Origin: Thermodesulfobacteriota bacterium
GTDB lineage: Bacteria; Desulfobacterota; Desulfobulbia; Desulfobulbales; JAGXFP01
DNA length: 64,000 bases
Assembly (NCBI GenBank): GCA_039714535.1
Contig: JBDLJC010000006.1
Span: 18,925 to 82,924 of the forward strand
Reading direction: 5' to 3'
The notes under the pieces were generated by a model. That model did not search any database. It was given only the letters and a program-made list of their open reading frames with translations, and was not told the DNA's origin. How positions within the stretch are numbered: position 1 is the stretch's first letter; the number at the start of each line of letters is the position of its first letter. The translations under genes were made by a program, and so were the position numbers. Positions 1 through 64,000 of the stretch are shown here, piece after piece.

Positions 1-113
1 TTACCCGCCGAATCGATTAGCAGAGCCGTCTTGACCCCGGCGTTGATCAGGTTGTTGACGATTAGACTCCCGGCTTTTTCTTGGGATTGGGCGGTAATTA
101 CAAAGTCTGCCAC
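1..113 (-). CDS. Roadblock/LC7 (MglB-like) protein, N-terminal part only; runs off the window start
   Basis: Minus-strand GTG at 113-111 with a GAGGAG Shine-Dalgarno 6 nt upstream. Reads MADFVITAQSQEKAGSLIVNNLINAGVKTALLIDSAG, where ALLIDxxG resembles Roadblock/LC7. Not in the ORF track. Confidence 0.55.
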   Translation of the reverse strand, partial: MADFVITAQSQEKAGSLIVNNLINAGVKTALLIDSAG

Positions 114-459
114 TGATATCTCCTCAGTTAGTTTCAAAGGTGAAAAATATTTTTTCCAAAAAACTGACGCTAATTGCCGATGTTTGAAACTGTTGACATC
201 ATTGAAAAAACAATCCGGCCAGAGGGCTTTTATGTAACGTAACGTGTTATCTGATTTTGCAAAGCCTGCGGTGCTGCTTTTCGCAAATTCAGACGACTAA
301 AAACAACTTATGTAGACTACATTTTGAACTTCAAGAATTACCTATGTTAGTTGTATTTGTCAAGTGATATCAAAAAGGTATAACTCAAGGGTGAATAGTT
401 GTAAATGTAGTGGCAGTTAATGTTGTGGACCCCGGATTTTTCAAAAAACAGGAGGAGAT

Positions 460-2259
460 TTGGTTCAATCTATAAATCTAGCTGCTATCGATAACCATTT
501 CGGTGAGTTTGCATCCCGGTTGTCTGCGGGTGGTGGGGAAAATGTTTTTCTGGCGGCGGCTCTTGCCAGTATGGCGACAAGGGCTGGTCATGCCTGCTTG
601 GATTTGTCTGCTTGGGCGGCAGCTTCAGTTATTGCGGCTGATGGCAGCAGTTATAGCTGCCCGGAGTTGGCGCTTTGGTTGGCTGAACTCACGTCCAGTT
701 CCGCGATAGGCAGTGGCCATGATGTGACCCCGTTGGTGTTGGAAGATGATCGACTGTACCTTCGCCGTTACTGGGAGTATGAAGACGATGTCGCCAAATT
801 TGTAATCGCCCGGGGCCAGGCTCCCGCTGCGGAAGTGGCTATGGAGTTTCTTGGTGAGGCGATGGCGCGTCTGTTCCCAGCTCAAATAGCCGGTTGTGAC
901 TGGCAGCGTGTTGCGGCCCTGGCTGTTATTTTGCGGCCCTTTGTGGTGATTACCGGTGGACCGGGAACGGGTAAGACTACGACCGTGGCCCGGATTATTG
1001 CCTTGTTGATCGAACAGCAGTACGGCAATGAAAATATCAGGATAGCCCTGGCTGCCCCCACTGGTAAAGCAGTGATGAGACTCCAAGGGGTTATGGCCGG
1101 CATCAAAAAAACCCTGAACTGTTCAGAGCGGATTAGGGCGCGCATTCCGACCAAGGTTACAACCTTGCATCGCCTTCTCGGTTCCTGCAAAGATTCGCCC
1201 TTTTTTACGCATGACGCCAAAAATAAGCTGCCCTATGATTTGGTGGTTGTTGATGAGGCCTCGATGGTGGATTTGCCGCTGATGGCCAAGTTGATGCGGG
1301 CCCTTCGCCCTGAAACCAAGCTGGTCCTCCTCGGCGATCGCAATCAGCTTGCCTCGGTTGAGCCCGGTGCGGTGCTTGGTGACATCTGCGGCCAGGAAGC
1401 AGTGGTGAGGTTTTCCACGGAATTTCTGGCCAGGGCCTCAGCGGTTACCAGTGTGGACGGTCTTGCGGTCGGGGAAGACGGCCAAGCCGATTCGTTGGTG
1501 GAACTGCAAGTCAGCCACCGCTTTGGTGTGGATAGCGGGATTGACCTGGTTGGTCAGGCGATTAACCGGGGGAATGGTGGTGCTGCTCTGGAGATTTTTC
1601 GGGATGATAATTATCCTGATGTGGTGTGGCGGGATATCGGCAGCGGTGAGCAACTGCGCCGGGAGTTGGCTGGTCGATTTAACGATTGCCCTCCCGGCTG
1701 GTTTGGTATTGATGACCCGGCGCAAGTCTTGCAAAGTTTAGGTTCCTTCCAGGTGTTATGTGCAGTGCGTCAGAGTGCTTTCGGGATTAACCAGATTAAT
1801 GGCTATATTGAGGAAGCTCTGGCGGAGAAATGGGGAGTGGTGTCGGGGGCAGGTTATCACGGGCGGCCGGTGCTGGTTGTCGCTAACAACTATGAATTGC
1901 AGCTCTTTAACGGTGATACCGGGATTATTTTGGCCGATCCGGCCAAAGAGGGCGTACTGCAGGCCTTTTTCCCCGCCGGAGAAAAAGAGCTGCGGAAAAT
2001 CCCTCTGGCGCTGTTGCCTGGCCATGAAACCGCCTATGCCATGACCGTGCACAAGAGTCAGGGTTCCGAGTTTGACGAGGTTGTCATAATCCTGCCGGAT
2101 TGGCAGTCGGCGGTGCTTTCTCGAGAACTGCTTTACACTGCTTTGACCAGGGCCAGGCAAAGGGTGGAGGTGTGGGGTAGCGCCGAAATCTTTAAGGGGA
2201 CGGTTAAGGCGGTGATTAGCCGCCATGGCGGGCTTCGAGATAAACTCCGAGTGCTCTGA
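460..2259 (+). CDS. recD: Exodeoxyribonuclease V alpha subunit (RecD helicase)
   Basis: TTG start after GGAGGAG. Walker A GGPGTGKTT, LAAPTGKA, VVVDEASM, LGDRNQL, YAMTVHKSQGSEF, LYTALTRAR. N-terminus of the RecBCD-type RecD. Confidence 0.93.
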   Translation: MVQSINLAAIDNHFGEFASRLSAGGGENVFLAAALASMATRAGHACLDLSAWAAASVIAADGSSYSCPELALWLAELTSSSAIGSGHDVTPLVLEDDRLYLRRYWEYEDDVAKFVIARGQAPAAEVAMEFLGEAMARLFPAQIAGCDWQRVAALAVILRPFVVITGGPGTGKTTTVARIIALLIEQQYGNENIRIALAAPTGKAVMRLQGVMAGIKKTLNCSERIRARIPTKVTTLHRLLGSCKDSPFFTHDAKNKLPYDLVVVDEASMVDLPLMAKLMRALRPETKLVLLGDRNQLASVEPGAVLGDICGQEAVVRFSTEFLARASAVTSVDGLAVGEDGQADSLVELQVSHRFGVDSGIDLVGQAINRGNGGAALEIFRDDNYPDVVWRDIGSGEQLRRELAGRFNDCPPGWFGIDDPAQVLQSLGSFQVLCAVRQSAFGINQINGYIEEALAEKWGVVSGAGYHGRPVLVVANNYELQLFNGDTGIILADPAKEGVLQAFFPAGEKELRKIPLALLPGHETAYAMTVHKSQGSEFDEVVIILPDWQSAVLSRELLYTALTRARQRVEVWGSAEIFKGTVKAVISRHGGLRDKLRVL

Positions 2260-2443
2260 GTTGCATCGCCTGGCTGATCTTTATTCTTGATTGAGCCCGA
2301 TAATTATGATAGCTTGTCGAGTTGATCATTCGTATGAGAAAGTGAAATAAGGTTTCTTGCCGCTTATCAATCAGGGCCAAATCTGGTTCGTTTTCGCGTT
2401 TTACATGGGGCATGGCCTGCATAATCAAGAAAGAGGTGTTCGT

Positions 2444-3886
2444 TTGAAAAAGAAGATCTTAGTGGCAAATCGTGGTGAGATTGCCCTCCGTATAATCCGT
2501 GCAATTCAGGAGTTGGGTCATTCTGCCGTGGCGGTTTATGAAACTCCGGATAATGACGCACTCCATATTCGGGTCGCTGATGAGGCTGTCTGGCTTGGCG
2601 ACGGCCCCCGGGCAGACTACCTCAGTATTGAAAAGGTCGTAAATGCGGCTCGCAAAGTTGGCGCCGACGCCATTCATCCCGGCTACGGTTTCCTTGCCGA
2701 GAATCCTGATTTCGCCAAGGCCTGTGAGGAGGCGGGGATCATTTTCATCGGGCCTTCTTCTGAGGTAATCGGTAATCTTGGCGACAAGGTAATGGCCCGG
2801 AAGATCATGGCTGATGCCAAGATCCCCATGGTGCCCGGCACCCAGAATCTCAAGGCGGGCGATGAGGGTGTTGAGGAGGCGGTGGCCTTTGGCGCTAAAT
2901 ACGGCTATCCGGTCATGCTTAAGGCCACTGCCGGCGGCGGCGGGCGCGGTATTCGCCGGGTAGAGGATGAGGCGCAGCTCCGGGAAGAAGTCCATGTTGC
3001 CCGGGCGGAAGCGCTGGCCGCTTTTAATAGTGATAATGTCTATCTGGAGAAGGTGGTACTTACCCCCAAGCATGTCGAAGTGCAGATCCTGGCCGATGCC
3101 AAGGGTAATACCGTCCACTTGGGCTCCCGGGATTGTTCGATCCAGCGCCGTAACCAGAAACTGGTCGAGATCGCGCCTTCCCTGATCAAAGACCAGGGTC
3201 TGGTTGACGAAATTTGCGATACCGCGGTCAGGGCGGCCAAGGCGGCCAACTATTTCAATGCCGGCACCGTTGAGTTTCTGATCGATAAGGACATGAACTA
3301 CTACTTCATGGAGATTAACACCCGGGTCCAGGTTGAGCATACGGTCTCCGAGATGGTTACCGGAATTGATATCGTCAGGACCCAGATCAAGCTTGCCCTC
3401 GGCAAGGACCTTGCCTTCACGCAGGAAGATGTGCAGATCAGGGGCTATGCCATAGAGGTCCGGGTTAACGCCGAAGATCCCCAGAACAACTTCATGCCGG
3501 AAGGCGGCAAGAAAGTGTCGGTCTATCGTTCGCCGGGCGGGTACGGGGTGCGGCTTGACGGTTTTGTCTACCAGGGCTACACCATTCCGGAGGATTACGA
3601 CTCGCTGCTGGTCAAGCTCACCGTTTTCGGGTTCAGCTGGAGCGAGACGGTTGATCGTTTGCGCCGTTGTCTCGACAACTATGTTATTACCGGCCCCAAG
3701 ACTACCATCCCCTATTACCTTAATGTGGTTAATGATCCTGATTTTCAATCCGGTGATTTCGATACCTCTTTCATTGAAACCCATCCGCATTTGACTGAGT
3801 ATGAGGAACAGGGCTCCGAGGTCAATAAGCTGGCCCGGTTGATAGCCGAGATTCATTATGAGCAGGAAAATAAATACGCTATCTAG
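2444..3886 (+). CDS. pycA: Pyruvate carboxylase subunit A (biotin carboxylase)
   Basis: KKILVANRGEIA, HPGYGFLAEN, GGGGRG, RDCSIQRRNQK, FMEINTRVQVEH. The likely start is TTG at 2444 after AGAGG; the ORF track begins at 2357. Confidence 0.88.
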   Translation: MKKKILVANRGEIALRIIRAIQELGHSAVAVYETPDNDALHIRVADEAVWLGDGPRADYLSIEKVVNAARKVGADAIHPGYGFLAENPDFAKACEEAGIIFIGPSSEVIGNLGDKVMARKIMADAKIPMVPGTQNLKAGDEGVEEAVAFGAKYGYPVMLKATAGGGGRGIRRVEDEAQLREEVHVARAEALAAFNSDNVYLEKVVLTPKHVEVQILADAKGNTVHLGSRDCSIQRRNQKLVEIAPSLIKDQGLVDEICDTAVRAAKAANYFNAGTVEFLIDKDMNYYFMEINTRVQVEHTVSEMVTGIDIVRTQIKLALGKDLAFTQEDVQIRGYAIEVRVNAEDPQNNFMPEGGKKVSVYRSPGGYGVRLDGFVYQGYTIPEDYDSLLVKLTVFGFSWSETVDRLRRCLDNYVITGPKTTIPYYLNVVNDPDFQSGDFDTSFIETHPHLTEYEEQGSEVNKLARLIAEIHYEQENKYAI

Positions 3887-3943
3887 AGAAATTTAAGCCG
3901 TGCCGATAAATCGCGACGGTAATTAAAGATATTAGGAGTTAGC

Positions 3944-5854
3944 ATGGAAAGAATAGTCCCTGGGATGAGTATTACCGAAGTTCTCAAAAATATGAGGGGA
4001 ACAGAAGGATACTACATTACCAATACCGCCCGAGACCTGTCACAGTCTGATTTTAAGAACAGGATTCTTCTGCATACCGACCTGCTGGCTGCCCCGTCAA
4101 GGGAACAGGCCAATTTCTTTTCGCTGGAGATCACCGGCGGCGCTTCGGTGCATGTCGACATCCTCCGCAAGCAGGTTGATCCTTTTCTGAAACTGGAACT
4201 GCTCAGGGAAAAGATGCCCAATACCATGTTCCAGACCCTCTGTCGCGGGGTCAACCTGTTCGGTTATCGGCCCTACCCGCAGAACGTTATCCGTCTTACG
4301 GTCAAGGAGTTCGCCAAGTATGTTGATGTCTGGCGGGTTTTTGACTTTATGAACCATATCCCCAATATGCTGGCGGTCTTCGAAGAAGTTCAGAAAGCCG
4401 GTAAGATCCTGGAGCCGTGTATCTGTTTTTCAACCGGCCCGGAGCACACCGATGAGTTCTATGTCAAGAAAGTTGGTGAGATTCTTGATGTAACCGGAGA
4501 AGAGATTCTGCTCTGTATTAAAAATCATGGCGGTTTGGGCACCCCCAAAAGAATCGGCCAGTTGGTCGCCGCCATTAAAGACAAATATCCAGATATGATG
4601 ATTCATTACCATGGCCATAATACCGATGGTAACGATGTTGGTCGTATTACGGCGGCGGTGAAGAACGGGGCCAAGATTGTCGATGCCGCCGATCATGTCT
4701 TCACCGGCTATTACGGCCCGCCGCCGATCCTTTCAGTTATCCATGACTTGAAAGACGAAGGTTTCGAGCCTGCTGGTATTGATGAGTCGGCAATTATCGA
4801 GACTTCGGAGGTGCTCAGAAATGAGCGTGAGCATTACGAATATTTTGAATCGCAGTTCAAGGGTTTCTCACCGACCGTTCAGATCCATAAACTGCCGGGT
4901 GGGGCGATGGGCAGCAGCTTCGAGCAGGCCGTTAAGGGTGACTTCCTTGACAAGATGCCGGCCATCCTCCACGACGAGCTGCCCAAGGTCCAGAAAGAAC
5001 TGGGCAACTACTGGAGCGTTACCCCGGGATCGCAGATCCTCTGGACAACGGCGGTAAATAATGTCCTCGGTGGTGAACGCTATGGCAGCAACTCTACCGG
5101 TGATCTGAAAAACCTGTTGCTGGGCAAATATGGACCGTTTCCGTTCTATCAGCCAGCCGATTGGATCTACGAAAAGATCTTCGGTGCTGATTGGAAAAAG
5201 ATTCTCGAAGAGGAAGGTGGTCTTGACGAGATCGAGGATATGGATATCGAGAAGGAGCGGGCGGCACTGGCCAAACGGCTAGGCTACGAACCGACCGAGC
5301 AGCAGTTGGTCACCTACCTGCAGCATCCCAATGATGCGGCCGAGTTCTTCAAGTTTGAAGAAAAATTCGGTAAAGTCTATGTCCTGCCGCCATCGATCTT
5401 TCTGCGGCGGGGCGGTTATAAGCTGGGCGAGACTCTCCAGTTCAAGGACCATAACGGTAAAGAGCATGTTATCGAGATTGGTCCCAAGGAGAAGAGTGAA
5501 GATGGTGAGTGGAAGGTCTTTTTAAATGTTGACCACCATGAACGCGAGTATTCTTTCACCGAAGTTGTCCAGGGTTCCGTTGCCCAGGAGGCCCAACTGA
5601 GTAAGGAAGAGGTCGAGGACCTGGCCACGGCTGGAGACATCCGGGCGCCTTTTAAGGCCAATGTCAGCGAGATCAGTGTCGAGGAAGGCCAGGAAGTCAA
5701 GGTCGGTGATCGGCTCGCCATTGTTGAGGCCATGAAGATGCAGACCCCGGTTGACAGTGTTGTCGACGGCAAGGTTGTAAAGATAGTTGCCGAGCTTGGT
5801 CAGGCCCTTAATATCGGTGATAAGATGATCAAGATCAAGGTTAGTGAGGACTAG
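3944..5854 (+). CDS. pycB: Pyruvate carboxylase subunit B (carboxyltransferase plus biotin carrier)
   Basis: RDLSQS, HYHGHNT and IHKLPGG motifs; C-terminal biotinyl motif EAMKM; directly follows the biotin carboxylase. Confidence 0.85.
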   Translation: MERIVPGMSITEVLKNMRGTEGYYITNTARDLSQSDFKNRILLHTDLLAAPSREQANFFSLEITGGASVHVDILRKQVDPFLKLELLREKMPNTMFQTLCRGVNLFGYRPYPQNVIRLTVKEFAKYVDVWRVFDFMNHIPNMLAVFEEVQKAGKILEPCICFSTGPEHTDEFYVKKVGEILDVTGEEILLCIKNHGGLGTPKRIGQLVAAIKDKYPDMMIHYHGHNTDGNDVGRITAAVKNGAKIVDAADHVFTGYYGPPPILSVIHDLKDEGFEPAGIDESAIIETSEVLRNEREHYEYFESQFKGFSPTVQIHKLPGGAMGSSFEQAVKGDFLDKMPAILHDELPKVQKELGNYWSVTPGSQILWTTAVNNVLGGERYGSNSTGDLKNLLLGKYGPFPFYQPADWIYEKIFGADWKKILEEEGGLDEIEDMDIEKERAALAKRLGYEPTEQQLVTYLQHPNDAAEFFKFEEKFGKVYVLPPSIFLRRGGYKLGETLQFKDHNGKEHVIEIGPKEKSEDGEWKVFLNVDHHEREYSFTEVVQGSVAQEAQLSKEEVEDLATAGDIRAPFKANVSEISVEEGQEVKVGDRLAIVEAMKMQTPVDSVVDGKVVKIVAELGQALNIGDKMIKIKVSED

Positions 5855-5891
5855 GTTGTTAACTCAACACTGAACCGACTCTACAAGTGGT

Positions 5892-5923
5892 AAAAAAGGG
5901 CTTCCTTCGGGAAGCCCTTTTTT
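5892..5923. terminator. Bidirectional-looking Rho-independent terminator after pycB
   Basis: AAAAAAGGGCTTCC-TTCG-GGAAGCCCTTTTTT: perfect stem, TTCG loop, A and T tails. Confidence 0.9.
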
Positions 5924-6240
5924 CATGTAAAGGGAGACTGATTTAGGAGGCCTGTTTGCGCAGGCTTTAAATTAAAGATAATCAGACATAAATCTTGGTT
6001 TATTTTTGATGTCAAAAGGATATCTTTAACGAACTCGGTTAAACTTCTTTGGAAACGTCTTGACTAGTAATTAAGTAAGGTGTCCCCGGAACTCCAGAAC
6101 TCTAAGATAAATTAATGTCCCCGGAATTGTAAGTTAGGAAATTTGAATGGGCCTGAAGCATCCTAAAAGAAGAGCCAGGCAAAGATCCCTTGCTCTCCAT
6201 GGTTGACAATAGTTAAATATCGGAGGTCCGAAATTTTCAA

Positions 6241-6996
6241 ATGATCTCAAATAAAGACAAAAAACTACTCTTGAAAATGCTGGACATGGCCACAGATCCA
6301 GATGAGGCCCTGTCCTTTGATGAACTGCTTGGATTTCTGTTTGGGGTGGCCATCACCCCGGATATGATAATGCCCAGTGAATGGCTGCCCATGGTATTCG
6401 GGGAAGAGATGTTCACCATTGATACCGAAGAAGAGGGGCAGCAACTTCTTAATGAGCTGTTGGGGGTCGTAAATGATCTCGCTGCCCGCTTTCAGGAGGA
6501 TAGACTTCGCTTTCCGTTTGATATTGCAAAACTCAAGGATGAGGATGACCTGCAGCCGATTCAGGCTTGGGCTTTCGGGTTTGATCAAGCTCTTATGCTT
6601 CGCCCTGAATGCTGGCTAGAAGAAGATTTACCAGAGCTCCCCACCGAAGAGCAGCAAGACCTTGTGGTGAGTGTATCGGTAATTAATGCGTTAGCCGATC
6701 CGTTGGAAGCCGAGAAATTTTTTGAGACGTTCTGTGAAGGTGAGAGCGAAGATGAAGATCCTCTTCAGCTAATAGCCTCTCTTTTCATGATGCTGCCCAG
6801 GGCGGTCGAAACACTCTTGGCCCATGCCTCCAAACTCGAAGAAGAGCGGCGGGCAAAAATCAGCAGCTACAGACCAGCTCTGCCGCAGACTCGGACCACT
6901 CCTAAAATCGGCCGGAACGAACCATGTCCCTGCGGCAGTGGTAAAAAATTCAAAAAATGTTGTCTGTTGGATAAGAAGATTGTGCCAATTCGCTAA
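6241..6996 (+). CDS. YecA/UPF0149-family protein with C-terminal SEC-C zinc motif
   Basis: [28 protein letters not shown]-terminus, WAFGF, C-terminal [20 protein letters not shown]. Confidence 0.8.
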
Positions 6997-7091
6997 GGTG
7001 TTTTTTTGATATGTTTGGCTGTAATTAAATAGAGGATTCCCAGGATTAGGCTGATCATTATTTTGCTGGCTCGAGGGGAAATGAATGAACC

Positions 7092-7704
7092 ATGATTATG
7101 AAAAAAGAAAAATCCAAAGAAATTTCTGAACTTGTCGAGTCTTTCTGTAAGCAGTATCTCAATGGAGAACTTGCTGCTTGTTCTGTAAGACTATGTGACA
7201 AGTTAAGCCGTAGCCGTAAACTTGATATCACCAGAGGTAAAAAAAATCTGGGCTGCATCAATAGTGTATGTGATCGCCGGGCTTAATTTTCTTTTTGATA
7301 AAGCTAGTAACAATTTTCTTACTTCTGACCTAATTTGTGATTTCTTCGGCACGAAAAAGACTACTACCGGCAATAAAGCGACATCCATTGAAAAAACTTT
7401 TAATATTGGCATTGGAGACGAGAATTATTGTACCCGAGAAATAATCGAATCTTTTTCTTTTGTAGTGGTGCCTGGCGGTTTTATTGTGCCTGAAAAGGTG
7501 GCTTATGAGATAGGAATTGCGAATGAGGAAGAATCTCAAGCAATAGACGAATTTATGGCCGAAAAAAAGCGGCAAGAAGAAGACGCCGCGCAAGCCAGGA
7601 AGGCACGTCGTGCTGAAATAAATCGTGAAATTGCTGAGAAAAAACGAAAGAAGAAGGAAGCGGAACAAGCGGAGATAAGTGTTCGGCAGCATAAGCTTTG
7701 GTGA
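7092..7704 (+). pseudogene. DUF6398-like protein split by a frameshift in an A8 run
   Basis: ORF 7092-7286 (...LSRSRKLDITRGKK) continues in another frame as KKIWAASIVYVIAGLNFLFD... (7222-7704). The junction is the A8 run at 7239-7246. Confidence 0.55.
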
Positions 7705-7860
7705 TCCATATAATATGAAAAAATCATGTGTCGGCAAGCCCCGTAGTACGATGCAGGAATTCTGAAAACAGGTGGATAATTATAAGGAATTACATACCAA
7801 TTTATTTCCAACATGAGTCAAATGGGATTTCCCCCTTTTTTTACCGCAGCGGGAGTGATA

Positions 7861-8211
7861 ATGGATTTTCATTCAGAAATAGAGGAAGACGGCTATCATA
7901 TATTCAGTATCGAAAAAGCAAAGATCACAGGATTTTATCCTAATCGGTTTCCAGATTATCCTGGGGTCAAACTCACTGAACTGTCAATTGGTGACCGGAT
8001 CACTATAAGGGCCTTTTTCCCTGTTGGCCCAGGTGAACCCATCCAAATTGATGGTGGTTATATCGACTTGGAAATCGAACATGTAGATTCCGACCATGTA
8101 TTTGGGGAGATCCAAACAGAATTGCCAAAAGAGTTTGCTTTAAGTAATGGAGACTCCTTGGAAATCAGGGAAGATGAGATTTTGTATAAGGTCGAACAGC
8201 AGGAGCATTAA
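7861..8211 (+). CDS. Hypothetical acidic protein (about 116 aa)
   Basis: ATG at 7861 after GGGAG; protein-like composition; no motif recognised. The ORF track starts at 7813. Confidence 0.6.
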   Translation: MDFHSEIEEDGYHIFSIEKAKITGFYPNRFPDYPGVKLTELSIGDRITIRAFFPVGPGEPIQIDGGYIDLEIEHVDSDHVFGEIQTELPKEFALSNGDSLEIREDEILYKVEQQEH

Positions 8212-8314
8212 AGGGACATTGTTTGGGATTTTTTTTACCTGATCTGAAAGTTCACATATCTCCCTGTAAACTTGTTTTAAACATTAAAATATAACGCGCA
8301 GGAAAGTCTAAATA

Positions 8315-9796
8315 ATGATAACCGGAGAGTTAAAGAGCCAGGTTGATAAAATCTGGGAATCATTCTGGACCGGGGGGATCAGTAACCCGCTCACTGTGAT
8401 TGAGCAGTTTACCTATCTGCTCTTTATCCGCAGACTGGATGAGATTCAGCTGCTGGCAGAGAAGAAGGCCAACCTGATCGATTCCGCGATTAAGGACCCG
8501 GTCTTTACCGCCGAGCAGAAGGATCTGCGCTGGAATGTCTTTAAGAACAAAGATCCCGAGACCATGTTCAACCTCTTCACCAAGCCGCAAAGAGATATCC
8601 CTACCGTATTTGACCACATGAAGGAGTTAAATGGCCGGGCCGGGGCCTTTTCCCAATATATGAAGGGCGCCACCTTTATGATTCCGACCCCCCGCCTGCT
8701 GGATATGGTGGTGCAGATGATCGACAAGATCAAGATGGATGATCGGGACACCAAGGGCGATCTCTATGAATATCTGCTCTCTAAAATCGCCACCGCCGGC
8801 ACCAATGGCCAGTTCCGCACCCCGCGCCATATCATCCGGATGATGGTCGATATGGTCGAGCCGAAAAGTGATGATACCATCTGTGATCCGGCCTGCGGTA
8901 CGGCCGGTTTTATGGTCGGCAGTGGTCAATATCTGCACGATAACCATCCTGACTGGTTCTACGAGAAGGAGTTTAGAGACCACTTCAACTCGAAGATGTT
9001 CACCGGTATCGAGTTTGACAGCACCATGCTGCGGATCGGTGCCATGAACCTGCAGCTCCACGGCATCGACAACCCGCATCTGATCGGCAAGGACTCGTTA
9101 AGTGAGAGTAACGGTGATCTCCGGGAGCGATACAGTCTGATTCTGGCCAATCCCCCATTTAAGGGAAGTCTCGATTATGACAGTGTTGAAAGCTCGATCC
9201 TGAAGACGGTCAAGACCAAGAAGACCGAGCTGCTCTTTTTAGGCCTGATCCTGCGGATGTTAAAGACCGGCGGCCGCTGTGCGGTGATTATTCCGGACGG
9301 GGTTCTTTTTGGTTCTTCCAAGGCCCATAAACAGATCCGCCGGGAGATCATCGAAGGCCATAAACTGGAGGCGGTGATCTCGATGCCGAGCGGGGTGTTC
9401 AAACCCTACGCCGGGGTGAGTACGGCGGTTCTGGTCTTCACCAAGACCAACAGCGGTGGCATCGACCAGGTCTGGTTCTATGATATGAAGGCGGATGGCT
9501 ACAGCCTTGATGATAAGCGGACCAGGATCAAAGACAACGACCTGTCTGATATTGTCGCCCGGTTCAAGAATCGTAAGCAGGAGAGTAACCGGGCCCGGAC
9601 CGAGCAGAGTTTTCTGGTGCCCTTTGGTGAGATCAAGGAGAACGACTGGGACCTGAGCATCAACCGCTACAAGGAAATTGTCTATGAAGAGGTTGAATAT
9701 GCGCCACCGGCGGAGATCATTGCTGATATTGAACAGCTGGATGGTGAGAGGGCTGAGGCCTTGCTGGTGTTAAAGGGGTTGTTGGGATGGAAATGA
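8315..9796 (+). CDS. hsdM: Type I restriction-modification methyltransferase subunit (m6A)
   Basis: [18 protein letters not shown] (motif I), LANPPF (motif IV); N-terminus [21 protein letters not shown]. Confidence 0.95.
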
Positions 9797-10956
9797 TACA
9801 GTTTGACAAAATATGTGAAACGACCCAAGGAGTACAGATACCTAGGTCTGAACAAATTGAAATCCCAGAGGATGGGTATAGCAGGTATTTATACATTGCT
9901 GATTTTTTGTCTGATGGATCATGTAAATACATAAAAAATAATTTCCCAAAAAAAATAGTATATGAAACAGACTTGGTAATGGCTAATACAGGAAGTCCTG
10001 GACGTGTTTTTCTAGGTAAATCTGGGATCTTAAGTAACAACCTTTTTAAAATATCTTTTGATAAAGAGCAGGCCGATAGAGATTATTTGTATAGAGTTTT
10101 AAGTAGCCCTCAATTCCAGGAACGACTACAAAGTCAAATGAAGCAGGGTATACAAAGGCACTTAGGACATAAAACTATTGCTCGTCAGACAATCCCCCTC
10201 CCGCCCTTACCAGTTCAGCAAAAGATCGCCGCCATCCTGGATGCGGCCGATGGACTCAAGCAAAAAGACCAAGCCCTGATCGCCAAATACGATGAACTCA
10301 GCCAAGCCCTGTTTTTGGATATGTTTGGTGATCCGGTTGCGAATTCGATGGGGTGGGAAAAGAAAACAGTAGCGGAAGTATTGCAGAGAAAAAGCCAGAA
10401 TGGATTGTATTTACCTAAGGATAAATATAAGGCTGATGGTATTGAAATGATTCACATGTCTGATGCTTTTTATGGAATCGTAAATGTTGGAAATCTAAAA
10501 AAAGTAGTTTTGGATGATAATGAATTGGAGAAATATCGACTTTCAGAAGATGATTTGTTGTTAGCAAGGAGATCTCTCACTTATGAGGGGGCAGCCAAGC
10601 CATGTCGCATCCCCAAATACAATAAGCCGCTAGTTTATGAGTCATCTTTAATCAGAATCACCCCGAATAAAAGTATGGTCACCACCCTTTATTTGTATTT
10701 TTTCTTTTCTAACGAGAAGGCGAAAAGTAAGTATGTTAACAAGTATATTTCATGTTCCACTATTTCAGGAATCAACAACAAGGGACTAAACTCAATTGAA
10801 ATACTTCTTCCCTCAATAACCCTCCAAAACCAATTCGCCGAACGAATAAAAGCCATCGAACAACAAAAACAACAGGCCCAGGCCAGTCTGCAAAAATCAG
10901 CAGACCTGTTCAACTGCCTTCTGCAAAAGGCATTCAAGGGTGAGCTGGTGACATGA
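9787..10956 (+). CDS. hsdS: Type I restriction-modification specificity subunit
   Basis: Two variable TRDs, each followed by a conserved helix (IPLPPLPVQQKIAAILD; ILLPSITLQNQFAERIKAIE), ending LLQKAFKGEL. Overlaps hsdM and hsdR. Confidence 0.93.
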   Translation: MEMIQFDKICETTQGVQIPRSEQIEIPEDGYSRYLYIADFLSDGSCKYIKNNFPKKIVYETDLVMANTGSPGRVFLGKSGILSNNLFKISFDKEQADRDYLYRVLSSPQFQERLQSQMKQGIQRHLGHKTIARQTIPLPPLPVQQKIAAILDAADGLKQKDQALIAKYDELSQALFLDMFGDPVANSMGWEKKTVAEVLQRKSQNGLYLPKDKYKADGIEMIHMSDAFYGIVNVGNLKKVVLDDNELEKYRLSEDDLLLARRSLTYEGAAKPCRIPKYNKPLVYESSLIRITPNKSMVTTLYLYFFFSNEKAKSKYVNKYISCSTISGINNKGLNSIEILLPSITLQNQFAERIKAIEQQKQQAQASLQKSADLFNCLLQKAFKGELVT

Positions 10957-13900
10957 GTAACTTCCAATTTCTCCAGGCAGGATGGCCGCAACTGTTTAAG
11001 GATGCGAGGGAGGCTGAGAAGCTGGCCCTTGTCTCGCCGAAGGCCTGTGCCATCCTCTGTCGGAGCGCCTTGGAAAACGCGGTTAACTGGCTCTACGATA
11101 ACGACTCTGATTTAGCGACCCCATACGACACCCGCCTCAGTTCTTTGATGCACCAGCAATGCTTTAAGGACATCCTCCAGCCCTCAATCTTCCGCGAGAT
11201 CAATGTGGTCCGGCTGGTGGGGAATAACGCGGCCCATGGCAAACGGGTCAACCGGAACGAAACCCTGATCTCGGTCAAGAACCTCTATCGATTCTTTACT
11301 TTCCTGGTGACGGTCTATTCCGAGTCACCGGTCCCGCAGATATCACCCTTTAATGAATCATCTATCCCGGACGGCAAGGAGGCAGATAAGAGCAGGCAGG
11401 AACTCCTGAAACTTGCCGAGAAGCTTGACCGGCAAAAAGAGCAGGCCCGGTCAGAACGGGAGCAACTTGCGGAACAGGCCAGCCAGATTAAGGAGCTTAA
11501 AGAGAAGCTGGCTGCCCAAAAACAGCAGGTAAAAGAGCGCAAGGATGCCAGAAAGAAAACCGTGGCTACCGAGCAGGCTATTCCCCTGCTCATCTCCGAA
11601 CAGGCAACCCGAAAACTCTATATAGATCTCTCCTTAAAGGAAAGCGGCTGGGATAATCTGCGGGAGGGGAGAGAGCTTGAGTATGAAGTCCGGGGGATGC
11701 CGAAAAGCACCAATCCATCGGGGTTGGGTTATGCTGATTATGTCTTGTGGGGTGATGACGGTCTGCCGCTGGCGGTAATTGAGGCCAAGAAGACCATGGT
11801 CGATGCCCATAAGGGCAGACACCAGGCCGAGCTCTATGCCGATTGCCTGGAGGAGATGCATGGCCAGCGGCCTTTGATCTTTTACACCAACGGTTTTGAC
11901 ACCTACCTCTGGGATGACCGGTTCTATACCGCCCGCGAGGTCCATGGTTATTACAGCAAGGACGAGCTACAGCTGAATATCGACCGGCGCCTCACCAGAC
12001 AGGACCTGCGTAATTTTATGGTCAATACCGAGATCGCCGGCAGACCCTATCAGCTGGAAGCGATCCAGCGGGTTGCGGAAAACCTCGTGACCACCGGCCC
12101 GGACGGTAAACTCAAGGGCAGCGCCAGGCAAAGTCTGCTGGTAATGGCAACCGGCAGTGGCAAGACCAGGGTGTCCGCCGCCATCGTTGATATGCTGACT
12201 AAATGCGACTGGGCAAAGAGAGTCCTTTTTCTGGCGGATCGAAATGCGCTGGTGACTCAGGCCAAGAACGCCTTTAGCGAGTTTCTGCCCCATCTCTCGG
12301 CCATCGACCTTACCAAGGAAAAAGAAGATCCCGGCACCAGGATCGTCTTTTCTACATACCCAACAATCATGAACAGGATTGACGGGGTAAAGAATAGCGA
12401 TACCCGTTTCTATGGCGCCGGGCATTTCGACCTGATCATAATTGATGAGGCGCACCGCTCGGTGTATCAGAAATATGGCGCCATCTTTGCTTATTTTGAC
12501 AGCCTGTTAATCGGGCTTACCGCAACTCCGAAAAAAGAGATAGACCGCAATACCTATGGTCTTTTCGGCATAGAGGATGATGACCCGACATTTGCCTATG
12601 AACTCGGCAGTGCGGTAAAAGACGGTTTTCTGGTGCCGCCCAAAGCGATCCTGGTGCCGATAAAATTTCAGCGTGAGGGGATTAAGTACAAAGACCTGTC
12701 TGAGGCGGAAAAGAAAGAGTATGAAGAAAAATTTGGTGACCCGACCAAGGAGGAAGCCCCGGACGAGATATCCAGCAGCGCCTTGAACAGTTGGCTGTTT
12801 AATACCGACACCGTTGACAAGGTGCTTGATCATCTGATGGGTAACGGCATTAAGGTGGAGGCCGGTGACAAGCTTGGCAAAACGATCATCTTTGCCAAGA
12901 ACCATAAACACGCGGTTTTTATCGAAGAGCGTTTCAATAAAAATTATCCTGAATACTCGGGCAAGTTTTTACGGGTGATCGACAACTACGAAACCAAGGC
13001 CCAGGACCTGCTTGAAAGGTTTACCGACCCATACAACGAAGTTGATCCGCAGATCGCCGTATCGGTAGATATGATGGACACCGGGGTTGATGCGCCAAGG
13101 GTGGTCAACCTGGTATTTTTTAAGCTGGTCAGAGCAACTTCCAAATTCTGGCAGATGATCGGCAGGGGCACCCGGCTTTGTCCGGATCTGTTTGCCCCCA
13201 ATGAAGATAAAAGCCATTTTCTGATCTTTGACTTCTGCCAGAACTTTGAGTTCTTCGACCAGAACCCGGACGGCATTGATGGTAATGCGATAAAAAGCCT
13301 CAGCCAGCAGATATTTGAGGCCAAGTTTGAAGTGGCCATGTTAATCAGGGACAAACAGGCGAAAAGGGAAGAGGAGGCAGAGCTGTCTCAGCAATATATC
13401 AATGAATTGCATGGTATCGTGGACGGGCTTGACCAGGACCGTTTCGTGGTCAAAAAAGAACTGCGCTATGTGACGGAATATAAACACCGGTCCAGGTGGG
13501 AGAACCTTTCCAAGGGTGATGTGCTGGATATCACGGCCCACCTCTCGCATCTGGTGATCCCCCGTAAAGATGATGACGAGTTAGCGAGAAGGTTCGATAT
13601 CCTGGTTTTAAATTGCCAGCTGGCCCTGTTGGCTGATCTGCAGACCGACAAGTACGTTAATAAGATCAGCAATATTGCCAAGGCGTTAGTTAAAAAGAAG
13701 AATATTCCAGCGGTTGGCCAACACATTGACTTGCTAAAAGAACTGCAAACCGCTCTTTTCTGGAAAGGGGTAAATGTCAATCGGTTGGAAGAAGTGAGGT
13801 CCGCCTTGCGGGAACTGGTTAAGTTTCTGGATAAGGATCAGCAAGTTGACGTGGTTACCCATTTTGAAGACGAACTTGATAAAAAGAAGATCGGCACCAG

Positions 13901-14402
13901 AGAAGTTGTGCCAATCTACCATACCTTAAAAAGCTATCGTGACCGGGTTGAGTCATATATCCGGAAAAACAGGAACCACCTGGTTATTCATAAATTGAAT
14001 ACCAACCTCCCCATAACCCAGATGGAGATTAATACGCTGGAGGGTATCCTCTTTGATGGCGATGAACGGGGCACCAAACAGGATTACCTGGCCGAATACG
14101 GCGATCAACCTCTGGGTAAGTTCATCAGGAGCATTGTCGGGCTGGATATTAAATCGGCCAATGAGGCCTTTGCTGATTTTCTCCAGGCGGGGAACTTGCG
14201 GGCCGACCAGATGACCTTTTTGAACAATATCATTACCTACCTGACCAAAAACGGAACCATCGATAAGGCCATGCTCTTTGAACCGCCGTTTACCCATATT
14301 AACGACCAGGGATTACTTGGTGTTTTCGATGATGCCCAGGCGACGAAGATTATTCAGATAATAGATAAGGTTAATAGGAATGCGATGGTAGTGGGTGGGT
14401 AG
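10953..14402 (+). CDS. hsdR: Type I restriction enzyme R subunit (EcoAI/EcoEI-like)
   Basis: Nuclease motif ADYVLW...VIEAKK, MATGSGKT, IIIDEAHRS, GLTATP, QMIGRGTR; C-terminal region resembles EcoEI_R_C. Confidence 0.95.
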   Translation: MSNFQFLQAGWPQLFKDAREAEKLALVSPKACAILCRSALENAVNWLYDNDSDLATPYDTRLSSLMHQQCFKDILQPSIFREINVVRLVGNNAAHGKRVNRNETLISVKNLYRFFTFLVTVYSESPVPQISPFNESSIPDGKEADKSRQELLKLAEKLDRQKEQARSEREQLAEQASQIKELKEKLAAQKQQVKERKDARKKTVATEQAIPLLISEQATRKLYIDLSLKESGWDNLREGRELEYEVRGMPKSTNPSGLGYADYVLWGDDGLPLAVIEAKKTMVDAHKGRHQAELYADCLEEMHGQRPLIFYTNGFDTYLWDDRFYTAREVHGYYSKDELQLNIDRRLTRQDLRNFMVNTEIAGRPYQLEAIQRVAENLVTTGPDGKLKGSARQSLLVMATGSGKTRVSAAIVDMLTKCDWAKRVLFLADRNALVTQAKNAFSEFLPHLSAIDLTKEKEDPGTRIVFSTYPTIMNRIDGVKNSDTRFYGAGHFDLIIIDEAHRSVYQKYGAIFAYFDSLLIGLTATPKKEIDRNTYGLFGIEDDDPTFAYELGSAVKDGFLVPPKAILVPIKFQREGIKYKDLSEAEKKEYEEKFGDPTKEEAPDEISSSALNSWLFNTDTVDKVLDHLMGNGIKVEAGDKLGKTIIFAKNHKHAVFIEERFNKNYPEYSGKFLRVIDNYETKAQDLLERFTDPYNEVDPQIAVSVDMMDTGVDAPRVVNLVFFKLVRATSKFWQMIGRGTRLCPDLFAPNEDKSHFLIFDFCQNFEFFDQNPDGIDGNAIKSLSQQIFEAKFEVAMLIRDKQAKREEEAELSQQYINELHGIVDGLDQDRFVVKKELRYVTEYKHRSRWENLSKGDVLDITAHLSHLVIPRKDDDELARRFDILVLNCQLALLADLQTDKYVNKISNIAKALVKKKNIPAVGQHIDLLKELQTALFWKGVNVNRLEEVRSALRELVKFLDKDQQVDVVTHFEDELDKKKIGTREVVPIYHTLKSYRDRVESYIRKNRNHLVIHKLNTNLPITQMEINTLEGILFDGDERGTKQDYLAEYGDQPLGKFIRSIVGLDIKSANEAFADFLQAGNLRADQMTFLNNIITYLTKNGTIDKAMLFEPPFTHINDQGLLGVFDDAQATKIIQIIDKVNRNAMVVGG

Positions 14403-14582
14403 GGTGAAGATATCTCTCTAACATTTGGCTGGTCTGATAATTTAACCTTTCATTCCAACATCATAAAAAAATAAGTCGCCACCGAAACTGCTGTTTACTA
14501 CTATTGTGCATCTTCCAGGTTCCAATTTTAATCAAATTAAAATTGACTTGTGACTGATTTAAACTGATTTTTTGTACAAAGG

Positions 14583-15023
14583 TTAATCGTGGAAAGTCAG
14601 TCGGTTGAAGCCACCCTTCTCGTACCATGGGCGGTCGGCATCGATCCCATTAATTTCAATCAGCATTACTTCGAGGATCAGGTAAACCTTGGTGCCTTTT
14701 CGAACACAGGCAGTGGTGGTTTGACCGTGGTGGCCGAGGGCGGCATGTAAATGAATCTTAGGTTCATCGCCATCCCAGAAAATGGAGCCAGCGCCAAGGG
14801 TCTCTCTGGCGCCATCCACTGAATCCCAGACCGGTTCCGGCGGCATCACCGGTTCTTTGGGGCCGGTAACGAATTCGGCCTGGCGCAGACCGCCTATGAC
14901 CTGAAACCAACCCTGACGGATGTTTTCTTTGCGGATAATTCCCAGAAGTTCTTCGAGAAAATCATCCCCTTCATCAAAGCGGATTGAAAAAACCCGCCCG
15001 GTTGTGCCCTGGCGATAGTCCAT
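14583..15023 (-). CDS. PPC/DUF296 domain protein
   Basis: GRVFSIRFDEGDD, IGGL, IHLHAALG, LEVML pattern. Confidence 0.82.
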   Translation of the reverse strand: MDYRQGTTGRVFSIRFDEGDDFLEELLGIIRKENIRQGWFQVIGGLRQAEFVTGPKEPVMPPEPVWDSVDGARETLGAGSIFWDGDEPKIHLHAALGHHGQTTTACVRKGTKVYLILEVMLIEINGIDADRPWYEKGGFNRLTFHD

Positions 15024-15028
15024 AGCTG

Positions 15029-15580
15029 TTATTTGTCTCTAATGGTGGTGAATTTTAGTTTTTCTGCGGCCGCCTTTAAGGCCCGAAATATCTCCCTTGA
15101 TTGGCCGACTTTGCGGGTGGCGGCAAAATTTTCCGCTGGTTTGGCCAGGTCTTCTATGTTCAGGGCCGGGAACATCTCGATAGCTTTTTTGAGGGGAGGG
15201 GCCTTACGATCCATAAAGAAATAACCTTCGTAGTCATCGCGATCATTATACTCGTCGAGGGCGGCAGCAATTATGTCGTTTTTCAGTCTTTCCAACTCCT
15301 TGTGGGCAATGTTGGTTTTCAGATGTGAGCCCCGGCGTTCTTCAAGGAAGTTAAGTAGTTCGTCTATCGACTGTTTGCGCAATTCTTTAGCGATGTATTT
15401 GATCTGCCGTTTACGGGAGCCTGCTTTAAGTTTCCTGACCGCCTTGATCTCTTGCCGAAGGAAGTCGTCGCAGGGTAGTTTGAGCAGTTCGGCCGGCGAT
15501 AATTCCGCCAGTTCTTTACTGAGTGTTTCTATCTCTTTGGCCTGGCGTTTTTTTTCAGTACGGCTGACGGTGTAGTCCAT
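15029..15580 (-). CDS. yjgA: Ribosome-associated protein YjgA/DarP (DUF615)
   Basis: SRTEKKRQAKEI...ELAEL, RKRQIKYIAKELR. Confidence 0.8.
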   Translation of the reverse strand: MDYTVSRTEKKRQAKEIETLSKELAELSPAELLKLPCDDFLRQEIKAVRKLKAGSRKRQIKYIAKELRKQSIDELLNFLEERRGSHLKTNIAHKELERLKNDIIAAALDEYNDRDDYEGYFFMDRKAPPLKKAIEMFPALNIEDLAKPAENFAATRKVGQSREIFRALKAAAEKLKFTTIRDK

Positions 15581-15708
15581 TGTTCCCTTGCTGCAATCGT
15601 GGTTTGCCTTTTTTTGTTGCCTTTCAGTGACGGGCTAAAGTAATATCTCTTAGCCTTTGAGACTAGCATTTAACCATCTTATTCCAATAATAGATAAGGA
15701 ATTTTATC

Positions 15709-16881
15709 ATGAGCCATAAAACTTTTACCATCACCCAGCCCACCCGATTGACCTTCGGCGCCGGTACCATTGGGGGGCTTGCCGATCTGGTCAAAGAAGA
15801 GGGCGGCACCAAGGCTTTTCTGGTAGTTGATCCTGGTCTCAAGAAGGCGGGGCTGTTGAAAAAGGTTACCGCCCCGCTCAAGAAAGCAAAAATGGACTTT
15901 GAGGTCTATGATAAAATTGATCCCGAGCCGGGTCTGAAGCTTGCCGATGGTGGCTGCAAACTGGCGGCCAAGAGCGGTTGTGACTGTGTTATTGGCGTAG
16001 GCGGTGGTTCGGCCATGGATGTGGCCAAGGCAGTGAGCATTCTGCTGACCAACGGCGGCAAGGCTGAGGATTATCTCGGGTTGGGTAAAATCACCAAGCC
16101 CGGGGTGCCGAAGATTATGGTGCCAACCACGGGTGGTACTGGCGCTGAGGTGACTTTCACCGCAGTTTTCATTAATGAGAAAACCGGTTCCAAGGGCGGG
16201 ATGAACGGTGATCCGCTCTACCCGGATGCAGCCCTTCTTGATCCGGAGCTGACCGTTTCCGTACCGCCGCATATAACCGCGGCAACCGGTATCGACGCCT
16301 TTACCCATGCCATCGAAGGATATGTCTCAACCCAGTCCCATGCCATCTCTGATATGTATGCCCTGGAAGCCATCGAGATGATCAGTCGTAATCTGCCAAG
16401 GGCCTATGGTAATGGCGATAATATCGAGGCCCGTTCTGCTATGTTGATGGGGAGTTTGCTGGCCGGTAAGGCCTTGGCCACGGCCGGGGTTGGTCTGGTC
16501 CATGCCATGGCCTACCCGCTTGGGGGCATGTTCGGTATCCCCCATGGTCTGGCTAACGCAGTCCTGTTGCCGTATGTCGTCGAGTATAACCTGATCGGCA
16601 ACCCCGGCAAGTATGCGGCGGTGGCTGAGGTCATGGGCTATGACACCACTGATATGCCGTTACGCGATGCTGCGGCGCAAGTGGTTGAGGCTATTTTTAA
16701 TTTGAATAACGATGTGGGGATTCCTTCAAGTCTGGCCGACCTTGATATCCCGATTGAGAAAGTTCCTGAGATGGCAGACATCGCCTTGACCGTTGCCGTC
16801 CCGATTGCGAATAACCCACGCAAACCGACCCGAGACGAGGTAATTCAGGTTTATCATAATGCCCTGATCGGCTGGGAGTAA
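15709..16881 (+). CDS. Iron-containing alcohol dehydrogenase; candidate KdnB-like Kdo 8-oxidase
   Basis: GGGSAMDVAK, PTTGGTGAEVT, DAFTHAIE, GLVHAMAYPLG, HGLAN. Lies directly upstream of a KdnA-like aminotransferase. Confidence 0.85.
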   Translation: MSHKTFTITQPTRLTFGAGTIGGLADLVKEEGGTKAFLVVDPGLKKAGLLKKVTAPLKKAKMDFEVYDKIDPEPGLKLADGGCKLAAKSGCDCVIGVGGGSAMDVAKAVSILLTNGGKAEDYLGLGKITKPGVPKIMVPTTGGTGAEVTFTAVFINEKTGSKGGMNGDPLYPDAALLDPELTVSVPPHITAATGIDAFTHAIEGYVSTQSHAISDMYALEAIEMISRNLPRAYGNGDNIEARSAMLMGSLLAGKALATAGVGLVHAMAYPLGGMFGIPHGLANAVLLPYVVEYNLIGNPGKYAAVAEVMGYDTTDMPLRDAAAQVVEAIFNLNNDVGIPSSLADLDIPIEKVPEMADIALTVAVPIANNPRKPTRDEVIQVYHNALIGWE

Positions 16882-16889
16882 TATTCGAA

Positions 16890-17012
16890 TCCGGCTGACG
16901 ATCCCGGCCAATTGCGGCGTTGGCTGCCGGGATTCCATGCTCGACGTACAGTTGTACGCCTGTGCTGAAATCCCTTTGCCGCCTTGCCCTTGACCGGGCT
17001 TGTTAGCCTCAG
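16890..17012. repeat. About 120 nt long imperfect palindromic intergenic element
   Basis: Nested arms GGCTGAC/GTTAGCC, CCCGG/CCGGG, GGGATT/AATCCC, central GACGTAC-AGTT-GTACGCC. Confidence 0.6.
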
Positions 17013-17135
17013 TTTTTAGTAATAAAAAAGTTTTGTCTTAAATGATGGATTGAGTGGGCTTGTTGCAACGCTGCGCTGGTAATGATCAGATAATCACTCC
17101 CTGTTGATTGTAGAACATAATAAAAGGAGGCTGAA

Positions 17136-18338
17136 ATGCCCGGTTTTGAAGTTTTCGGTGAGGAAGAAAAGAAAGAGATCATGGAAGTTCTGGATACCGG
17201 GGTGCTTTTTCGCTATGAGTTTCCGGAACAGCGCAAGGGTATCTACAAGGTAAAAACCTTCGAGGAGAAGTTCGCTGCCTATTGCGGGGCCAAATATGGC
17301 CAGGCTGTGACCTCAGGCACCGTCGCCCTCAAAGTGGCTTTGGCGGTTCTGGGCGTGGGGCCCGGTGACGAGGTCATCACCCAGGGCTTTACCTTTGTGG
17401 CAACCTGGGAAGCCATTCTCGATATCGGTGCGATACCGGTCTTCACCGAGGTTGATGAGACCCTGAACATGGATCCGACCGATCTGGCGAAGAAGATCAC
17501 CGATAAGACCAAGGCGATTATTCCGGTCCATATGATGGGTGCTGCGGCTCGGATTGAGGAAATAGTCGCCATTGCTGATAAGCACGGGATTCCCGTAATC
17601 GAGGATACTGCCCAGGCGGCCGGGGGCAAATTGAACGGCAAGGGCTTGGGTTCCTTCGGCACCCTTGGTACCTTCTCCTTTGATGCGGTTAAAACTATGA
17701 CCACCGGGGAGGGTGGCATGGTAATCACCGATGATGAAGAACTCTGGCGGAAAATGAGCGAATATCACGACCATGGCCATGATCATGTTCAGAATCCCGG
17801 CGGCCGTGGCGGTGAGGGGCGCAGTTTTATCGGCTTCAATTACCGGATGATGGAGCTGCAGGGCGCCATAGGTCTGGCGCAGCTGGCCAAGCTCGACCAG
17901 ATGATCTCCACCCAGAAAGAACATAAGGCCAGGCTGAAAGAGGCGGCGGCCAAGATCCCAGGGGTGACCTTTCGGACCCAGCTGGATGAATCCGGTGATA
18001 ATGCAACCTTCTTTGCCTTCCTGTTGCCCGATGCGGCCAAGGCCCAGGCGGTAAATGAGGTCTTGAAAGCCGAAGGGTGCGGGGCCATCTATTTTGCCGA
18101 TAATACCTGGCATTATTATCCCAAGTGGGAACATCTGCTGGCTGGTTCCACACTGGCGGAGTCGGGCTGGCCCTTTGTCAGCCACGGTAAACGGCGGGTT
18201 GTTTACGATCAGGACGTTTTGCCGGCCTCGGCTGAGATTATGGGCCGCTGTCTGGTCTTTCAGGTGCTGATCAAATTGACCGAGGAGAGGGTGCAACAGA
18301 TCTGTGCCGCTCTGGAGAAGGCGGCAACAGTGGTTTAA
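17136..18338 (+). CDS. kdnA: DegT/DnrJ-family PLP aminotransferase, KdnA-like (8-amino-Kdo transaminase)
   Basis: SGTVAL, EDTAQA, FSFDAVKTMTTGEGG (PLP Lys). MPGFEVFG N-terminus, DHGHDH and NTWHY match my recollection of Shewanella KdnA; kdsB is nearby. Confidence 0.7.
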   Translation: MPGFEVFGEEEKKEIMEVLDTGVLFRYEFPEQRKGIYKVKTFEEKFAAYCGAKYGQAVTSGTVALKVALAVLGVGPGDEVITQGFTFVATWEAILDIGAIPVFTEVDETLNMDPTDLAKKITDKTKAIIPVHMMGAAARIEEIVAIADKHGIPVIEDTAQAAGGKLNGKGLGSFGTLGTFSFDAVKTMTTGEGGMVITDDEELWRKMSEYHDHGHDHVQNPGGRGGEGRSFIGFNYRMMELQGAIGLAQLAKLDQMISTQKEHKARLKEAAAKIPGVTFRTQLDESGDNATFFAFLLPDAAKAQAVNEVLKAEGCGAIYFADNTWHYYPKWEHLLAGSTLAESGWPFVSHGKRRVVYDQDVLPASAEIMGRCLVFQVLIKLTEERVQQICAALEKAATVV

Positions 18339-18367
18339 CCACAAAGTCATATAGTTGATTGTGTTGG

Positions 18368-18395
18368 AAGGAGCGCCTGTTTAGGCGCTCCTTTT
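18368..18395. terminator. Terminator between convergent kdnA and rsmJ
   Basis: AAGGAGCGCCT-GTTT-AGGCGCTCCTTTT perfect 11 bp stem. Confidence 0.85.
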
Positions 18396-18413
18396 GGTAT
18401 TCTTGAAGAGAGG

Positions 18414-19196
18414 TTACGTAGTTTTTATTAGGTAAACATCGAAACGGTTGTTCTTGGTTTTGAAGACCAGATCCGGTTTCGGCCCGTTTAGGGGTGGGGC
18501 GTAGGCCGGCCGTTTGACCACCACCCGCTTGCTTGCCACCTTGAGGGCGCCAGTCAGCAGGAGGTCACTGTCTTCATCATCGCCAACCAAGCTTCTTAAA
18601 ATCCGCATCTCTTTTTTGACCAGGGCACTCTTGCTGCGGTGGGGATACATTGGATCCAGGTAGACCACTTCCGGACGGCGATGGGGTTGAGCCTTTGCCA
18701 TCTCCAGCAAACTGTCGCCTCTCCGCAAAGACATCCGCTCCCTTACTATTGTTCCTATCTCGGGATCATCGGCGGCTCGCCCCAGGCCGTCCGCCAGAAG
18801 GGCGGCTATCACGGGATTGCGCTCCATCATCTCGACCCTGCAGCCTTGACAGGCCAAGATAAAACTGTCCTGGCCGAGGCCGGCGGTGCCATCCAGAATA
18901 CTTGGCAAATTTTCACCTTTGATTCCGATTGCCCGGACCAGGGTCTGTTTGCGGCCTCCTCCCCGTCTGCGTCGGTAGTCGGTCTTGCCGCTGGTGAAAT
19001 CAATCCAGACCGGGCCTGGCGCTTTGGGGCCAATCTGCCGGAGCTCTAACCTGTCTCTGGTAACCATCAATAACAAAGAGTGGTTGGTTGTGTCCGGCTC
19101 GGTGAGAGGGATTTGCAGCTGCTTGGCCAGTACCACTGCTTTTTGGCGCTGTTCCGGGGTTTCAGCAGCTACGGCTATATTGTTTGATATCGCCAC
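18414..19196 (-). CDS. rsmJ: 16S rRNA m2G1516 methyltransferase
   Basis: DGTAGLGQDSF, MERNP, VVYLDPMYP, RVVVKRP, RFDVY. Confidence 0.88.
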   Translation of the reverse strand: MAISNNIAVAAETPEQRQKAVVLAKQLQIPLTEPDTTNHSLLLMVTRDRLELRQIGPKAPGPVWIDFTSGKTDYRRRRGGGRKQTLVRAIGIKGENLPSILDGTAGLGQDSFILACQGCRVEMMERNPVIAALLADGLGRAADDPEIGTIVRERMSLRRGDSLLEMAKAQPHRRPEVVYLDPMYPHRSKSALVKKEMRILRSLVGDDEDSDLLLTGALKVASKRVVVKRPAYAPPLNGPKPDLVFKTKNNRFDVYLIKTT

Positions 19197-19362
19197 GGTA
19201 ATGTTTAAATCCGCTGGTTATGGTTGCCCGGTAATGTTAGTCTGGACAGTTACGTGCTTTGTGGAGTAAAAAGCATTTCTGGTTCTTCGTCTGCAACGTT
19301 GAACAGACTCTATTAAGGAGCTTCTGGCATTTCGAATTAAATTTATATCGAGAGATATTAAC

Positions 19363-20136
19363 ATGGATCCAACCCATAAAAAAGAACCGAAGGTTGTCGC
19401 AATAATTCCGGCCCGATATCATTCAAACCGTTTTGAGGGTAAACCCCTGGCCAAGATCATGGGTAAAGCGATGATCCAGCATGTTTATGAGCGGGCCTTG
19501 GCGGTTGATCTGGTCTCACTGGTGGCGGTGGCCACCGATGATGAAAGGATAGCTGAGTGTGTCCGTGGTTTTGGCGGCCAGGTGGTGATGACCAGTTCCG
19601 ACCATGTCTCCGGGACCGACCGGCTGGCCGAAGCCGCGACCCTTCTTGATATCAATGAGCAGGATGTGGTCGTCAATATTCAAGGCGACCAACCCCTCTT
19701 TGATCTCTCCGTGGTTGAGCAGGTGGCGCGGCCATTATTGGATGACCCGGCCCTGCCGATGTCCACTCTTATCTATAAGATAATTCGTCCCGAAGAGATC
19801 GATGATCCGAATCATGTTAAAACGGTTTTTGATGTCAACGGCATGGCCCTCTATTTTTCCAGGGCACCGATCCCTTTTCAGCGGAACCCGGAAGAACCGC
19901 AGACGCCTACTTACTACAAGCATCTTGGCTTTTACGCGTACCGCAAGGGTTTCTTGCTGACCTTTGTCGGTCTGCCTGAAGGCGAATGGGAGCGCTTCGA
20001 AAAACTTGAGCAACTGCGGGCTCTGGAATATGGCTATAATATCAAAGTTGTTCTCACCGAACATGACTCGGTTGAGGTGGATACGCCCCAGGATCTGGCC
20101 AGAGTTGAGGGGGTGTTCCGTGGTGGTGCAAAGTAA
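19363..20136 (+). CDS. kdsB: 3-deoxy-manno-octulosonate cytidylyltransferase
   Basis: IIPARYHSNRFEGKPL, SGTDRLAEA, VVNIQGDQP, ALYFSRAPIP, HLGFYAYR, EKLEQLRALE. Confidence 0.95.
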   Translation: MDPTHKKEPKVVAIIPARYHSNRFEGKPLAKIMGKAMIQHVYERALAVDLVSLVAVATDDERIAECVRGFGGQVVMTSSDHVSGTDRLAEAATLLDINEQDVVVNIQGDQPLFDLSVVEQVARPLLDDPALPMSTLIYKIIRPEEIDDPNHVKTVFDVNGMALYFSRAPIPFQRNPEEPQTPTYYKHLGFYAYRKGFLLTFVGLPEGEWERFEKLEQLRALEYGYNIKVVLTEHDSVEVDTPQDLARVEGVFRGGAK

Positions 20137-20197
20137 GTTGTGTTTGCTGATAACTATTGTTTTAAAAATCATAGATAATGAATGAGAGGTTGACGTA

Positions 20198-21124
20198 ATG
20201 CGCAAGAAGATAACGATAATCGGGGCTGGTAATGTTGGTGCTACCGCTGCTCACTGGGCAGCGAGCCGGAGACTGGGCGATGTGGTTCTTCTCGATGTGG
20301 TGGAAGGGATCCCCCAGGGCAAGGCCCTTGACCTGTTACAGGGTGGCCCGGTTGATGAATTTTCCAATATTGTCACGGGTTCTAATGATTATAAAGATTC
20401 CGCTGATTCCGATGTGGTGATCATTACCGCCGGTCTGGCCCGGAAACCGGGGATGTCCCGCGATGATCTGCTGGCCAAGAACGTGGCGATCGTCAAATCC
20501 TGCGCCGAGCAGGCCGCCAAACATTCACCCAATTGCGTGATGATTGTGGTAACCAATCCCATTGACGCCATGGTTTACACGGCGTTCAAGGTCTCAGGTT
20601 TTCCGCGGGAGCGGGTGATCGGCATGGCCGGTGTGCTTGATTCGGCCCGGTACCGCACCTTTCTGGCCATGGAGCTGGGCATTGCCCCCCGGGACGTTAA
20701 TGCCATGGTCATGGGTATCCACGGCGACAATATGTTGCCCTTGGTCAGACTGGCCAATGTTTCAGGAATACCGGTGACCGATTTGATCTCCGCCGAACGA
20801 CTGGCTGAGATTGTCAAACGGACCCAGCAGGGTGGGATTGAGATCGTCAATCACCTGAAAACCGGCAGCGCCTTTTATACCCCGGGCCTGGCTGCCGTGG
20901 AGATGGCCGAGGCGGTCCTGCTCGATAGTCAACGGCTTCTGCCCTGTGCGGCCTATCTTGAAGGGGAGTTCGGCTTTTCCGGCTGTTTCCTTGGGGTACC
21001 GGTGGTGCTGGGTAGTGGCGGGGTGGAACGAATCGTTGAGTTCGAACTTACTGGTGAAGAGAAAGAGGAGATGTTGGTCTCTGAGAATGCGGTCAGGGGT
21101 CAGATGGCTGCTACCGGCCTATAA
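20198..21124 (+). CDS. mdh: Malate dehydrogenase (LDH-like)
   Basis: IIGAGNVG, ITAGLARKPGMSRDDL, VTNPIDAM, GVLDSAR, GIHGD. Confidence 0.92.
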   Translation: MRKKITIIGAGNVGATAAHWAASRRLGDVVLLDVVEGIPQGKALDLLQGGPVDEFSNIVTGSNDYKDSADSDVVIITAGLARKPGMSRDDLLAKNVAIVKSCAEQAAKHSPNCVMIVVTNPIDAMVYTAFKVSGFPRERVIGMAGVLDSARYRTFLAMELGIAPRDVNAMVMGIHGDNMLPLVRLANVSGIPVTDLISAERLAEIVKRTQQGGIEIVNHLKTGSAFYTPGLAAVEMAEAVLLDSQRLLPCAAYLEGEFGFSGCFLGVPVVLGSGGVERIVEFELTGEEKEEMLVSENAVRGQMAATGL

Positions 21125-21188
21125 GGTTCTTGATTTGTAACTATTTAGCCAAGGGAAAAAGGGAAAAAGCGAGACTAAACTCCAACCC

Positions 21189-21223
21189 GTAACATTTCAG
21201 CTGCGCTGCAATTGAATAGTTAC
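21189..21223. mobile_element. 35 bp miniature inverted-repeat remnant with GTAAC...GTTAC ends
   Basis: GTAACATTTCAG ... TTGAATAGTTAC; the ends match the TIRs of the 280 bp element at 47254-47533. Confidence 0.5.
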
Positions 21224-21248
21224 GGGGAGTTTGCGCAATATCTGGTCT

Positions 21249-23468
21249 ATGAGCGACGAAAGAACCACAAACCTGCAGGTTGATGCCGGGTTGTTTGATC
21301 TTTTGCCCGGCGAGGAACTGGTCGAAAAGGTTGTTGAGCTTGCTTTGTCGGCAGGGCCGATCGATCAACCGGATCTGGCGGATCTGAGCGAACAACTTGA
21401 GGGGCTGGATACCAGTGACCTGAATGTCGTGGTTTTTGGCGGCGGCACCGGGCTGTCCAATCTGGTGGGCGGTGACAGCCGCCATCCTTTATGGCCGTTC
21501 TCGTCATTTCGGGGCCTGAAGGAGATATTTCCCCGCGCCAGATCGGTTGTCTGTATAACCGATGACGGTGGTTCGACCGGCGAGCTGCTCAAGGATCTTG
21601 ATCTGATTGCTATCGGCGACCTCCGCCATGTTCTGCTTTCTTCGGTTAGCCTCAAGATATTGCAGGATAGATATGGTCTCGATGAAGATGGTTGCCGGGG
21701 CACGGTTACGATCCTGCATCGTCTCTTTAATTATCGCTTTGATAATCCTCCCCGTGATTTGAACAGTCTGCTGGCGGTGGCGGAGATCAATCTGGCTGGA
21801 TTGCCTGGTGCGATGGCCGGTCCGCTTGCTGATCTCCTTGCCGGCCTGTTTGAAGATGATCGTCTCCGCAAATTATTGCAGCGCCCTCACTGTCTGGGCA
21901 ATCTCCTGGTGGTCTCGGCAATCTGCCGCCAGTCCGATCTTGATGATTTCAGCCATGACCATAAAGCTCTGCTCAAGGCTTTTCGATATCTGGCCGACCT
22001 GCTGGGCGCAGGTCGGGATGCGGTGTTGCCCTGTGCGACGACTTCAGCCCATCTCAAGCTGCTGTACTCCAATGGAGTGATGGTCTCTGGTGAGTACAAG
22101 GCGGGGCATGCCCGTCGCGGTTGTCCGGTGGAACGTCTATTTGTCTATTCCCACGGTGAGCCCCAGATTCCAGCCGAAGTACTCGATAATATTAATGGTG
22201 CCGATATTATCATCTTTGCGCCGGGCAGTCTCTACACCAGCATTATTCCGATCCTGCAGTTGCCGGCAATTTCCGAGGCGGTAAGAAGTAACCGTCGCGC
22301 TCTTAAATTATTGGTTGCCAATCTCTGGGTCCAGAAAGGTGAGACCGATTTGGTGGCGTGCTCCTCCAGGCGGCGGTTTTACATTTCCGATCTAATCCTG
22401 GCTTATCATCGTAATATCCCCGGCGGGGTCGATGGCCTGTTCCGGCAGGTAATGACGCTGGGGTTGCACGATATTCCCGGCAGTATCCTCCAAAGTTATG
22501 CCTTGGAGGGTAAGGTGCCGATCTATTTTGATCGGGACCAAGTTGCGAAACTAGGTTTTATGCCGGTTGAATGCCCAATTTTTTCCGACCAAGCCCTGGA
22601 GGAACGCTTGGTGCTACAGCATGATCCAGAGGCCATGGCCAGGGCCGTTCGGGCTGTCTGGGCCGTGCATGATCAATTTGCTGCGGGCGGTCGAATCTCT
22701 CTACCGCTGGAAAGATCTGCATCCTCGGTCAGGGTCGGCCCTGCTACTGATATTCCGGCTCGACGGTTGGCTGCTATCACCGACCTTCTTACTGGTTTTG
22801 ATGTTGATCTCCAGTTAAAGGAGCGGTTGCTGGATATTCTTTGGCATCATCGGGATATAAATATCGACCATCTCACCTATCTTGATGGGGTGGTGCTGGT
22901 CGATAGACTTGTTTGGAACCGTTCCCAGAGATGGGACAGAATCTTTTCTTTTTACGATCCGCAGGACCGATTGATCAAGATCAGGCAGGATGTCTTTGCC
23001 GATCAGGACCGTTTTGAACTGGCTTTTCTGGTGGCCTTGGGGGAATCGCTGCTGGGTAATTACGCCGCTGGAAAAGAGATGCTGCCCGTGGAAAATGATG
23101 TGGGACCGCTGGGCCGGATCTATCAGATAGCCCTTAGAACTGAATCGGAGCGGCGATGCTTTTTTGATGACAGCGATCTGCAGGAGTATCTGGAGTTGGC
23201 CAGAATGTGCCGCTCAGTTGAAAATCCGCATATTTACACCAGACTGTTGAACGGCAGGGAGGGCTTCACGCCTCCGGGGTTGCTTTTCGGGTTGGTCTTT
23301 GCCTGGTATCTTGATAATCGTTTTGCGGCCCACATCGAGTATAAAATGGCTATTCTGGGCATGGAGGTACCAGATATGATTCCGGAACAGGCTAAAGTTT
23401 GTTCGCGGCGGCGGCGACTGGTCGATTTTTTCCGTCGGAGAGTGTTTGTTGGTTATATGAGTGAGTAG
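21249..23468 (+). CDS. YvcK/CofD-family protein with a long C-terminal extension
   Basis: VVVFGGGTGLS, TDDGGSTG, GDLRHVL, IFAPGSLYTSIIP. About 250 extra C-terminal residues beyond the usual family length. Likely ATG at 21249; the track starts at 21231. Confidence 0.8.
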   Translation: MSDERTTNLQVDAGLFDLLPGEELVEKVVELALSAGPIDQPDLADLSEQLEGLDTSDLNVVVFGGGTGLSNLVGGDSRHPLWPFSSFRGLKEIFPRARSVVCITDDGGSTGELLKDLDLIAIGDLRHVLLSSVSLKILQDRYGLDEDGCRGTVTILHRLFNYRFDNPPRDLNSLLAVAEINLAGLPGAMAGPLADLLAGLFEDDRLRKLLQRPHCLGNLLVVSAICRQSDLDDFSHDHKALLKAFRYLADLLGAGRDAVLPCATTSAHLKLLYSNGVMVSGEYKAGHARRGCPVERLFVYSHGEPQIPAEVLDNINGADIIIFAPGSLYTSIIPILQLPAISEAVRSNRRALKLLVANLWVQKGETDLVACSSRRRFYISDLILAYHRNIPGGVDGLFRQVMTLGLHDIPGSILQSYALEGKVPIYFDRDQVAKLGFMPVECPIFSDQALEERLVLQHDPEAMARAVRAVWAVHDQFAAGGRISLPLERSASSVRVGPATDIPARRLAAITDLLTGFDVDLQLKERLLDILWHHRDINIDHLTYLDGVVLVDRLVWNRSQRWDRIFSFYDPQDRLIKIRQDVFADQDRFELAFLVALGESLLGNYAAGKEMLPVENDVGPLGRIYQIALRTESERRCFFDDSDLQEYLELARMCRSVENPHIYTRLLNGREGFTPPGLLFGLVFAWYLDNRFAAHIEYKMAILGMEVPDMIPEQAKVCSRRRRLVDFFRRRVFVGYMSE

Positions 23469-23639
23469 ATATAGACCCCACAGTGGCCGGTATTGATGAC
23501 CTCTGGAAGGTATTCTCCCAAAATTTGCGAAGTACTTATGGGAGCGCAGAAACAATGAGTACTGTCTATTGCCAGTCTTGTCTACTCGTGAATGTCGAGC
23601 CATGCCGGCATAAGAGGGGGGCTATCTTTCTAGATGCTT

Positions 23640-23673
23640 GAGTCGTGTGACGGGAAACTGTCACGCACAGTTC
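23640..23673 (+). mobile_element. Group II intron domain V remnant (degenerate)
   Basis: GAGTCGTGTGACGG-GAAA-CTGTC-AC-GCACAGTTC: 34 nt, GAAA loop, AC bulge. Catalytic triad is AGT rather than AGC and there is one stem mismatch. No RT ORF. Confidence 0.75.
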
Positions 23674-23727
23674 GTAAAGGATGACGTTAAGGATGACGTT
23701 CTTGATATCACAAAATAAGGCACATAG

Positions 23728-24366
23728 ATGAAAAGAAAACTACACATAGGTGGCAAGCAGCGAGCTGATGGGTGGGAAATTGTGAATGCAATCTCAGCTC
23801 CTTATGTTGATCATATCTGTAACGCTAATGATTTGTCTCAATTCGCAGATGGGACATTCTCTGAATTATATGCTTCTCATGTTGTTGAGCACTTGGATTA
23901 TCAAAATGAATTAGTATCCACCCTTAAAGAATGGTGGCGCATCATGGAACCTGGTGGGAAAATATATATCAGTGTTCCTGACCTAGAAGTTTTATCAAAA
24001 CTTATTCTTTCAAAGAATAAATTAACGATTGACGAACGTTTCCACGTAATGAGGATGCTATTTGGTGGTCATGTAGACAAGTATGATTATCACGTAGTTG
24101 GGTTAAACGAGGAATTTCTCACAGGATTTCTCAAAATAGCTGGGTTTATAAATATTATAAAGGTCGAGGGGTTTGATCTTTTTAACGACACAAGTAATTT
24201 GAAGTTTAAGGAGGTTGCAATAAGTTTAAATATAATTGCAGAAAAACCCAACAGATCTATCTCAGACGTAAATATTAATTCGGCCTTTGGTAAAAGTGGT
24301 CGGAATGAGCCTTGTCCGTGTGGTAGTGGAAGAAAGTATAAAAAATGTCATGGTAAACGCGTCTAA
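23728..24366 (+). CDS. Class I SAM-dependent methyltransferase with C-terminal SEC-C motif
   Basis: KLHIGG, YASHVVEHL, RIMEPGGKIYISVPDL; C-terminal [19 protein letters not shown]. Confidence 0.82.
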   Translation: MKRKLHIGGKQRADGWEIVNAISAPYVDHICNANDLSQFADGTFSELYASHVVEHLDYQNELVSTLKEWWRIMEPGGKIYISVPDLEVLSKLILSKNKLTIDERFHVMRMLFGGHVDKYDYHVVGLNEEFLTGFLKIAGFINIIKVEGFDLFNDTSNLKFKEVAISLNIIAEKPNRSISDVNINSAFGKSGRNEPCPCGSGRKYKKCHGKRV

Positions 24367-24744
24367 CCAATAAGGATTACTGCGACTGGAACGGTCGCAA
24401 TTAATACATTGTTCAAATAACCTGAAGGTATTTGGAACCGGGCACCATATAGGGTATTGCTTCTTCGCCATATTTTTTTCAGGTAGAGAAAATCAAGATC
24501 AACTAGTCGAATCATCCTCACAAATAACTGCGACCCCATTGTAAATATGTGAAATCATTGCCTTAACTTGAAATGTTAACACCCTTGGATTTATGGGTGA
24601 AGACATTCAGAGGAGAGAAGAAATGATTAAGAGTTGTTTTGAGGTGGTACGGGGGGCTGAGCCTTTTCTTGAAAGCGGATTTAATCTCGAAAGGATGTGT
24701 CTCCACGGTTGCCTATCTAGGATTTTGGTTGTTAACTCAAGTAG

Positions 24745-26748
24745 TTATTTTTTTGAAGAGAATCCGTTTAGATAAATTTCTTTGTAAATGCCCTCCAATG
24801 TTTTCGTGAATTGCTGGCTGTCCATGAGCGATGATTGTTGTAGCTTTTCACGTATACTACCGCGTAATTCTGTTAACTTATCTATGTTATGTGCTAGTGA
24901 TACGGTCAGATTTTTATATTCCACCCATGATTCAGCTACCAATTCCTTAAGCCCAGTATGATTCATGATACTGGCACCTACTCTTCCGGAATGGCGGTCA
25001 CCCAACATTGTTACCACGGGAACTCCCATCCACAAAGCCTCAAACGTGGTCGTCGTTCCGTTGTATGGAAAGGGATCAAGGCCTATATCAATTTTCCTAT
25101 ACAGGTCTAGATGCGCCTCTTTTTTTGGCAACCGGCCCAAAATTTCTATACGATTAGCAACGATCCCGTAAGCCTCAAACATCTTAATATATCGCACCTT
25201 ACTCTCAAGATTTGCAAAAATGCTGCTTTTCAGGAGAAGACGGGAATTGGTAACTGAATTTAAGATCTCCGCCCAAAGCCGAACGACCTCAGTAGAAATT
25301 TTGGACATATTATTAAAAGAACCAAAAGTAATGTAACCCTTTTTGATGCAGGGTGCTGGTCTTACTTCCGGTGCAGTGGCCTCAGGTTGATAACAGAGGA
25401 AACCATTTTTCATGCGGATTAGTTTTTCGCTGTGCAATTTATCTGCTTCACCAGGAGGGTCTGCTATAGCATCGGTTAACCGGTAGTCCAGAGCTTTTAG
25501 GCCGGTTGTATTCGGATAACCTAGCCATGTTATCTGCACCTTTGCCGGACGTTGAGCAAAGACCAGTAATCTATTGCCTTTTGAATGTCCTGCAAGGTCT
25601 ACGAGAATGTCAATCTCATTTTCTTTGATCAAATCTATAACTTTTGTGTCTTCCATTCCCCAGATATCGTGCCATTCATCGGCTGCATCACGTAAGCGTT
25701 GCGTGACTACGTCTGTTTTTTCGACATTAGCATAGCAATAAACCTTTATGTTTTCTCTGTTATGATAACGAAGAACAGGTTCGATAAAATAAGAAACTGA
25801 ATGGTCACAGAAATCTGGGGAAAGGTAGCCAATTTTTAATCGACGCCCTTCTTCGCGGTCATTTTCAAGGCTTTGTTCATCAGTTAGAGTGGTTGGTGCG
25901 TACAACTCATTCCAACGTAGTGATTCCAAATAAATTTCTTCCTGTGAAACGGTTGGCACATAATTAAGATCGAACAATATACTTGAATGAGTATTATGTT
26001 CTGGATCAAGAGCGAGAGATTGCCGATAAAAGGAAACTGCGTCATTAGCTGCGCCCATTTTTTCACATATAGCACCAAGATTTCTATAAGCTGGCGCATA
26101 GTCTTTGTTCAAATCCAAGGCTTTCTTGCAACTATTCTCAGCTTCTTGGAGTCTGCCAGTATTTATCAATGCATATGCCAGATTACTATGCAAATTTGGA
26201 TCAAGACTATTTATTTCTATGGCTCGCTTAAAGCAAGTTACAATGTCTTCATGCCTGCCAAGTTCATAAAATATTATTCCAAGTTTATTCCAGGCTCTCA
26301 AATAATTTTTATTTATGGCGAGAGCTTTTTTGAAACATTCGATCGACTTTTCTCTCTGTCCGAAGAGATGGTAGGTGTTGCCTAACTCAAAATAAGCCTC
26401 AGTGAATTTCGGTTTGACGTCTATTGCATGGATAAAAAATTCTGAAGCACGAAGGAGTTGGCCTTGGCGAAGGGACAGTAGGCCATATACATATAAAGCT
26501 GTAGGGTTATCTGGGTTTGATTTTAATTCCTCAGCACTTGCTGTTTCAGCTTCTTGCATTCTCCCAGAATTATATAATCGTAGAGGAATAGAGCTTTCTG
26601 GCTTGAATACCATTTTGTTTCGCCGGTTTCGTAGCTTTTTAGCTAGTTTGTTCTTCTTTGGTGTTTTTTTGCCCATACCCATGTTGTAACCCTGTAAGAA
26701 ATCTTGCCCAAGAGAGTGTCTGTCAATGATCTCGGTAAAATGGAACAA
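24745..26748 (-). CDS. TPR-containing O-GlcNAc transferase-like (SPINDLY/GT41) protein
   Basis: N-terminal TPRs followed by KIGYLSPDFCDHSV, DILVDLAGHS, QITWLGYPNTTG, FGSFNN, LDPFPYNGTTTTFEALWMGVPVVT. The start may be ATG at 26682. Confidence 0.88.
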   Translation of the reverse strand: MFHFTEIIDRHSLGQDFLQGYNMGMGKKTPKKNKLAKKLRNRRNKMVFKPESSIPLRLYNSGRMQEAETASAEELKSNPDNPTALYVYGLLSLRQGQLLRASEFFIHAIDVKPKFTEAYFELGNTYHLFGQREKSIECFKKALAINKNYLRAWNKLGIIFYELGRHEDIVTCFKRAIEINSLDPNLHSNLAYALINTGRLQEAENSCKKALDLNKDYAPAYRNLGAICEKMGAANDAVSFYRQSLALDPEHNTHSSILFDLNYVPTVSQEEIYLESLRWNELYAPTTLTDEQSLENDREEGRRLKIGYLSPDFCDHSVSYFIEPVLRYHNRENIKVYCYANVEKTDVVTQRLRDAADEWHDIWGMEDTKVIDLIKENEIDILVDLAGHSKGNRLLVFAQRPAKVQITWLGYPNTTGLKALDYRLTDAIADPPGEADKLHSEKLIRMKNGFLCYQPEATAPEVRPAPCIKKGYITFGSFNNMSKISTEVVRLWAEILNSVTNSRLLLKSSIFANLESKVRYIKMFEAYGIVANRIEILGRLPKKEAHLDLYRKIDIGLDPFPYNGTTTTFEALWMGVPVVTMLGDRHSGRVGASIMNHTGLKELVAESWVEYKNLTVSLAHNIDKLTELRGSIREKLQQSSLMDSQQFTKTLEGIYKEIYLNGFSSKK

Positions 26749-26933
26749 TTTGATTGTAAAATATTATTCCAAGACACTTCTTTTTGTTGTAATTGTGGGG
26801 AGTGACTTTTTATTTATTTAAAACAACCTGCCAATCAAGTTAAGTAGACAGCGCAGAGTGTAGCGGCCTAACGGCATTGATACTGTGTCAGGATTGGTGT
26901 TTTGAGAGCTTCGACGGAGAAAAGAACATAATA

Positions 26934-27974
26934 ATGAAGAGAGAACGAGATTGCAATTTAGACTTATTGAAAGCTATTGCTATTGTTTTTGTGCTTTTGT
27001 GGCATTTACGGCCTGTTGCCCTAACCCCTGTTCCGCTTACTAACAGCCTTCCTTACTTTTTAATTAATATTTTTAATAACAAGATTACACTTATTGCTGT
27101 CCCTCTTTTTTATCTTATTTCCAACCGGTTATTCTTAGAAAATGTAAAAACCAGTAGTAATTATGTTTCGCAAAGAATTACTCGGATTCTAACAATCTAT
27201 TTGTTTTGGACATTAGTTCAAATAGTCTTGTATTATATCACCTTTTTCGTTTTTGAGTATTTTAGGTGGGGGTGGCCCATAGAACCTCGGTCGCTATTTA
27301 AACATATTATCATGGGGGGGCCTAGTCTGCCAATTGTTGGAGACTCTGTGTTTTACTTTCTATTCAATCTATTATTGCTTACTTGCATAGCGTTCATATA
27401 TTCAAAAATTAAGGAAGAATGGAGATTCAAACTCAGTTGTTTGCTCGTTGTTTTATATTGCTTATATTTCCTTATGCTTCATTTTGTTAATGCACCTATT
27501 CCTTATTGGAGGATAGACAATTTCATTGTTTATATTCCCTTAGCAGATATTTGTTTAAAGAAGAATAATAGATTGTTTTTCTTTTTATCCTTATCATTAT
27601 TTGGTGCATTCATATTGTATGAACACCATCAATATGAAATAACTTCTATTTATGCTAGGAATTCAATTCTATTTGGCACGCTATCATTTTATTTAGGGGT
27701 TAATGAGATAACCTTGAAAAGATTGCCTGGCAAAATAAATTTATTATCATTTTATTCTTTAGGTATTTTTTCATTACATAAATATTGGATGATGATTTTT
27801 ATTGTCTGCCTGTCTCTGCTGTTTAATTATCTACACATTAATCAGCAAATTAGACTTGCAACTAGTTTTCTTTCTATTTTGCAGTTCTTTGCCGCTACCT
27901 TGGCTTTCTTGTTTACTATTCTAACTGTTTATGTGATGAATCTTTCAAAGTATCTTCGCAAATATGTTAGGTGA
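26934..27974 (+). CDS. Acyltransferase family 3 (OafA-like) membrane protein
   Basis: DLLKAIAIVFVLLWH, AVPLFYLISN, RITRIL, many hydrophobic helices, SLGIFSLH. ATG at 26934; the track starts at 26877. Confidence 0.8.
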   Translation: MKRERDCNLDLLKAIAIVFVLLWHLRPVALTPVPLTNSLPYFLINIFNNKITLIAVPLFYLISNRLFLENVKTSSNYVSQRITRILTIYLFWTLVQIVLYYITFFVFEYFRWGWPIEPRSLFKHIIMGGPSLPIVGDSVFYFLFNLLLLTCIAFIYSKIKEEWRFKLSCLLVVLYCLYFLMLHFVNAPIPYWRIDNFIVYIPLADICLKKNNRLFFFLSLSLFGAFILYEHHQYEITSIYARNSILFGTLSFYLGVNEITLKRLPGKINLLSFYSLGIFSLHKYWMMIFIVCLSLLFNYLHINQQIRLATSFLSILQFFAATLAFLFTILTVYVMNLSKYLRKYVR

Positions 27975-28296
27975 TTGTGTGAAATTGCAGGGGAATTATC
28001 TTCCCTGCTGGACACCTCCTTGGCCATTGTAAATATAATGCAGAACGGTGTCCATTGTTTCCAGCCTACTTTGACGAATATGCGTTTATATACAAGATTT
28101 TGACTAAATCAGACAAGCACAGGAATTTATCTGTTTCAGAAAGAAGACTCTATGTTCTGGCTGAAATACAGTGGTAATCAGATTTAAATATGAATTCTTT
28201 CGGCACGATGAAGTGGTTTTCATAGTAATGGTGTTGCGACATGTGGGTATCCTCTTGGTATTTTTCGGTCTTAAGGCTGAAATTTTCCTTGGCTTT

Positions 28297-28968
28297 CTAT
28301 TTGCCGCGAATCTCATACGGCCAGAGAAACTTATGCAGCTGCAGTTGCAGCCGGACCGGCAGTCGGTCCTTCAGGATCCATTCGGCCAGTTGGGCCGACT
28401 CCAGTTTACCGGGCACTGGTGAGAAATGAATAATAATGGCTTTGTTGAGAGCCGTGTTATTGATCAGTTTAACAGCCCATTCATAGTCGGCCCGGGAACA
28501 GAGGACGAATTTCAGTTCATCTCCCGGGCCAAGCAGGTCAAGGTTGTCCGTCAGTAGATGCTCATGCATGGTGCTGCCGGGGCATTTTACGTCCATGATC
28601 TTGACCACCCCGGCCGGGACTTTCGTAAGGCTGATACTGCCGTTGGTTTCCAGCAGGACCCGGCAGCCGGCAGCCAGCAATTCATCCATCAACAGATAGA
28701 CGTTTTCCTGCAGAAGGGGCTCGCCGCCGGTGATCTCCACCGGGAATCCTTCGTGCTGAGCAACGAAGGCCATGATTTCGCTGATATCCTTACGGGTGCC
28801 CGCCTCTTCATAGGTGTATTCGGCATCGCAGTAACTGCAGCGCAGATTGCAGCCAGACAGTCGGATAAAGACGCAGGGTTGCCCACCATAGCTGGACTCG
28901 CCCTGGATACTGAAGAATAATTCCGAAATTTCAAGCTGCGGCGGGGTCTTCACGATAGATGACTCCAC
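28297..28968 (-). CDS. queE: 7-carboxy-7-deazaguanine synthase (radical SAM)
   Basis: ELFFSIQGES, FIRLSGCNLRCSYCD, EITGGEPLLQ, LETNGS, QLQLHK. Confidence 0.9.
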   Translation of the reverse strand: MESSIVKTPPQLEISELFFSIQGESSYGGQPCVFIRLSGCNLRCSYCDAEYTYEEAGTRKDISEIMAFVAQHEGFPVEITGGEPLLQENVYLLMDELLAAGCRVLLETNGSISLTKVPAGVVKIMDVKCPGSTMHEHLLTDNLDLLGPGDELKFVLCSRADYEWAVKLINNTALNKAIIIHFSPVPGKLESAQLAEWILKDRLPVRLQLQLHKFLWPYEIRGK

Positions 28969-29314
28969 AGTTGTCGGTTTCGCGCACCTGGACGCTGTAT
29001 GGCGCGTAGTTGTCGGTGGTTAGAATTTTCTTGAGATTTTCGAAGATATATATGGCGATGTTTTCAGAGGAAGGGTTGCGGTCCTGGAAAGCAGGATGTT
29101 CGTTTAAATCGATGTGGTCAAGGGTGTCGACCACCTTCTTGACGCCGTCCTTGGCGACTCTGAAGTCCAGGGCCATGCCCAACTCGTCAAGTTTTTCGGC
29201 CCGGATCGTCACTTCTATCTTCCAGTTATGGCCGTGGGGCCTCTCGCAGTTGCCGGGGTAGTCGCGAAGATGATGACCTGCTGAAAAATGGGATTTTACA
29301 AAAATATCGAACAT
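28931..29314 (-). CDS. queD: 6-carboxytetrahydropterin synthase
   Basis: HFSAGH, CERPHGHNW, DTLDHIDLN, NPSSENIA, VRET. Confidence 0.92.
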   Translation of the reverse strand: MFDIFVKSHFSAGHHLRDYPGNCERPHGHNWKIEVTIRAEKLDELGMALDFRVAKDGVKKVVDTLDHIDLNEHPAFQDRNPSSENIAIYIFENLKKILTTDNYAPYSVQVRETDNCGVIYREDPAAA

Positions 29315-29502
29315 TTTTTTCTCCTCTTGGGCTAACGGAAGTTTTAATCTGATCTGGTGTGAACAGTCGGATTTTGTTTAAATATATAAAGCTTGAAAGT
29401 CAGGCCGTTTTTGACTACAAAGTGTCATGTTTTCTGACAAAAACGCAAGGTAATTCTACACAAGATTCCTGTTCGTTCAACTTATAATTTGGAGCTTACT
29501 CT

Positions 29503-30861
29503 GTGGCCATTATCGCCCCTTTCAGCGGTCTCCGCTATAATACCGCCAAGATATCCCGCCTTGAAGACGTGGTGACCCCGCCCTACGATGTCATCGATTT
29601 GCAGGCGCAGCAGGATTTAATGCAGAAGAATCCCTACAGCATGATCAAGCTTGATCTTAGCAAGAACGTCAAGCCGGACGAGATGACGTCCGAGCGCTAT
29701 GACGACTCGTGCAAGCTGCTGGAGGATTGGCAGGATGAAGGAGTCCTGGCCAGGGATGCGCAGCCGACCATCTATCTTTACTATGTCGATTACAATCATC
29801 CTTCCGGCCGTCGCCTGACCCGCAAAGGGCTGGTTGGCCTGGTCGGACTGGCTGAATTTTCGGAAGGTATTGTCAAGCCGCACGAAAAGTTTTTCCGGAA
29901 TGTCGTCACTGATCGCTTGCGTTTACTCGATACCTGTCGCACCCAGTTCAGTCAGGTCTTTTCTGTTTATTCAGATAAAGAAAATGAGGTGATGGGTCTG
30001 CTGGAGGATGCCCGTGATCCTGAACCTCTTTGCGCCTGCGATGATCTGGACGGCTGTCATCATGTTCTCTGGCAGGTAACTAATCACCAGGCGATTGCCA
30101 GAGCCCAGGAATTGCTCGCCGATAAAAGCCTCTATATCGCTGATGGCCACCACCGCTACAATACCGCTTTGCAGATGCGGGAACTGATGGCCGAGCGCCA
30201 GGGTGGAGTGGCAGTGGACAGCCCCTTTAATTTCATTATGATGTATCTCTGTGGTATGGAAGATCCCGGTCTTTCAGTACTGCCGACCCATCGCCTGGTC
30301 CGGCTGGGTGATGTTCCCCCCGATGAGGTAGTTGCCAAATTGGCTCCGGGCTTTAAGGTCGAAGAGATAGCTGGTGGCACCCGTGAGGTGCTGCTGTCAG
30401 AGGTTCTGGGTCAAATGGATGAAAATAGAGGTACTGGCAATGTTTTTGGTTTCTATCATCCCGGTGAGGACCGCTGCTTTTTGCTGGTCATGAAAGAAGG
30501 GGCGATGGAGGCGGCTGGTTACGGTGACATGCCGACGCCCCTTCGTGAGCTTGATGTCGTGGTGCTGTCCGAACTGCTCCTGGCCAAATACCTGGATCTG
30601 GATCATGACAGATGTGAGAATGATAACCTGATCGACTATTTTAGTGACCCGGACGATGCCCTTGACCGTGCAGTCAAGGAAAGTGGTGAGACCGGTGCGA
30701 CCAGTGCGATCTTTCTGATGAACAACACCGAGGTTGCCCAGGTCAAGAATGTTGCCGATGCCGAACTGGTTATGCCCCATAAATCAACCTACTTCTATCC
30801 CAAGATCCTGACCGGGCTGGTGATGAACCGGATGGTTGAGGGCGAGAAGGTTGACATCTGA
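29503..30861 (+). CDS. DUF1015-family protein
   Basis: VVTPPYDVI, VKPHE, YIADGHHRYNTA, MPHKSTYFYPKILTGL. Confidence 0.85.
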   Translation: MAIIAPFSGLRYNTAKISRLEDVVTPPYDVIDLQAQQDLMQKNPYSMIKLDLSKNVKPDEMTSERYDDSCKLLEDWQDEGVLARDAQPTIYLYYVDYNHPSGRRLTRKGLVGLVGLAEFSEGIVKPHEKFFRNVVTDRLRLLDTCRTQFSQVFSVYSDKENEVMGLLEDARDPEPLCACDDLDGCHHVLWQVTNHQAIARAQELLADKSLYIADGHHRYNTALQMRELMAERQGGVAVDSPFNFIMMYLCGMEDPGLSVLPTHRLVRLGDVPPDEVVAKLAPGFKVEEIAGGTREVLLSEVLGQMDENRGTGNVFGFYHPGEDRCFLLVMKEGAMEAAGYGDMPTPLRELDVVVLSELLLAKYLDLDHDRCENDNLIDYFSDPDDALDRAVKESGETGATSAIFLMNNTEVAQVKNVADAELVMPHKSTYFYPKILTGLVMNRMVEGEKVDI

Positions 30862-31594
30862 GCAACGGTTCCAACAAGATACCACTGAATCCCTGTTTGG
30901 CGGCCGCCTGACCTGCCGCCAACATCTCCATGGCTACCGGTTTTCCCAAGACCCGGTGTTGTTGGCCCATTTCTTTACCCCTTCCCCCAATGAACATATC
31001 CTTGATCTCGGTGCTGGCTGTGGGATTATTGCTCTGATCCTTGCCTATCGCTGGCCCGGTCTGTCTCTTACTGCACTTGAGGTGCAGCCCGGTCTGGCCG
31101 AGTTGGCCCAGGGCAATGTTGCCAGGAATGATTTAGGTGGTCGGGTGCAGGTCGTTGCAGGAGATCTTAGGAAGGTTGAAGGTCTGTTCCCTCCGGAAAG
31201 TTTTGAGCGGGTGGTCTGCAATCCGCCGTATCACAAAGTTGGTGCGGCACGGCCCAATCCCGAGCCTGAACAGGCCAGTGCCCGTCATGAAATAATGGCT
31301 AATCTCGAAGAGATAGTTAAGGCTGTTGAGTGGTTGCTGGTTGAGGGGGGGAGGGCGGATTTTGTCTATCCGGTTGATCGGGCGGCTGAGTTGCAGGATA
31401 CCCTTAAGGCCAACGGTTGCGCACCCGTGCGTTTGCAGGAAATCCACAGCTATCCGCATGGGCCATGCCGTCTGGTTTTGCTGGAGGCGGTTAAGGGTGG
31501 TGTTTGTGCTCTGGAGACTCTGCCGCCCTTTTATGTTCAGACTGGGCCGGAATGTGAATATACCCCGGCGATGGCGAAGTTTTATGCACCTTAA
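30851..31594 (+). CDS. tRNA1(Val) A37 N6-methyltransferase-like (YfiC/TrmN) SAM methyltransferase
   Basis: GYRFSQDPVLL, LDLGAGCG, VVCNPPY, ARHE. TTG start at 30851 is probable; the track starts at 30836. Confidence 0.75.
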   Translation: MTSEQRFQQDTTESLFGGRLTCRQHLHGYRFSQDPVLLAHFFTPSPNEHILDLGAGCGIIALILAYRWPGLSLTALEVQPGLAELAQGNVARNDLGGRVQVVAGDLRKVEGLFPPESFERVVCNPPYHKVGAARPNPEPEQASARHEIMANLEEIVKAVEWLLVEGGRADFVYPVDRAAELQDTLKANGCAPVRLQEIHSYPHGPCRLVLLEAVKGGVCALETLPPFYVQTGPECEYTPAMAKFYAP

Positions 31595-31615
31595 AGGTAA
31601 ATGAAACGTGTGCCA

Positions 31616-31706
31616 AAGATCTCTCACTTCGTTCGAGGTAAGCGAAGACTCCGAATGACATTTTTTTTTCTGTCCTCTCTAACGGCGAATCCGGAGAGAT
31701 CTTGTT
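31616..31706. repeat. Degenerate right and left halves of the TGTCATCTCGA/GGAGAGATCT palindromic repeat
   Basis: AAGATCTCTCACTTCGTTCGAG...ATGACA (31616-31660) and TGTCCTCTC...GGAGAGATCTTGT (31671-31705) resemble the arms at 39110-39196. Confidence 0.6.
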
Positions 31707-31782
31707 GTTGCTAGCGTTGCTGGACTTTCATTTCGCGAATTTAAACAACCACCGACTTCATGCCGATGGTTGTTTAGTTCTC

Positions 31783-33534
31783 TCAGCCTTCGGCCGCGAG
31801 TTCGGCCATGTGCTCCTGGGCAAAGGTGATGGTCGGATCCATCGACAGGGCCAGGGCCAGGGATTTCATCGCCTCTTCATTCTTGCCGAGCTTCCGGTAG
31901 TTGACACCAAGATTTGCATAATCAATCGCCGAATTCGGGGCCAGATGCACTGCCCTGGAAAAATGATGGACCGCCGCTTCATGGTCGGCCAGCTTGAAGT
32001 AGCAGAAGCCCAGCAGGTTGTGTAGATCCGGCCTTTCATCGTCGTGGTTGGTGCCTTGCTTGAGTGTTGCGATGGCCTCGTCGTACTGCTCCATATCCTT
32101 CAGGCAACTACCCATGAAGGAGTGGATATAGGGAATGTCCTCCTCGTCCGGGTTGAGTTCAAGGGCCTGGCGCAGACGGGGCAGGGCCTCATCAGGTCTG
32201 CCGATATTGTAGAGATTCTGGCCCAGGTAGAATTCGATAAAGTATGAGGCTGGGGCCAGCTTTTCGAGGCGGCTGAAATGGAGTGTCTTTTCTTCGGGGT
32301 CATCAATCAGTTCATTTACCAATTTGGCGGCAAACAGGCCGGCGTTGCTAACCATCGATCGTTCCCGGAAATGGGCGCCGGGGACGATAGTGTAGATGGT
32401 CGGAATCTGCAGTTCCGGGTGCATGGTGTTGACAACCAATACCTCCATGTCCAGTTTTCGCAGGGCCTCAATGCAGCGCTCATCCTCGACCCGAATATTG
32501 TCGTCATTGAGGTCGGTCATCTCCTGGATGGTTATGGTGGAGCCGGGGTTAGTGATGTATTTAACCTCATCCATGCTCAACGGTTTGGGCAGACCCGAGG
32601 CCACGTAATTGGCCTTGCTGTTAAAGTCTCCGGCCAGTTGGGCTACTTCGGTCAGAGCTCGGATCAGGGCTTTTTCTGGATTAGGGGTGGTGCCGGCCGT
32701 GAAAACTATCTCGCTGGACTCCGGAAAGGTCGATGGATCGATGGCGAGGGCGCCGACGGTCGGGATGCCGGTGTCCAGGGTGAAGTCGTTCAGGTAAACC
32801 TCGATGCCGTTTTTGGCGAATTTGTCGAGCAGTTCGCGGGCCACCGGATCTTTAACGCTGTCGTGGTCGATGAGGGGCGTCTTGATCTGTTGGCGGCAGA
32901 TCAGCGAACAGACGTGCCGCTCGACGATCTCGGAGATCCCCTGGTTAACGGACTCCTCGTAGGTGTTGCCGGCTGAGGGGCCGTTGAATTCGTTGATGGC
33001 GTAGAACCAGGAGAACGGCACCAGCACTTCCTCGCCACCAGCGGACAGGTTGGTGGCCCAGACCCATTGCATGGTGATACCCTCCAGCATTTTAGCCAGC
33101 AGCTCCGGCGAGGTGTTGTCGTCGTGGACCGATTGCAGGAGTCGTTTTAAGGGCAGGACCGGCTGCCCTTCAGCCTGCAGGTCTTCGTAGGTGCCGGTGA
33201 CAAAGTTGGCCGGGTTCTGCTTGAAGCTGAAAAAGCTGAATCTTTCGCCAAGTTCCATGCAGGCGCTGGCCCGGGATTGTTCGGGAGTGCTGCCTTTACC
33301 CATCTGTTTCTTGTTGCCGATGGTATTCAGGGCATCCTTGCCGCAGACACTGAAATAAACCGGGATATCCAGGCGGCCATTGTCGATTCGGCGGATCTCT
33401 TTGAGAATATCGAGCTTGACATGTTTGAGCCGATCCTGAAATTTGCTGACGGTCTCTTCGGGACTCATGGCCTTGTCCTGGTCGTAGGTGTAGGTCTTGA
33501 AGCAATCTTTTAACTCTATCTTTCGGTTCTGCAT
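31783..33534 (-). CDS. YcaO-family protein fused to C-terminal TPR repeats
   Basis: MGKGSTPEQSRASACMELGERFS, NGPSAGNTYEES...EIVERH, ALIRALTEVAQ. The last roughly 150 aa are TPRs (YLGQNLY..., NLLGFCYFKL, NLGVNYRKLG). Confidence 0.85.
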   Translation of the reverse strand: MQNRKIELKDCFKTYTYDQDKAMSPEETVSKFQDRLKHVKLDILKEIRRIDNGRLDIPVYFSVCGKDALNTIGNKKQMGKGSTPEQSRASACMELGERFSFFSFKQNPANFVTGTYEDLQAEGQPVLPLKRLLQSVHDDNTSPELLAKMLEGITMQWVWATNLSAGGEEVLVPFSWFYAINEFNGPSAGNTYEESVNQGISEIVERHVCSLICRQQIKTPLIDHDSVKDPVARELLDKFAKNGIEVYLNDFTLDTGIPTVGALAIDPSTFPESSEIVFTAGTTPNPEKALIRALTEVAQLAGDFNSKANYVASGLPKPLSMDEVKYITNPGSTITIQEMTDLNDDNIRVEDERCIEALRKLDMEVLVVNTMHPELQIPTIYTIVPGAHFRERSMVSNAGLFAAKLVNELIDDPEEKTLHFSRLEKLAPASYFIEFYLGQNLYNIGRPDEALPRLRQALELNPDEEDIPYIHSFMGSCLKDMEQYDEAIATLKQGTNHDDERPDLHNLLGFCYFKLADHEAAVHHFSRAVHLAPNSAIDYANLGVNYRKLGKNEEAMKSLALALSMDPTITFAQEHMAELAAEG

Positions 33535-33605
33535 GGTTTCCTCGTTTTATTCTTGACTTTCAGGTAACTTAAAGCTGAGTTAAGCCGCTTGTCGGCTTAA
33601 ACGAA

Positions 33606-33653
33606 ACTTATACCCCACAAGGGGGTACTGAAAAGAGTGCCCTTGTGGTATAA
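33606..33653. repeat. 48 bp TA-TACC...GGTA-TA palindromic mini-element, copy 1
   Basis: ACTTATACCCCACAAGGGGGTACTGAAAAGAGTGCCCTTGTGGTATAA; shares a 23 bp identical core with 45081-45127. Confidence 0.7.
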
Positions 33654-33750
33654 AACTCCGGGCAAATCGGGGGCGCCTAATGTACCTCATTATCGTCTTT
33701 TTTCCCATCATGATTTTGCCTTGCGCAACTGTAAATGGAATGAAGCTTAT

Positions 33751-33765
33751 TACCACATTGTGGTA
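33751..33765. promoter_or_regulatory. Perfect palindrome TACCACA-T-TGTGGTA, putative operator copy 1
   Basis: An identical 15-mer occurs at 35945-35959; both are intergenic. Confidence 0.55.
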
Positions 33766-34200
33766 GACAAGGCAACCGGCTAGAATGATTATCCGGCTAT
33801 TGTTATGGACTAGGGGGTAGGTCTGAAAAACTGTCGCGCCCTTGGGGCGTTGCCCGGATGGCTTTGACTTGCCAGAAAAACCTTGCCCAAAGAATGGTGA
33901 CACGTTAAACACCACTTGGTTGTATTGGCTGCCGTTGGATGCGGAAGATCGCTGCCGATCCCCCGTTTTTTGCTAATGACGGACTTGGCGTTTCGGTTTT
34001 TCTCCTCTGTGTCAGTGGAGTTTCCGCCTGCTTCGCTTGCCGGGAGAGAACTTATAATCAAGGGCTTCTGCAAGGGTAGTATTTCTCCGGTTCTGCTGTT
34101 CTGGATGACCAGAGAGTCGATCGTTATGGTGTAGCCTTACCGGTGACGGAGTTATATCCCAGCCCCGCTGGGCCTGATTAATAAGAGAGAATATAGAGAC

Positions 34201-35778
34201 ATGGATATGAAGATAAGCTGCCGAATTATTTTGCTGGCCTGTTTGACTGTTTTGTTTGCGGTCCCCTCTGCGTCTGCCCAGGAAAAGGTCAAGCCCCAAC
34301 TGGCTATTCTGCCCTTTACCCTGAATGGCGCCGGTGATCTCGCCTATTTAAAAGAAGGGATCCGAACCATGCTGGCTAGCCGTATTGGGGCCCGGGCCGA
34401 GGTGGTGGTGATTGATCAGGCCGAGGTCGGGAAGGTTGTTGCCGGCCAGCTCGGCTCTGATCCTGCCGCAGTCGTGAAAACTCTTGCTGCCGACTTGGTT
34501 CTGACCGGCAGCATCACCGCCCTTGGGGGCAGTGTCAGTATTGATGCCCGATTGCTCACGATTGCCACGGATGATTCGGCAGGTTTTTTTGCCGTTGCCG
34601 AAAACCAGAGCGGGATAATCGGCGCCGTTGACCAGTTGGCCTCGGGCATTACCGCGAATATATTGGCAGAGGGTCGACTGACCCGGTCAAGCGATCAGGG
34701 CACGATTATTTCGCAACCATTGCCAGCTGCCGAACCCGGCCCGGAAACTTCAGCGGCGTCTTTGTCCGGCCCGCCCTTATCTGCCACCCGTAGTCAGTTT
34801 CTGGATATGGAAGTGCAGGTCATGGATGTTGGTGATGTCTTTGGCGATGGTGATGAAGTATTGGTGCTGGCCGAAAAACAGAAAATTTCTTTTTATCGCC
34901 AGGAAGGCAACCTTCTGGTTGGAGCCGGAGCAATAACCGATGGCCCCAAATTTGCTCGGGTGGTGGCCCTTAATCTGGCCGATTTGAACGGTAACGGTAG
35001 AGCCGAAGTATATGTGAGCGCCTCTTCCGGCAATGGTCCATCTTCATATGCCATCGAGTGGAACGGTGAGTCGTTTGTCCGGTTGTTTGACCGACAGCGC
35101 TGGTATGTAAGGCCACTGGAGTTGCCCGGCCAAGGGTTTGTTTTGGCCGGACAGCAGGCTGGGAGCGAGGGGCCGGTTAACCCTGGCATCTATAAGCTGA
35201 CCCATGAGGATGGCAAGTTGCAGAAAGGAGGGAATCTTGGTGTGCCTGAAGAGGTAAACCTCTATGATTTTGTGATGGCCGACTTTACCGGTGACGGACA
35301 GACGGAAATTGCTGTTCAGACCCAGGAAAGGGAATTGCTACTCTATAATCGGGAAGGGGATGTTCTCTGGCGAGGGAGAGGTAAATACGGTTTTACCCGG
35401 CGTTTTATCGGAGAGGCCTCCGGAGTTATCAGCGACCAGCCGACCAACTTCCAGGTGTTGACCCGCCTGGTCGCGCGGGATGTTGATCGGGACGGTCGTC
35501 CGGAATTGATCGCCATGAAAGACCCTGAAGGGCTCGGCGCCTCGCTTAAGACCGTAGGCAGTTTTACCGGTGGGGCGATAAATATTATGCGCTGGAATGG
35601 CGTAACTTTTGATGAGCAATGGTCTTCCAGCGAGATTGGCAGCTATCTGGCAACATTTCAGGTAAACGGTGCGGGCAGTCGGCTTTATTTGGGACTGGTC
35701 AGCAAAAAAGCCGGCCTGCTGTTCAGCTCTTACCAAAGCGTTGTGGCCGGATTTGATTTATTCAGCACGGTGGAATGA
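34201..35778 (+). CDS. Exported protein: TolB-N/CsgG-like N-domain plus FG-GAP/VCBS repeats
   Basis: Signal peptide (ASA-Q), LAILPF...ADLVLTGSI, and repeats GDVFGDG, ADLNGNGRAE, ADFTGDGQTE, RDVDRDGRPE. Confidence 0.75.
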   Translation: MDMKISCRIILLACLTVLFAVPSASAQEKVKPQLAILPFTLNGAGDLAYLKEGIRTMLASRIGARAEVVVIDQAEVGKVVAGQLGSDPAAVVKTLAADLVLTGSITALGGSVSIDARLLTIATDDSAGFFAVAENQSGIIGAVDQLASGITANILAEGRLTRSSDQGTIISQPLPAAEPGPETSAASLSGPPLSATRSQFLDMEVQVMDVGDVFGDGDEVLVLAEKQKISFYRQEGNLLVGAGAITDGPKFARVVALNLADLNGNGRAEVYVSASSGNGPSSYAIEWNGESFVRLFDRQRWYVRPLELPGQGFVLAGQQAGSEGPVNPGIYKLTHEDGKLQKGGNLGVPEEVNLYDFVMADFTGDGQTEIAVQTQERELLLYNREGDVLWRGRGKYGFTRRFIGEASGVISDQPTNFQVLTRLVARDVDRDGRPELIAMKDPEGLGASLKTVGSFTGGAINIMRWNGVTFDEQWSSSEIGSYLATFQVNGAGSRLYLGLVSKKAGLLFSSYQSVVAGFDLFSTVE

Positions 35779-35893
35779 GAATAGCTTAATAGTGGTTTTT
35801 ATTGCACATTTTGATAGATGTGGGTTTTTTTCGCCACAGAGTTTTGCTCAGTTATCTGGCTGAAATTCCGTGTTTATGGTCCTTGCGTGGTTG

Positions 35894-35909
35894 TGGCATG
35901 GACATTGCA
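35894..35909 (+). promoter_or_regulatory. Sigma-54 (-24/-12) promoter candidate upstream of the porin
   Basis: TGGCATGGACATTGCA has the exact GG-N10-GC spacing. Confidence 0.55.
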
Positions 35910-35944
35910 AAAAGAACAATGAAATTTAATATTGTTGCGCAGTG

Positions 35945-35959
35945 TACCACATTGTGGTA
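35945..35959. promoter_or_regulatory. Perfect palindrome TACCACA-T-TGTGGTA, putative operator copy 2
   Basis: Identical to 33751-33765. Confidence 0.55.
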
Positions 35960-36182
35960 ACAGTCTATTCGGTTCTGGGCTGTGATATAGTTGAAAACAT
36001 TAAATATTAAAGTATTACAGTTTTTTAAAAAAGGGTTTCAAAAAACTTGACAATGTTAGGCGTCAAGGGTAGTACAAGGCTAATAAATTTGTGTTTTGAG
36101 TTGGTTTATCCAGCTTTGCTGGACGGTCATTGCAACTGCAAAGATCGATTAACCTGCTAAATCTAACAAAAGGAGAACAAGG

Positions 36183-37451
36183 ATGAAGAAAGCGTTAAGT
36201 TTTGCAGTTGCTCTTGGTTTGGTTGCTGGTATGGCTTCTTCTGCCGTAGCAGCCGATATGAGCTGGACGGGAGATGCCCGCCTCCGTGGTGTTTATAAGA
36301 ACAATACCACTGATGCGACGGACATCAACTTTGATCATATCCAGCATTTTGATCACCGTTATCGTCTCAATGGTACTGTTACCGTTAATGAAGATGTGAA
36401 GGTCAAAACTCGCATTGTCCTTGGCGATAATAAATTTGGTGGCGCACTGACTTCGGTTGCTGGAACGAACCCTTATGCCAATAGTGCGAAACTGAATCAC
36501 TATGTTGATCGCGCCTATATGGACATCAAGACTCTCGGCGGTACTGTCAGCTTGGGTCGGATGAACGCCAGCTGGGGCAATAAGTTTGCCGGTTGGGGTT
36601 CAACTGTTGACCGGATCAAGTATACCGGCAAAGCAGGTAACCTGACCTATGCTGCCTATCTCCAGAAAAGCATTGAAGACGATGCCATGACTATCGGCAA
36701 TGGTGATGGCGACAAGGATGTTTACGGTGCCTTGGTAGTTGGCAAGGCCGGCGACACCAAATGGGGTGTCATCGCTAACTACATCTATGATGACACAAAA
36801 GCTGCTTCTACTCCTGCAGGTGAATCTGCTGGCGGCTATCAGTTGGATGCTTTTGTTAATGCCAAGGCCGGACCTGCTAACGTCATGGCTGAGCTTCTGT
36901 TCAAGGGTGGTGATGCCAACGATAACGCTAATAAAGATGACTACTTCGGTGGTTTTGTTGGCGCGTCCATGAACATCACCGACCAGATGTCTGCTAAGGG
37001 ACTGATCGCATACTACGATGGCAACATGGGTGACTCCAGTCCATCTCGTGACTGCGACAACGATTTTGCTCCGACTCTGTTGATCGGTACCTGTAACGAG
37101 ACCGCAATCGTTGACTTTGGTGGCACAACCAATGACACCTCCGACAGCACCTATCTGATCGCAGGCGGGGCTGACATGAAGGTGAGCGACAAGCTCTCCT
37201 TTGGTGCCGGACTGGCCTACCTGATGGCTTCTGAGCAAGGTAACGATACCACTGGCCTCATCGGTCGGATAGACGGCGATGCTCCAGGGACACAGGAAGC
37301 AACCCTTGTCGAAGTGGACCTGACCATGAAGTATGCCTTGGCCCAGAATGCAACCTACTCTTTGGGAGTTGCTTACGGTATGGTTGATGGCTTCTCAGTT
37401 GCTGATGACGAAATGTTGGTTATCGGTAACAGGGTTGATGTTAAGTTCTAA
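36183..37451 (+). CDS. Major outer-membrane porin (beta-barrel)
   Basis: Strong SD AAGGAG, signal peptide (AVA-A), alternating beta-strand pattern, C-terminal VDVKF, strongly biased codon usage. Confidence 0.82.
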   Translation: MKKALSFAVALGLVAGMASSAVAADMSWTGDARLRGVYKNNTTDATDINFDHIQHFDHRYRLNGTVTVNEDVKVKTRIVLGDNKFGGALTSVAGTNPYANSAKLNHYVDRAYMDIKTLGGTVSLGRMNASWGNKFAGWGSTVDRIKYTGKAGNLTYAAYLQKSIEDDAMTIGNGDGDKDVYGALVVGKAGDTKWGVIANYIYDDTKAASTPAGESAGGYQLDAFVNAKAGPANVMAELLFKGGDANDNANKDDYFGGFVGASMNITDQMSAKGLIAYYDGNMGDSSPSRDCDNDFAPTLLIGTCNETAIVDFGGTTNDTSDSTYLIAGGADMKVSDKLSFGAGLAYLMASEQGNDTTGLIGRIDGDAPGTQEATLVEVDLTMKYALAQNATYSLGVAYGMVDGFSVADDEMLVIGNRVDVKF

Positions 37452-37485
37452 TTTCTATTAGCAGCTTAATTGATTTGCTCTTGAG

Positions 37486-37518
37486 AGGGGGCGGCCGAGA
37501 GGCCGTCCCTTTTTTTTT
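37486..37518 (+). terminator. Rho-independent terminator after the porin
   Basis: AGGGGGCGGCC-GAGA-GGCCGTCCCT followed by a T run. Confidence 0.88.
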
Positions 37519-37790
37519 GTGGCAAGAAGTGGCGCCTGCTTTTTTGTCATTAGAGTGTTGGAGAAAATCGTAAAATCTTCATTGCAATCTTAAACGCAGG
37601 ATTTCTCGTTCAACATGGGATGACAACTGGATAGGGGCCAGTTTTATCGTTTTGGTCCATCCCGCCATTAAAGCCTTTGCCTGTTTCCTGGACAAAATTA
37701 TCCAAAGTCATAAAAGCACTGGTCTAATCCTTTATTAATAATTAATATTGATGGCATGAGATGGGTGAAAACTTCAGCAGGAGAATAACC

Positions 37791-38339
37791 ATGCAAAAAT
37801 TATATCTGTGCTTGTTTCTGTTAATCCTGGTTGGCGGCTGTGCCACGCCGAGAGTCCCTTTCCCTGAGTCCGAACTTGACGGCCTGCAGCTTAAAGGAGA
37901 TAAAACAGTCAGGGGCCGGGTTTTTTTGGTTGACCAGCTTGAAGAAGAACAGATTGGGGCAGGTTTCGAAGTGACCTTGGAGCCGGTCTCTTCCTATAGT
38001 GACCAGTGGTATGAAGTTGTCTATCTGAATAATAGATCATTAAAAAAAGCTGATCCGCAATACAATAACTATGTTCTGAGAGTTGAAGCGGATGAACAGG
38101 GGAAATATATATTGAATAATGTGGCTCCTGGTGATTATTATCTGAGTAGCCCATTTTTCTGGAAGGCTATTACCTGCAGTGCCAATATTGCTACGACAAA
38201 GATATTGATCAGTAAGAAAATTTCCATAAAGGCAAGTGACAGAGTTTTGGAAATTCCGCTGACCAAGGAATTCACCAGTCCTACCCTTATCTGTGATCTT
38301 TACAATCAGGGTGACTGGGAAAAGGAAGATCCTTTATAG
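37791..38339 (+). CDS. Lipoprotein with carboxypeptidase-regulatory-like (transthyretin-fold) domain
   Basis: ATG at 37791 after AGGAG, lipobox VGGC, ADEQGKYILNNVAPGDYYL. Confidence 0.7.
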   Translation: MQKLYLCLFLLILVGGCATPRVPFPESELDGLQLKGDKTVRGRVFLVDQLEEEQIGAGFEVTLEPVSSYSDQWYEVVYLNNRSLKKADPQYNNYVLRVEADEQGKYILNNVAPGDYYLSSPFFWKAITCSANIATTKILISKKISIKASDRVLEIPLTKEFTSPTLICDLYNQGDWEKEDPL

Positions 38340-38353
38340 TGGTTTTTTGACCT

Positions 38354-39019
38354 ATGCCACTTTGGGAAGAAACAATTCCCCTGTTGAGGCAGGGGTATCA
38401 TAGGGAACTCGCCAATCTTGCCTACGGTCCGGCGGCAAGGGGTGAGAAGGTCTATCCGCCCCGGGAGCTGGTTTTCAACGCCATGCGTCTCACCCCCTTT
38501 GCGGAGGTGCGGGTGGTCATCCTCGGCCAGGATCCTTATATCAATGAGTTTAACGGGGTGCCCGAGGCCCATGGCCTCTGCTTTTCCGTTCGCGAGGGAG
38601 TCCCGGTTCCGCCGTCACTACGCAATATCTTCAAAGAAATTCAGATCAGTATCTACGGCGGTGAGCCCCAGGAGTTTTCTTCCGACCTGAGCCGCTGGGC
38701 CGAGCAGGGGGTCTTGCTCCTGAATGCCAGTTTGTCGGTCCTGGCCAAGCGATCAAATTCCCATGCCGATCTTGGCTGGCATAAGCTGACCGATAATATC
38801 ATCGAAATAATTTCCGCCAAAAACGAACATGTGGTCTTCATGTTGTGGGGCGCCTTTGCCCAGAAGAAGGCGCCCCTGATCGACCCGCGCCGTCACCTGG
38901 TCCTCAAGACCAGTCACCCTTCCCCCCTGTCGGCCCATCGTGGTTTCCTGGGTTCGGGAGTCTTCGTTAAATGCAACGATTATCTGCGGAAGCATGGCCG
39001 CGAGCCGATAGTATGGTAG
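38354..39019 (+). CDS. ung: Uracil-DNA glycosylase (family 1)
   Basis: VVILGQDPY, AHGLCFSV, VPPSLRNIFKE, GVLLLNASL, SHPSPLSAHRGF. Confidence 0.95.
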   Translation: MPLWEETIPLLRQGYHRELANLAYGPAARGEKVYPPRELVFNAMRLTPFAEVRVVILGQDPYINEFNGVPEAHGLCFSVREGVPVPPSLRNIFKEIQISIYGGEPQEFSSDLSRWAEQGVLLLNASLSVLAKRSNSHADLGWHKLTDNIIEIISAKNEHVVFMLWGAFAQKKAPLIDPRRHLVLKTSHPSPLSAHRGFLGSGVFVKCNDYLRKHGREPIVW

Positions 39020-39109
39020 GTGGAGGGTAGGTAGGTCTGGCCAGGTGCTGGACTTGCTGTTTCCTGCCATCTCGACGTTCTGTCTCTGTTATGTCGATCG
39101 CTTTAACTC

Positions 39110-39196
39110 TGTCATCTCGACCGCAGGGAGAGATCTTGTAACCGTGGAGTCTCTGGTATAGACAAGATCTCTCCAGCTTCGCCGTTCGAGATGACA
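39110..39196. repeat. Nested palindromic repeat upstream of the GIY-YIG gene
   Basis: TGTCATCTCGA (39110-39120) pairs with TCGAGATGACA (39186-39196); GGAGAGATCTTGT (39127-39139) pairs with ACAAGATCTCTCC (39162-39174). Both pairs are perfect. Confidence 0.85.
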
Positions 39197-39295
39197 AACG
39201 GGAGTGGAGAGCTGGTTGGTTAGTGCGGAGGGTGTGATGCCTATATGTTGGTATAACTGCCATTGATGTAATGGATGTTGGTGACGGTGGTTGGG

Positions 39296-39589
39296 ATGCG
39301 TGAAAGAATGTATTATGTCTATTTGCGGACTAACTGGAATAATGAAGTCATGTATGTTGGCATGACTAATGATCTTGAACGCAGGATCTTTGAGCACAAG
39401 ATCAAGGCTGTTAAGGGCTTCACTGAGAAATATAATGTAAACAAGCTGGTCTATTTTGAGCAGACTTCAGATGTTAATGTCGCCATTGCCAGAGAGAAAG
39501 AGATCAAGAAATGGCGGCGGGAAAAGAAAGACGCTCTGGTCAAACAGGTGAATCCTGATTGGCTTGATCTGAGTGATGATTTTCATTAA
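39296..39589 (+). CDS. Short stand-alone GIY-YIG nuclease (UPF0213/COG2827-like)
   Basis: YYVYL...MYVGMTNDLERRIFEH...FTEKY...LVYFE...AREKEIKKWRREKK...NPDWLDL. The track starts at 39275. Confidence 0.9.
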   Translation: MRERMYYVYLRTNWNNEVMYVGMTNDLERRIFEHKIKAVKGFTEKYNVNKLVYFEQTSDVNVAIAREKEIKKWRREKKDALVKQVNPDWLDLSDDFH

Positions 39590-39633
39590 GACAGCAAGAT
39601 ACCACCCCTCCTGTTATTTCGATTCTTCTTCTC

Positions 39634-39661
39634 TGTCATCTCGACCGCGGGAGAGATCTTG
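39634..39661. repeat. Left-arm copy of the same repeat, downstream of the GIY-YIG gene
   Basis: TGTCATCTCGACCGCGGGAGAGATCTTG is nearly identical to 39110-39138. Confidence 0.85.
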
Positions 39662-39712
39662 CCGTTGCCATCTTGTCACCGCGACTTCCGGATAATTTCA
39701 TCCCATTTAAAA

Positions 39713-40348
39713 TTAAACCTCTTCCCGATAGGGGAAGTCAGGATTATCCAGTAGTTTGCCAATCCGCTGTTTCTTGGCGGAGGTATTATTGTGGTATTCG
39801 ACCACTTCACCAATAACCTTGATGGTCTCTTCCTCATCGGCCTGGCGCACAACTCTCCTGGCTGCTTTGGGTTTGGGTCCGCCTTTGCCGCCCAGGTAGA
39901 TATCAAAACCCTGGCGGGTGGCGATGATGCCGATATCGGTCATGATCGGGTTGGAACAGGCGGCCGGGCATCCGGCAATGGCGATCTTGAACTTCGGTTT
40001 TACGCCTGCCATATCGCCGAATCTGGCCAGGATCCTGTCGGAAAGCGCCATGGTGTCGATCTGGCCCAGATTGCAGCTGCTTTTGCCGATACAGATCCTT
40101 GGTAGTGGGAACATCCCCGGCCCTTTAAGTCTGACTCCGAACGATATCAGTTCGTCTTTTATTGGCGCAAGATCAGACTCGGTGATATTATACAACCGTA
40201 GGTTCTGGGCGGTGGAAAGATAGAGGTCAAAGCTGTATTTTGCCGCAAGTTCATCTATTTTTTGCAGCACCGCAGCAGGCAGTGAACCGCCGGGGAGAAG
40301 GATGGTTAAGGTCCTGGGGCCGTATTTGTCTTTGTCGCCATGCATCAT
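39713..40348 (-). CDS. Small siroheme-[4Fe-4S] sulfite/nitrite reductase-like protein
   Basis: LPGG...LSTAQNLRL ferredoxin-like half; CIGKSSC and KFKIAIAGCPAAC ligand motifs; DIGII, GGKGG. Confidence 0.78.
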   Translation of the reverse strand: MMHGDKDKYGPRTLTILLPGGSLPAAVLQKIDELAAKYSFDLYLSTAQNLRLYNITESDLAPIKDELISFGVRLKGPGMFPLPRICIGKSSCNLGQIDTMALSDRILARFGDMAGVKPKFKIAIAGCPAACSNPIMTDIGIIATRQGFDIYLGGKGGPKPKAARRVVRQADEEETIKVIGEVVEYHNNTSAKKQRIGKLLDNPDFPYREEV

Positions 40349-40580
40349 ATCACCAGAAGTAAGTGTTATCTGTTTTTGAAAATTCTGTTCAATTATGTCG
40401 GTTTGATTGACAGAAAAATTCGAGATTATAGCCGATTTTTAAAAAAAGTGTGGAGGAATCCCTTAACTCCGTTTATTAAGGTGTTTCATATTTATCGAAA
40501 GTAAACATGATGTTGGACTTTAAGGGTGATCTGTGCATCGCTGGAGAGACACCCTTGGTTAAATACTTTGGAGGGTAATC

Positions 40581-41009
40581 ATGGGTGGTCACAGTCATAA
40601 TCCATACCGGGCCGATGCTGCAGCCAGTAATTCTATCGATCGCAAGCGTGAGCAGGAAAGGCGCTTTATGCTGCAGGCCGCTTTCAGGAACAGCGAGGAG
40701 TTGGCAACCAAGCTGGTCCAGCGTCTCTTGGATCAGCACATTATTGAGGCCACCTCTGTGGATGGTATTCGTGAAGCGATAAGTGATCAACTGCAAAAAG
40801 TTTCGGAGCTGGATGAGCACGATTTCAATTTCAAGATCGCTCCGATCAGACAACTGGTTCCCAACCCCAATTTTTTAAGCCTGTATATAACCCAGTACAT
40901 AATTGAAGATCTGATTGATCACCGTGATATCGAAGATATCTTCGGTGAAGAGGGTGATATCTATCAGGTGGTTGATTCTATTCTCGGTTCCCTTCGTTCT
41001 CAGCGTTAG
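40581..41009 (+). CDS. Hypothetical protein (142 aa)
   Basis: GGAGG SD, protein-like composition, ends 5 nt before the radical SAM gene. Confidence 0.75.
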   Translation: MGGHSHNPYRADAAASNSIDRKREQERRFMLQAAFRNSEELATKLVQRLLDQHIIEATSVDGIREAISDQLQKVSELDEHDFNFKIAPIRQLVPNPNFLSLYITQYIIEDLIDHRDIEDIFGEEGDIYQVVDSILGSLRSQR

Positions 41010-41014
41010 TCTCC

Positions 41015-42310
41015 ATGGTGGATACAATCCATCCCGCCACCCTGCCATATCTTTTATACGCAAACGATAAGGGCGAGATTTGCGATCTGCCAGATTTGGC
41101 CATGGCCGGTCGTAGTGGCCGGGATCTTCAGACACCCCAGCTTAATGAATTAATCCCCCTGCCCGAGGGCAGCGAATTATTCGTCCTTGATGATCGAATG
41201 CCGATCGGGATTGATTCGAATAGCGGTGAATTTCTCAAGCTCGAAGATGATCCGCATCAACCGGGCAGGTCGGTTCGCGCGGTGGCCGCTTTTATGGCCC
41301 CGGCCCATACTGCCATTTACTCCACAGCTTTTGAAAAAAAATCGGCTGGGGTCAAACCTTTGCCGTTGTTTGCCTACGCGGCGGTGGGCTGGCACGATAA
41401 CCGGTTTTGGGTCAGTGGTTTCAGGAGTGATTCTGATCCGCGCCAGGAACCGGACCGCTTCAAGCCGGCCAGGATCCGTAAGGCCACCAATAGGCGTCTC
41501 CGCGAAAACCCCGCCAACCGTTTGATCCAGCATCTGGGTAAATGCAGCCTCACCTACGGCTGTCCGGCGGCGGTCAATTATTTCATGGATAGCTGGGAAG
41601 CGCCGCTGCCAACTTCGCCGGTCTGTAATGCGGCCTGTATCGGTTGTATTTCCTTGCAGCCCTCGGGCTGTTGTCCTGCCACCCAGGACCGGATCAAGTT
41701 TACGCCCAGCCCGGAGGAGATTGCCGGGGTGGCATTGCCTCACCTGGAAAAGGTGGACGGGGGAGTGGTCAGCTTCGGGCAGGGCTGTGAAGGCGAACCG
41801 TTGATGCAGGCCGACATTATCGAAAAGAGTATCAAGCTGATCAGGAAAAAAACTGCCCGGGGCACCATCAATCTGAACAGCAATTCCAGTATGCCCACTG
41901 CCATCGAAAAGCTTGCGGCGGCAGGGCTGGATTCACTGCGGGTCAGCCTTAACAGTGCCAGGGCTGATTATCACCGCCGTTACTATCGCCCCAAGGGCTT
42001 CGATCTGGACAATGTCAAGGAATCGATCCGGGTGATGAAAAGGGCTGGTCGTTTTGTCTCGCTGAATTATTTTATGCTGCCCGGTTTCACTGACGATCCC
42101 GCCGAATTTGGTGCCTTGGGCAACTTGATTGACGATTGTCGCCCCGATTTCGTTCAGCTCCGTAATCTTAATATGGACCCGGACTGGTATCTCGATGAGA
42201 TTAAGTTTTCCCCAGCGGGGCCTGCCCTTGGGATTCTCAATTGGCTGGAGAGGTTGCGGGAGGCATTCCCTCATCTTGAATTTGGATATTTTAACCCGCC
42301 GTTGAATTGA
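41015..42310 (+). CDS. Radical SAM protein of unknown substrate
   Basis: CNAACIGC (CX3CX2C), SFGQGCEGEP, NLNSN, LRVSLNSA. Confidence 0.85.
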   Translation: MVDTIHPATLPYLLYANDKGEICDLPDLAMAGRSGRDLQTPQLNELIPLPEGSELFVLDDRMPIGIDSNSGEFLKLEDDPHQPGRSVRAVAAFMAPAHTAIYSTAFEKKSAGVKPLPLFAYAAVGWHDNRFWVSGFRSDSDPRQEPDRFKPARIRKATNRRLRENPANRLIQHLGKCSLTYGCPAAVNYFMDSWEAPLPTSPVCNAACIGCISLQPSGCCPATQDRIKFTPSPEEIAGVALPHLEKVDGGVVSFGQGCEGEPLMQADIIEKSIKLIRKKTARGTINLNSNSSMPTAIEKLAAAGLDSLRVSLNSARADYHRRYYRPKGFDLDNVKESIRVMKRAGRFVSLNYFMLPGFTDDPAEFGALGNLIDDCRPDFVQLRNLNMDPDWYLDEIKFSPAGPALGILNWLERLREAFPHLEFGYFNPPLN

Positions 42311-42425
42311 CTTGCTCCCCGAAAAAAGTTGTTTAATGTCGGGACTGAGATATGTTATCTTAAACTTGGTTAGAGATTTGTTTGTCGCTATTAGCTGTTC
42401 AATTAACAAAGTGAGAGAGATTGAT

Positions 42426-42959
42426 ATGAAGAAGATCGTTTTGTTTTTGGCGATGTTCATGCCTTTTTGCTTTCAGTCTAACGCCGATGCTTTTTATGGC
42501 GGAGTTAGTTTTGTTTCGGCAAAAGTCGATTTTGGTGACTATGATGCCGGGGTAGGGTTGCTTGCCATCAAAGGAGGCCAAGAGCTGCACGAAAATATAG
42601 CTGTTGAAGGCAGGTTGGGTATCGGTATTGCAGATGGTGATATTAAGAATAACTCAGTATCTGTGGATTTAAATTATTACTATGGGATTTATTGCAAGGC
42701 CAAACACCAGATCGACAGGTTTAGCCTTTATGCCTTGTTGGGGTTGGCCGGCGCCGAAGTTGAACTTGAGTCGAACGTTCCCGTGCCACCAGGTTTTCCC
42801 AGCACGGCATCTGAAAGTGATGCTGGTCTTTCGTACGGTGTTGGTGTTGAGTTCATGGCCACAGATAAATTGGGAGTCAATCTCGAGTATCTGGTTCTGC
42901 CTGATATCGAGGATGTAGAAATTCAAAGCATAGGTCTCGGGGTGAGTTTCCAATTCTGA
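42426..42959 (+). CDS. Small outer-membrane beta-barrel (OmpA-like transmembrane domain)
   Basis: Signal peptide from ATG 42426, YGVGVEF, C-terminal GVSFQF. The track's longer N-terminus is not signal-like. Confidence 0.8.
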   Translation: MKKIVLFLAMFMPFCFQSNADAFYGGVSFVSAKVDFGDYDAGVGLLAIKGGQELHENIAVEGRLGIGIADGDIKNNSVSVDLNYYYGIYCKAKHQIDRFSLYALLGLAGAEVELESNVPVPPGFPSTASESDAGLSYGVGVEFMATDKLGVNLEYLVLPDIEDVEIQSIGLGVSFQF

Positions 42960-43167
42960 TTTCTTTTCCTGATACATGAATTTTTTCTGGAAGGGTCAGC
43001 TTGGCTGACCCTATTTTTTTGCCTGATTTTGACCAGGTTGGCAAATAATTAGATCGATAATGGAAGCAAAAATTCAATTCACCGATTGTTATTTTAACTT
43101 TACGGTTTATAGTCTGACCGTTTGATTTGGATGATATGTTTTGTGTTGATATTTTCAGGAGATTGAT

Positions 43168-44082
43168 ATGTCTGATGAGATTTTAGATGTTTTAATTATA
43201 GGGGCCGGGCCGGCCGGATTACAGGCCGCTGTACACGCGGTTCGTAAAAAGGCCTCGGTTCTGGTCTTGGGGCGGTCGGAGCGGAGCAGTATTTACTCTG
43301 CCCATGTTGAAAATTATTTATGTGTGGCCGGGGTGGTCGATGGCGGCGAGTTGCTGCGGATCGGGTTTGCGCAGGCGGAAGAATTCGGCGCTGAAATTCT
43401 GGCCGAGGATGTTCTCCATATCGAGCAGGCGGATGATCTGTTCAAGGTAAAGACCGAAAGCCAGGAGGTGGAGGCGCGGGCGCTTATTATTGCCACCGGC
43501 ACCTCCCGTAAGAAGCTCAAGGTTAAAGGCGAGAAAGAATTGGCCGGTCGTGGGGTCAGCTATTGTGTCGATTGTGACGCCAATTTTTTCCGCAATGCCA
43601 AGGTAGCGGTGGTCGGTAATGGCAGTGCCGCAGTTGACGGCGCTCTGACCCTGACCGGCTATGCCTCCGATGTTTATCTGATTACCCGGGGAATTGACGT
43701 CTCTGGCGAATTATTGGAAAAATTGGAAGGCAGCTCTGTGCAGGTCAAAGAAGGAGCCTGGGTTAAGGAGATCAACGGCGACAATGGGGTCACCGGGGTG
43801 GTTCTCGAAGATGATCAGACCCTGGAGGTTGAGGGGGTTTTTGTTGAACTTGGCGCCAAGGGGGCCATGGAGCTGGCGGTCAACCTGGGGGTCTTGCTGG
43901 ATAGTGACACCTTCACCCACATCGAGACCGACAAAAGCCAAGCGACTAATATCGAGGGGATTTTCGCCGCTGGTGATATCACCGGGCATCCTTATCAGAT
44001 GGCCAAGGCGGTGGGAGAGGGCTGTGTGGCCGGACTGGCTGCGGCCAATCATGCCCGAAAACAGAAAAAAGCAGGGGCCTGA
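43168..44082 (+). CDS. trxB: Thioredoxin reductase-like FAD oxidoreductase
   Basis: IIGAGPAG, IIATG, GVSYCVDCD (CXXC), VVGNG, GIFAAGD. Confidence 0.8.
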   Translation: MSDEILDVLIIGAGPAGLQAAVHAVRKKASVLVLGRSERSSIYSAHVENYLCVAGVVDGGELLRIGFAQAEEFGAEILAEDVLHIEQADDLFKVKTESQEVEARALIIATGTSRKKLKVKGEKELAGRGVSYCVDCDANFFRNAKVAVVGNGSAAVDGALTLTGYASDVYLITRGIDVSGELLEKLEGSSVQVKEGAWVKEINGDNGVTGVVLEDDQTLEVEGVFVELGAKGAMELAVNLGVLLDSDTFTHIETDKSQATNIEGIFAAGDITGHPYQMAKAVGEGCVAGLAAANHARKQKKAGA

Positions 44083-44084
44083 TC

Positions 44085-44570
44085 TTGTCCGGGACTTTCG
44101 CAACCCCAGACGCATCTTTTATGGAAATGGCCCTCGATGAAGCCCGGCAGGTCGCTTTACGCGGGGAGGTGCCGGTGGGGGCCGTGGTTGTTGATCGGGC
44201 CGGTCAGATCCTGGGGCGCAGCGGTAACCGCCCGATTGAATTGCATGATCCGTCCGCCCATGCCGAGATGCTGGCCATGCGCCAGGCGGCGGAAACTCTG
44301 GGTAATTACCGGCTGACCGGTTGTACCCTCTATGTGACCCTGGAGCCGTGTCCGATGTGTGCCGGGGCCATGGTTAATGGTCGCCTGGCCCGGGTGGTTT
44401 TCGGGGCCGAAGACCCTAAAGGCGGTGGCATGGTGAGTCGTTATCGGATTGGCAGCGACGGTTTTCTCAACCACACTCTGGAATTTGAGGGTGGTCTACT
44501 TGCTAAAGAATCGGCAAAGCTACTCCGTGATTTTTTCAGGGAGAGGCGCAATGCTAACAGTGGCGGGTGA
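44085..44570 (+). CDS. tadA: tRNA adenosine(34) deaminase
   Basis: GEVPVGAVVV, DPSAHAEM, LYVTLEPCPMCAGA. Confidence 0.92.
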   Translation: MSGTFATPDASFMEMALDEARQVALRGEVPVGAVVVDRAGQILGRSGNRPIELHDPSAHAEMLAMRQAAETLGNYRLTGCTLYVTLEPCPMCAGAMVNGRLARVVFGAEDPKGGGMVSRYRIGSDGFLNHTLEFEGGLLAKESAKLLRDFFRERRNANSGG

Positions 44571-44747
44571 GTCGGCTGGTACCGTGTGCTGGCAATGCCC
44601 TGCCATCATTTGCGGAAACTGAATTTCCGTGTGTGCGGGCTAATTTTCAACCTTTTAAGCCAGTGAGATATTTGCCCCGGTAAATTTTTCTACCCTTTTC
44701 CGAAAAAAACGCTATATTAGCTCTCTTCATTGGCAAGATGAGCAAAC

Positions 44748-44835
44748 GGAGAGGTGACCGAGTGGCTGAAGGTGCACGCCTGGAAAGCGTGTGTGCGGCA
44801 ACGTACCGAGGGTTCGAATCCCTCCTTCTCCGCCA
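44748..44835 (+). tRNA. tRNA-Ser(GGA)
   Basis: GGAGAGG acceptor stem, CACGC-CTGGAAA-GCGTG anticodon arm, long variable arm, GGTTCGAATCC, CCA end. Confidence 0.95.
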
Positions 44836-44891
44836 TTAGCTATAATACCCTGTCGTCCGGATTTGATGTCTGGTGTCAGGTTTTTCAAGTT

Positions 44892-44994
44892 TGGCAGTCG
44901 GGTCCTGCGCAACAAAGGCTCGCGAACTCCGCCAGGTCCGGAAGGAAGCAACGGTAGCGATTTTCTTTGTGTGTTGCAGGGTGCCCGGCTGCCA
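44892..44994 (+). ncRNA. ffs: Signal recognition particle RNA (4.5S, small type)
   Basis: Conserved CCAGGTCCGGAAGGAAGCAACGG helix 8; terminal stem TGGCAGTCGGG/CCCGGCTGCCA; upstream of dnaX. Confidence 0.93.
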
Positions 44995-45080
44995 TTTTTT
45001 TTAACCAGTGTTTCTCTGGTTAAAGCTGAATTGCGCCGTTTGTCGGCTCAAACCGATAAGCGAGTCCATGAGGCATCGAG

Positions 45081-45127
45081 ACTTATACCCCTCAATGGGC
45101 ACTGAAAAGAGTGCCCTTGTGGTGTAA
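45081..45127. repeat. 47 bp TA-TACC palindromic mini-element, copy 2
   Basis: ACTTATACCCCTCAATGGGCACTGAAAAGAGTGCCCTTGTGGTGTAA, a near copy of 33606-33653. Confidence 0.7.
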
Positions 45128-45149
45128 TATCGTTTATAGTCAATCCATT

Positions 45150-46934
45150 ATGTCATATCTCGTTCTAGCCAGGAAATGGCGTCCCCTTAATTTTGATCAG
45201 GTTGTAGGGCAGGGTCCGATAGTCCGGATCTTGCGCAATGCCATCAGTCGGAACCGGGTGCCGCATGCCATGTTGTTCAGCGGGGTGCGGGGAGTTGGCA
45301 AGACGACCCTGGCCCGGATCATGGCTAAGGCCCTTAACTGTGAACGACAGGGGGGCGAACTCCCCTGTAATGAATGTTCTTCCTGTCTGGAAATCATGGC
45401 CGGCACGGCCGTAGATCTTCACGAAATCGATGGTGCGTCAAATCGTGGTATCCAGGAAATTCGCGACCTGAAAGAGAACATTCGTTTTCTCCCTACCCGG
45501 GGCCGTTATAAAATCATGATCATTGATGAGGTCCACATGCTCACCAATGAGGCCTTTAATGCCCTGTTGAAGACCCTGGAAGAGCCGCCTGATCATGTCA
45601 TCTTCATGTTCGCCACCACCGAAATACACAAGATTCCCGTAACGATTCTGTCTCGTTGCCAGCGCTATGAGTTGAAAAGAATCCCTTTTGCCGAACTTTT
45701 TGGGTTCTTCAAAAAGATTGCTGAGGCCGAAAAAACTACGATTTTCGATAGCGCCCTGGAGATGATTGCCAGGGAGGCGGCCGGTAGTGTTCGCGATGGC
45801 TTGAGTCTGCTCGACCAGGTTTTCTCCTTCGGCGGTGAGCAGATGACCGATGAGGATGTCAGCGAGGTTCTGGGCTTGGTCGGCAGTCAGGTTTTCGAGC
45901 AACTGGCGGCGGCCCTGCTTGCTGAGGACCTTGGTGCGGCTCTGAAGATTCTCGACCAGGTCTGTACGGCCGGGGCTGATCTGAAAAGATTTACCGCCGA
46001 CCTGCTCCAGTTTATTCGTGGCCTGATTGTTTGCCGGGTCAGCAAAGCCCCGGCCGAATTGCTTGAAGGTTCTGATCGGGAGATTGCCAGTATGACCGAA
46101 ATGGCAGGCCGGCAGAGCAGCGAGACCCTTTATAGTCAGTTTGATCTTCTCTTAAAAGGGGCGGCTGAGATGCAGTTTGCGCCCCATCCTCGCCTGGTCC
46201 TGGAAATGACCTTTGCCAAGATCGTCCAGGCCGGCCAGTTGGTGCCGGTGTCCTCCTTGATTGCCAGGATTGATGAGTTGCTGGCGGCGGGCGGGGGTGA
46301 AGCACCGCCGATAAGCCAGACGGCGGCAATCCCGACTCCCGAAAAAAAAAAGCCTGAACCGCTAGCGCCAACCCCTGTCGCTCCGGTCCGGCTTGCCGAA
46401 CCGGCGGTGCCATTTAAGGTGCAAAGCCAACATGGGGTCGTTCCTCCGGATGTCGAAACGGATGAACCTGGTCCTGGTTTGGAGGAGGCGGTTATGGAGT
46501 CGACTGCGGCGGCGCCCAAGGATATTCGCAAGGATTGGGATGATTTCGTGGCCTACGTCAAGGATCGCAAGGACTGGATGGCCCAGATTGTCAAGATGTG
46601 TGATTCCGTCCGGCTCCATGACGGTGAGTTGTTGATGAGGTATGATGACGCCAGCCAGTGCCCGATCCTGCAACAGTCTGACAATCTCAAGATTCTGACA
46701 GAGTTCGCCCAAGATTTTTTTCAACAGGAATGGCGGGTTAAGGTAAGTGCCAATAGCGCTGGTGGCAGCCAAGGCGGCGGCGAAGGGACAGCGGGGCTCC
46801 AGGAGGAGAGAGTGGCGCTGCGCCGGGACCCTCTGGCCCTGTTGGTTGCCGAGGTCTTTAATGGCTATGTCGGTGATGTCCGGACCGGCCCCCGTAGCCG
46901 AGAGATTAAAGCCGGGATGGAAGAGGAGAAATAA
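45150..46934 (+). CDS. dnaX: DNA polymerase III subunits tau/gamma
   Basis: MSYLVLARKWRP, GVRGVGKTT, CNECSSC, EIDGASNRG, IIDEVHML, SRCQ. ATG at 45150. Confidence 0.95.
   Translation: MSYLVLARKWRPLNFDQVVGQGPIVRILRNAISRNRVPHAMLFSGVRGVGKTTLARIMAKALNCERQGGELPCNECSSCLEIMAGTAVDLHEIDGASNRGIQEIRDLKENIRFLPTRGRYKIMIIDEVHMLTNEAFNALLKTLEEPPDHVIFMFATTEIHKIPVTILSRCQRYELKRIPFAELFGFFKKIAEAEKTTIFDSALEMIAREAAGSVRDGLSLLDQVFSFGGEQMTDEDVSEVLGLVGSQVFEQLAAALLAEDLGAALKILDQVCTAGADLKRFTADLLQFIRGLIVCRVSKAPAELLEGSDREIASMTEMAGRQSSETLYSQFDLLLKGAAEMQFAPHPRLVLEMTFAKIVQAGQLVPVSSLIARIDELLAAGGGEAPPISQTAAIPTPEKKKPEPLAPTPVAPVRLAEPAVPFKVQSQHGVVPPDVETDEPGPGLEEAVMESTAAAPKDIRKDWDDFVAYVKDRKDWMAQIVKMCDSVRLHDGELLMRYDDASQCPILQQSDNLKILTEFAQDFFQQEWRVKVSANSAGGSQGGGEGTAGLQEERVALRRDPLALLVAEVFNGYVGDVRTGPRSREIKAGMEEEK
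46342..46357 (+). other. Putative dnaX frameshift/slippage signal (A10G followed by a -1 frame TGA)
   Basis: GAA AAA AAA AAG CCT GA contains A_AAA_AAG. The -1 frame stops at 46355-46357 and the +1 frame at 46363-46365. Confidence 0.7.
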
Positions 46935-47242
46935 TGGATATTCAGAAATTAATGGAACAGGCCAAGGGTTTTCAGGAAAAAATGGCCAGCATGCAGGAAG
47001 AACTTGCCAATAAACAGGTAAGCTCTACCGTTGGCGGCGGCATGGTTTCGGTAACGGTCAATGGCCGCAGCGAGATTGTTGACCTGAAAATTGAACCGGA
47101 GGTCATCAACCCGGATGATCCTCAGATGTTGCAGGACCTGGTTAAGGCAGCGGTTAACGATGCCATGAAGAAGGCTGCGGAGATGGGTAAATCCGAGATG
47201 GCCAAACTGACCGGTGGGCTCAATATCCCCGGCCTTTTTTAA
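46934..47242 (+). CDS. ybaB: YbaB/EbfC nucleoid-associated protein
   Basis: VGGGMVSVTVNG, IEPEVI, LQDLVKAAVNDA; located between dnaX and recR. Confidence 0.93.
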   Translation: MDIQKLMEQAKGFQEKMASMQEELANKQVSSTVGGGMVSVTVNGRSEIVDLKIEPEVINPDDPQMLQDLVKAAVNDAMKKAAEMGKSEMAKLTGGLNIPGLF

Positions 47243-47253
47243 GTGGAGTTTTT

Positions 47254-47533
47254 GTAACTATGCAGTGTGACAACCGGGGTTCCAGCCTGTATTTTAAAAG
47301 GAACATAAAAAATAATGTTGAACATCGAACGTCCAACGTTGAACATCGAATAAGGAAGCCGCTTCGCTTTAGCTGAATATCGAAAGTACCACATTCAAAA
47401 TTCGATGTCGGAGTCTTCGCTACCTGAATGTTGGGTGTTCGATGTTCAATTATTATCATGCTACAACCATAAAGCCTTAACAGTTACATTCCGAGGTTTT
47501 CGTCGGTTTTTCGTTATACACCTGAATAGTTAC
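47254..47533. mobile_element. 280 bp MITE with 12 bp TIRs and a 9 bp target-site duplication
   Basis: Left end GTAACTATGCAG, right end CTGAATAGTTAC (one mismatch). GGAGTTTTT flanks both sides (47245-47253 and 47534-47542). No ORF. Confidence 0.85.
47311..47454. repeat. Heptamer-based palindrome inside the MITE
   Basis: AATAATGTTGAACATCGAAC...GTTCGATGTTCAATTATT arms built from GAACATC/CAACGTT-like 7-mers. Confidence 0.7.
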
Positions 47534-47544
47534 GGAGTTTTTGC

Positions 47545-48147
47545 ATGAATGTTGTCCCTCCCGCTCTGGCCCGGCTGATTGATGATCTGAATCGTCTGCC
47601 CGGCATCGGTAAGAAAACCGCGACTCGGCTGGCCCTGCATATCCTGCGGCGGCCGCCCGTTGAGGCCCACGACCTGGCCCACGATATCGCCAATCTGCAC
47701 GAGGCCATTAATCTCTGTTCCAATTGTTTTGCCTTCTCCGAGAGCGATCCGTGCTTGATCTGCGGTGATCCGGGTCGGGATCCCGGCTTGATCTGCGTTG
47801 TTGAAGGTCCGGCCGACTTGATGGCCATTGAGAAGGTTGCCTCATTCAAGGGCCAATACCATATTCTCCATGGGGTTTTTTCGCCGATGGACGGAGTTGG
47901 CCCTGCCGAGATCCGGATAGATGCTCTGATGAGTAGGGTGCGGAGGCAGGGCGTTGCCGAGGTGCTGCTCGCAACCAGTTCAACGGTGCCAGGTGAGGCG
48001 ACGGCTGCCTATCTGGCCAGCCGGCTGCAGTCTCTGCCGGTCAAGGTTACCAGGTTGGCCTGTGGAATCCCGATGGGGATGGATATCAAGTATGCCGATG
48101 AACTGACCTTGGCCCGGGCCATTGAAGCACGTGAGGAGACCGGGTAG
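47545..48147 (+). CDS. recR: Recombination mediator RecR
   Basis: LPGIGKKTATRLA, CSNC...CLIC zinc finger, ICVVEGPAD, GEATA, YADELTL. Confidence 0.95.
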   Translation: MNVVPPALARLIDDLNRLPGIGKKTATRLALHILRRPPVEAHDLAHDIANLHEAINLCSNCFAFSESDPCLICGDPGRDPGLICVVEGPADLMAIEKVASFKGQYHILHGVFSPMDGVGPAEIRIDALMSRVRRQGVAEVLLATSSTVPGEATAAYLASRLQSLPVKVTRLACGIPMGMDIKYADELTLARAIEAREETG

Positions 48148-48385
48148 GGTGGGGGCAGCTTCTGTTTGCGAGAATGGTGCAGACGAATGTTTGGTAATTA
48201 TTAATTATCATCAGTGGCTAACCTGCCTGGCTGTTTCAGGACCACTTCTTAAGTGGCTCCGGCCTTGATTTATTCTTGACAGGAAAGGAGATTATTGTTA
48301 ATTGATTTCCCCTTAGCTGTTTCGGGATTATAGCTGGTTCATTTGCCTGGCAGATGGTAAACTTGATCCCAAGTTGGTCTTAAAT

Positions 48386-48462
48386 AGGCGCGTAGCTCAG
48401 TTGGTTAGAGCGCTTGCTCGACACGCAAGAAGTCGGCGGTTCGAATCCGCCCGTGCCTACCA
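48386..48462 (+). tRNA. tRNA-Val(GAC)
   Basis: AGGCGCG acceptor stem, CTTGC-TCGACAC-GCAAG anticodon arm, GGTTCGAATCC, CCA end. Confidence 0.95.
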
Positions 48463-48590
48463 TTTTTTATTGAGATGTATTGATGTTTAATGGTCGCGGT
48501 CTTACGCAGACCAGGATATAGGCAGGTTGGCTCAGCCAATGTGCTTATTTTTTTTTAATTATATAAATTTATCTGCAGGTGGATTGGCTG

Positions 48591-50528
48591 ATGGCCGATT
48601 GTACAGTAACAGTAGCCGGAACAGACAAGAGTGTGGTCGTTGCCGCCGGCAGCTCGTTAATTGATTCGTTGAAAGAGCTGCTCTCCAAGAAGCAGCGTAA
48701 GCAAGCGGTTGCTTTTCGGGTCAACGGTGAGTTGTACGATTTGTCCACTCCGGTCGAGCAGGACATGGAAGTTGAGTTTATCCTGGGCGATTCTGTGGAT
48801 GGCCTCGATATCATCAGGCATAGTACGGCCCATCTTCTGGCCCACGCAGTTGTTGATCTGTTTGGCGCCGAGGTCAAGGTTGCCATTGGTCCTTCTACCG
48901 ATGATGGCTTCTATTATGATTTCGACCGGGACGAACCCTTCACTCCCGACGATCTGGAAAAGATCGAGGCCCGGATGCTGCAACTGGCCGGTGGCGTTCA
49001 TCCGTTTGTGCGCGAGACGGTGACCATCTCTGAGGCCCGCCGGATTTTCGAAGAGAAGCAGCAGGGCTATAAACTCGAGATTCTCGACGAAATTGAGGAT
49101 GACACGGTCAGCCTTTACCAAGTTGGGGAGTTTGTCGATCTCTGTCGCGGCCCCCATGTCCCCCATAGTGGTCTACTCCAGGTCTATAAACTGACCAGAC
49201 TGGCCGGGGCCTATTGGCGCGGCGATGAGACTCGGACCATGCTCCAGCGTATTTACGGCACCGCCTTCTCCAGTCCCAAAGACCTCAAAAAATATCTGCT
49301 GATGCTGGAAGAGGCCAAGAAGCGGGACCATCGTAAGCTGGGCCGTGAGCTTGGGCTCTTTACCATGCAGGATCAGATCGGTCCCGGGCTGGTACTCTGG
49401 CAGCCGAAAGGCGCTTTGATGCGCAAGCTCATCGAGGATCAGTGGCGGGAAGAGCATTACCGTCATGACTACGAGTTGCTCTATACGCCCCATATCGCTA
49501 AACGGGATCTCTGGCAGACCAGCGGCCATCTTGATTTCTATGGCGAGAATATGTACGCCCCCATGGATATCGACGAGGTCAGTTATCAGCTCAAGCCGAT
49601 GAACTGCCCCTTTCATATAGCCATCTACAATACCGGCAAGAGAAGTTACCGTGAATTCCCGATTCGCTGGTGTGAGTTGGGCACCGTCTATCGTTATGAG
49701 AAGACCGGCGCCCTGCACGGTTTGATGAGGGTCCGGGGTTTTACCCAGGATGATGCCCATATCTTCTGTCTTCCCGAGCAGCTTGAGGAAGAGATCTACA
49801 ATATCCTTGATCTTAATATGCGGGTTTTGCGGCTGTTTGGTTTCGACAAGTACGACATCTATCTGTCCACCCGGCCGGAGAAGTCTGTCGGCAGCGACGA
49901 GAACTGGGACCGTTCGACCGAAGCCTTGAAGATGGCCCTGGATAAGAAAGGGTTTTCTTACGAGATGGACCCCGGCGAAGGGGTATTCTACGGACCCAAG
50001 ATCGATATCAAGATTAAAGATAAACTGGGGCGTTCCTGGCAATGTTCCACCATCCAGGTCGACTTTAATTTACCGGAGCGTTTTGAGTTAGGTTACACCG
50101 GCGCTGACGGCAGGGAGCACCAGCCGATCATGATCCATCGGGCCCTGATGGGTTCTCTGGAACGTTTCTTCGGGGTAATGATCGAGCACTATGCCGGGGC
50201 CTTTCCGGTCTGGTTGGCTCCCGTTCAGGCCCGCTTGTTGAATATAACCGATGCCCAGCTTGATTATACCGAGAAGGTCTATGCTGAGTTGCGGCGGTTG
50301 GGAGTACGGATTGAGAAGGATGTCCGGAACGAAAAGCTGAACTACAAGATTCGTGAGGCCCAGCTCCAGAAGATTCCCTATATGTTGATTGTCGGCGATA
50401 AGGAGATGGCAGAGGGCGAAGTTACTATCCGCTTGCGCGATGGTGAAAATCTGCCGGCCATGAAGATTGCCGATTTTGCCGAAATGGTCCGGCGCCAATG
50501 TTCAGAGGAAAAAGCATTAGCGGATTAA
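48591..50528 (+). CDS. thrS: Threonine--tRNA ligase
   Basis: RHSTAHLLA, GFYYDF, DLCRGPH, RDHRKLG, KPMNCPFH, RVRGFTQDDAH, IHRALMGSLERF. Confidence 0.97.
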   Translation: MADCTVTVAGTDKSVVVAAGSSLIDSLKELLSKKQRKQAVAFRVNGELYDLSTPVEQDMEVEFILGDSVDGLDIIRHSTAHLLAHAVVDLFGAEVKVAIGPSTDDGFYYDFDRDEPFTPDDLEKIEARMLQLAGGVHPFVRETVTISEARRIFEEKQQGYKLEILDEIEDDTVSLYQVGEFVDLCRGPHVPHSGLLQVYKLTRLAGAYWRGDETRTMLQRIYGTAFSSPKDLKKYLLMLEEAKKRDHRKLGRELGLFTMQDQIGPGLVLWQPKGALMRKLIEDQWREEHYRHDYELLYTPHIAKRDLWQTSGHLDFYGENMYAPMDIDEVSYQLKPMNCPFHIAIYNTGKRSYREFPIRWCELGTVYRYEKTGALHGLMRVRGFTQDDAHIFCLPEQLEEEIYNILDLNMRVLRLFGFDKYDIYLSTRPEKSVGSDENWDRSTEALKMALDKKGFSYEMDPGEGVFYGPKIDIKIKDKLGRSWQCSTIQVDFNLPERFELGYTGADGREHQPIMIHRALMGSLERFFGVMIEHYAGAFPVWLAPVQARLLNITDAQLDYTEKVYAELRRLGVRIEKDVRNEKLNYKIREAQLQKIPYMLIVGDKEMAEGEVTIRLRDGENLPAMKIADFAEMVRRQCSEEKALAD

Positions 50529-50783
50529 TTTCTTCTTGCCTGATATGCGTTAAAAGCTTGAAAAGTCATGGCCTTATATGCTATGGATATCAGCTGTCTT
50601 GAAAAGGCGGCTCGATGACGTTTCTTGAAAATGGAAAAATTTATCTGTAATCGGCAGGGGTAACTGTTGCCGGTGGCGAGTATCTATTTGATATTTAAGG
50701 GTTTTTGGGCAATGAGCCCAGTGGCGGACTGTGAAATTATTGGCGTGAAGTGGCCAAATTAATCTGGATCGGGAGGTAGCGGT

Positions 50784-51335
50784 ATTAAAGGAAGGAGAAG
50801 AGCACAGGACAAGGGCAGGGAAGTCAGGGCCAGGATCAATGCAGAGATTAACTGCCCCGAGGTTCGCCTGATTGGTGCCGAGGGGGAGCAAGTCGGGGTG
50901 ATCGCCAGTAGTGAAGCCCTGGAGATGGCCGATGAATCCGGACTCGATCTTGTTGAAGTCTCACCTTCAGCCGTGCCACCGGTCTGCCGGATCATGGATT
51001 TCGGTAAGTACCGCTATGAGCAGAGTAAAAAACAGGCCGAAGCTAGGAAAAAGCAGGCCGTTGTTGAAGTAAAAGAGATCAAGTTACGACCCAAGACCGA
51101 GAAACATGATCTTGATTTCAAGGTAAAGAATATTCGCAAATTCCTGGGCCAAGGCAACAAGGTTAAGGTTACCTTGAGGTTCAGGGGGCGTGAGATCGTT
51201 TATGCCGGCACTCTGGGGCGTGAAGTTCTGCAGAAGATCGGTGAATCTCTGCTGGACGTTGCCGATATAATTCAGCATCCAACCATGGAAGGTCGGCAGA
51301 TGGCGATGTTTCTTGGTCCTAAAAAGAATAAGTAA
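50784..51335 (+). CDS. infC: Translation initiation factor IF-3 (ATT start)
   Basis: GGGAGGT SD, then ATT at 50784 in frame with RINAEINCPEVRLIG...DLVEVSP...VCRIMDFGKY...EIKLRP. Confidence 0.92.
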   Translation: MKGRRRAQDKGREVRARINAEINCPEVRLIGAEGEQVGVIASSEALEMADESGLDLVEVSPSAVPPVCRIMDFGKYRYEQSKKQAEARKKQAVVEVKEIKLRPKTEKHDLDFKVKNIRKFLGQGNKVKVTLRFRGREIVYAGTLGREVLQKIGESLLDVADIIQHPTMEGRQMAMFLGPKKNK

Positions 51336-51436
51336 TCAGGTCGTCCTGCGGCTTGTTAGTTTTTTTGTAATAAACATCTATAAATGTCAGCTTTCGGTTT
51401 TGACGAGGCTGACGTATTATTTAAGGGAGTTGAGTC

Positions 51437-51634
51437 ATGCCTAAAATGAAAACCAATCGGGGAGCCGCCAAGCGGTTCAAGGTTAGTGGTTCCGGAAAAA
51501 TTATGCGTCGGAAAGCTTTTTCCAGCCATATTCTGACTAAAAAGACCACCAAGAGGAAAAGAGGTCTGCGTCTGGCCGGTGAGGTTGATGCCACCAATGT
51601 CAAGACCGTCAGGAAGATGCTTCCTTACATGTAG
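51437..51634 (+). CDS. rpmI: 50S ribosomal protein L35
   Basis: [21 protein letters not shown]. Confidence 0.97.
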
Positions 51635-51721
51635 CGTTGCGATTTTAATATCGTCGCAGTAATGGATAAAAATCAATAAAGGCCCGTTCATCGGGTCGTT
51701 TTTAGTAGCAAGGAGACAACA

Positions 51722-52066
51722 ATGTCTAGAGCAAAACGCGGGTTTAAGGCGCGTCGTCGTAGAAATAAGGTTTTGAAGATGGCCCGGGGCTATGTTGGCG
51801 GCAGGCATCGCCTGTTCAGGACTGCCACCGAGGCAGTTGATCGGGCTCTCGCCTACGCCTACCGTGATCGCAAGGTCCGTAAACGTGATTTCCGCCGGTT
51901 GTGGATTGCCAGGATTAACGCTGCTGCCCGTCTTAACGGCATGTCTTACAGCCGATTGATTGGCGGGCTGAAAAAATCTGACATCGAACTTGATCGTAAA
52001 GTCCTGTCCAATATGGCTATTATGGATCCCAATGCCTTCAGCCAGGTTGCCAAAGCGGCTTCCTGA
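51722..52066 (+). CDS. rplT: 50S ribosomal protein L20
   Basis: [36 protein letters not shown]. Confidence 0.97.
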
Positions 52067-52093
52067 TCGTCTGCATTCTGATCTATTAATAGC

Positions 52094-53104
52094 ATGGAAG
52101 AAGAACTTCACCAGTTAAAAGCCGAAGCTTTGGCTCGGCTTGGCGAGATTAATCTGGCCGCCGGGCTTGAAGAGTTCCGGGTTAAGTATCTTGGCCGCAA
52201 GGGTTTGTTCTCCGGACTCATGAAACAGCTGGGCCAGGTGGATCCCAGTGAACGCCCGCGGTTGGGCCAGCTCGCCAACAGTGTCAAGGCGGAGGTGGAA
52301 ACGGCCTTCGCGGAGCAACAGACCGCCATTGCCGATTCTGCGGGGCAGGAGGGTGATGAGTCTCTGGATTTGAGCCTGCCTGGCCGGACCATCCCCCTGG
52401 GCCGGCTCCATCCGGTGACCCAGATCATGGAAGAGATCTGCGGGGTCTTCGAGGGTCTTGGTTTTGCTGTGGCCGAAGGCCCGGATATTGAGACCGATTT
52501 TTACAACTTCGAAGCGTTGAACATCCCTCCGCACCATCCGGCGCGGGACATGCACGACACCTTCTATTTCAGCGAGTCTGTTTTGTTACGGACCCACACC
52601 TCGCCCATGCAGATCCGGGCCATGGAAACCAAAAAACCGCCGCTGCGCATGATCGCCCCCGGCAAGGTTTATCGCTGCGATTCCGATATTACCCATACCC
52701 CGATGTTCCACCAGGTCGAAGGCTTCCTGGTTGATGAGAAGGTTTCCTTTGCCGATCTCAAGGGCGTGCTGTCGATATTCATTGCGAGAATGTTCGATGA
52801 AAAAACCCCGATTCGTTTCCGGCCCAGTTTTTTCCCCTTCACCGAGCCGAGCGCCGAGGTGGATATTGGCTGTGTAATCTGCGGCGGCTCTGGTTGTCGG
52901 GTCTGTAAACATACCGGCTGGCTCGAGATTCTTGGCGCCGGGATGATTGATCCCGAGGTATTCAAAAAGATCGGTTATGATCCGGAGGTTTACACAGGTT
53001 TTGCTTTCGGGCTCGGGGTGGAAAGGATTGCCATGTTGAAGTATGGCATCAATGACATCCGTCTCTATTATGAAAATGATCTCCGTTTCCTGACCCAGTT
53101 CTAA
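52094..53104 (+). CDS. pheS: Phenylalanine--tRNA ligase alpha subunit
   Basis: HPARDMHDTF, LRTHTSP, HTPMFHQVEG, FPFTEPSAE, FAFGLGVER. Confidence 0.97.
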   Translation: MEEELHQLKAEALARLGEINLAAGLEEFRVKYLGRKGLFSGLMKQLGQVDPSERPRLGQLANSVKAEVETAFAEQQTAIADSAGQEGDESLDLSLPGRTIPLGRLHPVTQIMEEICGVFEGLGFAVAEGPDIETDFYNFEALNIPPHHPARDMHDTFYFSESVLLRTHTSPMQIRAMETKKPPLRMIAPGKVYRCDSDITHTPMFHQVEGFLVDEKVSFADLKGVLSIFIARMFDEKTPIRFRPSFFPFTEPSAEVDIGCVICGGSGCRVCKHTGWLEILGAGMIDPEVFKKIGYDPEVYTGFAFGLGVERIAMLKYGINDIRLYYENDLRFLTQF

Positions 53105-53132
53105 AAATCGCTTGCCATAAGCTGGAAATCCC

Positions 53133-55550
53133 ATGAAATTCACTGTCAACTGGCTGAAAAAATACATCGATTTTGACCTGTCGCACAAAGAGCTGGCCGA
53201 TCGCCTGACCATGGCCGGTCTTGAGGTTGACGCCGTCGAAGAACTCTATCCGGGCCTCGATGATCTCAAAGTGGCCTTGGTCAAGGAAGTAACCGCCCAT
53301 CCCAATGCTGATCGTTTATCGATCTGCGATGTTGACGACGGGCAAGGCATGCGCCGGGTGGTTTGCGGCGCTCCCAATGTTCGGGCCGGCATGTTGACTG
53401 CCCTGGCTGTACCCGGCACGGTGATGCCCGAAGGCTTTAAGATCAAACCTGCCAAGATCCGCGGCGAGGCCTCGGACGGGATGTTATGTTCGGCCAATGA
53501 ACTTGGCATCAGCGCTGATAAGGCCGGGATCATGGATCTGCCGGCCGGACTTTCTCCCGGCCAATCTCTGGTCGAGGCCCTTGAGCTTAACGATACCCTC
53601 ATTGAAGTCGATCTGACTCCCAACCGGCCCGATTGTGCCAGTGTGATCGGTACCGCCCGTGAAGTTGGCGGTTTTGTTGGGGCCAAACTCAAGCACCCTA
53701 TCTCTGGTAATCTACCCGCCTTAACCGGTGACGATCTGCCGTTTGCGGTTGAGGTCAAGGACATTGATGCCTGCCCCCGTTATGCCGCCCGGATGATCAA
53801 AGGGGTCAAGATTGGCCCCTCGCCCTGGTGGTTGCAGCGGCTGTTGATGGCGGTTGGCTTGCGGCCGATTAATAATGTGGTCGATATTACCAATTTTGTC
53901 ATGCTGGAGTACGGGCAGCCCCTGCATGCCTTCGATTTTTCTAAACTGGCCGGGGGCCGGATCATTGTCCGTAAGGCGCTTAAGGGTGAGAAGACCAAGA
54001 CCCTGGATGATGTCGAACGGGAACTCGATGAGGAGATGCTGCTGATCTGTGATGGTGAGCGGCCGGTTGCGATTGCCGGGGTCATGGGCGGCGGTAATTC
54101 CGAGGTTAGCGATGCAACCACGGATATTCTGCTGGAGAGCGCCTGCTTTAATCCGGTCAGCATCAGACGGACCGCAAAGCGCCTTAATCTGGCGACCGAT
54201 TCCTCCTATCGCTTTGAAAGGGGCGTTGATCCCCAGGGCACCGCTAGGGCTTTGGCGCGGGCGGTGCAGCTGGTGGTTGAGCTGGCTGGCGGTGAAGTTG
54301 TGGCCGGTGGTGTCGATCTGAACGACGGTCTGAGGGAGATCATCCCGATCCGCTTACGGGTTCAGAGATGTGTCGATATGCTCGGGGTGGAGCTTACTGC
54401 TGACCAGATTGGCGACTATCTGGAGTCAATTGAAATAGAAGTTGAAAAAGTTGATGATAATTCCCTGCGGGTTACCCCGCCAAGTTTCCGCATCGACCTG
54501 GAGCGTGAGGTCGATCTGATCGAGGAGATTGCCCGCCTGGTCGGTTATAATGAAATACCTACCACTCTGCCCCATGTCCCCTTAAGTTTTGCCGATCAGG
54601 ATCCGGCCCGGGAGATGCGCAAGAAAGTGGCGGCGATCATGACCGCCCAAGGTTATAACGAGGCGATTAATTACAGTTTCGTGACCGAGCGTCATTTTGA
54701 CATGCTGGGTCTGAGTGCTGAGCATCCGGCCCGCCGGACTGTCTGTCTCCTTAATCCTCTGGCTGAAGACCAGAGCGTGATGCGGACTATGCTGTTGCCC
54801 GCTATTCTCGAGAATGTCAAACGCAATGTCAATCATCAGCGTCCCGATATCCGGTTGTTTGAGACCGGCAAGGTCTTCCATCCCAGCGGTGGCGAACGGC
54901 CTGACGAGGAAGTGCGGATGGTCGCAGTCCTGAGCGGCAGGCGTAATCCCGGTTCGCCGGTTCTTCATTTCGGAGATGAGAGTATAGATTTCTACGATAT
55001 CAAGGGTTGCGCTGAAAATTTGCTGACCGAGCTGCGCCGCTTTGATGTCAAAATGGTGGCGGCTAGTGAGCCGCCCGAGTATGTTGATGGCTCTTCCTAT
55101 CTTGCCTTGCAGGCCGGGGCAGAGAATGTTGGTGGTTTAGGCCGCTTGTCGGTCGGTTGTCTGAAGGGTTTCGGCATTAAGACAGCGGTCTATTTTATTG
55201 AATTGAGCCTGAGCAAGTTGGAGAATGTCGCGCCAGCCGCGAAGGCGTTTAAGCCACTGGCCCGTTTCCCTTCAGTCAAGTGGGACCTGGCGATGCTGGT
55301 GCCGGAAGACGTCGCCGCCGGTGAGATGATCGAAGCGATTAACGGTTGCGGCAAGAAAATATTTGAAAGCAGTGAGATACTGGATGTCTTCCGCGGTGAC
55401 AGCATAGAAGATGGCTATAAAAGCGTGGCCATTGGCGTTACTTATCGGGATACGGACAAAACCCTTGAAGATGAGACGGTTCAGAAAGTCCATCAGAAAA
55501 TAATTGATCTTATTGGTACCCGTTTTGGCGGGAAACTGCGGGAGGCTTGA
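53133..55550 (+). CDS. pheT: Phenylalanine--tRNA ligase beta subunit
   Basis: HPNADRL, VCGAPN, DLTPNRPDC, GQPLHAFD, RFERGVD, DLIEEIARLVGY. Confidence 0.97.
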   Translation: MKFTVNWLKKYIDFDLSHKELADRLTMAGLEVDAVEELYPGLDDLKVALVKEVTAHPNADRLSICDVDDGQGMRRVVCGAPNVRAGMLTALAVPGTVMPEGFKIKPAKIRGEASDGMLCSANELGISADKAGIMDLPAGLSPGQSLVEALELNDTLIEVDLTPNRPDCASVIGTAREVGGFVGAKLKHPISGNLPALTGDDLPFAVEVKDIDACPRYAARMIKGVKIGPSPWWLQRLLMAVGLRPINNVVDITNFVMLEYGQPLHAFDFSKLAGGRIIVRKALKGEKTKTLDDVERELDEEMLLICDGERPVAIAGVMGGGNSEVSDATTDILLESACFNPVSIRRTAKRLNLATDSSYRFERGVDPQGTARALARAVQLVVELAGGEVVAGGVDLNDGLREIIPIRLRVQRCVDMLGVELTADQIGDYLESIEIEVEKVDDNSLRVTPPSFRIDLEREVDLIEEIARLVGYNEIPTTLPHVPLSFADQDPAREMRKKVAAIMTAQGYNEAINYSFVTERHFDMLGLSAEHPARRTVCLLNPLAEDQSVMRTMLLPAILENVKRNVNHQRPDIRLFETGKVFHPSGGERPDEEVRMVAVLSGRRNPGSPVLHFGDESIDFYDIKGCAENLLTELRRFDVKMVAASEPPEYVDGSSYLALQAGAENVGGLGRLSVGCLKGFGIKTAVYFIELSLSKLENVAPAAKAFKPLARFPSVKWDLAMLVPEDVAAGEMIEAINGCGKKIFESSEILDVFRGDSIEDGYKSVAIGVTYRDTDKTLEDETVQKVHQKIIDLIGTRFGGKLREA

Positions 55551-55553
55551 GAT

Positions 55554-55844
55554 ATGAAAAGTGCGAATCTTACACGTAAAGACCTGGCGAGAGCCATTAA
55601 TGAGAAACTTGGTTTTTCCAAGCAGAGCGCCGGGGAATTGGTTGATAATGTCTTTGATTGTATGAAGCGCAGTCTTCTGAAAGAGGATGCCATCAAGCTG
55701 GTCCAGTTCGGGACGTTCAATATCAGAAAAAAGAATGCCCGGGTGGGTAGAAATCCCCGGACCGGCGATACCATGGAAATCTGCAAACGCAGCATGGTGT
55801 CTTTTAAACCTAGTAAAGGACTGCGGGAGCGGATCAACGCTTAA
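55554..55844 (+). CDS. ihfA: Integration host factor alpha
   Basis: LTRKDLA, FGTFNIRKKNARVGRNPRTG; follows pheT. Confidence 0.92.
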   Translation: MKSANLTRKDLARAINEKLGFSKQSAGELVDNVFDCMKRSLLKEDAIKLVQFGTFNIRKKNARVGRNPRTGDTMEICKRSMVSFKPSKGLRERINA

Positions 55845-55889
55845 AAGTCGTTCCCGAAGTTTTGCCGTTCCTGATCAGGGGGTGAAACT

Positions 55890-56249
55890 ATGGACCATTC
55901 AAGGCAGGGAACTGGCGAGATCCCGAACAAGCTTTACTTTAAGATTGGTGAAGTAAGTGAGATAGTAGGTGTTGATCCCCATGTTCTTCGCTACTGGGAA
56001 TCAGAGTTCACGATGATCAAGCCCCAGCGGGCCACGTCGCGGCAACGGCTTTATCGCCGGGTAGACATCGAAAACCTGATCCGGGTCAGGAAGCTTCTCT
56101 ATGACCAGGGGTTTACGATTGCCGGGGCCCGGCAGGCCCTGAAAGAGGAGAAGAAGACCGGAGTGCGGACTGGGGCTGAGACACCTGAGAAGCTGGTCTG
56201 TTCGTTGAAGAAGGAATTGCTTGATCTAAAAAAACTGCTGAATGGCTAG
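55890..56249 (+). CDS. MerR-family HTH regulator
   Basis: [37 protein letters not shown]; conserved position after ihfA. Confidence 0.9.
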
Positions 56250-56321
56250 TTCTGGTGTTGCTTATTTTTTGCGGATAGTGTTAATAGGTGCTGGAGTTTT
56301 AAAGAGTTCATAGAATTGGGT

Positions 56322-56398
56322 CGGGATGTAGCGCAGTCTGGTAGCGCACCTGAATGGGGTTCAGGGGGTCGGAAGTTCGAATCTTCTCATCCCGACCA
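56322..56398 (+). tRNA. tRNA-Pro(GGG)
   Basis: CGGGATG acceptor stem, CCTGA-ATGGGGT-TCAGG anticodon arm, GTTCGAATC, CCA end. Confidence 0.95.
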
Positions 56399-56406
56399 TT
56401 TCTTCT

Positions 56407-56441
56407 AAGGGTTTTCGGTTTACGCCGGAAACCCTTTTTTT
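56407..56441 (+). terminator. Terminator after tRNA-Pro
   Basis: AAGGGTTTTCGG...CCGGAAACCCTT plus a T run. Confidence 0.8.
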
Positions 56442-56742
56442 GTCGTGTTGGATGTTTAACAACATTCTGCATCGCTTTTGCGCCAGACAATCCATTCTAG
56501 TTGGCAATATTCCAAGTCATCTTGTGGGTAAGGGTCATTGTTAATTGTTTCCGACATTCAATAAGTTTAGCCTTTTATATCTTGTCAGGAATTCCTCCAT
56601 ATATTCTTTAGATTCAAGTGTCACGATGAACTTCATTCTAACGAATAAAATATTATTGTTTTGCAGACAAGAGTGAATGCTTGTGTTATCAAGGAGGTTC
56701 AATATATTGCATCTGGTTGTTATTGTCGACCAAGGGGGGAGG

Positions 56743-59700
56743 ATGAAACGTAAATTAATTGGCTGGGGGGAATTTCCCTTTTGGGCCACAACTATATTTC
56801 TGGCATTAACGTTTAGTTTAATTCTTTTCAATACTGCTCATTCTGCACCATTTTCCGTTTCTACAATAGATAGCACCCTTGATATTTCTGTAATGGAGGT
56901 TGAAGGTAATTATGATGCAGAACTTCCCGATGGTACACTTAATAGTTTCCCACGACAAGAAATCGCAACGAATTTTTTCAAAACGCATCCAGACGATTAT
57001 GACTTTCTTGTAATTTTTTCAAATTATGATTTTGCCATGCCTGCAGATGAAGTTGCTGCCTTTTATCTTGGCGTAAAAAATGATGTTCAGGGCATAGGCA
57101 AGAATAGTTATGACAATTCTTCCTTTTTCGGCAGTAATGGTAACCTCCAGGGTACAATTGACATGGGCAATCTGTCTTCCTTGTCAAGCGACCCTCTATC
57201 ACCAAATTTTTCAGAAACAATGGGTATCTTGAGCCATGAGTTATTACATCGCTGGGCTGCTCAAGTAAAGTATCAGGACTCGAATGGCGCTATCCGTAGC
57301 GACTTGATTGGCAAAGATGGCAATCACTGGAGCTATTTACTCGACACAGATGGTTCTCTTGAATATGGGAATCAATGGATGGAAAATGGGGATGGCACTT
57401 TTACGTCACTTCCCGGAAGAAAGTATTTTAGCCAGCTAGATTTGTATCTGATGGGATTGGCTGATAGGTCGGAAGTTCCCCCCATGCTTTTGATTCAAAA
57501 CCCTGATATTGATAAAAATCGTGTTCAAGAAGCAGGCGTTATTATTTCTGGGGCACCTCAATATATAACCATCGATGATATCATTGCTGCTGAAGGTGAA
57601 AGAATTCCGGGCTTCAAAAATTCTCAGAAGTCTTTCAATATAGGGGCTATTTACATAACCAGACCCGGAACATATGTCCAAGAAGATCTACATAAGATTA
57701 GAAGCGTAATTAATAATTGGCAAATTTGGTTCTCCAGCTTAACGAATGGTCGCAGTACGATAGCGGTTGATGCGCCCCCAAATGTGGCGCTGCCAGCAAA
57801 TGCCGGACCAGAGACTCCTTCCTATACTGCACGATCAGCGCCTCCTCAGATCAATGATGGGGTCACTTGGCTAATAAACAATCAACTCGGTGATGGCAGC
57901 TGGCAAGACAGTCCAGCTACTCTTGTTCGTGATACATCAACAGTGCTAGAGGCCTTGCATGATTTTACTGACGCCAGCCAAGCATATATCTCCGGGATTC
58001 AGTTACTTTCTAACACAAAACCTAATAATTCAGATTATCGGGCAAGAAAGCTTGAGACATTAAGTTCAAGTGGAAATAATGTTTCCGAGCTGCAAATTGA
58101 TCTTTATAGTTTGCAAAACGAGGATGGCGGTTGGGGGGGGGCAGGAAGTTATGTTAGCAACCCAACCGATACCGCTTTGACCCTCAAAGCTCTCACCACC
58201 AGTGGTTTTACCAATCAATCCGCCATTGAAAAAGCCCTGGAATATTTGAAACAAACTCAAAACAGTGATGATGGCTGGGGAGGTGGCGGTAACAGTAATA
58301 TCCAGACAACTATTGATGTAATCACCGTATTTGTTCCTTATAGGACAGAGTACCATCTGGATGATTTCATCCAGAATGCGGTGAGGTGGCTTTACAGCAA
58401 ACAGAATGAAGATGGTGGCTTTGGAAACAGCCCCAGTACAATATACAACACGGCCGAGACTTTGATTGCCCTTAAGCAGCTTGGTATTTCCTCCACCAAT
58501 ACTGATCAGGCCGTATCATATATACTTGGTCGCCAAGATGAGGATGGCAGTTGGTACTCCAGTGCATATCAGACAGCTCTGGCGGTAAATTCCCTATGGG
58601 CGGCAATGCGGGATCCGGATCTTTCTGTCAGTACTGCAGGAATGATCCCATCCCCAAGTGAAATCAACTTGTTTCCTGCAGAAGTCAGTCTTTCTGTCTC
58701 GGTTCAAAATTCCGGTATGACCGATGTGCAGGATACAACTGTTGTTCTCTATGAAGGGGCGGTAACTGATTCAAGCAAAATTGCTGAGAAGTTGGTTTCC
58801 ATCTCAAGTCAGTCTTCAACTACTGTTGTTTTTAATACAACGATAAAAGATGGAAATGCGCATTATTTTTATGCCGTGGTTGATCCTGAAAACTTAATAA
58901 AGGAAGCAAGCGAGCAAAACAATTCAGCACTACGTATCCTCTATTCTGAACCGACCTATGATTTTGAAATTCTACCGGGAGATATCTCTGTTGTTCCGGT
59001 AGAAGGCAATATCTATGAACCACTAACCATTTCTGGTCTAATCAAGAACAACGGGACTGTGGATGCCTATAATGTTCCCCTTAATGTGTTGGCTGATAAC
59101 GGTTCCGGCCCCATAGTTGTTGTCACAAAATCTGTGGATTTGCCATCTGGTGAGACCACTCCCTACTCTATTCCATGGGTTCCTGAAATTTCAGGCCTTG
59201 CCCTTTCGCTTTCTTTGGTGGTGGATCCGCACCGGGCTTTTACCGAAGTTTCTGAGGTAAACAATAGCGCTACCGTCGCAATCGATATCCACTCTTCCAC
59301 CAAGCCCGATCTTTATCTTTCCTATGCGGATCTTTCATTTGATCCTGATCCCGCCCTTGAAGCCGGTAGTACCGTCCTCAAGGCCCAAATTACCAACAAA
59401 GGTTTTGCGGCAGTAAATAACGTTCAGGTTGATTTTTATGAGAGGTTATCGGGGGAAGAGGGAAGCACTTTGCTGGGTTCAGATTGGATACCCGTTATTG
59501 CGCCTGGCCAAAGCGTGGTTGCAACCCTGGACTGGGACAATATAGCTGTAAGTGGGAAGAGATTGATCTCTGTTGATGTGGACCCCTTGAATTTAATTGA
59601 TGAGATTCGTGAAGATGATAATAGCGCCTTTACTCTTTTAGAGGTTCTGTCTCTCCCAGACCTTGCCGTTGCCGATAGTTCAATTGCTTTCAGTACTGAT

Positions 59701-62700
59701 GCTCCGAAAGTTGGAGATCTGCTGACTATTTCAACGATTGTGCAAAACGGAGGTGAGCAGCCGAGTTTGACTGTGCCGGTGGCTTTTTACGCAGGTAATA
59801 CTTTACTCGGTATCTCAACCATTCCGCCGATCGAAGGCAACGATCAGGAAGAAGTACTATTCATTTTTGACACAGCCGGGAAAGTCGGAGTGTTTAAAAT
59901 CAGGCTCATAGTTGATCCAGAAAATACCCTTCTTGAGCAAGACAAAGAGAATAATAGGGCTGGACGGAGTATTGGTATCCAGAATAAGGATCTCTGGCTC
60001 TCGGAGAATTTTATATCCCCCAACGGCGATGGAGTAAAAGACAGCACGGATTTTGGTTATCGTCTTAATGCGCCGCAGAATGTGCGGATTGTGGTGGTTA
60101 ATGAAGATAGTGAGTTCGTCAGAGAATTTACTGGGCCCCAGTTCAATGCGACAACTGCCGTGGCGATGACCTGGGATGGTTTGGATAACAAGGGAATGGT
60201 TGTGGATGACGGACAGTACCGGCTCCAGGTCCTTTCCGAAACGGGAACTGTCCTTGCCGGCCTCCTCGTGACGGTGGATAATAATCGGTCTCCTCTGCTA
60301 AAAGCCATTGGTACCCCATATCTTCACACAACAAAGATCGATGATTTATTGGGAGGTAGTTACAGCTGGTTTCCAGATGACAGTGGAGTGATTTTTCATC
60401 TTGCATACAAGAAGGCGGCGCGGCCTGAATATGATACGGGAATTTACACGATGTCACCGACCGGAGGAGACATTACCCGGCTGGTCCCGGATGAATGGAG
60501 TACAAACGCAGATCCTGAAATCGGCTATCGTTATTTATCAAACGAAAGTGATTGTAAGAGATCATGGCAGTTATTCGCATGCGATCAGGTGAATCCCGGT
60601 TTTGCCTTGTCTGCTGATGGGAATACTGTTGCCTTTATTCTGGAGAAGTATACCAAATCAACCGGGGGGGTACTGCAGCAGCAATTATGGTCTGTTAATC
60701 GATTTGGCGAGGATCTTACTCTTCTGGACTCCTTTGATTATCAGGAAGGAGCGCCCTATCTCATAACGGATATCTTCCCTTCACCTGACGGAACCCATAT
60801 AGCCTACAAACTATATGATCAGGATGCCGCACAACATTCTTTTATAATTATTCGTAATGATGGGACGGGTAAAACAACCTTTGCTCCCGGCTGGAACAGT
60901 GGCTTTGATTACCAACACAGATTGTCCTGGGCGCCGGATGGGCAGAAACTTGTCTTCTCTAATGCCACTCATGCGGTTGTGGCAGATCTTGCCGGGAATC
61001 TGCAGGAAGTCCTGCCAATCCAGAGCCAGATGGTCTTTTTTGATTGGTTTGGATCAAACAGGATCCTGATCCGGGACCGCATCTCCTGGGACATTGTAGA
61101 TAGTTGGTCGGTTGACCTCAATGCCCCGGAATTCCCCCCCGTGCTCATTGCTGCAGGAATATATGCCCCAGAGGGATGGTTTTCGTACGGTGGCTGCTTA
61201 CGGAGGGGAACGGCTTCTACTGTTTCAAAAACACCTCTGCATGACAACGGATATTTTATCGCAGGCTTTGAAGAAGACTGGCCATTTGAGAACTACATCG
61301 TCTGCGACATTAATGGTAACTGTCAAGACACGGACTCGACTTGGCTACGGTTTGGTAAACCGTCGTTAACGCCAGATACCGGGAAATTAGTAAATAGTAC
61401 CATTGACGGCATAGTAACAACATTCGATAGAGAAACCCTTGAAGCTGAAGTTTTTGAGTTCGGTTCTTGGGAGAGATATGGTTTTTACGATATACCGTCC
61501 CATTATAAGGTCTGGCCCCCGACGGAAAATGATCGCGCCAGTCGGAGTTTTTTAGATCTAACTCGTTGGAACTGGTTTGATAATGAGACTTTCCTGGCCT
61601 ATTATTTCGGAGAAGAAGATAGTTTAATAGCCTTTAATATTGAAAATGGCGAGAGAACCTTTCTTCTAGAAGATACAACGGATTACAGCCGGGTCGATAT
61701 TTCTCCAGATAAAAGATACCTCACGTTTCCGGCTGGTAATCCGGGAGATATTGCAGTGTTAGGGTCCTTGCTGAATTTGACCGCAGAACTGCAATTCAGC
61801 AAGACCAGGTCAGGGGTCTATTTTAGCGGGATAGCCTCAGACTTGAACTTTTCCAACTGGGTCCTGGAATATGCCGACCGGCAGACCCCGGATGACTGGC
61901 GAATTATTGCGCCAGCATCAGAAAAGCAGGTTGTCGACGGTTCACTTTCAGCCTGGATTCCACCATATGAAGGCTCTTTTTTGGTGCGATTGACGGTAAC
62001 GGACAAAGCCGGCAATACAGCCTGGGATAGAAGGCTGGTCACTTGGGGTAAGCAATTCAGCGTCACGAATATTTACCAGACTGGTGAACTGTTTTCGCCC
62101 AACGATGATGGTACCGCCGAGACGGTCTCGCTCAATTATTTCACCCATGATCCAGTCCATCTTGAATTGTTTGTTTATGATGCGGCAGGCAATCTCATCA
62201 AGACCTATTACCAGAACCATGCCTTGCCTGGTGAGTACGGTATAGTTTGGGACGGTTTGGATGAATCTGGAGGGATCGTTCCTGATGGGGACTATTCAAT
62301 TAAGATTTTTGACTATGAGTTTTTCTTTGAGGTAGACACCACGCTGCCAGATTCCTTATTAGAATTTGGTCCTGTTTCATGTGGGGGAAGGTTGCGTGTC
62401 GAACTTGCCGGTCTCGCTCTAGATAAACATTTTAAATCCTGGACCATATTTTATGGAGACGGCGATAGCCCTCAGGAGTGGTATGAATTCAAGTCCGGCC
62501 AAACACCGCTTGCCCCAGAAACTCTAGACGGTCGAATTGCTTTAAATGAAGAAGGCACGAGGTTCAAGGATAGTTTGGAGCAATTTACTTTTCAGTCATC
62601 ACCCTCGATCGGTTTTCTCGTCAACAAAACATTCCGGCTCGTGGTAGAGGATTCAGCCGGTAATAAAAGTATAGCTGATGTTCAGCTCAATGAAGAAATG

Positions 62701-64000
62701 TCTGTTATGGCAGGGTGGGATAATAACCGAATATCATTAGAAAAAAATGATCTTGAGATGTGTTCGTCTCCTGACATTCTTCCGATCGGTTTCCTTGGTT
62801 CTGCTGTTCATGACCTCACAATATATGAAACCATGAAGGAACAAATCAGCTCTGCGACGGTCCAGTACCGGATGAATATGCAATGGTTTGATGGTGAGGC
62901 GCTTATTGACCCTCCCGATGGTGAGATTCACCTCGCCTGGGATAATTCATTGCTGAATCATAACGAAATTGCCGCAGTTAGAATTAAATTTTTAGATGTT
63001 TCCGGCCTGGAATATTATTCAAACTCCGTTTCGTTTCGCCCCCCGGTATTTACTGCGGAAATGGGTTGTAAACCCATTACTCTTTCCCCTGCTGTGATAA
63101 CAATGAATATTTCTCTGCCAGAAGACCTGGCCATATTAAAACTTCAGGCACAGGGCGACGACCTTCAAGCCTGGGTGGACTTTGACGAATATGAAGTAAT
63201 TGTTGGTCCTCCGTTTGAGTTTGCAGCGCCATCGGCTATGATTTTTCCGGAAGGCTATGGCTATCCCCTCAGATTTGTCGGCATCGGCGAAAGCGGTCGG
63301 CAATACATAAGTAATGAGATGGAAACGCCCCCTAGTCAATGCAGTGGCGGTGCTGGTAGCACTGACAAACCTGGAGGTGGAGGAGAAGAGATATGTCGAA
63401 ATAGAATGGAAGAATCATTTTTGACTGTCAGATACAGTAGTGAAAAAGCAGAATGCAATTCTGTTCATCAAGGGCCTGCAACAATTGCTTTGCATTTAGA
63501 TTGCCCTGATGATCCGAATTTATTGAAGGGTTTGGATAAGGTCAGTTATTTCCTGGAAGGAAATGGGGAAGCACGAGTCTTGAAGGAGTTTGATCCTGTT
63601 ATCGACGGATGGGGAGAGGTGGTCCTTGATACCAGTAGCCTCCAGGAAGGAGATTATAAAGTGAGAGTGGATCTCATTTATGGCACGAATGTTGTCGAAG
63701 CCTTCATGGAAAACATCCTGATAGTAGATCGGACACTTCCTGAAGCAAGATTAGAACCATTTTGCGCGAGAAATGTGGAAGGTTGGCATGGACGAGAGTT
63801 CCGTTTATCGAATATTGCAGGCGTGGTTGATGATCTAAGTGGTTCCTCTGGCTATACCCTTATTTATGGTCCAGGTAGTAATCCCCAGGAATGGTTCTCC
63901 ATTCCAAAATGTGAAGCTTCTTGGGATAGTCCCGATTGTCTAAATCATCGGCCGCTCCGAGAATCCAAATGTAATCCTGAGGAAGGCGATTGTCCAACCA
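56743..64000 (+). CDS. Giant secreted multidomain protein (HExxH peptidase-like, QW-repeat alpha/alpha barrel, 4 CARDB, FlgD-Ig, beta-propeller); 3' end outside the window
   Basis: GGGGAGG SD plus ATG at 56743, signal peptide (AHS-A). The frame reads as sensible protein to the window end (about 2419 codons), and its absence from the ORF track fits having no stop. HELLH; QLGDGSW, QNEDGGW, QNSDDGW, QNEDGGF, QDEDGSW; four VDPxN..E..E.NN; two SPNxDG...WDGLD. Confidence 0.88.
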   Translation, partial: MKRKLIGWGEFPFWATTIFLALTFSLILFNTAHSAPFSVSTIDSTLDISVMEVEGNYDAELPDGTLNSFPRQEIATNFFKTHPDDYDFLVIFSNYDFAMPADEVAAFYLGVKNDVQGIGKNSYDNSSFFGSNGNLQGTIDMGNLSSLSSDPLSPNFSETMGILSHELLHRWAAQVKYQDSNGAIRSDLIGKDGNHWSYLLDTDGSLEYGNQWMENGDGTFTSLPGRKYFSQLDLYLMGLADRSEVPPMLLIQNPDIDKNRVQEAGVIISGAPQYITIDDIIAAEGERIPGFKNSQKSFNIGAIYITRPGTYVQEDLHKIRSVINNWQIWFSSLTNGRSTIAVDAPPNVALPANAGPETPSYTARSAPPQINDGVTWLINNQLGDGSWQDSPATLVRDTSTVLEALHDFTDASQAYISGIQLLSNTKPNNSDYRARKLETLSSSGNNVSELQIDLYSLQNEDGGWGGAGSYVSNPTDTALTLKALTTSGFTNQSAIEKALEYLKQTQNSDDGWGGGGNSNIQTTIDVITVFVPYRTEYHLDDFIQNAVRWLYSKQNEDGGFGNSPSTIYNTAETLIALKQLGISSTNTDQAVSYILGRQDEDGSWYSSAYQTALAVNSLWAAMRDPDLSVSTAGMIPSPSEINLFPAEVSLSVSVQNSGMTDVQDTTVVLYEGAVTDSSKIAEKLVSISSQSSTTVVFNTTIKDGNAHYFYAVVDPENLIKEASEQNNSALRILYSEPTYDFEILPGDISVVPVEGNIYEPLTISGLIKNNGTVDAYNVPLNVLADNGSGPIVVVTKSVDLPSGETTPYSIPWVPEISGLALSLSLVVDPHRAFTEVSEVNNSATVAIDIHSSTKPDLYLSYADLSFDPDPALEAGSTVLKAQITNKGFAAVNNVQVDFYERLSGEEGSTLLGSDWIPVIAPGQSVVATLDWDNIAVSGKRLISVDVDPLNLIDEIREDDNSAFTLLEVLSLPDLAVADSSIAFSTDAPKVGDLLTISTIVQNGGEQPSLTVPVAFYAGNTLLGISTIPPIEGNDQEEVLFIFDTAGKVGVFKIRLIVDPENTLLEQDKENNRAGRSIGIQNKDLWLSENFISPNGDGVKDSTDFGYRLNAPQNVRIVVVNEDSEFVREFTGPQFNATTAVAMTWDGLDNKGMVVDDGQYRLQVLSETGTVLAGLLVTVDNNRSPLLKAIGTPYLHTTKIDDLLGGSYSWFPDDSGVIFHLAYKKAARPEYDTGIYTMSPTGGDITRLVPDEWSTNADPEIGYRYLSNESDCKRSWQLFACDQVNPGFALSADGNTVAFILEKYTKSTGGVLQQQLWSVNRFGEDLTLLDSFDYQEGAPYLITDIFPSPDGTHIAYKLYDQDAAQHSFIIIRNDGTGKTTFAPGWNSGFDYQHRLSWAPDGQKLVFSNATHAVVADLAGNLQEVLPIQSQMVFFDWFGSNRILIRDRISWDIVDSWSVDLNAPEFPPVLIAAGIYAPEGWFSYGGCLRRGTASTVSKTPLHDNGYFIAGFEEDWPFENYIVCDINGNCQDTDSTWLRFGKPSLTPDTGKLVNSTIDGIVTTFDRETLEAEVFEFGSWERYGFYDIPSHYKVWPPTENDRASRSFLDLTRWNWFDNETFLAYYFGEEDSLIAFNIENGERTFLLEDTTDYSRVDISPDKRYLTFPAGNPGDIAVLGSLLNLTAELQFSKTRSGVYFSGIASDLNFSNWVLEYADRQTPDDWRIIAPASEKQVVDGSLSAWIPPYEGSFLVRLTVTDKAGNTAWDRRLVTWGKQFSVTNIYQTGELFSPNDDGTAETVSLNYFTHDPVHLELFVYDAAGNLIKTYYQNHALPGEYGIVWDGLDESGGIVPDGDYSIKIFDYEFFFEVDTTLPDSLLEFGPVSCGGRLRVELAGLALDKHFKSWTIFYGDGDSPQEWYEFKSGQTPLAPETLDGRIALNEEGTRFKDSLEQFTFQSSPSIGFLVNKTFRLVVEDSAGNKSIADVQLNEEMSVMAGWDNNRISLEKNDLEMCSSPDILPIGFLGSAVHDLTIYETMKEQISSATVQYRMNMQWFDGEALIDPPDGEIHLAWDNSLLNHNEIAAVRIKFLDVSGLEYYSNSVSFRPPVFTAEMGCKPITLSPAVITMNISLPEDLAILKLQAQGDDLQAWVDFDEYEVIVGPPFEFAAPSAMIFPEGYGYPLRFVGIGESGRQYISNEMETPPSQCSGGAGSTDKPGGGGEEICRNRMEESFLTVRYSSEKAECNSVHQGPATIALHLDCPDDPNLLKGLDKVSYFLEGNGEARVLKEFDPVIDGWGEVVLDTSSLQEGDYKVRVDLIYGTNVVEAFMENILIVDRTLPEARLEPFCARNVEGWHGREFRLSNIAGVVDDLSGSSGYTLIYGPGSNPQEWFSIPKCEASWDSPDCLNHRPLRESKCNPEEGDCPT

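Follow-up and report, generated by a model that had tools for sequence, protein, structure and literature searches.

A probable Kdo8N module with a KdnB-related iron-containing alcohol dehydrogenase in Desulfobulbales

A stretch of 64,000 nucleotides from a Desulfobulbales genome (hereafter the window) encodes an iron-containing alcohol dehydrogenase (Fe-ADH, here called X), an orthologue of the aminotransferase KdnA and a KdsB, which probably form a Kdo8N module parallel to the kdnA-kdnB-kdsB cluster of Shewanella, with Kdo8N as the predicted product. Functionally, X is very probably equivalent to KdnB. It and true KdnB exclude each other, its loss coincides with that of KdnA, and it sits in cassettes that are conserved phylum-wide. 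In S. oneidensis the pathway comprises KdnB, KdnA and an adjacent KdsB (Gattis et al., 2013, as summarized in PMC4402001), loss of Kdo8N in Shewanella results in sensitivity to polymyxin and bile salts (PMC4402001), and the sugar has been called a hallmark of that genus or exclusive to it (PMC4402001; PMC6357163). KdnB itself, the 3-deoxy-manno-octulosonate 8-oxidase, corresponds to the CDD family cd08184 "FeADH3" (PMC5125639).

The order that the initial annotation had read from this locus, namely an Fe-ADH, an aminotransferase, one inverted gene and kdsB, was recovered in full (Table 1), as were the three motifs that it listed for the aminotransferase: MPGFEVFG (residues 1-8), DHGHDH (212-217) and NTWHY (323-327). 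The inverted gene scores 265 bits against the NCBIfam RsmJ model NF008012, under the 422-bit cut-off, and the compact X-KdnA-KdsB cassettes in other families lack it. A promoter and terminator scan of positions 15400-20400 returned no more matches than shuffled sequence.

Table 1. Features of the putative Kdo8N module and the interposed gene (window positions).
Feature	Position	Strand	Description
Fe-ADH X	15709..16881	+	390 aa; Pfam PF00465 (Fe-ADH) and PF25137 (ADH_Fe_C)
Spacer Fe-ADH/kdnA	16882..17135	+	254 bp; AAGGAGG ribosome-binding site ahead of the kdnA ATG
KdnA orthologue (type I)	17136..18338	+	400 aa; DegT/DnrJ/EryC1 aminotransferase, PF01041 313 bits
rsmJ-like 16S rRNA methyltransferase	18414..19196	-	PF04445 299 bits; interposed, outside the module
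Cassette-type KdsB (predicted CMP-Kdo/CMP-Kdo8N synthetase)	19363..20136	+	NF003952 315.7 bits, cut-off 193

As judged from structural matches, alignment and phylogeny, the aminotransferase is a full-length KdnA orthologue (EC 2.6.1.109), as had been proposed. Its best PDB relative was KdnA, entry 5k8b (326.5 bits over residues 1-393), with the runner-up chain at 183 bits. The PLP lysine K186 was invariant when the protein was aligned with KdnA from Shewanella and other gammaproteobacteria, as were M1, P2, G3, E5, F7, D212-H217, N323, W325 and H326. Placement in another DegT clade, which the initial annotation had named as the outcome that would count against it, was not what the tree returned: the window protein grouped with Shewanella KdnA (support 96) against three DegT paralogues from the same genome. 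The tree also resolved KdnA into two sister clades, types I and II, with type I proteins such as that of the window about 41% identical to Shewanella KdnA. Together with its genomic tie to a Kdo C8 oxidase or dehydrogenase and to KdsB, this makes the protein a predicted PLP-dependent 8-oxo-Kdo:glutamate aminotransferase yielding Kdo8N.

The dehydrogenase is less obvious from raw similarity, which places FucO, DhaT and Mdh (264-283 bits) well ahead of KdnB (110-124 bits). KdnB (PDB 5k8c; EC 1.1.3.48) ranks approximately 33rd among the PDB matches of X; it is 356 aa long versus 390 aa, and X was not the reciprocal best match of KdnB in Shewanella. X also falls under every NCBIfam equivalog cut-off, reaching 350 bits against TIGR02638 where 523 are needed. 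It has the metal ligands (D196, H200, H265 and H279) and dinucleotide site of the group III Fe-ADH fold, and retains the GGGS motif (98-101) and Asp41. The description of X as a divergent KdnB-like dehydrogenase therefore stands as regards shared clade, but not as regards close orthology, since X and KdnB are 31-33% identical whereas true orthologues of S. oneidensis KdnB in Desulfobulbales are 59-65% identical to it.

The shared clade was recovered in three trees (supports of 97/91; 100/99 under LG+G4; 99/97 under LG+C20), and in the LG+G4 and LG+C20 trees it leaves out FucO, DhaT, Mdh and 30 further Fe-ADHs. Within it KdnB forms a long branch, whose stem measures 1.3-2.3 substitutions per site. 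Three residues are specific to X and KdnB, T151, N166 and D80, the first present in 28/28 X and 18/18 KdnB proteins and in none of 46 others. Two of the three lie in the FucO substrate pocket, where T151 and N166 align with FucO N151, which touches the hydroxyl beside the reacting carbon, and V166, which lines the specificity pocket (PMC10087678; PMC10324492). On this phylogeny X is not an unrelated generic alcohol dehydrogenase recruited to the job, and KdnB is best read as the fast-evolving offshoot, with X the slowly evolving form that still resembles an ordinary Fe-ADH. Tyr269 (FucO His267) had seemed clade-specific while outgroups were few; it proved common in a wider Fe-ADH subfamily and was dropped as a signature.

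Within Desulfobulbales the block around X and KdnA is syntenic as a whole, including unrelated darP, rsmJ, mdh and cofD-like genes, and local adjacency is consequently weak evidence of function; we rejected it as proof and relied on phylogenetic profiles and distant cassettes. To this end 201 Desulfobulbales genomes were scored for KdnA, X and true KdnB. KdnA was present in 189, of which 119 carried only X, 69 only KdnB, one neither and none both, while nine of the 12 genomes without KdnA also lacked both dehydrogenases; since the sampled genomes are related, there were fewer independent events than these counts suggest. Replacement of X by KdnB was traced to at least three separate cases (families f2 and f5, and genome G279 in genus g90), which supports the same job for the two enzymes, and X and KdnA were jointly lost in genomes from five genera (g16, g31, g43, g49 and g59). 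In several families of the order X and KdnA lie 2 kb to 380 kb apart, and in other families KdnA sits after panC-panD. No other KdnB homologue was found in the window's own genome, which is 96% complete; apart from X it encodes a single Fe-ADH (C10:23845-24936), which was considered as a hidden true KdnB and rejected, being of YqhD/butanol-dehydrogenase type with no KdnB match.

The co-occurrence across Desulfobacterota that the initial annotation had suggested examining was evident in a phylum-level sample of 301 genomes. Outside Desulfobulbales, 54 of these genomes carry both genes, and in 48 of the 54 X directly precedes KdnA in the same orientation, in many cases as a compact X-KdnA-KdsB cassette, and X-like genes (at least 45% identity) occurred in only 3 of 217 KdnA-less genomes, one of these at a contig edge. 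The arrangement is not a chance neighborhood but recurs in many families of the phylum. In other phyla, X-KdnA pairs were identified in Syntrophales and in one MAG each of Synergistaceae and Ca. Ratteibacteria. A contig scan with the X alignment, which used generic Fe-ADH patterns, recovered mostly unrelated Fe-ADHs, and provided outgroups and a few extra pairs.

The third gene is a KdsB by both family models (NF003952, Table 1; TIGR00466, 236.7 bits with a cut-off of 155.2). In tblastn comparisons it shares 53.5% identity with the KdsB of the Shewanella cluster and 48% with a second copy in its own genome, on contig C5. With a best E-value of 1e-93 or lower as the threshold, cassette-type KdsB orthologues were found in 188/188 KdnA-positive Desulfobulbales genomes having any KdsB match (the remaining KdnA-positive genome, G163, had none at all), and were missing from all nine genomes without KdnA and without both oxidases. 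The cluster KdsB is the sole KdsB in Shewanella and in most carriers. The window's genome, unlike most relatives, has two, the second directly after waaA; it also encodes KdsA, WaaA and a heptosyltransferase.

Given the ranking of its characterized relatives, X could be an ordinary catabolic dehydrogenase of the propanediol, ethanol or methanol type that happens to lie beside KdnA in a housekeeping block, with some other enzyme making 8-oxo-Kdo. The equal synteny of unrelated darP, rsmJ and mdh fits such an account, as does the 254-bp gap to kdnA, a spacer that in relatives is often just 12-75 bp. We nevertheless regard it as very improbable: X misses all equivalog cut-offs, is perfectly exclusive with KdnB and lost jointly with KdnA, adjoins KdnA in other families and phyla, and shares with KdnB both a clade and the substitutions at pocket positions N151 and V166. 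At the other end of the pathway, the second, waaA-linked KdsB raises the prospect that it supplies ordinary CMP-Kdo while the module is silent or dispensable, leaving little or no Kdo8N in the LPS. This too we hold to be highly unlikely, as no stop codons were seen inside X, kdnA or kdsB, all three being intact and 87-90% identical to their nearest relative (L083, a different MAG).

Somewhat less remote, although still unlikely, is that X and KdnA act in the amination of another sugar acid or at another stage, such as on CMP-Kdo, lipid-bound Kdo or a nonulosonic acid. The modest identity of type I KdnA to the Shewanella enzyme leaves room for this, and KdnB-like branches elsewhere do occur with other aminotransferases (in L208 the neighbor is a DegT protein 32% identical). 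Against it, the gene that completes the cassette is a genuine KdsB, usually the only one in its genome, no NeuB-type gene was found beside the cassette within the window, and the two KdnA types are sister clades. Moreover, where true KdnB takes the place of X, type I KdnA is retained, which implies the same intermediate.

A Kdo8N module, our preferred reading, shares with the Shewanella pathway its predicted logic (C8 oxidation of Kdo, transamination and CTP activation) and its cluster of the same three gene families, with an orthologous KdnA (326 bits, full length) and a dehydrogenase from the same Fe-ADH clade. The two differ in gene order (X-KdnA-(rsmJ)-KdsB versus KdnA-KdnB-KdsB), in the dehydrogenase, which keeps a typical Fe-ADH sequence in X but lies on a long stem in Shewanella, in the KdnA type, and in their hosts, anaerobic Desulfobacterota here as opposed to Shewanella. 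Other Desulfobacterota carry cassettes (for example L197-L203, L209 and L210) with the same predicted product and often an adjacent KdsB, but these combine true KdnB and type II KdnA in the Shewanella order. With E. coli FucO, K. pneumoniae DhaT and the Bacillus-type NAD-dependent methanol dehydrogenase Mdh, all group III Fe-ADHs, X has in common the top raw similarity, the GGGS motif, the NAD-type Asp and the metal ligands (D196, H200, H263 and H277 in FucO). It very probably does not belong to that catabolic type: FucO N151, V166, L259 and H267 are all changed, to Thr, Asn, Val and Tyr, respectively; those enzymes fall outside the X/KdnB clade, and X has no fucose, glycerol or methanol gene link.

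While the identity of the genes, their phylogeny, the conservation of cassettes, the X/KdnB exclusion and the joint losses described above are observations, the substrates, cofactor, step order and LPS product proposed here derive from family chemistry and genomic association. X is a predicted NAD+-dependent Kdo C8 dehydrogenase, which would oxidize free Kdo at its primary alcohol on C8, giving the aldehyde 8-oxo-Kdo; the acceptor is taken from sequence motifs, which suggest NAD+, probably exchangeable at the metal site. KdnA and glutamate would then convert 8-oxo-Kdo to Kdo8N, a transamination that may pull the unfavorable oxidation forward, after which the adjacent KdsB would activate Kdo8N to CMP-Kdo8N and WaaA (encoded on contig C5) would move the sugar onto lipid A. 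In this scheme KdnB would be a long-branch derivative that took the place of X several times by horizontal transfer.

KdnB has been reported to be an alcohol oxidase that uses O2 and not free NAD(P)+, its NAD(H) being tightly bound. The idea that an anaerobic lifestyle accounts for the different enzyme was not borne out, because strictly anaerobic relatives have true KdnB. Among its carriers, 69 of the 201 Desulfobulbales genomes, are cultured anaerobic sulfate reducers (Desulfogranum, Desulfopila, Desulfobulbus and Desulforhopalus), and we reject anaerobiosis as the cause of X. That X resembles a normal NAD+ dehydrogenase while many strict anaerobes possess true KdnB turns the KdnB puzzle into a testable one. 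The X/KdnB exchange in Desulfobulbales amounts to a natural replacement experiment.

The results extend predicted Kdo8N beyond Shewanella to a large and environmentally important group of anaerobes. A broader joint reading, in which Kdo8N is a widespread inner-core sugar, X the ancestral NAD+ dehydrogenase, KdnB derived and KdsB adapted to Kdo8N, is advanced tentatively, as we hold it with slightly less than even confidence that all of its parts are right. If it is true, most Desulfobulbales (among them the cable bacteria), many other Desulfobacterota and some Syntrophales, Synergistota and Ratteibacteria would have Kdo8N as their usual inner-core sugar. The ancestral first step would be an X-type Kdo 8-dehydrogenase that exchanges NAD+ freely, and KdnB a fast-evolved derivative that repeatedly displaced it horizontally, even in strict anaerobes, so that the physiological oxidant of KdnB would not be O2. 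The cassette-type KdsB would then be a Kdo8N-adapted CMP-sugar synthetase.

The proposal that X is mis-annotated as a generic alcohol dehydrogenase was confirmed, in that the label in all sources is just "iron-containing alcohol dehydrogenase". A widespread enzyme clade given this generic name by every pipeline thereby gains a specific predicted function, and we suggest as an annotation rule that any Fe-ADH of the X clade that lies beside KdnA and has Thr151 and Asn166 be called a predicted Kdo 8-dehydrogenase. Close relatives of the KdnA orthologue carry the JGI label "8-amino-3,8-dideoxy-alpha-D-manno-octulosonate transaminase".

ORF listing and family scans confirmed the gene order described in the initial annotation, an Fe-ADH (X, 390 aa), an aminotransferase, one inverted gene and kdsB, in the window (C6:18925-82924) of a MAG of 3.35 Mb (96% complete) whose nearest relatives are Desulfurivibrionaceae and Desulfobulbales MAGs. 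The aminotransferase carries the motifs MPGFEVFG, DHGHDH and NTWHY, and in an alignment with gammaproteobacterial KdnA the residues M1, P2, G3, E5, F7, D212-H217, N323, W325 and H326 were invariant, as was the PLP lysine K186. Its top solved relative is Shewanella KdnA (5k8b; 326 bits, residues 1-393), with the second-ranked chain at 183 bits. In the aminotransferase tree, where three DegT paralogues from the host genome served as outgroups, all KdnA-like proteins formed a single clade (support 96) with two branches: type II (100), which includes Shewanella KdnA and is partnered by true KdnB, and type I (95), whose partner is X. The aminotransferase thus groups with KdnA rather than with the DegT paralogues, and its proposed identity stands. 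JGI labels its close relatives '8-amino-3,8-dideoxy-alpha-D-manno-octulosonate transaminase', so at least one annotation pipeline already knows this half of the finding.

Coordinates of features in the window and of the second KdsB gene in the host genome
Feature	Position	Strand	Basis or remark
HsdM	8315-9796		type I restriction-modification operon
HsdS	9787-10956		type I restriction-modification operon
HsdR, 1149 aa	10953-14402		type I restriction-modification operon; DUF4145 and EcoEI_R_C domains
darP-like	15029-15580	-	ORF listing and family scans
Fe-ADH (X)	15709-16881	+	Pfam Fe-ADH and ADH_Fe_C
DegT-family aminotransferase (KdnA)	17136-18338	+	ORF listing and family scans
rsmJ-like methyltransferase, inverted	18414-19196	-	ORF listing and family scans
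KdsB	19363-20136	+	exceeds NCBIfam cut-off
mdh	downstream of KdsB		ORF listing and family scans
cofD-like gene, after mdh (CofD/YvcK-like protein, 745 aa)	21231-23468		much longer than usual
Low-GC island	23728-27974		GC 0.35-0.40 vs about 0.52 elsewhere
SEC-C-motif methyltransferase			in low-GC island
TPR plus GT41 glycosyltransferase, 667 aa	24745-26748	-	in low-GC island
Acyl_transf_3 membrane acyltransferase	26877-27974		in low-GC island
YcaO-TPR fusion, 583 aa	31783-33534		YcaO cyclodehydratase domain, C-terminal TPR repeats
Second KdsB	host contig C5, 75735-76478 (within 74446-78883)		directly after waaA, before GT9 heptosyltransferase

As had been claimed, X resembles a generic Fe-ADH: among solved structures it scores highest against methanol dehydrogenase, DhaT and FucO (264-283 bits) and only 110 bits against KdnB (5k8c), it reached none of the NCBIfam equivalog cut-offs, and every source labels its relatives only 'iron-containing alcohol dehydrogenase'. 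KdnB, for its part, matched X at 110-159 bits and its best non-KdnB structure at no more than 76 bits, and is therefore closer to X than to any characterised Fe-ADH. The one further Fe-ADH of the host genome, of the YqhD type, gave no match to KdnB. Recruitment of X from an unrelated Fe-ADH was ruled out by all three trees, in which X and KdnB formed one clade that excluded FucO, DhaT, Mdh and the other Fe-ADHs (support 97/91 with 80 sequences under LG+G4; 100/99 with 95 sequences, including 30 extra Fe-ADHs without a KdnA link; 99/97 with 50 sequences under LG+C20 PMSF). This grouping would not be expected from long-branch attraction, an artefact that would draw KdnB towards the outgroup. Since KdnB shares this clade and has a long stem (1.3-2.3 substitutions per site) positioned among the X lineages, X is the conservative form of the KdnB lineage.

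The four metal ligands (D196, H200, H263 and H277 in FucO; PMC10087678) are retained in X, together with the GGGS motif and the NAD-type Asp41. A comparison with 46 other Fe-ADHs identified three positions that set X and KdnB apart: D80, T151, which aligns with the FucO N151 that hydrogen-bonds the hydroxyl adjoining the reacting carbon (PMC10087678), and N166, which aligns with the V166 lining the FucO specificity pocket (PMC10324492). Tyr269, at the position of FucO His267, was dropped as a signature because it is not clade-specific. X orthologues of the Desulfobulbales genus g37 (e.g., G079 C1:2168593-2169738 and G194 C1:4063341-4064489) lie in open frames of 575-620 aa instead of ~390, suggesting an N-terminal extension or fusion.

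X, KdnA and KdnB (the last from the Shewanella xiamenensis locus L009, ordered kdnA-kdnB-kdsB) were searched in one set of 201 Desulfobulbales genomes, with X orthologues sharing 63% identity or more with the window protein and being set off by a clean score gap. The expected co-occurrence was borne out: 188 of the 189 KdnA-positive genomes carry X (119) or true KdnB (69), never both, and one carries neither, although these genomes are related and the counts are not independent events. Among the 12 KdnA-negative genomes, two had X only, one had true KdnB only, none had both and nine had neither; both of those with X also had no KdsB match, which suggests a missing contig rather than real absence. 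X and KdnA were lost together in genomes from five genera. Switches between X and KdnB occur within families f2 and f5, with another in genus g90 (G279). The KdnB-type genomes retain a type I KdnA (64-71% identical to that of the window), and their KdnB (58-65% identical to Shewanella KdnB) lies at least 100 kb from KdnA in variable contexts; identity to Shewanella is about 60% for KdnB versus 41% for KdnA. Repeated displacement of X by horizontally acquired KdnB fits these observations. The proposal that an anaerobic lifestyle determines the choice of X was not supported, since many anaerobic relatives, namely the 69 Desulfobulbales genomes with both KdnA and KdnB, carry true KdnB.

Across a phylum sample of 301 genomes, KdnA-like genes were present in 84. 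Fifty-four genomes outside the Desulfobulbales hold KdnA together with an X homologue (45-62% identical), and X lies directly upstream of KdnA on the same strand in 48 of them; compact X-KdnA-KdsB cassettes were seen in many families among the fetched loci. X-like genes at least 45% identical occurred in only 3 of the 217 KdnA-less genomes, one at a contig edge. True KdnB was found in 14 other genomes of the sample, mostly in Shewanella-type KdnA-KdnB(-KdsB) cassettes and in a few (G279, G467) apart from KdnA. Beyond the sample, X-KdnA pairs occur in Syntrophales, one Synergistaceae MAG and one Ca. Ratteibacteria MAG. KdnB-like proteins (41-47% identical to KdnB) are also encoded in genomes without a KdnA match (family f52, genus g125; e.g., G288 C1:3229633-3230703), and at L208:4346-6772 such a gene adjoins a DegT aminotransferase just 32% identical to KdnA; these probably belong to a different amino-sugar-acid pathway.

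The host genome has KdsA and is among the minority of relatives with two CMP-Kdo synthetases, one KdsB gene lying in the module (X, KdnA and KdsB) and the other in the C5 core-LPS cluster. The only KdsB of Shewanella is the one in its kdnA-kdnB-kdsB cluster. Module-type KdsB orthologues (best E-value 1e-93 or lower) were present in each of the 188 KdnA-positive Desulfobulbales genomes for which KdsB was matched at all, and most of these genomes have no second KdsB; the remaining one, G163, had no match. The nine module-less genomes carry a distant KdsB alone (1e-53 to 1e-72). In the pathway we propose, X would oxidise Kdo at C8 with NAD+ as the probable acceptor, KdnA would transaminate the aldehyde with glutamate as donor, KdsB would form CMP-Kdo8N and WaaA would transfer the sugar to lipid A.

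Published work treats Kdo8N either as unique to Shewanella or as its hallmark (PMC4402001; PMC6357163), and our literature search found no description of an X-type enzyme. Judging from gene content, Kdo8N is probably widespread. Shewanella-type kdnA-kdnB-kdsB clusters (L065, L067, L068-L082; KdnA 70-85% identical) occur in hosts including Thiomicrorhabdus, Hydrogenovibrio, Aliikangiella/Kangiellaceae, Corallincola and Paraferrimonas, so the pathway genes are not confined to Shewanella even within Gammaproteobacteria.

Around the module, a complete type I restriction-modification operon (8315-14402) lies directly upstream of the block, and the long CofD/YvcK-like gene is kept 3' of kdsB-mdh throughout the Desulfobulbales. 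The low-GC island may represent a set of surface-glycan modification genes gained by horizontal transfer. Farther along, the YcaO-TPR fusion gene lies near genes for a DUF1015 protein and a small methyltransferase.

Follow-up and report, generated by a model that had tools for sequence, protein, structure and literature searches.

A probable Ssn-family nuclease gene with flanking hairpin repeats in a Thermodesulfobacteriota genome, outside the published repeat motif

What is the role of a small GIY-YIG nuclease gene that lies alone in an intergenic gap and is bordered on both sides by palindromic repeats? The question arises from a locus in the genome of a Thermodesulfobacteriota bacterium (G000; 3.35 Mb in 79 contigs, 49.6% G+C), seen here in a window of 64,000 bp (contig C6, positions 18925-82924). 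The original prediction was a selfish module analogous to REP repeats and their transposases, in which the nuclease cuts or mobilises the hairpins around it. The gap is 693 bp long, contains a single ORF and separates two converging genes which, as had been described, are unrelated to it: a uracil-DNA glycosylase gene (ung; 38354-39019, plus strand; Pfam UDG PF03167, E 2e-17) and a small sulfite/nitrite reductase-like gene (NIR_SIR, here nir; 39713-40348, minus strand; Pfam PF01077 and PF03460). Both are context and not part of the module.

The ORF (39275/39296-39589, plus strand) encodes the expected GIY-YIG protein of 97 aa when read from the ATG at 39296 (PF01541, E 1.2e-14). In the 104-aa form of the ORF the GIY-YIG domain covers residues 12-84, and Pfam detects no other domain. 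We found no model specific to the protein in NCBIfam, and a sequence search of the PDB gave no close solved relative, the only match being a weak one to UPF0213 (E 0.07). Proteins of this UPF0213/YhbQ type (BH0048, PDB 1zg2) share size and fold class with the protein studied here, but the similarity is weak; G000 itself encodes a UPF0213-like protein elsewhere (C23:42775-43026), which is 32% identical. A free-standing GIY-YIG homing endonuclease was considered as well and rejected: the separate DNA-binding domain of such enzymes is missing, the match to TIGR01453 (22.6 bits) stays below the cut-off of 56, and the site is intergenic instead of in a conserved gene.

Small GIY-YIG proteins (about 94 aa) with no further domain were recently described as the Ssn family (cd10448; Chenal et al., Nat Commun 2025, PMC11893778). 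Ssn binds a hairpin repeat only as single-stranded DNA and on one strand only, and cuts a few nucleotides upstream of it, duplex DNA and RNA being no substrates; for SsnA, the DNA hairpin was bound and RNA was not (PMC11893778). The repeat of the neisserial enzyme, termed NTS, is CGTCATTCCCGCGMAVGCGGGAATCYRG with the hairpin CGTCATTCCCGCG..GCGGGAATC, and the general class is called SRM, for Ssn-related motif; cutting depends on the GTC in front of the palindrome, and binding on the C that follows it (PMC11893778). Genes for Ssn proteins are typically flanked by their repeats, and an IS-like NTS-ssnA-NTS layout has been noted (PMC11893778). The statement in the original prediction that short GIY-YIG proteins lack an established link to repeats is thus outdated. 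Nor is the system as under-described as was thought, since it fits Ssn/SRM, for which the analogy to REP/RAYT was already published in 2025 (PMC11893778). SsnA-associated repeats also serve as a benchmark repeat class in a 2026 preprint. A literature search combining GIY-YIG with "repetitive extragenic palindromic" found nothing, and neither did a search for work on Ssn mobility later than PMC11893778.

With 97 aa and a single domain, the protein has the dimensions of an Ssn protein (about 94 aa, below 150 aa). As a stand-in for the SsnA of Neisseria meningitidis we used an NTS-flanked chromosomal region of Neisseria gonorrhoeae that was found by tblastn against a plasmid collection, with matches in two N. 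gonorrhoeae records of 2.17 Mb; seven canonical NTS were counted in 1.7 kb of this region. The two proteins align without gaps over 89 of 94 residues at 39% identity (73.6 bits), which by our estimate corresponds to an E value of about 1e-14 in a search against one proteome. Homology to Ssn has been defined by BLASTP E < 1e-10 in a per-genome search and a coverage of at least 75% (PMC11893778), and the protein lies within these limits if the gonococcal proxy is taken as SsnA. The residues YVY (7-9), YVG (20-22), R29/R30, H34 and E67 of the 97-aa form are identical in the gonococcal sequence; by analogy with the superfamily, the Tyr, Arg and Glu residues of these motifs would have catalytic roles.

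Three repeat units lie in the gap. Upstream of the gene, a short-form unit on the plus strand, U(+) (39110-39138, TGTCATCTCGACCGCAGGGAGAGATCTTG), is composed of GTC, a stem ATCTC/GAGAT and C; together with a long-form unit on the minus strand, U(-) (39162-39196, inner mini-stem CGGC-GAA-GCTG, best nhmmer match in the genome with E 3.8e-10), it forms an inverted hairpin doublet (39110-39196). Downstream of the gene, the near-identical copy of the left arm that had been noticed proved to be a second short-form U(+) on the plus strand (39634-39661), which differs by a 1-nt deletion only. The spacers between the gene and its nearest units measure 99 nt upstream and 44 nt downstream. In general, a unit has about 30 to 35 nt and reads CTGTCATCTCGA-(interior)-GAGAGATCTTG, with a 5-bp stem ATCTC...GAGAT around an interior of 11 to 16 nt; the interior has CCGCAGG in the short form and ACGGC-NNN-GCYGGA, with its own mini-stem, in the long form. 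The doublet had been called a perfect nested hairpin, and the hairpin is indeed present but not perfect: its inner arms are complementary at 13/13 positions and its outer arms at 13/14, and its interior is asymmetric (2 nt versus 8 nt). As single-stranded DNA, the doublet folds with -22.8 kcal/mol (z = -4.6), and none of 200 shuffled sequences folds as well. The hairpin of a single unit is weak (about -3 kcal/mol, z around 0), so the argument for the stem comes from covariation.

In addition to the full units there are 5' half-sites, all read on the plus strand. The two that had been pointed out, TGCCATCTCGAC (39065-39076) at the left border of the insertion described below and a degenerate one of the ATTTC type, TGTTATTTCGATTC (39612-39625), are present, and a further degenerate half-site, TGTTATGTCGATC (39087-39099; family D1), lies between the first of them and the doublet. 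The repeats are clearly non-random: TGTCATCTCGA occurs five times in the window when up to one mismatch is allowed, versus 0.98 occurrences expected, with no shuffle reaching five, and the full 29-mer had no match in 100 shuffles.

Do these units belong to the repeat class recognised by Ssn proteins? The published SRM pattern (HGTCWYN(0-2)YYVSBRHN(0-5)WNVSBRGN(0-2)RNCYNB, within 500 bp and on both sides of the gene) has no match at this locus and is found at 1 of 80 homologue loci; across G000 it occurs 19 times, versus 9 to 22 times in simulated genomes, and is thus not enriched. As a control, the same pattern gave seven matches in the 1.7-kb gonococcal locus. The plan behind the pattern, that is, an oriented unit of GTC, a hairpin palindrome and C on both sides of the gene, is nevertheless realised here, with GTC-ATCTC...GAGAT-C at 39111-39135 (plus), 39166-39195 (minus) and 39635-39658 (plus). 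As the published pattern misses the units, their membership in the repeat class rests on this generalised plan. Compared directly, the NTS GTC-[ATTCCCGCG...CGCGGGAAT]-C and the unit GTC-[ATCTC...GAGAT]-C share the plan and differ in the stem. In both systems a GIY-YIG protein of some 95 aa with one domain, 39% identical over the full length, is combined with repeats that occur on both sides of the gene, are dispersed in genomes of the genus and have a clade-specific hairpin. In contrast to NTS and the published SRM, the stem here is ATCTC/GAGAT (ATTTC/GAAAT in most relatives), and the interior is either unpaired or forms a mini-stem. Furthermore, the units nearest to the gene are inverted relative to the usual Ssn layout, and their copy number in G000 is very low.

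The pairing of nuclease and hairpins can be judged best across the protein family. At E < 1e-5 we found 3677 homologues, and the best 80 of these with loci in named genomes are 62-79% identical to the protein and come from more than 15 phyla, with hosts in Desulfobulbaceae, Syntrophaceae, Nitrospirota, Chloroflexota, Planctomycetota, Firmicutes, CPR and other groups. Units defined as GTCA-YYYC...GRRR-TC with complementary arms were present within 400 bp of the gene at 73 of these 80 loci, and on both sides at 64. Their density was 4.64 per kb near the gene versus 0.18 per kb beyond 1 kb, a 26-fold difference over the 80 loci. The commonest 5' half in the homologue loci is GTCATTTCGA. Covariation was examined with only GTCA and the next four bases fixed and the 3' arm not presupposed. 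A 5' arm ATTTC was followed by GAAATC at 202 of 263 sites, ATTCC by GGAATC at 52 of 65, ATCTC by GAGATC at 46 of 57, ATTCT by AGAATC at 20 of 23 and ATCCT by AGGATC at 11 of 16. The table of 5' versus 3' arms is thus nearly all diagonal, and the expectation that homologues are flanked by co-varying palindromes was borne out.

The type of arm also follows the protein. Paralogues that are 41-45% identical to the protein occur in its relatives and are flanked by GTCATTCCGGC...GCCGGAATC at -60 and +20; they fall into one clade with the Neisseria sequence (100% SH-aLRT), and both have ATTCCGGC arms. A Firmicutes/cyanobacterial group has ATTCT/ATCCT arms, one locus (L008) is flanked by ATTGC units, and no units flank the UPF0213-like paralogues of relatives. 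A quick protein tree (91 columns, poor resolution) has 21 changes of the dominant arm type, versus 26 to 30 in 200 label shuffles. Because of the flanking units, the covariation of their arms and the agreement of arm type with protein clade, the pairing between nuclease and hairpins is real and clade-specific, and this core of the original prediction, a nuclease with its own flanking repeats, stands.

In the commonest layout, (+,-), which 40 of 80 loci have, a U(+) ends between a few and about 20 nt before the start codon, so that its purine-rich 3' arm is positioned like a ribosome-binding site, and a U(-) lies just past the stop codon. The locus in G000 belongs to a minority (8 of 80) with the layout (-,+), in which the GTCA ends of the nearest units face the gene; a locus from Desulfobulbaceae (L039) is arranged in the same way. 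At many homologue loci, full units are preceded by arrays of 5' half-sites comparable to those at 39065-39110. G.T versus A.C mismatches in the stems were used as a test of the strand; only 11 units were informative.

Units are also dispersed elsewhere in the genome. A profile search with nhmmer found about 12 units in G000, of which about nine are dispersed and diverged, and the strict pattern GTCAYYTCGA...GAGARATC occurs only three times, always at the gene. On visual inspection, the GTC or the C following the stem has been lost from most of the dispersed copies. Diverged dispersed copies lie, among other places, at C3:67690, C27:23714, C32:23786 and C46:20953. Further copies had been reported at 31.6 kb, and a pair of units is indeed present there, in diverged rather than identical form: a long variant on the minus strand (31614-31660) with a 17-nt insert after GTCAT (TGTCATTCGGAGTCTTCGCTTACCTCGAACG...) and a diverged unit on the plus strand (31671-31704, TGTCCTCTCTAACGGCGAATCCGGAGAGATCTTG, nhmmer E 3e-8) stand tail-to-tail across an A/T run of 9. 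The long variant recurs at C3:67.7k and C62:7.1k as well as in G007 and L039. The orthologous sites in congeners offer no clean empty site for this pair, with an additional 240-aa gene in G005 and G002 and a contig break in G007.

Across eight genomes of the genus, the numbers of ATYTC-type, ATCTC-only and NTS-like units were 3, 3 and 0 in G000; 12, 10 and 0 in G007; 117, 3 and 24 in G002; 80, 1 and 22 in G001; 70, 3 and 35 in G005; 62, 44 and 1 in G006; 35, 11 and 2 in G003; and 31, 1 and 8 in G004. Four genomes from three other genera of the family contained no ATYTC-type units, and reversed-pattern controls gave no match in any genome. The proposed correlation between repeat copy number and nuclease is found for one clade and not for the other. 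NTS-like units number 22 to 35 in G005, G001 and G002, which have the matching paralogue, and 0 to 8 in the other five genomes. ATYTC-type and ATCTC-only counts do not track the presence of the gene clade studied here, and 31 to 80 units are present in congeners in which no gene of this clade was detected. This negative result is weak, because the assemblies are fragmented MAGs, which easily lose repeat-flanked genes. In G005, doublets are nested in larger palindromic elements with the outer arms TTCGCAAAAAGTCGRG, and at no fewer than three loci such doublets are absent from the clean orthologous sites of G000, which implies that repeats have been moved, or removed, within the genus. One doublet in G005 is interrupted by an NTS-like doublet.

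Orthologues of ung served to locate filled and empty sites in relatives. The comparison of empty sites that had been proposed was informative: in G005 and G010 no more than 58 and 10 bp, respectively, lie between ung and nir, and a block of about 600 bp is absent. It follows that the block (about 39066-39679) was inserted in a single sub-lineage. The same filled site, with the nuclease gene next to ung, exists in G007 (protein 86% identical, same units) and in G002 (81%, with a contig break inside the gene); G009 and G011 have a different gene at the ung/nir site, and G006 has other genes. In G007, a diverged duplicate of the last ~80 bp of the gene together with a U(+) was observed. The block is bracketed by an 8-bp direct repeat, TGCCATCT (39065-39072, the opening 8 bases of the half-site there, and, as second copy, 39666-39673, both plus strand), which may be a target-site duplication or only resemble a half-site; the intergenic DNA between ung and nir is too diverged between species for exact boundaries of the insertion.

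After its insertion the block appears to have been kept. Between G000 and G007, the nuclease gene shows a dS of 0.74 and a dN/dS of 0.10, and these values resemble those of ung (0.97 and 0.076), which speaks for a vertically inherited gene under purifying selection. The U(+) at 39110-39138 is identical at 29/29 positions to three copies in G007, and the loop of the doublet and the spacers cannot be aligned between the two genomes. Identical units amid unalignable loop and spacers argue that the units are either constrained or exchanged among themselves by gene conversion.

We consider it likely that the locus consists of an Ssn-family nuclease gene and its cognate hairpins, which represent a class outside the published motif, and that both were inserted once and then retained. 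This reading is based on the homology to the ssnA region, the shared plan of the units, their presence at homologues, the covariation of their arms, the empty sites, the selection on the gene and the identity of the units. Points against it are the mismatch of the units with the published SRM pattern, the weak hairpin of the single unit, the minority orientation of the nearest units, the small number of units in G000 and, with the reservation made above for fragmented MAGs, the many units in congeners that appear to lack this gene clade. By analogy with the characterised enzymes, an Ssn-family protein of about 95 aa would recognise a short hairpin on one of the two strands when this is single-stranded, and would cut the DNA a few nucleotides 5' of the hairpin. 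Its cognate recognition hairpins would be the repeats next to the gene, as a divergent class of Ssn-related motifs. If cutting follows the neisserial model, it is predicted on the top strand just left of 39110 and of 39634 and on the bottom strand just right of 39196. A gene-plus-units block of about 600 bp was presumably inserted between ung and nir in the ancestor of three congeners and has probably been inherited vertically and kept functional thereafter. In transformation, replication or repair, the enzyme might trim or restrict single strands that carry units, as the published system would suggest, and local recombination could be a by-product of cutting such strands.

The parallel to REP/REPIN repeats and their RAYT proteins that guided the original prediction holds in several respects: in both systems a single-copy gene is flanked by palindromes that are also scattered between other genes, and REPINs likewise are inverted doublets for which recognition of a hairpin in single-stranded DNA is presumed. 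RAYT, however, is an HUH tyrosine transposase (TnpA-REP, Y1), whereas the protein here is solely a GIY-YIG hydrolytic nuclease. Because its chemistry is of the GIY-YIG and not of the HUH type, it should neither form a covalent intermediate nor transfer strands, and in contrast to REP/RAYT there is no sign at this locus that the enzyme spreads repeats. Similarly, IS200/IS605 elements (TnpA Y1) are small cassettes bounded by hairpins, and strand-specific recognition of single-stranded DNA with a cut at a distance from the hairpin would be common to them and an Ssn-type system; unlike the locus described here, they encode an HUH/Y1 protein and have distinct left and right hairpins instead of inverted copies of one unit.

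The block might nevertheless be, or recently have been, an autonomous mobile element, with the GIY-YIG protein as the mobilising enzyme, either a transposase or a homing nuclease, and gene-less doublets as miniature derivatives. Several observations fit this idea: three congeners have the block at the ung/nir site and G005 and G010 lack it, G005 doublets are missing from at least three clean sites in G000, G002 has five copies, the usual layout U(+)-gene-U(-) places the gene inside a doublet, and TGCCATCT brackets the block as a direct repeat. In L029 and L034, the cassette is flanked by an 81- to 87-bp duplicate of the 3' end of the host gene. Homologues with 62-79% identity occur across more than 15 phyla and congeners have only the 41-45% paralogues, which implies horizontal transfer. 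An analogy to IS elements was raised by Chenal et al. (PMC11893778), who in their discussion drew parallels to REP/RAYT and IS200/IS605 and did not demonstrate movement. However, there is no Ssn with demonstrated transposition or homing, the occupation of one site in three species with the dS and dN/dS values given above indicates long vertical inheritance, and G000 has a single copy of the gene and mostly diverged units. In addition, unit counts do not track the presence of this gene clade, and the 8-bp repeat, being half-site-like, is perhaps no target-site duplication. We therefore regard a mobile element as unlikely, and no observation at this locus calls for one. A more specific version of it, in which a hairpin-bounded ssn cassette of about 350-600 bp is a minimal autonomous mobile element whose only protein, the nuclease, drives the movement or homing of cassette and doublets, and in which the ung/nir block has been domesticated and immobilised, its dispersed targets being mutated at the bases needed by the enzyme, also strikes us as improbable and is put forward as a conjecture. 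Mobilisation of the hairpins by the enzyme, as originally proposed, finds no support in PMC11893778 or at this locus. The same applies to an active selfish module, given one site shared by three congeners, purifying selection and some 12 units of which the dispersed ones are diverged.

Alternatively, the hairpins could act mainly as RNA, that is, as terminators, mRNA stabilisers or elements of translational control, and their link to the nuclease could be secondary. In most loci, between a few and about 20 nt separate the upstream unit from the start codon, and the 3' arm of this unit, GGGAGAAAT, resembles a ribosome-binding site; covarying arms would be equally expected for an RNA stem, and the doublet is located between convergent genes. 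In G000, however, a 99-nt spacer takes the place of a unit adjacent to the start codon, the doublet is not followed by a run of T, and a scan for terminators and promoters rated the doublet as not terminator-like and found no sigma-70 promoter in the spacer. An Rfam scan of positions 37000-41000 gave only a chance-level match to sX14 (E 0.27, 23 bits, gathering score 80) and thus no known RNA family. With respect to genes, units are found in either orientation, and the binding of DNA but not RNA hairpins by the characterised SsnA (PMC11893778) also speaks against this explanation. A role at the RNA level may coexist in the common layout; at this locus we do not favour it, and as the main function of the hairpins it seems quite improbable. 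A chance association of ordinary intergenic REP- or MITE-like repeats with an unrelated small nuclease gene, conceivable because intergenic repeats cluster in non-coding gaps and G000 has other repeat families, is effectively excluded by the 26-fold enrichment of units at homologues from more than 15 phyla, the agreement of arm type with protein clade, the covarying stem arms at these loci and the restriction of the strict-pattern units of G000 to the gene.

Taken as an Ssn-family nuclease gene with cognate hairpins, the locus extends the partnership between Ssn proteins and hairpins to a large and highly conserved clade (62-79% identity, more than 15 phyla). What is added to the published system is a hairpin class that its pattern does not match, arm covariation that follows the protein clades, filled and empty sites, and signatures of selection on the gene as well as on its units. 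As the published motif does not cover the hairpins found in this clade (GTCATYTCGA...GAGARATC), the published counts of repeat-flanked ssn genes are probably underestimates. The locus itself provides a natural comparison, in which filled sites can be set against empty ones, a selected enzyme is accompanied by identical units amid unalignable DNA, and diverged copies occur elsewhere in the genome. For applications, each pair of nuclease and hairpin is a candidate for a sequence-specific single-stranded DNA nuclease with a new specificity.

Both edges of the ~600-bp block that carries the ssn-like GIY-YIG nuclease gene between ung and nir are marked by an 8-bp direct repeat, TGCCATCT (window 39065-39072 and 39666-39673), and the block bracketed by this repeat is absent from the empty ung/nir sites of the congener G005 and of genome G010. 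The two copies may represent a target-site duplication, or they may merely be two half-site-like sequences. Downstream of the orthologous gene in the congener G007 (locus L002, contig C275), positions 1803-1970 contain a diverged second copy of the last ~80 bp of the gene together with the following U(+) unit; either this segment was duplicated in tandem or it is what remains of a second ssn cassette (gene plus repeat units). At two loci from Hydrogenophilales/Sulfuricellaceae MAGs (L029, 1850-2420, and L034), the upstream host gene has its 3' end, together with the stop codon, duplicated over 81-87 bp at 84-86% identity, and this duplicate flanks the cassette; an hsdS-like type I restriction specificity gene adjoins the cassette at these loci.

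Among the hairpin units themselves, a long variant carries a 17-nt insert, TCGGAGTCTTCGCTTAC, directly after GTCAT, which is able to form a small stem of its own. This variant occurs at window 31614-31660, at two further sites of the source genome (C3:67.75k and C62:7.12k) and at locus L039 of a Desulfobulbaceae MAG, and it is also present in G007. The 65 nt immediately to the right of the 31.6-kb repeat pair (window 31717-31781) match sequences lying ~80 nt inwards from the contig ends in 8 or more contigs of G005 and in many contigs of the congener G006, and are a member of another repeat family, one that breaks assemblies. A separate ~130-bp repeat has ~12 copies in the source genome (C3:87871-88008, C12:61789-61919, C10:20532-20659, C48:14040-14165 and ~8 more) and was met beside unit doublets, i.e. 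two inverted units, in G005 (L120, L129). The G005 doublets at L126, L128 and L137 are nested in MITE-like palindromes of larger size, whose outer inverted repeats read TTCGCAAAAAGTCGRG; one doublet, at L137, is interrupted by an NTS-like doublet. The orthologous sites of the source genome are short and empty (C11:17017-17078, C5:20372-20384 and C62:16976-17059).

In-frame stop codons were detected in two of the 80 homologues (L060, L094), which are probably pseudogenes. The N. gonorrhoeae record NZ_CP119142.1 (L109) is filed as a plasmid, but with a length of 2.17 Mb it is evidently a chromosome; its ssnA-like frame lacks an in-frame ATG at the aligned N-terminus. On the Planktothrix agardhii plasmid NZ_LR882964.1 (L110, 18.8-19.1 kb), an ssn-like gene (57% identical) with ATTCT/ATCCT units lies between an MmeI-type restriction-modification gene and the DISARM gene drmA, which is a defence-island setting.

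What the first reader, a model, noticed from the sequence alone, without database searches (positions are those of the whole stretch)
47245..47547. MITE inserted exactly into the recR ribosome-binding site and duplicated it
Seen: removing the 280 bp element and one GGAGTTTTT restores ybaB-TAA-GT-GGAGTTTTTGC-ATG-recR, a tightly coupled junction. The 9 bp duplication is the SD itself, so recR keeps an intact RBS. Established: 9 bp duplications are made by several DDE transposase families. Inference: targeting SD sequences would let the element enter essential operons harmlessly while uncoupling or retuning downstream translation.
Basis: partly seen in the sequence, partly recalled or inferred. 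Interest (0 to 1): 0.7.

Follow-up and report, generated by a model that had tools for sequence, protein, structure and literature searches.

The report
MITE in the ybaB-recR spacer
A 280-bp gene-less mobile element really did jump into the 13-base gap between ybaB and recR and copy recR's ribosome-binding site, but this is an ordinary MITE insertion: the gap is so short that any tolerated insertion must copy that site, and the element family shows no preference for such sites.

Summary
Observation confirmed. A 280-bp non-coding element (47254-47533) has 12-nt terminal inverted repeats (GTAACTATGCAG / CTGAATAGTTAC). It is flanked by a perfect 9-bp direct repeat, GGAGTTTTT (47245-47253 and 47534-47542). 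It separates ybaB from recR.

Marine-sediment metagenome contigs carry the predicted empty site (…TTTTTTAAGT-GGAGTTTTTG-T-ATGAATG…). Four congeners have a tight 11-nt junction, and the closest species has the same filled site.

The element belongs to a MITE superfamily with GTAACTRTTCAG ends. Exact ends occur in 151 of 401 genomes of the order, up to 174 per genome. Eighteen members with a clear duplication give 8 bp in 17 cases and 9 bp here. These duplications are 77% A+T, and only 2 of 18 contain a Shine-Dalgarno core, so SD-targeting is not supported.

In a 13-nt spacer, any viable 9-bp duplication must include the SD. The pattern is therefore geometry plus selection.

The element drifts at about the neutral rate and its interior is mosaic. 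No autonomous partner was found; the IS66 family (GTAA ends, 8-bp duplications) is only a weak lead.

Side observations:
- Other MITE families hit the same junction independently in other genera.
- The interior carries an opposed GAACATY-heptad hairpin that also occurs in other phyla.

Verdict: new member of a known kind, modest interest.

The parts
45111..46934 (+). dnaX (clamp-loader tau/gamma), first gene of the operon; its stop overlaps the ybaB start
   Evidence: ORF list; Pfam DNA_pol3_delta2 2.8e-45 and DNA_pol3_gamma3 1.7e-24. The true start may lie a few codons downstream of 45111.
46934..47242 (+). ybaB/ebfC (102 aa), stop TAA at 47240-47242
   Evidence: Pfam YbaB_DNA_bd 1.4e-34
47245..47253 (+). 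Left copy of the 9-bp target-site duplication GGAGTTTTT. This SD copy is now orphaned.
   Evidence: D5. In the closest species it has decayed to AGAGTTTTT while the right copy is intact.
47254..47533 (.). 280-bp non-autonomous element (MITE), inserted as one unit
   Evidence: TIRs (I5). The duplication is found only at the outermost ends; the inner pair 47254-47487 has none. Orthologous copy in G007. Related copies at G000 C1:65173-65407, C62 and C28. Indels against G007 are not multiples of 3, so it is non-coding.
47254..47300 (+). Left outer module. It starts with the TIR GTAACTATGCAG and is followed 47 nt later by a second, degenerate end motif (GGAACATAAAAA at 47301; GTAACATAAAA in other copies).
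   Evidence: The same 'end motif, 46-47 nt, end motif' layout occurs in other family members.
47318..47449 (.). Interior 'core': opposed arrays of GAACATY heptads (arms 47318-47340 and 47427-47449) around a ~75-nt centre that contains CCACATTCAAAATTCGATGT
   Evidence: I1 and I4. There are 6-9 core copies in G000. It is inverted relative to the shell in C62, L047 and L049. It occurs in other MAGs and phyla. RNA fold -86.5 kcal/mol, z = -3.4.
47488..47533 (+). Right outer 46-nt module ending in the TIR CTGAATAGTTAC. It is preceded by an inner end motif, CCTTAACAGTTAC (47475-47487).
   Evidence: D2. The same module occurs at G000 C21, C39, C62 and C34.
47534..47542 (+). Right copy of the duplication GGAGTTTTT. 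It is the working recR Shine-Dalgarno sequence (GGAG 47534-47537, 7 nt before the ATG).
   Evidence: Conserved unchanged in G007. It is a single copy in the empty-site contigs.
47545..48147 (+). recR (200 aa)
   Evidence: Pfam RecR_HhH, RecR_ZnF, Toprim_4 and RecR_C; 39 of 41 relatives have the ortholog

Best explanation
A non-autonomous DNA transposon (MITE) of the 'GTAACTRTTCAG-end' superfamily was pasted by a staggered-cut (DDE-type) transposase supplied in trans. It landed in the 13-nt ybaB-recR spacer (TAA-GTGGAGTTTTTGC-ATG) of an ancestor shared with the nearest species.

Repair of a 9-nt stagger duplicated GGAGTTTTT. The downstream copy still gives recR a GGAG 7 nt before its ATG. The upstream copy is functionless and free to decay.

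Because the spacer is so short, only insertions whose duplication includes the SD leave recR translatable. The 'perfect hit on the RBS' therefore reflects which insertions could survive, not what the transposase recognises. The family's real target preference is A+T-rich 8-mers.

The insertion is tolerated and drifts neutrally, and its interior is reshuffled by recombination with sister elements.

Shown: the insertion, the duplication, the empty site, the family and its targets. Inferred: that recR is still made from read-through operon mRNA using the right-hand SD, and that the 300-nt structured spacer abolishes any ybaB-recR translational coupling.
For: Anatomy: 12-nt TIRs and a perfect 9-bp direct repeat.

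Empty sites:
- Congeners G001, G002, G004 and G005 have stop-11 nt-ATG.
- An X5 metagenome contig reads CCCGGCCTTTTTTAAGT|GGAGTTTTTG-T-ATGAATGTTGTCC.
- X4 reads TAAGTGGAGTTTTAA|ATG and X2 reads TAAGTGGAGTTT-AA-ATG.

Orthologous filled site in G007 (RecR 97% identical), with left repeat AGAGTTTTT and right repeat GGAGTTTTT.

Family:
- 18 exact end motifs in G000 against about 3 expected (my estimate; counts).
- Exact 15-mer ends in 151 of 401 genomes and 48 of 83 genera. The reversed-pattern control gave 1 hit.
- 18 members have perfect duplications against 0 of 432 controls. 17 are 8 bp and 1 is 9 bp. They are 77% A+T in a 50% GC genome.

Neutral drift: recR third codon positions are 86% identical between G000 and G007. 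The alignable parts of the element are 81-86% identical, with many indels.

Mosaic interior: G007 has two variants of the same insertion, with and without the core. X2 has the same flank and TIR start followed by a different module, and it lacks depth on 47264-47310 while covering 47452-47545.

A sister MITE sits in the 19-nt dprA-topA spacer (TSD AAAACGGA on the gene strand), showing that short operon junctions tolerate these elements.
Against: - No transposase or full-length IS with these ends was found in G000, in its contig-end repeats, or in about 170 fetched loci, so mobilisation in trans is inferred.
- This copy's duplication is 9 bp, whereas the 17 other members give 8 bp.
- There are no expression data for this organism. 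The only RNA-labelled run barely contains it, so read-through and use of the right-hand SD are untested.
- Two further events put a duplication over an SD-like purine stretch: dprA-topA here, and an unrelated MITE at recR in G034 with TSD TTCAYAAGG. Some local preference for RBS-proximal DNA therefore cannot be fully excluded.
Confidence: 0.85

Rival explanations
1. SD-targeting MITE. The transposase recognises Shine-Dalgarno-like sequence, so the family systematically enters operons at ribosome-binding sites and duplicates them.
For: The duplication here is SD plus spacer. A sister element lies in the dprA-topA junction with its TSD 10 nt from the ATG. A G007 copy (L047) has the same GAGTTTTT to the left of its TIR. 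An unrelated MITE in G034 duplicated TTCAYAAGG at recR's SD.
Against: 16 of 18 duplications lack any GGAG/GAGG/AGGA on either strand. Examples are ACAAGATT, TCAATTTA, AGCTAAAC, AATAAAAA and ATATGTTT. Positions relative to starts are scattered, mostly 25-40 nt or more than 100 nt. Other copies of the G034 family have GATCAYCT, CGGCAAAAG, TCCTGAAA and TTCCCGCGA. Spacer geometry explains the SD cases.
Confidence: 0.06
2. Exapted regulatory insert. The element is kept because its long hairpin, or a promoter in its ends, uncouples recR from dnaX-ybaB or tunes recR (processing site, attenuator or internal promoter).
For: The insert is retained in two species and in several sediment populations. It forms a stable predicted structure, -86.5 kcal/mol with z = -3.4. 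One sigma-70-like site lies at 47267-47295. The T-rich tail of the hairpin is on the antisense strand, so sense read-through is favoured. The same junction is expanded independently in G006, G003, G034 and G024.
Against: Divergence is about neutral, and the interior is lost or replaced in allelic variants. The promoter-like count equals the chance expectation, 1 found against 0.9. There is no Rfam match. The hairpin shows no strand bias of G-U pairs, 171 against 191. Empty alleles coexist in nature.
Confidence: 0.12
3. Not a transposition. The repeat and insert arose by local duplication or recombination, or the insert is ancestral spacer DNA that relatives lost.
For: Junction sequences in the four empty congeners (for example TGA-GGGCGCCTTAA-ATG) differ from the reconstructed site.
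Against: Metagenome contigs carry the exact reconstructed single-copy site. The element has paralogs elsewhere with their own duplications. Its TIRs are shared by an order-wide family.
Confidence: 0.02

Closest known systems
Chunjie MITE of Geobacter uraniireducens Rf4 (Chen et al. 2008, Genetics; as summarised in PMC3184786 and PMC10969869)
   Same: A 178-235-bp, A+T-rich, strongly folding MITE with TIRs and 9-bp direct repeats. [quoted passage not shown] The host is a related anaerobic 'deltaproteobacterial' lineage.
   Different: Chunjie has 21-bp TIRs, and its sequence could not be compared because the paper is not held. No heptad-array core or tandem end modules are reported for it. Here the insertion lies in a 13-nt intercistronic spacer and duplicates the SD.
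IS66-family insertion sequences
   Same: Ends begin with GTAA, and duplications are 8 bp. Both were verified here on four complete IS66 copies of the same order with TIRs GTAAGCG… or GTAACCGTC… (a fifth had GTAA ends but no clear duplication). Published IRs are GTAAGCGTCCGG… and GTAACCGTCCGGGCA (PMC12888890).
   Different: Similarity stops after GTAAC. No DDE_Tnp_IS66 hit was found in G000, nor any full-length one in its genus (one 45-position fragment in G004). None was found in MITE-rich complete genomes such as G210. None of 30 IS66 loci carries the GTAACTRTNCAG end.
BrickBuilt MITE of Porphyromonas gingivalis (PMC4596501)
   Same: A MITE whose interior is a tandem-repeat array of variable length between 'leader' and 'tail' subunits with small inverted ends. 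It is always intergenic.
   Different: BrickBuilt has a 23-nt unit in one orientation. Here the units are 7-nt, in two opposed arrays that form a hairpin around a conserved centre. The host phylum is different.
Intercistronic repeats in operons (REP/BIME, ERIC, Correia/NEMIS, MIRU)
   Same: Small structured repeats that sit between genes of one operon and can alter mRNA stability, processing or coupling (reviewed in PMC3184786 and PMC10969869).
   Different: These are different sequence families with different insertion signatures. From my own knowledge, Correia duplicates TA and REPs give no duplication. Here the duplication is 8-9 bp and the ends are GTAACT.

Membership tests
MITE (miniature inverted-repeat transposable element) | Short (under about 600 bp) and non-coding | tested here: met
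   280 bp. Only mechanical ORFs overlap it. Indels against the G007 ortholog are 11, 3, 6, 16, 7 and 1 nt, which breaks any frame.
MITE (miniature inverted-repeat transposable element) | Terminal inverted repeats | tested here: met
   GTAACTATGCAG / CTGAATAGTTAC, 11 of 12 (I5). The same ends occur on sister elements.
MITE (miniature inverted-repeat transposable element) | Target-site duplication directly flanking the TIRs | tested here: met
   Perfect 9 bp. 18 members have perfect duplications of 8 bp or more, against 0 of 432 offset controls.
MITE (miniature inverted-repeat transposable element) | Multiple dispersed copies | tested here: met
   This subfamily is low-copy: one other near-full copy plus fragments in G000, and more in G007 and G003. 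The TIR superfamily occurs in 151 of 401 genomes, up to 174 exact ends per genome.
MITE (miniature inverted-repeat transposable element) | Empty (unoccupied) orthologous site | tested here: met
   4 congeners. Exact single-copy site in X5, X4 and X2 contigs.
MITE (miniature inverted-repeat transposable element) | Cognate autonomous IS with the same TIRs | tested here: inconclusive
   None was found in G000 (no TIR pairs 0.7-6 kb apart with a duplication). Contig-end repeats belong to other IS types. None was found in 20 regions of complete MITE-rich genomes. MAGs often lose IS copies.
IS66-derived MITE | GTAA termini and 8-9-bp duplication | tested here: met
   GTAAC ends; 17 duplications of 8 bp and 1 of 9 bp. 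Four IS66 copies of the order show GTAA ends plus 8-bp duplications.
IS66-derived MITE | TIR similarity to an IS66 member beyond the first bases, and an IS66 transposase in the host | tested here: not met
   No match beyond GTAAC. No PF03050 hit in G000; only a 45-position fragment in G004 among its congeners. PF03050 is also absent from many MITE-rich genomes.
   2 of 18 duplications contain GGAG/GAGG/AGGA on either strand. A+T content is 77%.
REP/RAYT or IS200/IS605-type hairpin element | No target duplication; hairpin ends; Y1 transposase | tested here: not met
   Clear 8-9-bp duplications. The Y1 transposase was not searched for.
Known structured RNA (Rfam) | Match to a curated covariance model | tested here: not met
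   Only a tRNA at 48386-48459 matched within 46900-48500 at E<=1.

The most novel reading that the evidence does not exclude
The GTAACTRTTCAG-end elements may be an undescribed MITE superfamily spanning the whole order.
- Their ends are modular: two end motifs lie 46-47 nt apart on one side.
- Their interiors are swapped by recombination.
- One interior is an opposed GAACATY-heptad hairpin with a conserved 20-nt centre. It also occurs on its own and in other phyla (Bacteroidota), and it is very abundant in sediment DNA and in an RNA-labelled library.

If the family also prefers the A+T-rich stretch just upstream of start codons, it would repeatedly remodel operon junctions. This would include the ybaB-recR junction, which at least three MITE families have hit independently.
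Probability: 0.3. Interest if true: 0.5.

Novelty: new member of a known kind. Interest (0 to 1): 0.3.

Why it matters
For this locus the result closes the question. The striking 'RBS duplication' needs no special targeting mechanism, because a 13-nt spacer leaves no other viable outcome.

It is a clean natural example of how a tightly spaced (and probably translationally coupled) operon junction can absorb 290 bp of structured DNA and keep the downstream gene's SD. Filled, empty and mosaic alleles coexist in nature.

The wider value lies in the family:
- It is a very widespread MITE superfamily in sulfate-reducer-type sediment bacteria, and I found no description of it.
- Its transposase is unknown.
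- It carries a cross-phylum heptad-array hairpin of unknown role.

Tried and rejected
- Rfam scan of 46900-48500 at E<=1 found only a tRNA.
- Sigma-70 and terminator scans gave counts equal to chance.
- IS66 as partner:
  - PF03050 gave no hit in G000 and only a 45-position fragment (G004) in the genus.
  - 30 IS66 loci of the order lack the TIR.
- Contig-end analysis found collapsed IS families with ends GAGCCTTTTGCAAAA, GAGTTATGATCAAAAG, GGTAGATTCAAG, TGACCGTATGCC and others. None has GTAACT ends.
- A search for TIR pairs 0.7-6 kb apart in all held DNA found none.
- 20 'unpaired' ends in complete genomes all turned out to be short MITEs.
- A strand-bias test for an RNA hairpin in the core gave 171 G-U pairs on one strand and 191 on the other, and the top strand was more stable in 12 of 26 copies. 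There is no signal.
- Inserts at the same junction in G006, G003, G034 and G024 are not homologous to this one.
- Literature searches for the TIR and heptad sequences returned only unrelated primers.
- The Chunjie paper itself is not held.
- RNA evidence: the single RNA-labelled run holds almost none of this organism.

Full report
**1. What is there.**
The window carries dnaX (45111-46934), ybaB (46934-47242) and recR (47545-48147) on the + strand. Pfam confirms all three.

Between the ybaB stop (TAA, 47240-47242) and the recR ATG lie 302 nt. Of these, 280 nt (47254-47533) begin GTAACTATGCAG and end CTGAATAGTTAC, an 11-of-12 inverted repeat. They are bracketed by GGAGTTTTT at 47245-47253 and 47534-47542. 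The right-hand repeat places GGAG 7 nt before the ATG.

**2. It is an insertion with a target-site duplication.**
In 41 related genomes recR is nearly always preceded by ybaB. Four congeners (G001, G002, G004, G005) have stop-11 nt-ATG.

The closest species, G007 (RecR 97% identical), has the same element at the same place. There the left repeat is AGAGTTTTT and the right repeat is GGAGTTTTT. So the insertion predates that split. The upstream, now useless SD copy has begun to decay, while the downstream copy is conserved.

Contigs of public marine-sediment metagenomes supply the exact empty site:
- One X5 contig reads …CCCGGCCTTTTTTAAGT|GGAGTTTTTG-T-ATGAATGTTGTCC….
- An X4 contig reads TAAGTGGAGTTTTAA|ATG.
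- An X2 contig reads TAAGTGGAGTTT-AA-ATG.

The 9-bp repeat is therefore host sequence that was duplicated.

**3. Family.**
Within the genome the whole element has one other near-full relative (C1:65173-65407, 78% identity) and several partial ones. More copies occur in G007 and G003, and none in the congeners with empty sites.

The 12-nt end is shared with other small elements of 107-210 bp in this genome. The exact 15-mer GTAACTRTTCAGCAG occurs in 151 of 401 genomes of the order, covering 48 of 83 genera, with up to 174 copies in one genome. The reversed-pattern control gave one hit in all.

Across everything I held, 18 members have perfect flanking repeats, against 0 of 432 offset controls. 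Seventeen repeats are 8 bp and only this copy is 9 bp. They are 77% A+T in a genome of 50% G+C.

An unrelated MITE family in G034 shows 8 and 9 bp within one family. The length difference here is therefore unremarkable.

**4. The SD-targeting idea.**
Only 2 of 18 duplications contain GGAG, GAGG or AGGA on either strand. Typical ones are ACAAGATT, TCAATTTA, AGCTAAAC, AATAAAAA and ATATGTTT. Insertion points lie 2, 10, about 25-40 or more than 100 nt from the next start codon, or next to stop codons.

The apparent precision at recR follows from geometry. The empty spacer is 13 nt with GGAG at positions 3-6. A 9-nt staggered cut that leaves an SD in front of recR must start at or before position 3, and it then necessarily duplicates the whole SD. 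Cuts further right would leave the element between the SD and the ATG and would be lost by selection. This step is my inference from the sequence.

A sister element in the 19-nt dprA-topA spacer makes the same point (C16:60573-60751, TSD AAAACGGA on the gene strand, 10 nt from the ATG). So does an independent, unrelated MITE at recR's SD in G034 (23-nt TIRs, TSD TTCAYAAGG, at least 9 copies). Short operon junctions can take these elements provided the duplication carries the SD.

**5. Passive or functional?**
Between G000 and G007, recR is 93.4% identical in DNA and 86.1% at third codon positions. The alignable shell of the element is 81-86% identical, and the interior is full of indels.

The interior is also mosaic:
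- G007 holds two alleles of the same insertion, one with the central core and one with only a direct array of about nine heptads.
- An X2 contig has the same flank and the same first bases of the TIR, followed by the module typical of the 107-bp sister MITEs.
- X2 depth is absent on 47264-47310 but present on 47452-47545.

This looks like neutral drift plus recombination among elements that share ends.

The RNA fold is stable (-86.5 kcal/mol, z = -3.4), but promoter-like and terminator-like hits equal chance expectation and Rfam has nothing. No usable RNA data exist for this organism. I therefore infer, but have not shown, that recR is translated from read-through operon mRNA using the right-hand SD, and that any direct ybaB-recR coupling is lost.

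**6. Who moved it?**
No autonomous element was found:
- No TIR pairs 0.7-6 kb apart occur in any held DNA.
- Contig-end repeats reveal other collapsed IS types, none with GTAACT ends.
- 20 regions around seemingly unpaired ends in complete genomes were all short MITEs.

The IS66 family is the only lead. Four complete copies in this order have GTAAGCG… or GTAACCGTC… ends and 8-bp duplications, and published inverted repeats agree (PMC12888890).

Against this lead, the similarity stops after GTAAC. PF03050 finds no transposase in G000 and only a 45-position fragment in one congener. It is also absent from many MITE-rich genomes. None of 30 IS66 loci carries this end. I give IS66-type mobilisation about 20%.

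**7. Anatomy beyond the finding.**
The element is composite:
- (i) It has outer 46-47-nt modules, each starting with the end motif and followed by a second, inner copy of that motif. This layout recurs in sister elements.
- (ii) It has a core of opposed GAACATY heptad arrays around a centre containing CCAYATTCAAAATTCGATGT.

The core occurs 6-9 times in G000, in either orientation relative to the shell. It also occurs in Thermodesulfobacteriota and Desulfobacterales MAGs and, in recognisable form, in a Bacteroidales MAG and in Mucilaginibacter conchicola.

Its heptad arm reaches roughly 10-40 times the flanking depth in sediment DNA runs and very high depth in an RNA-labelled run. Contig depth of a tandem repeat is a poor measure, though.

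G-U pairs show no strand bias (171 against 191), so there is no evidence for a strand-specific RNA. Notes by other first-stage readers in other genomes mention the same heptads. I found no literature on them.

**8. Comparison with what is known.**
This is a textbook MITE insertion. The closest precedent is Chunjie in Geobacter uraniireducens: 178-235 bp, 9-bp direct repeats, A+T-rich, inserted in an operon without disrupting it. BrickBuilt in Porphyromonas gingivalis is a precedent for a tandem-repeat interior. REP, ERIC, Correia and MIRU are precedents for structured repeats between cistrons.

All MITE criteria that could be tested were met, except the cognate IS. The TIR superfamily and the heptad core appear undescribed in the searchable literature.

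**9. Verdict.**
It is a new member of a known kind, with interest about 0.3. The most novel surviving reading concerns the order-wide modular family and its cross-phylum hairpin core, not the recR insertion itself.

Noticed in passing
window 47318-47449; also G000 C1:65236, C62:9529, C2:74657, C11:41002, C1:69172; L059-L079: Opposed arrays of GAACATY heptads flank a conserved centre (…GAATAAGGAAGCCGCTTCGC… / CCAYATTCAAAATTCGATGT), forming a repeated hairpin unit. It is found inside and outside the MITE shell, in either orientation. It occurs in several Thermodesulfobacteriota MAGs and also in a Bacteroidales MAG and in Mucilaginibacter conchicola. It has very high contig depth in sediment DNA and in an RNA-labelled run. 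G-U pairs show no strand bias. Its function is unknown.
   Followed up: partly
order-wide; examples L131-L180: The exact end GTAACTRTTCAGCAG occurs in 151 of 401 genomes of the order, with up to 86+88 copies in G012. It mostly appears as ~107-bp inverted pairs with a 46-47-nt extra end module on one side and 8-bp A+T-rich duplications. No transposase partner was identified and no literature match was found.
   Followed up: partly
L027 (G034) 1230-1500; L015 (G006) 943-1244; L016 (G003); L029 (G024): The ybaB-recR junction is expanded independently in other lineages. G034 has a 225-bp MITE (23-nt TIRs, TSD TTCAYAAGG over the SD, at least 9 copies). G006 has a ~200-bp multi-copy repeat. G003 and G024 have 178-nt and 165-nt inserts of unknown nature. 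None is homologous to the window's element.
   Followed up: partly
G000 C16:60573-60751 (outside the window): A 179-bp sister MITE sits in the 19-nt spacer between dprA and topA. Its 8-bp duplication (AAAACGGA on the gene strand) lies 10 nt before the topA ATG. This is a second DNA-metabolism operon junction occupied in the same genome.
   Followed up: yes
G007 contigs C79:1-300 and C275:15349-15564 (L014, L051): This MAG holds two versions of the same filled junction, one with the core and one with a direct array of about nine heptads. The bin therefore mixes strains, and the interior of the element turns over quickly.
   Followed up: yes
metagenome run X2, contig over window 47210-47259: The contig has the same flank and the same TIR start, but then continues GCTCAGCAGCACCCCATCCGGAGTCTACGC, the module of the 107-bp sister MITEs. 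This is either a mosaic allele or a second hit at the identical site.
   Followed up: partly
G000 contig ends (for example C1_R, C3_L, C9_L, C18_L; C2_L, C8_L, C13_L): Groups of 7-9 contig ends share identical 99-nt termini ending in …TTTTGCAAAAGGCTC. Other groups end in …GATCATAACTC, …GAATCTACC, …CATACGGTCA and similar. These are several collapsed multi-copy IS families missing from the assembly, and none has GTAACT ends.
   Followed up: partly
L059, L063, L066, L079 (records titled Promethearchaeota archaeon JL_US_07_7): Low-coverage contigs of an 'archaeal' MAG carry core elements almost identical to those of Thermodesulfobacteriota MAG241. Bacterial contamination of the bin is more likely than an archaeal host.
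   Followed up: no
G000 C21:24779-24810 and L170 101-130: Left and right TIRs lie directly back to back (GTAACTGTTCAGGGGCACTCCTGAACAGTTAT; GTAACTATTCAGCAGTACCTGAATAGTTAC). These are 30-32-bp 'TIR-only' hairpins, possibly internal-deletion remnants.
   Followed up: no
window 48386-48459: A tRNA gene lies about 240 nt downstream of recR (Rfam RF00005, 68 bits).
   Followed up: no
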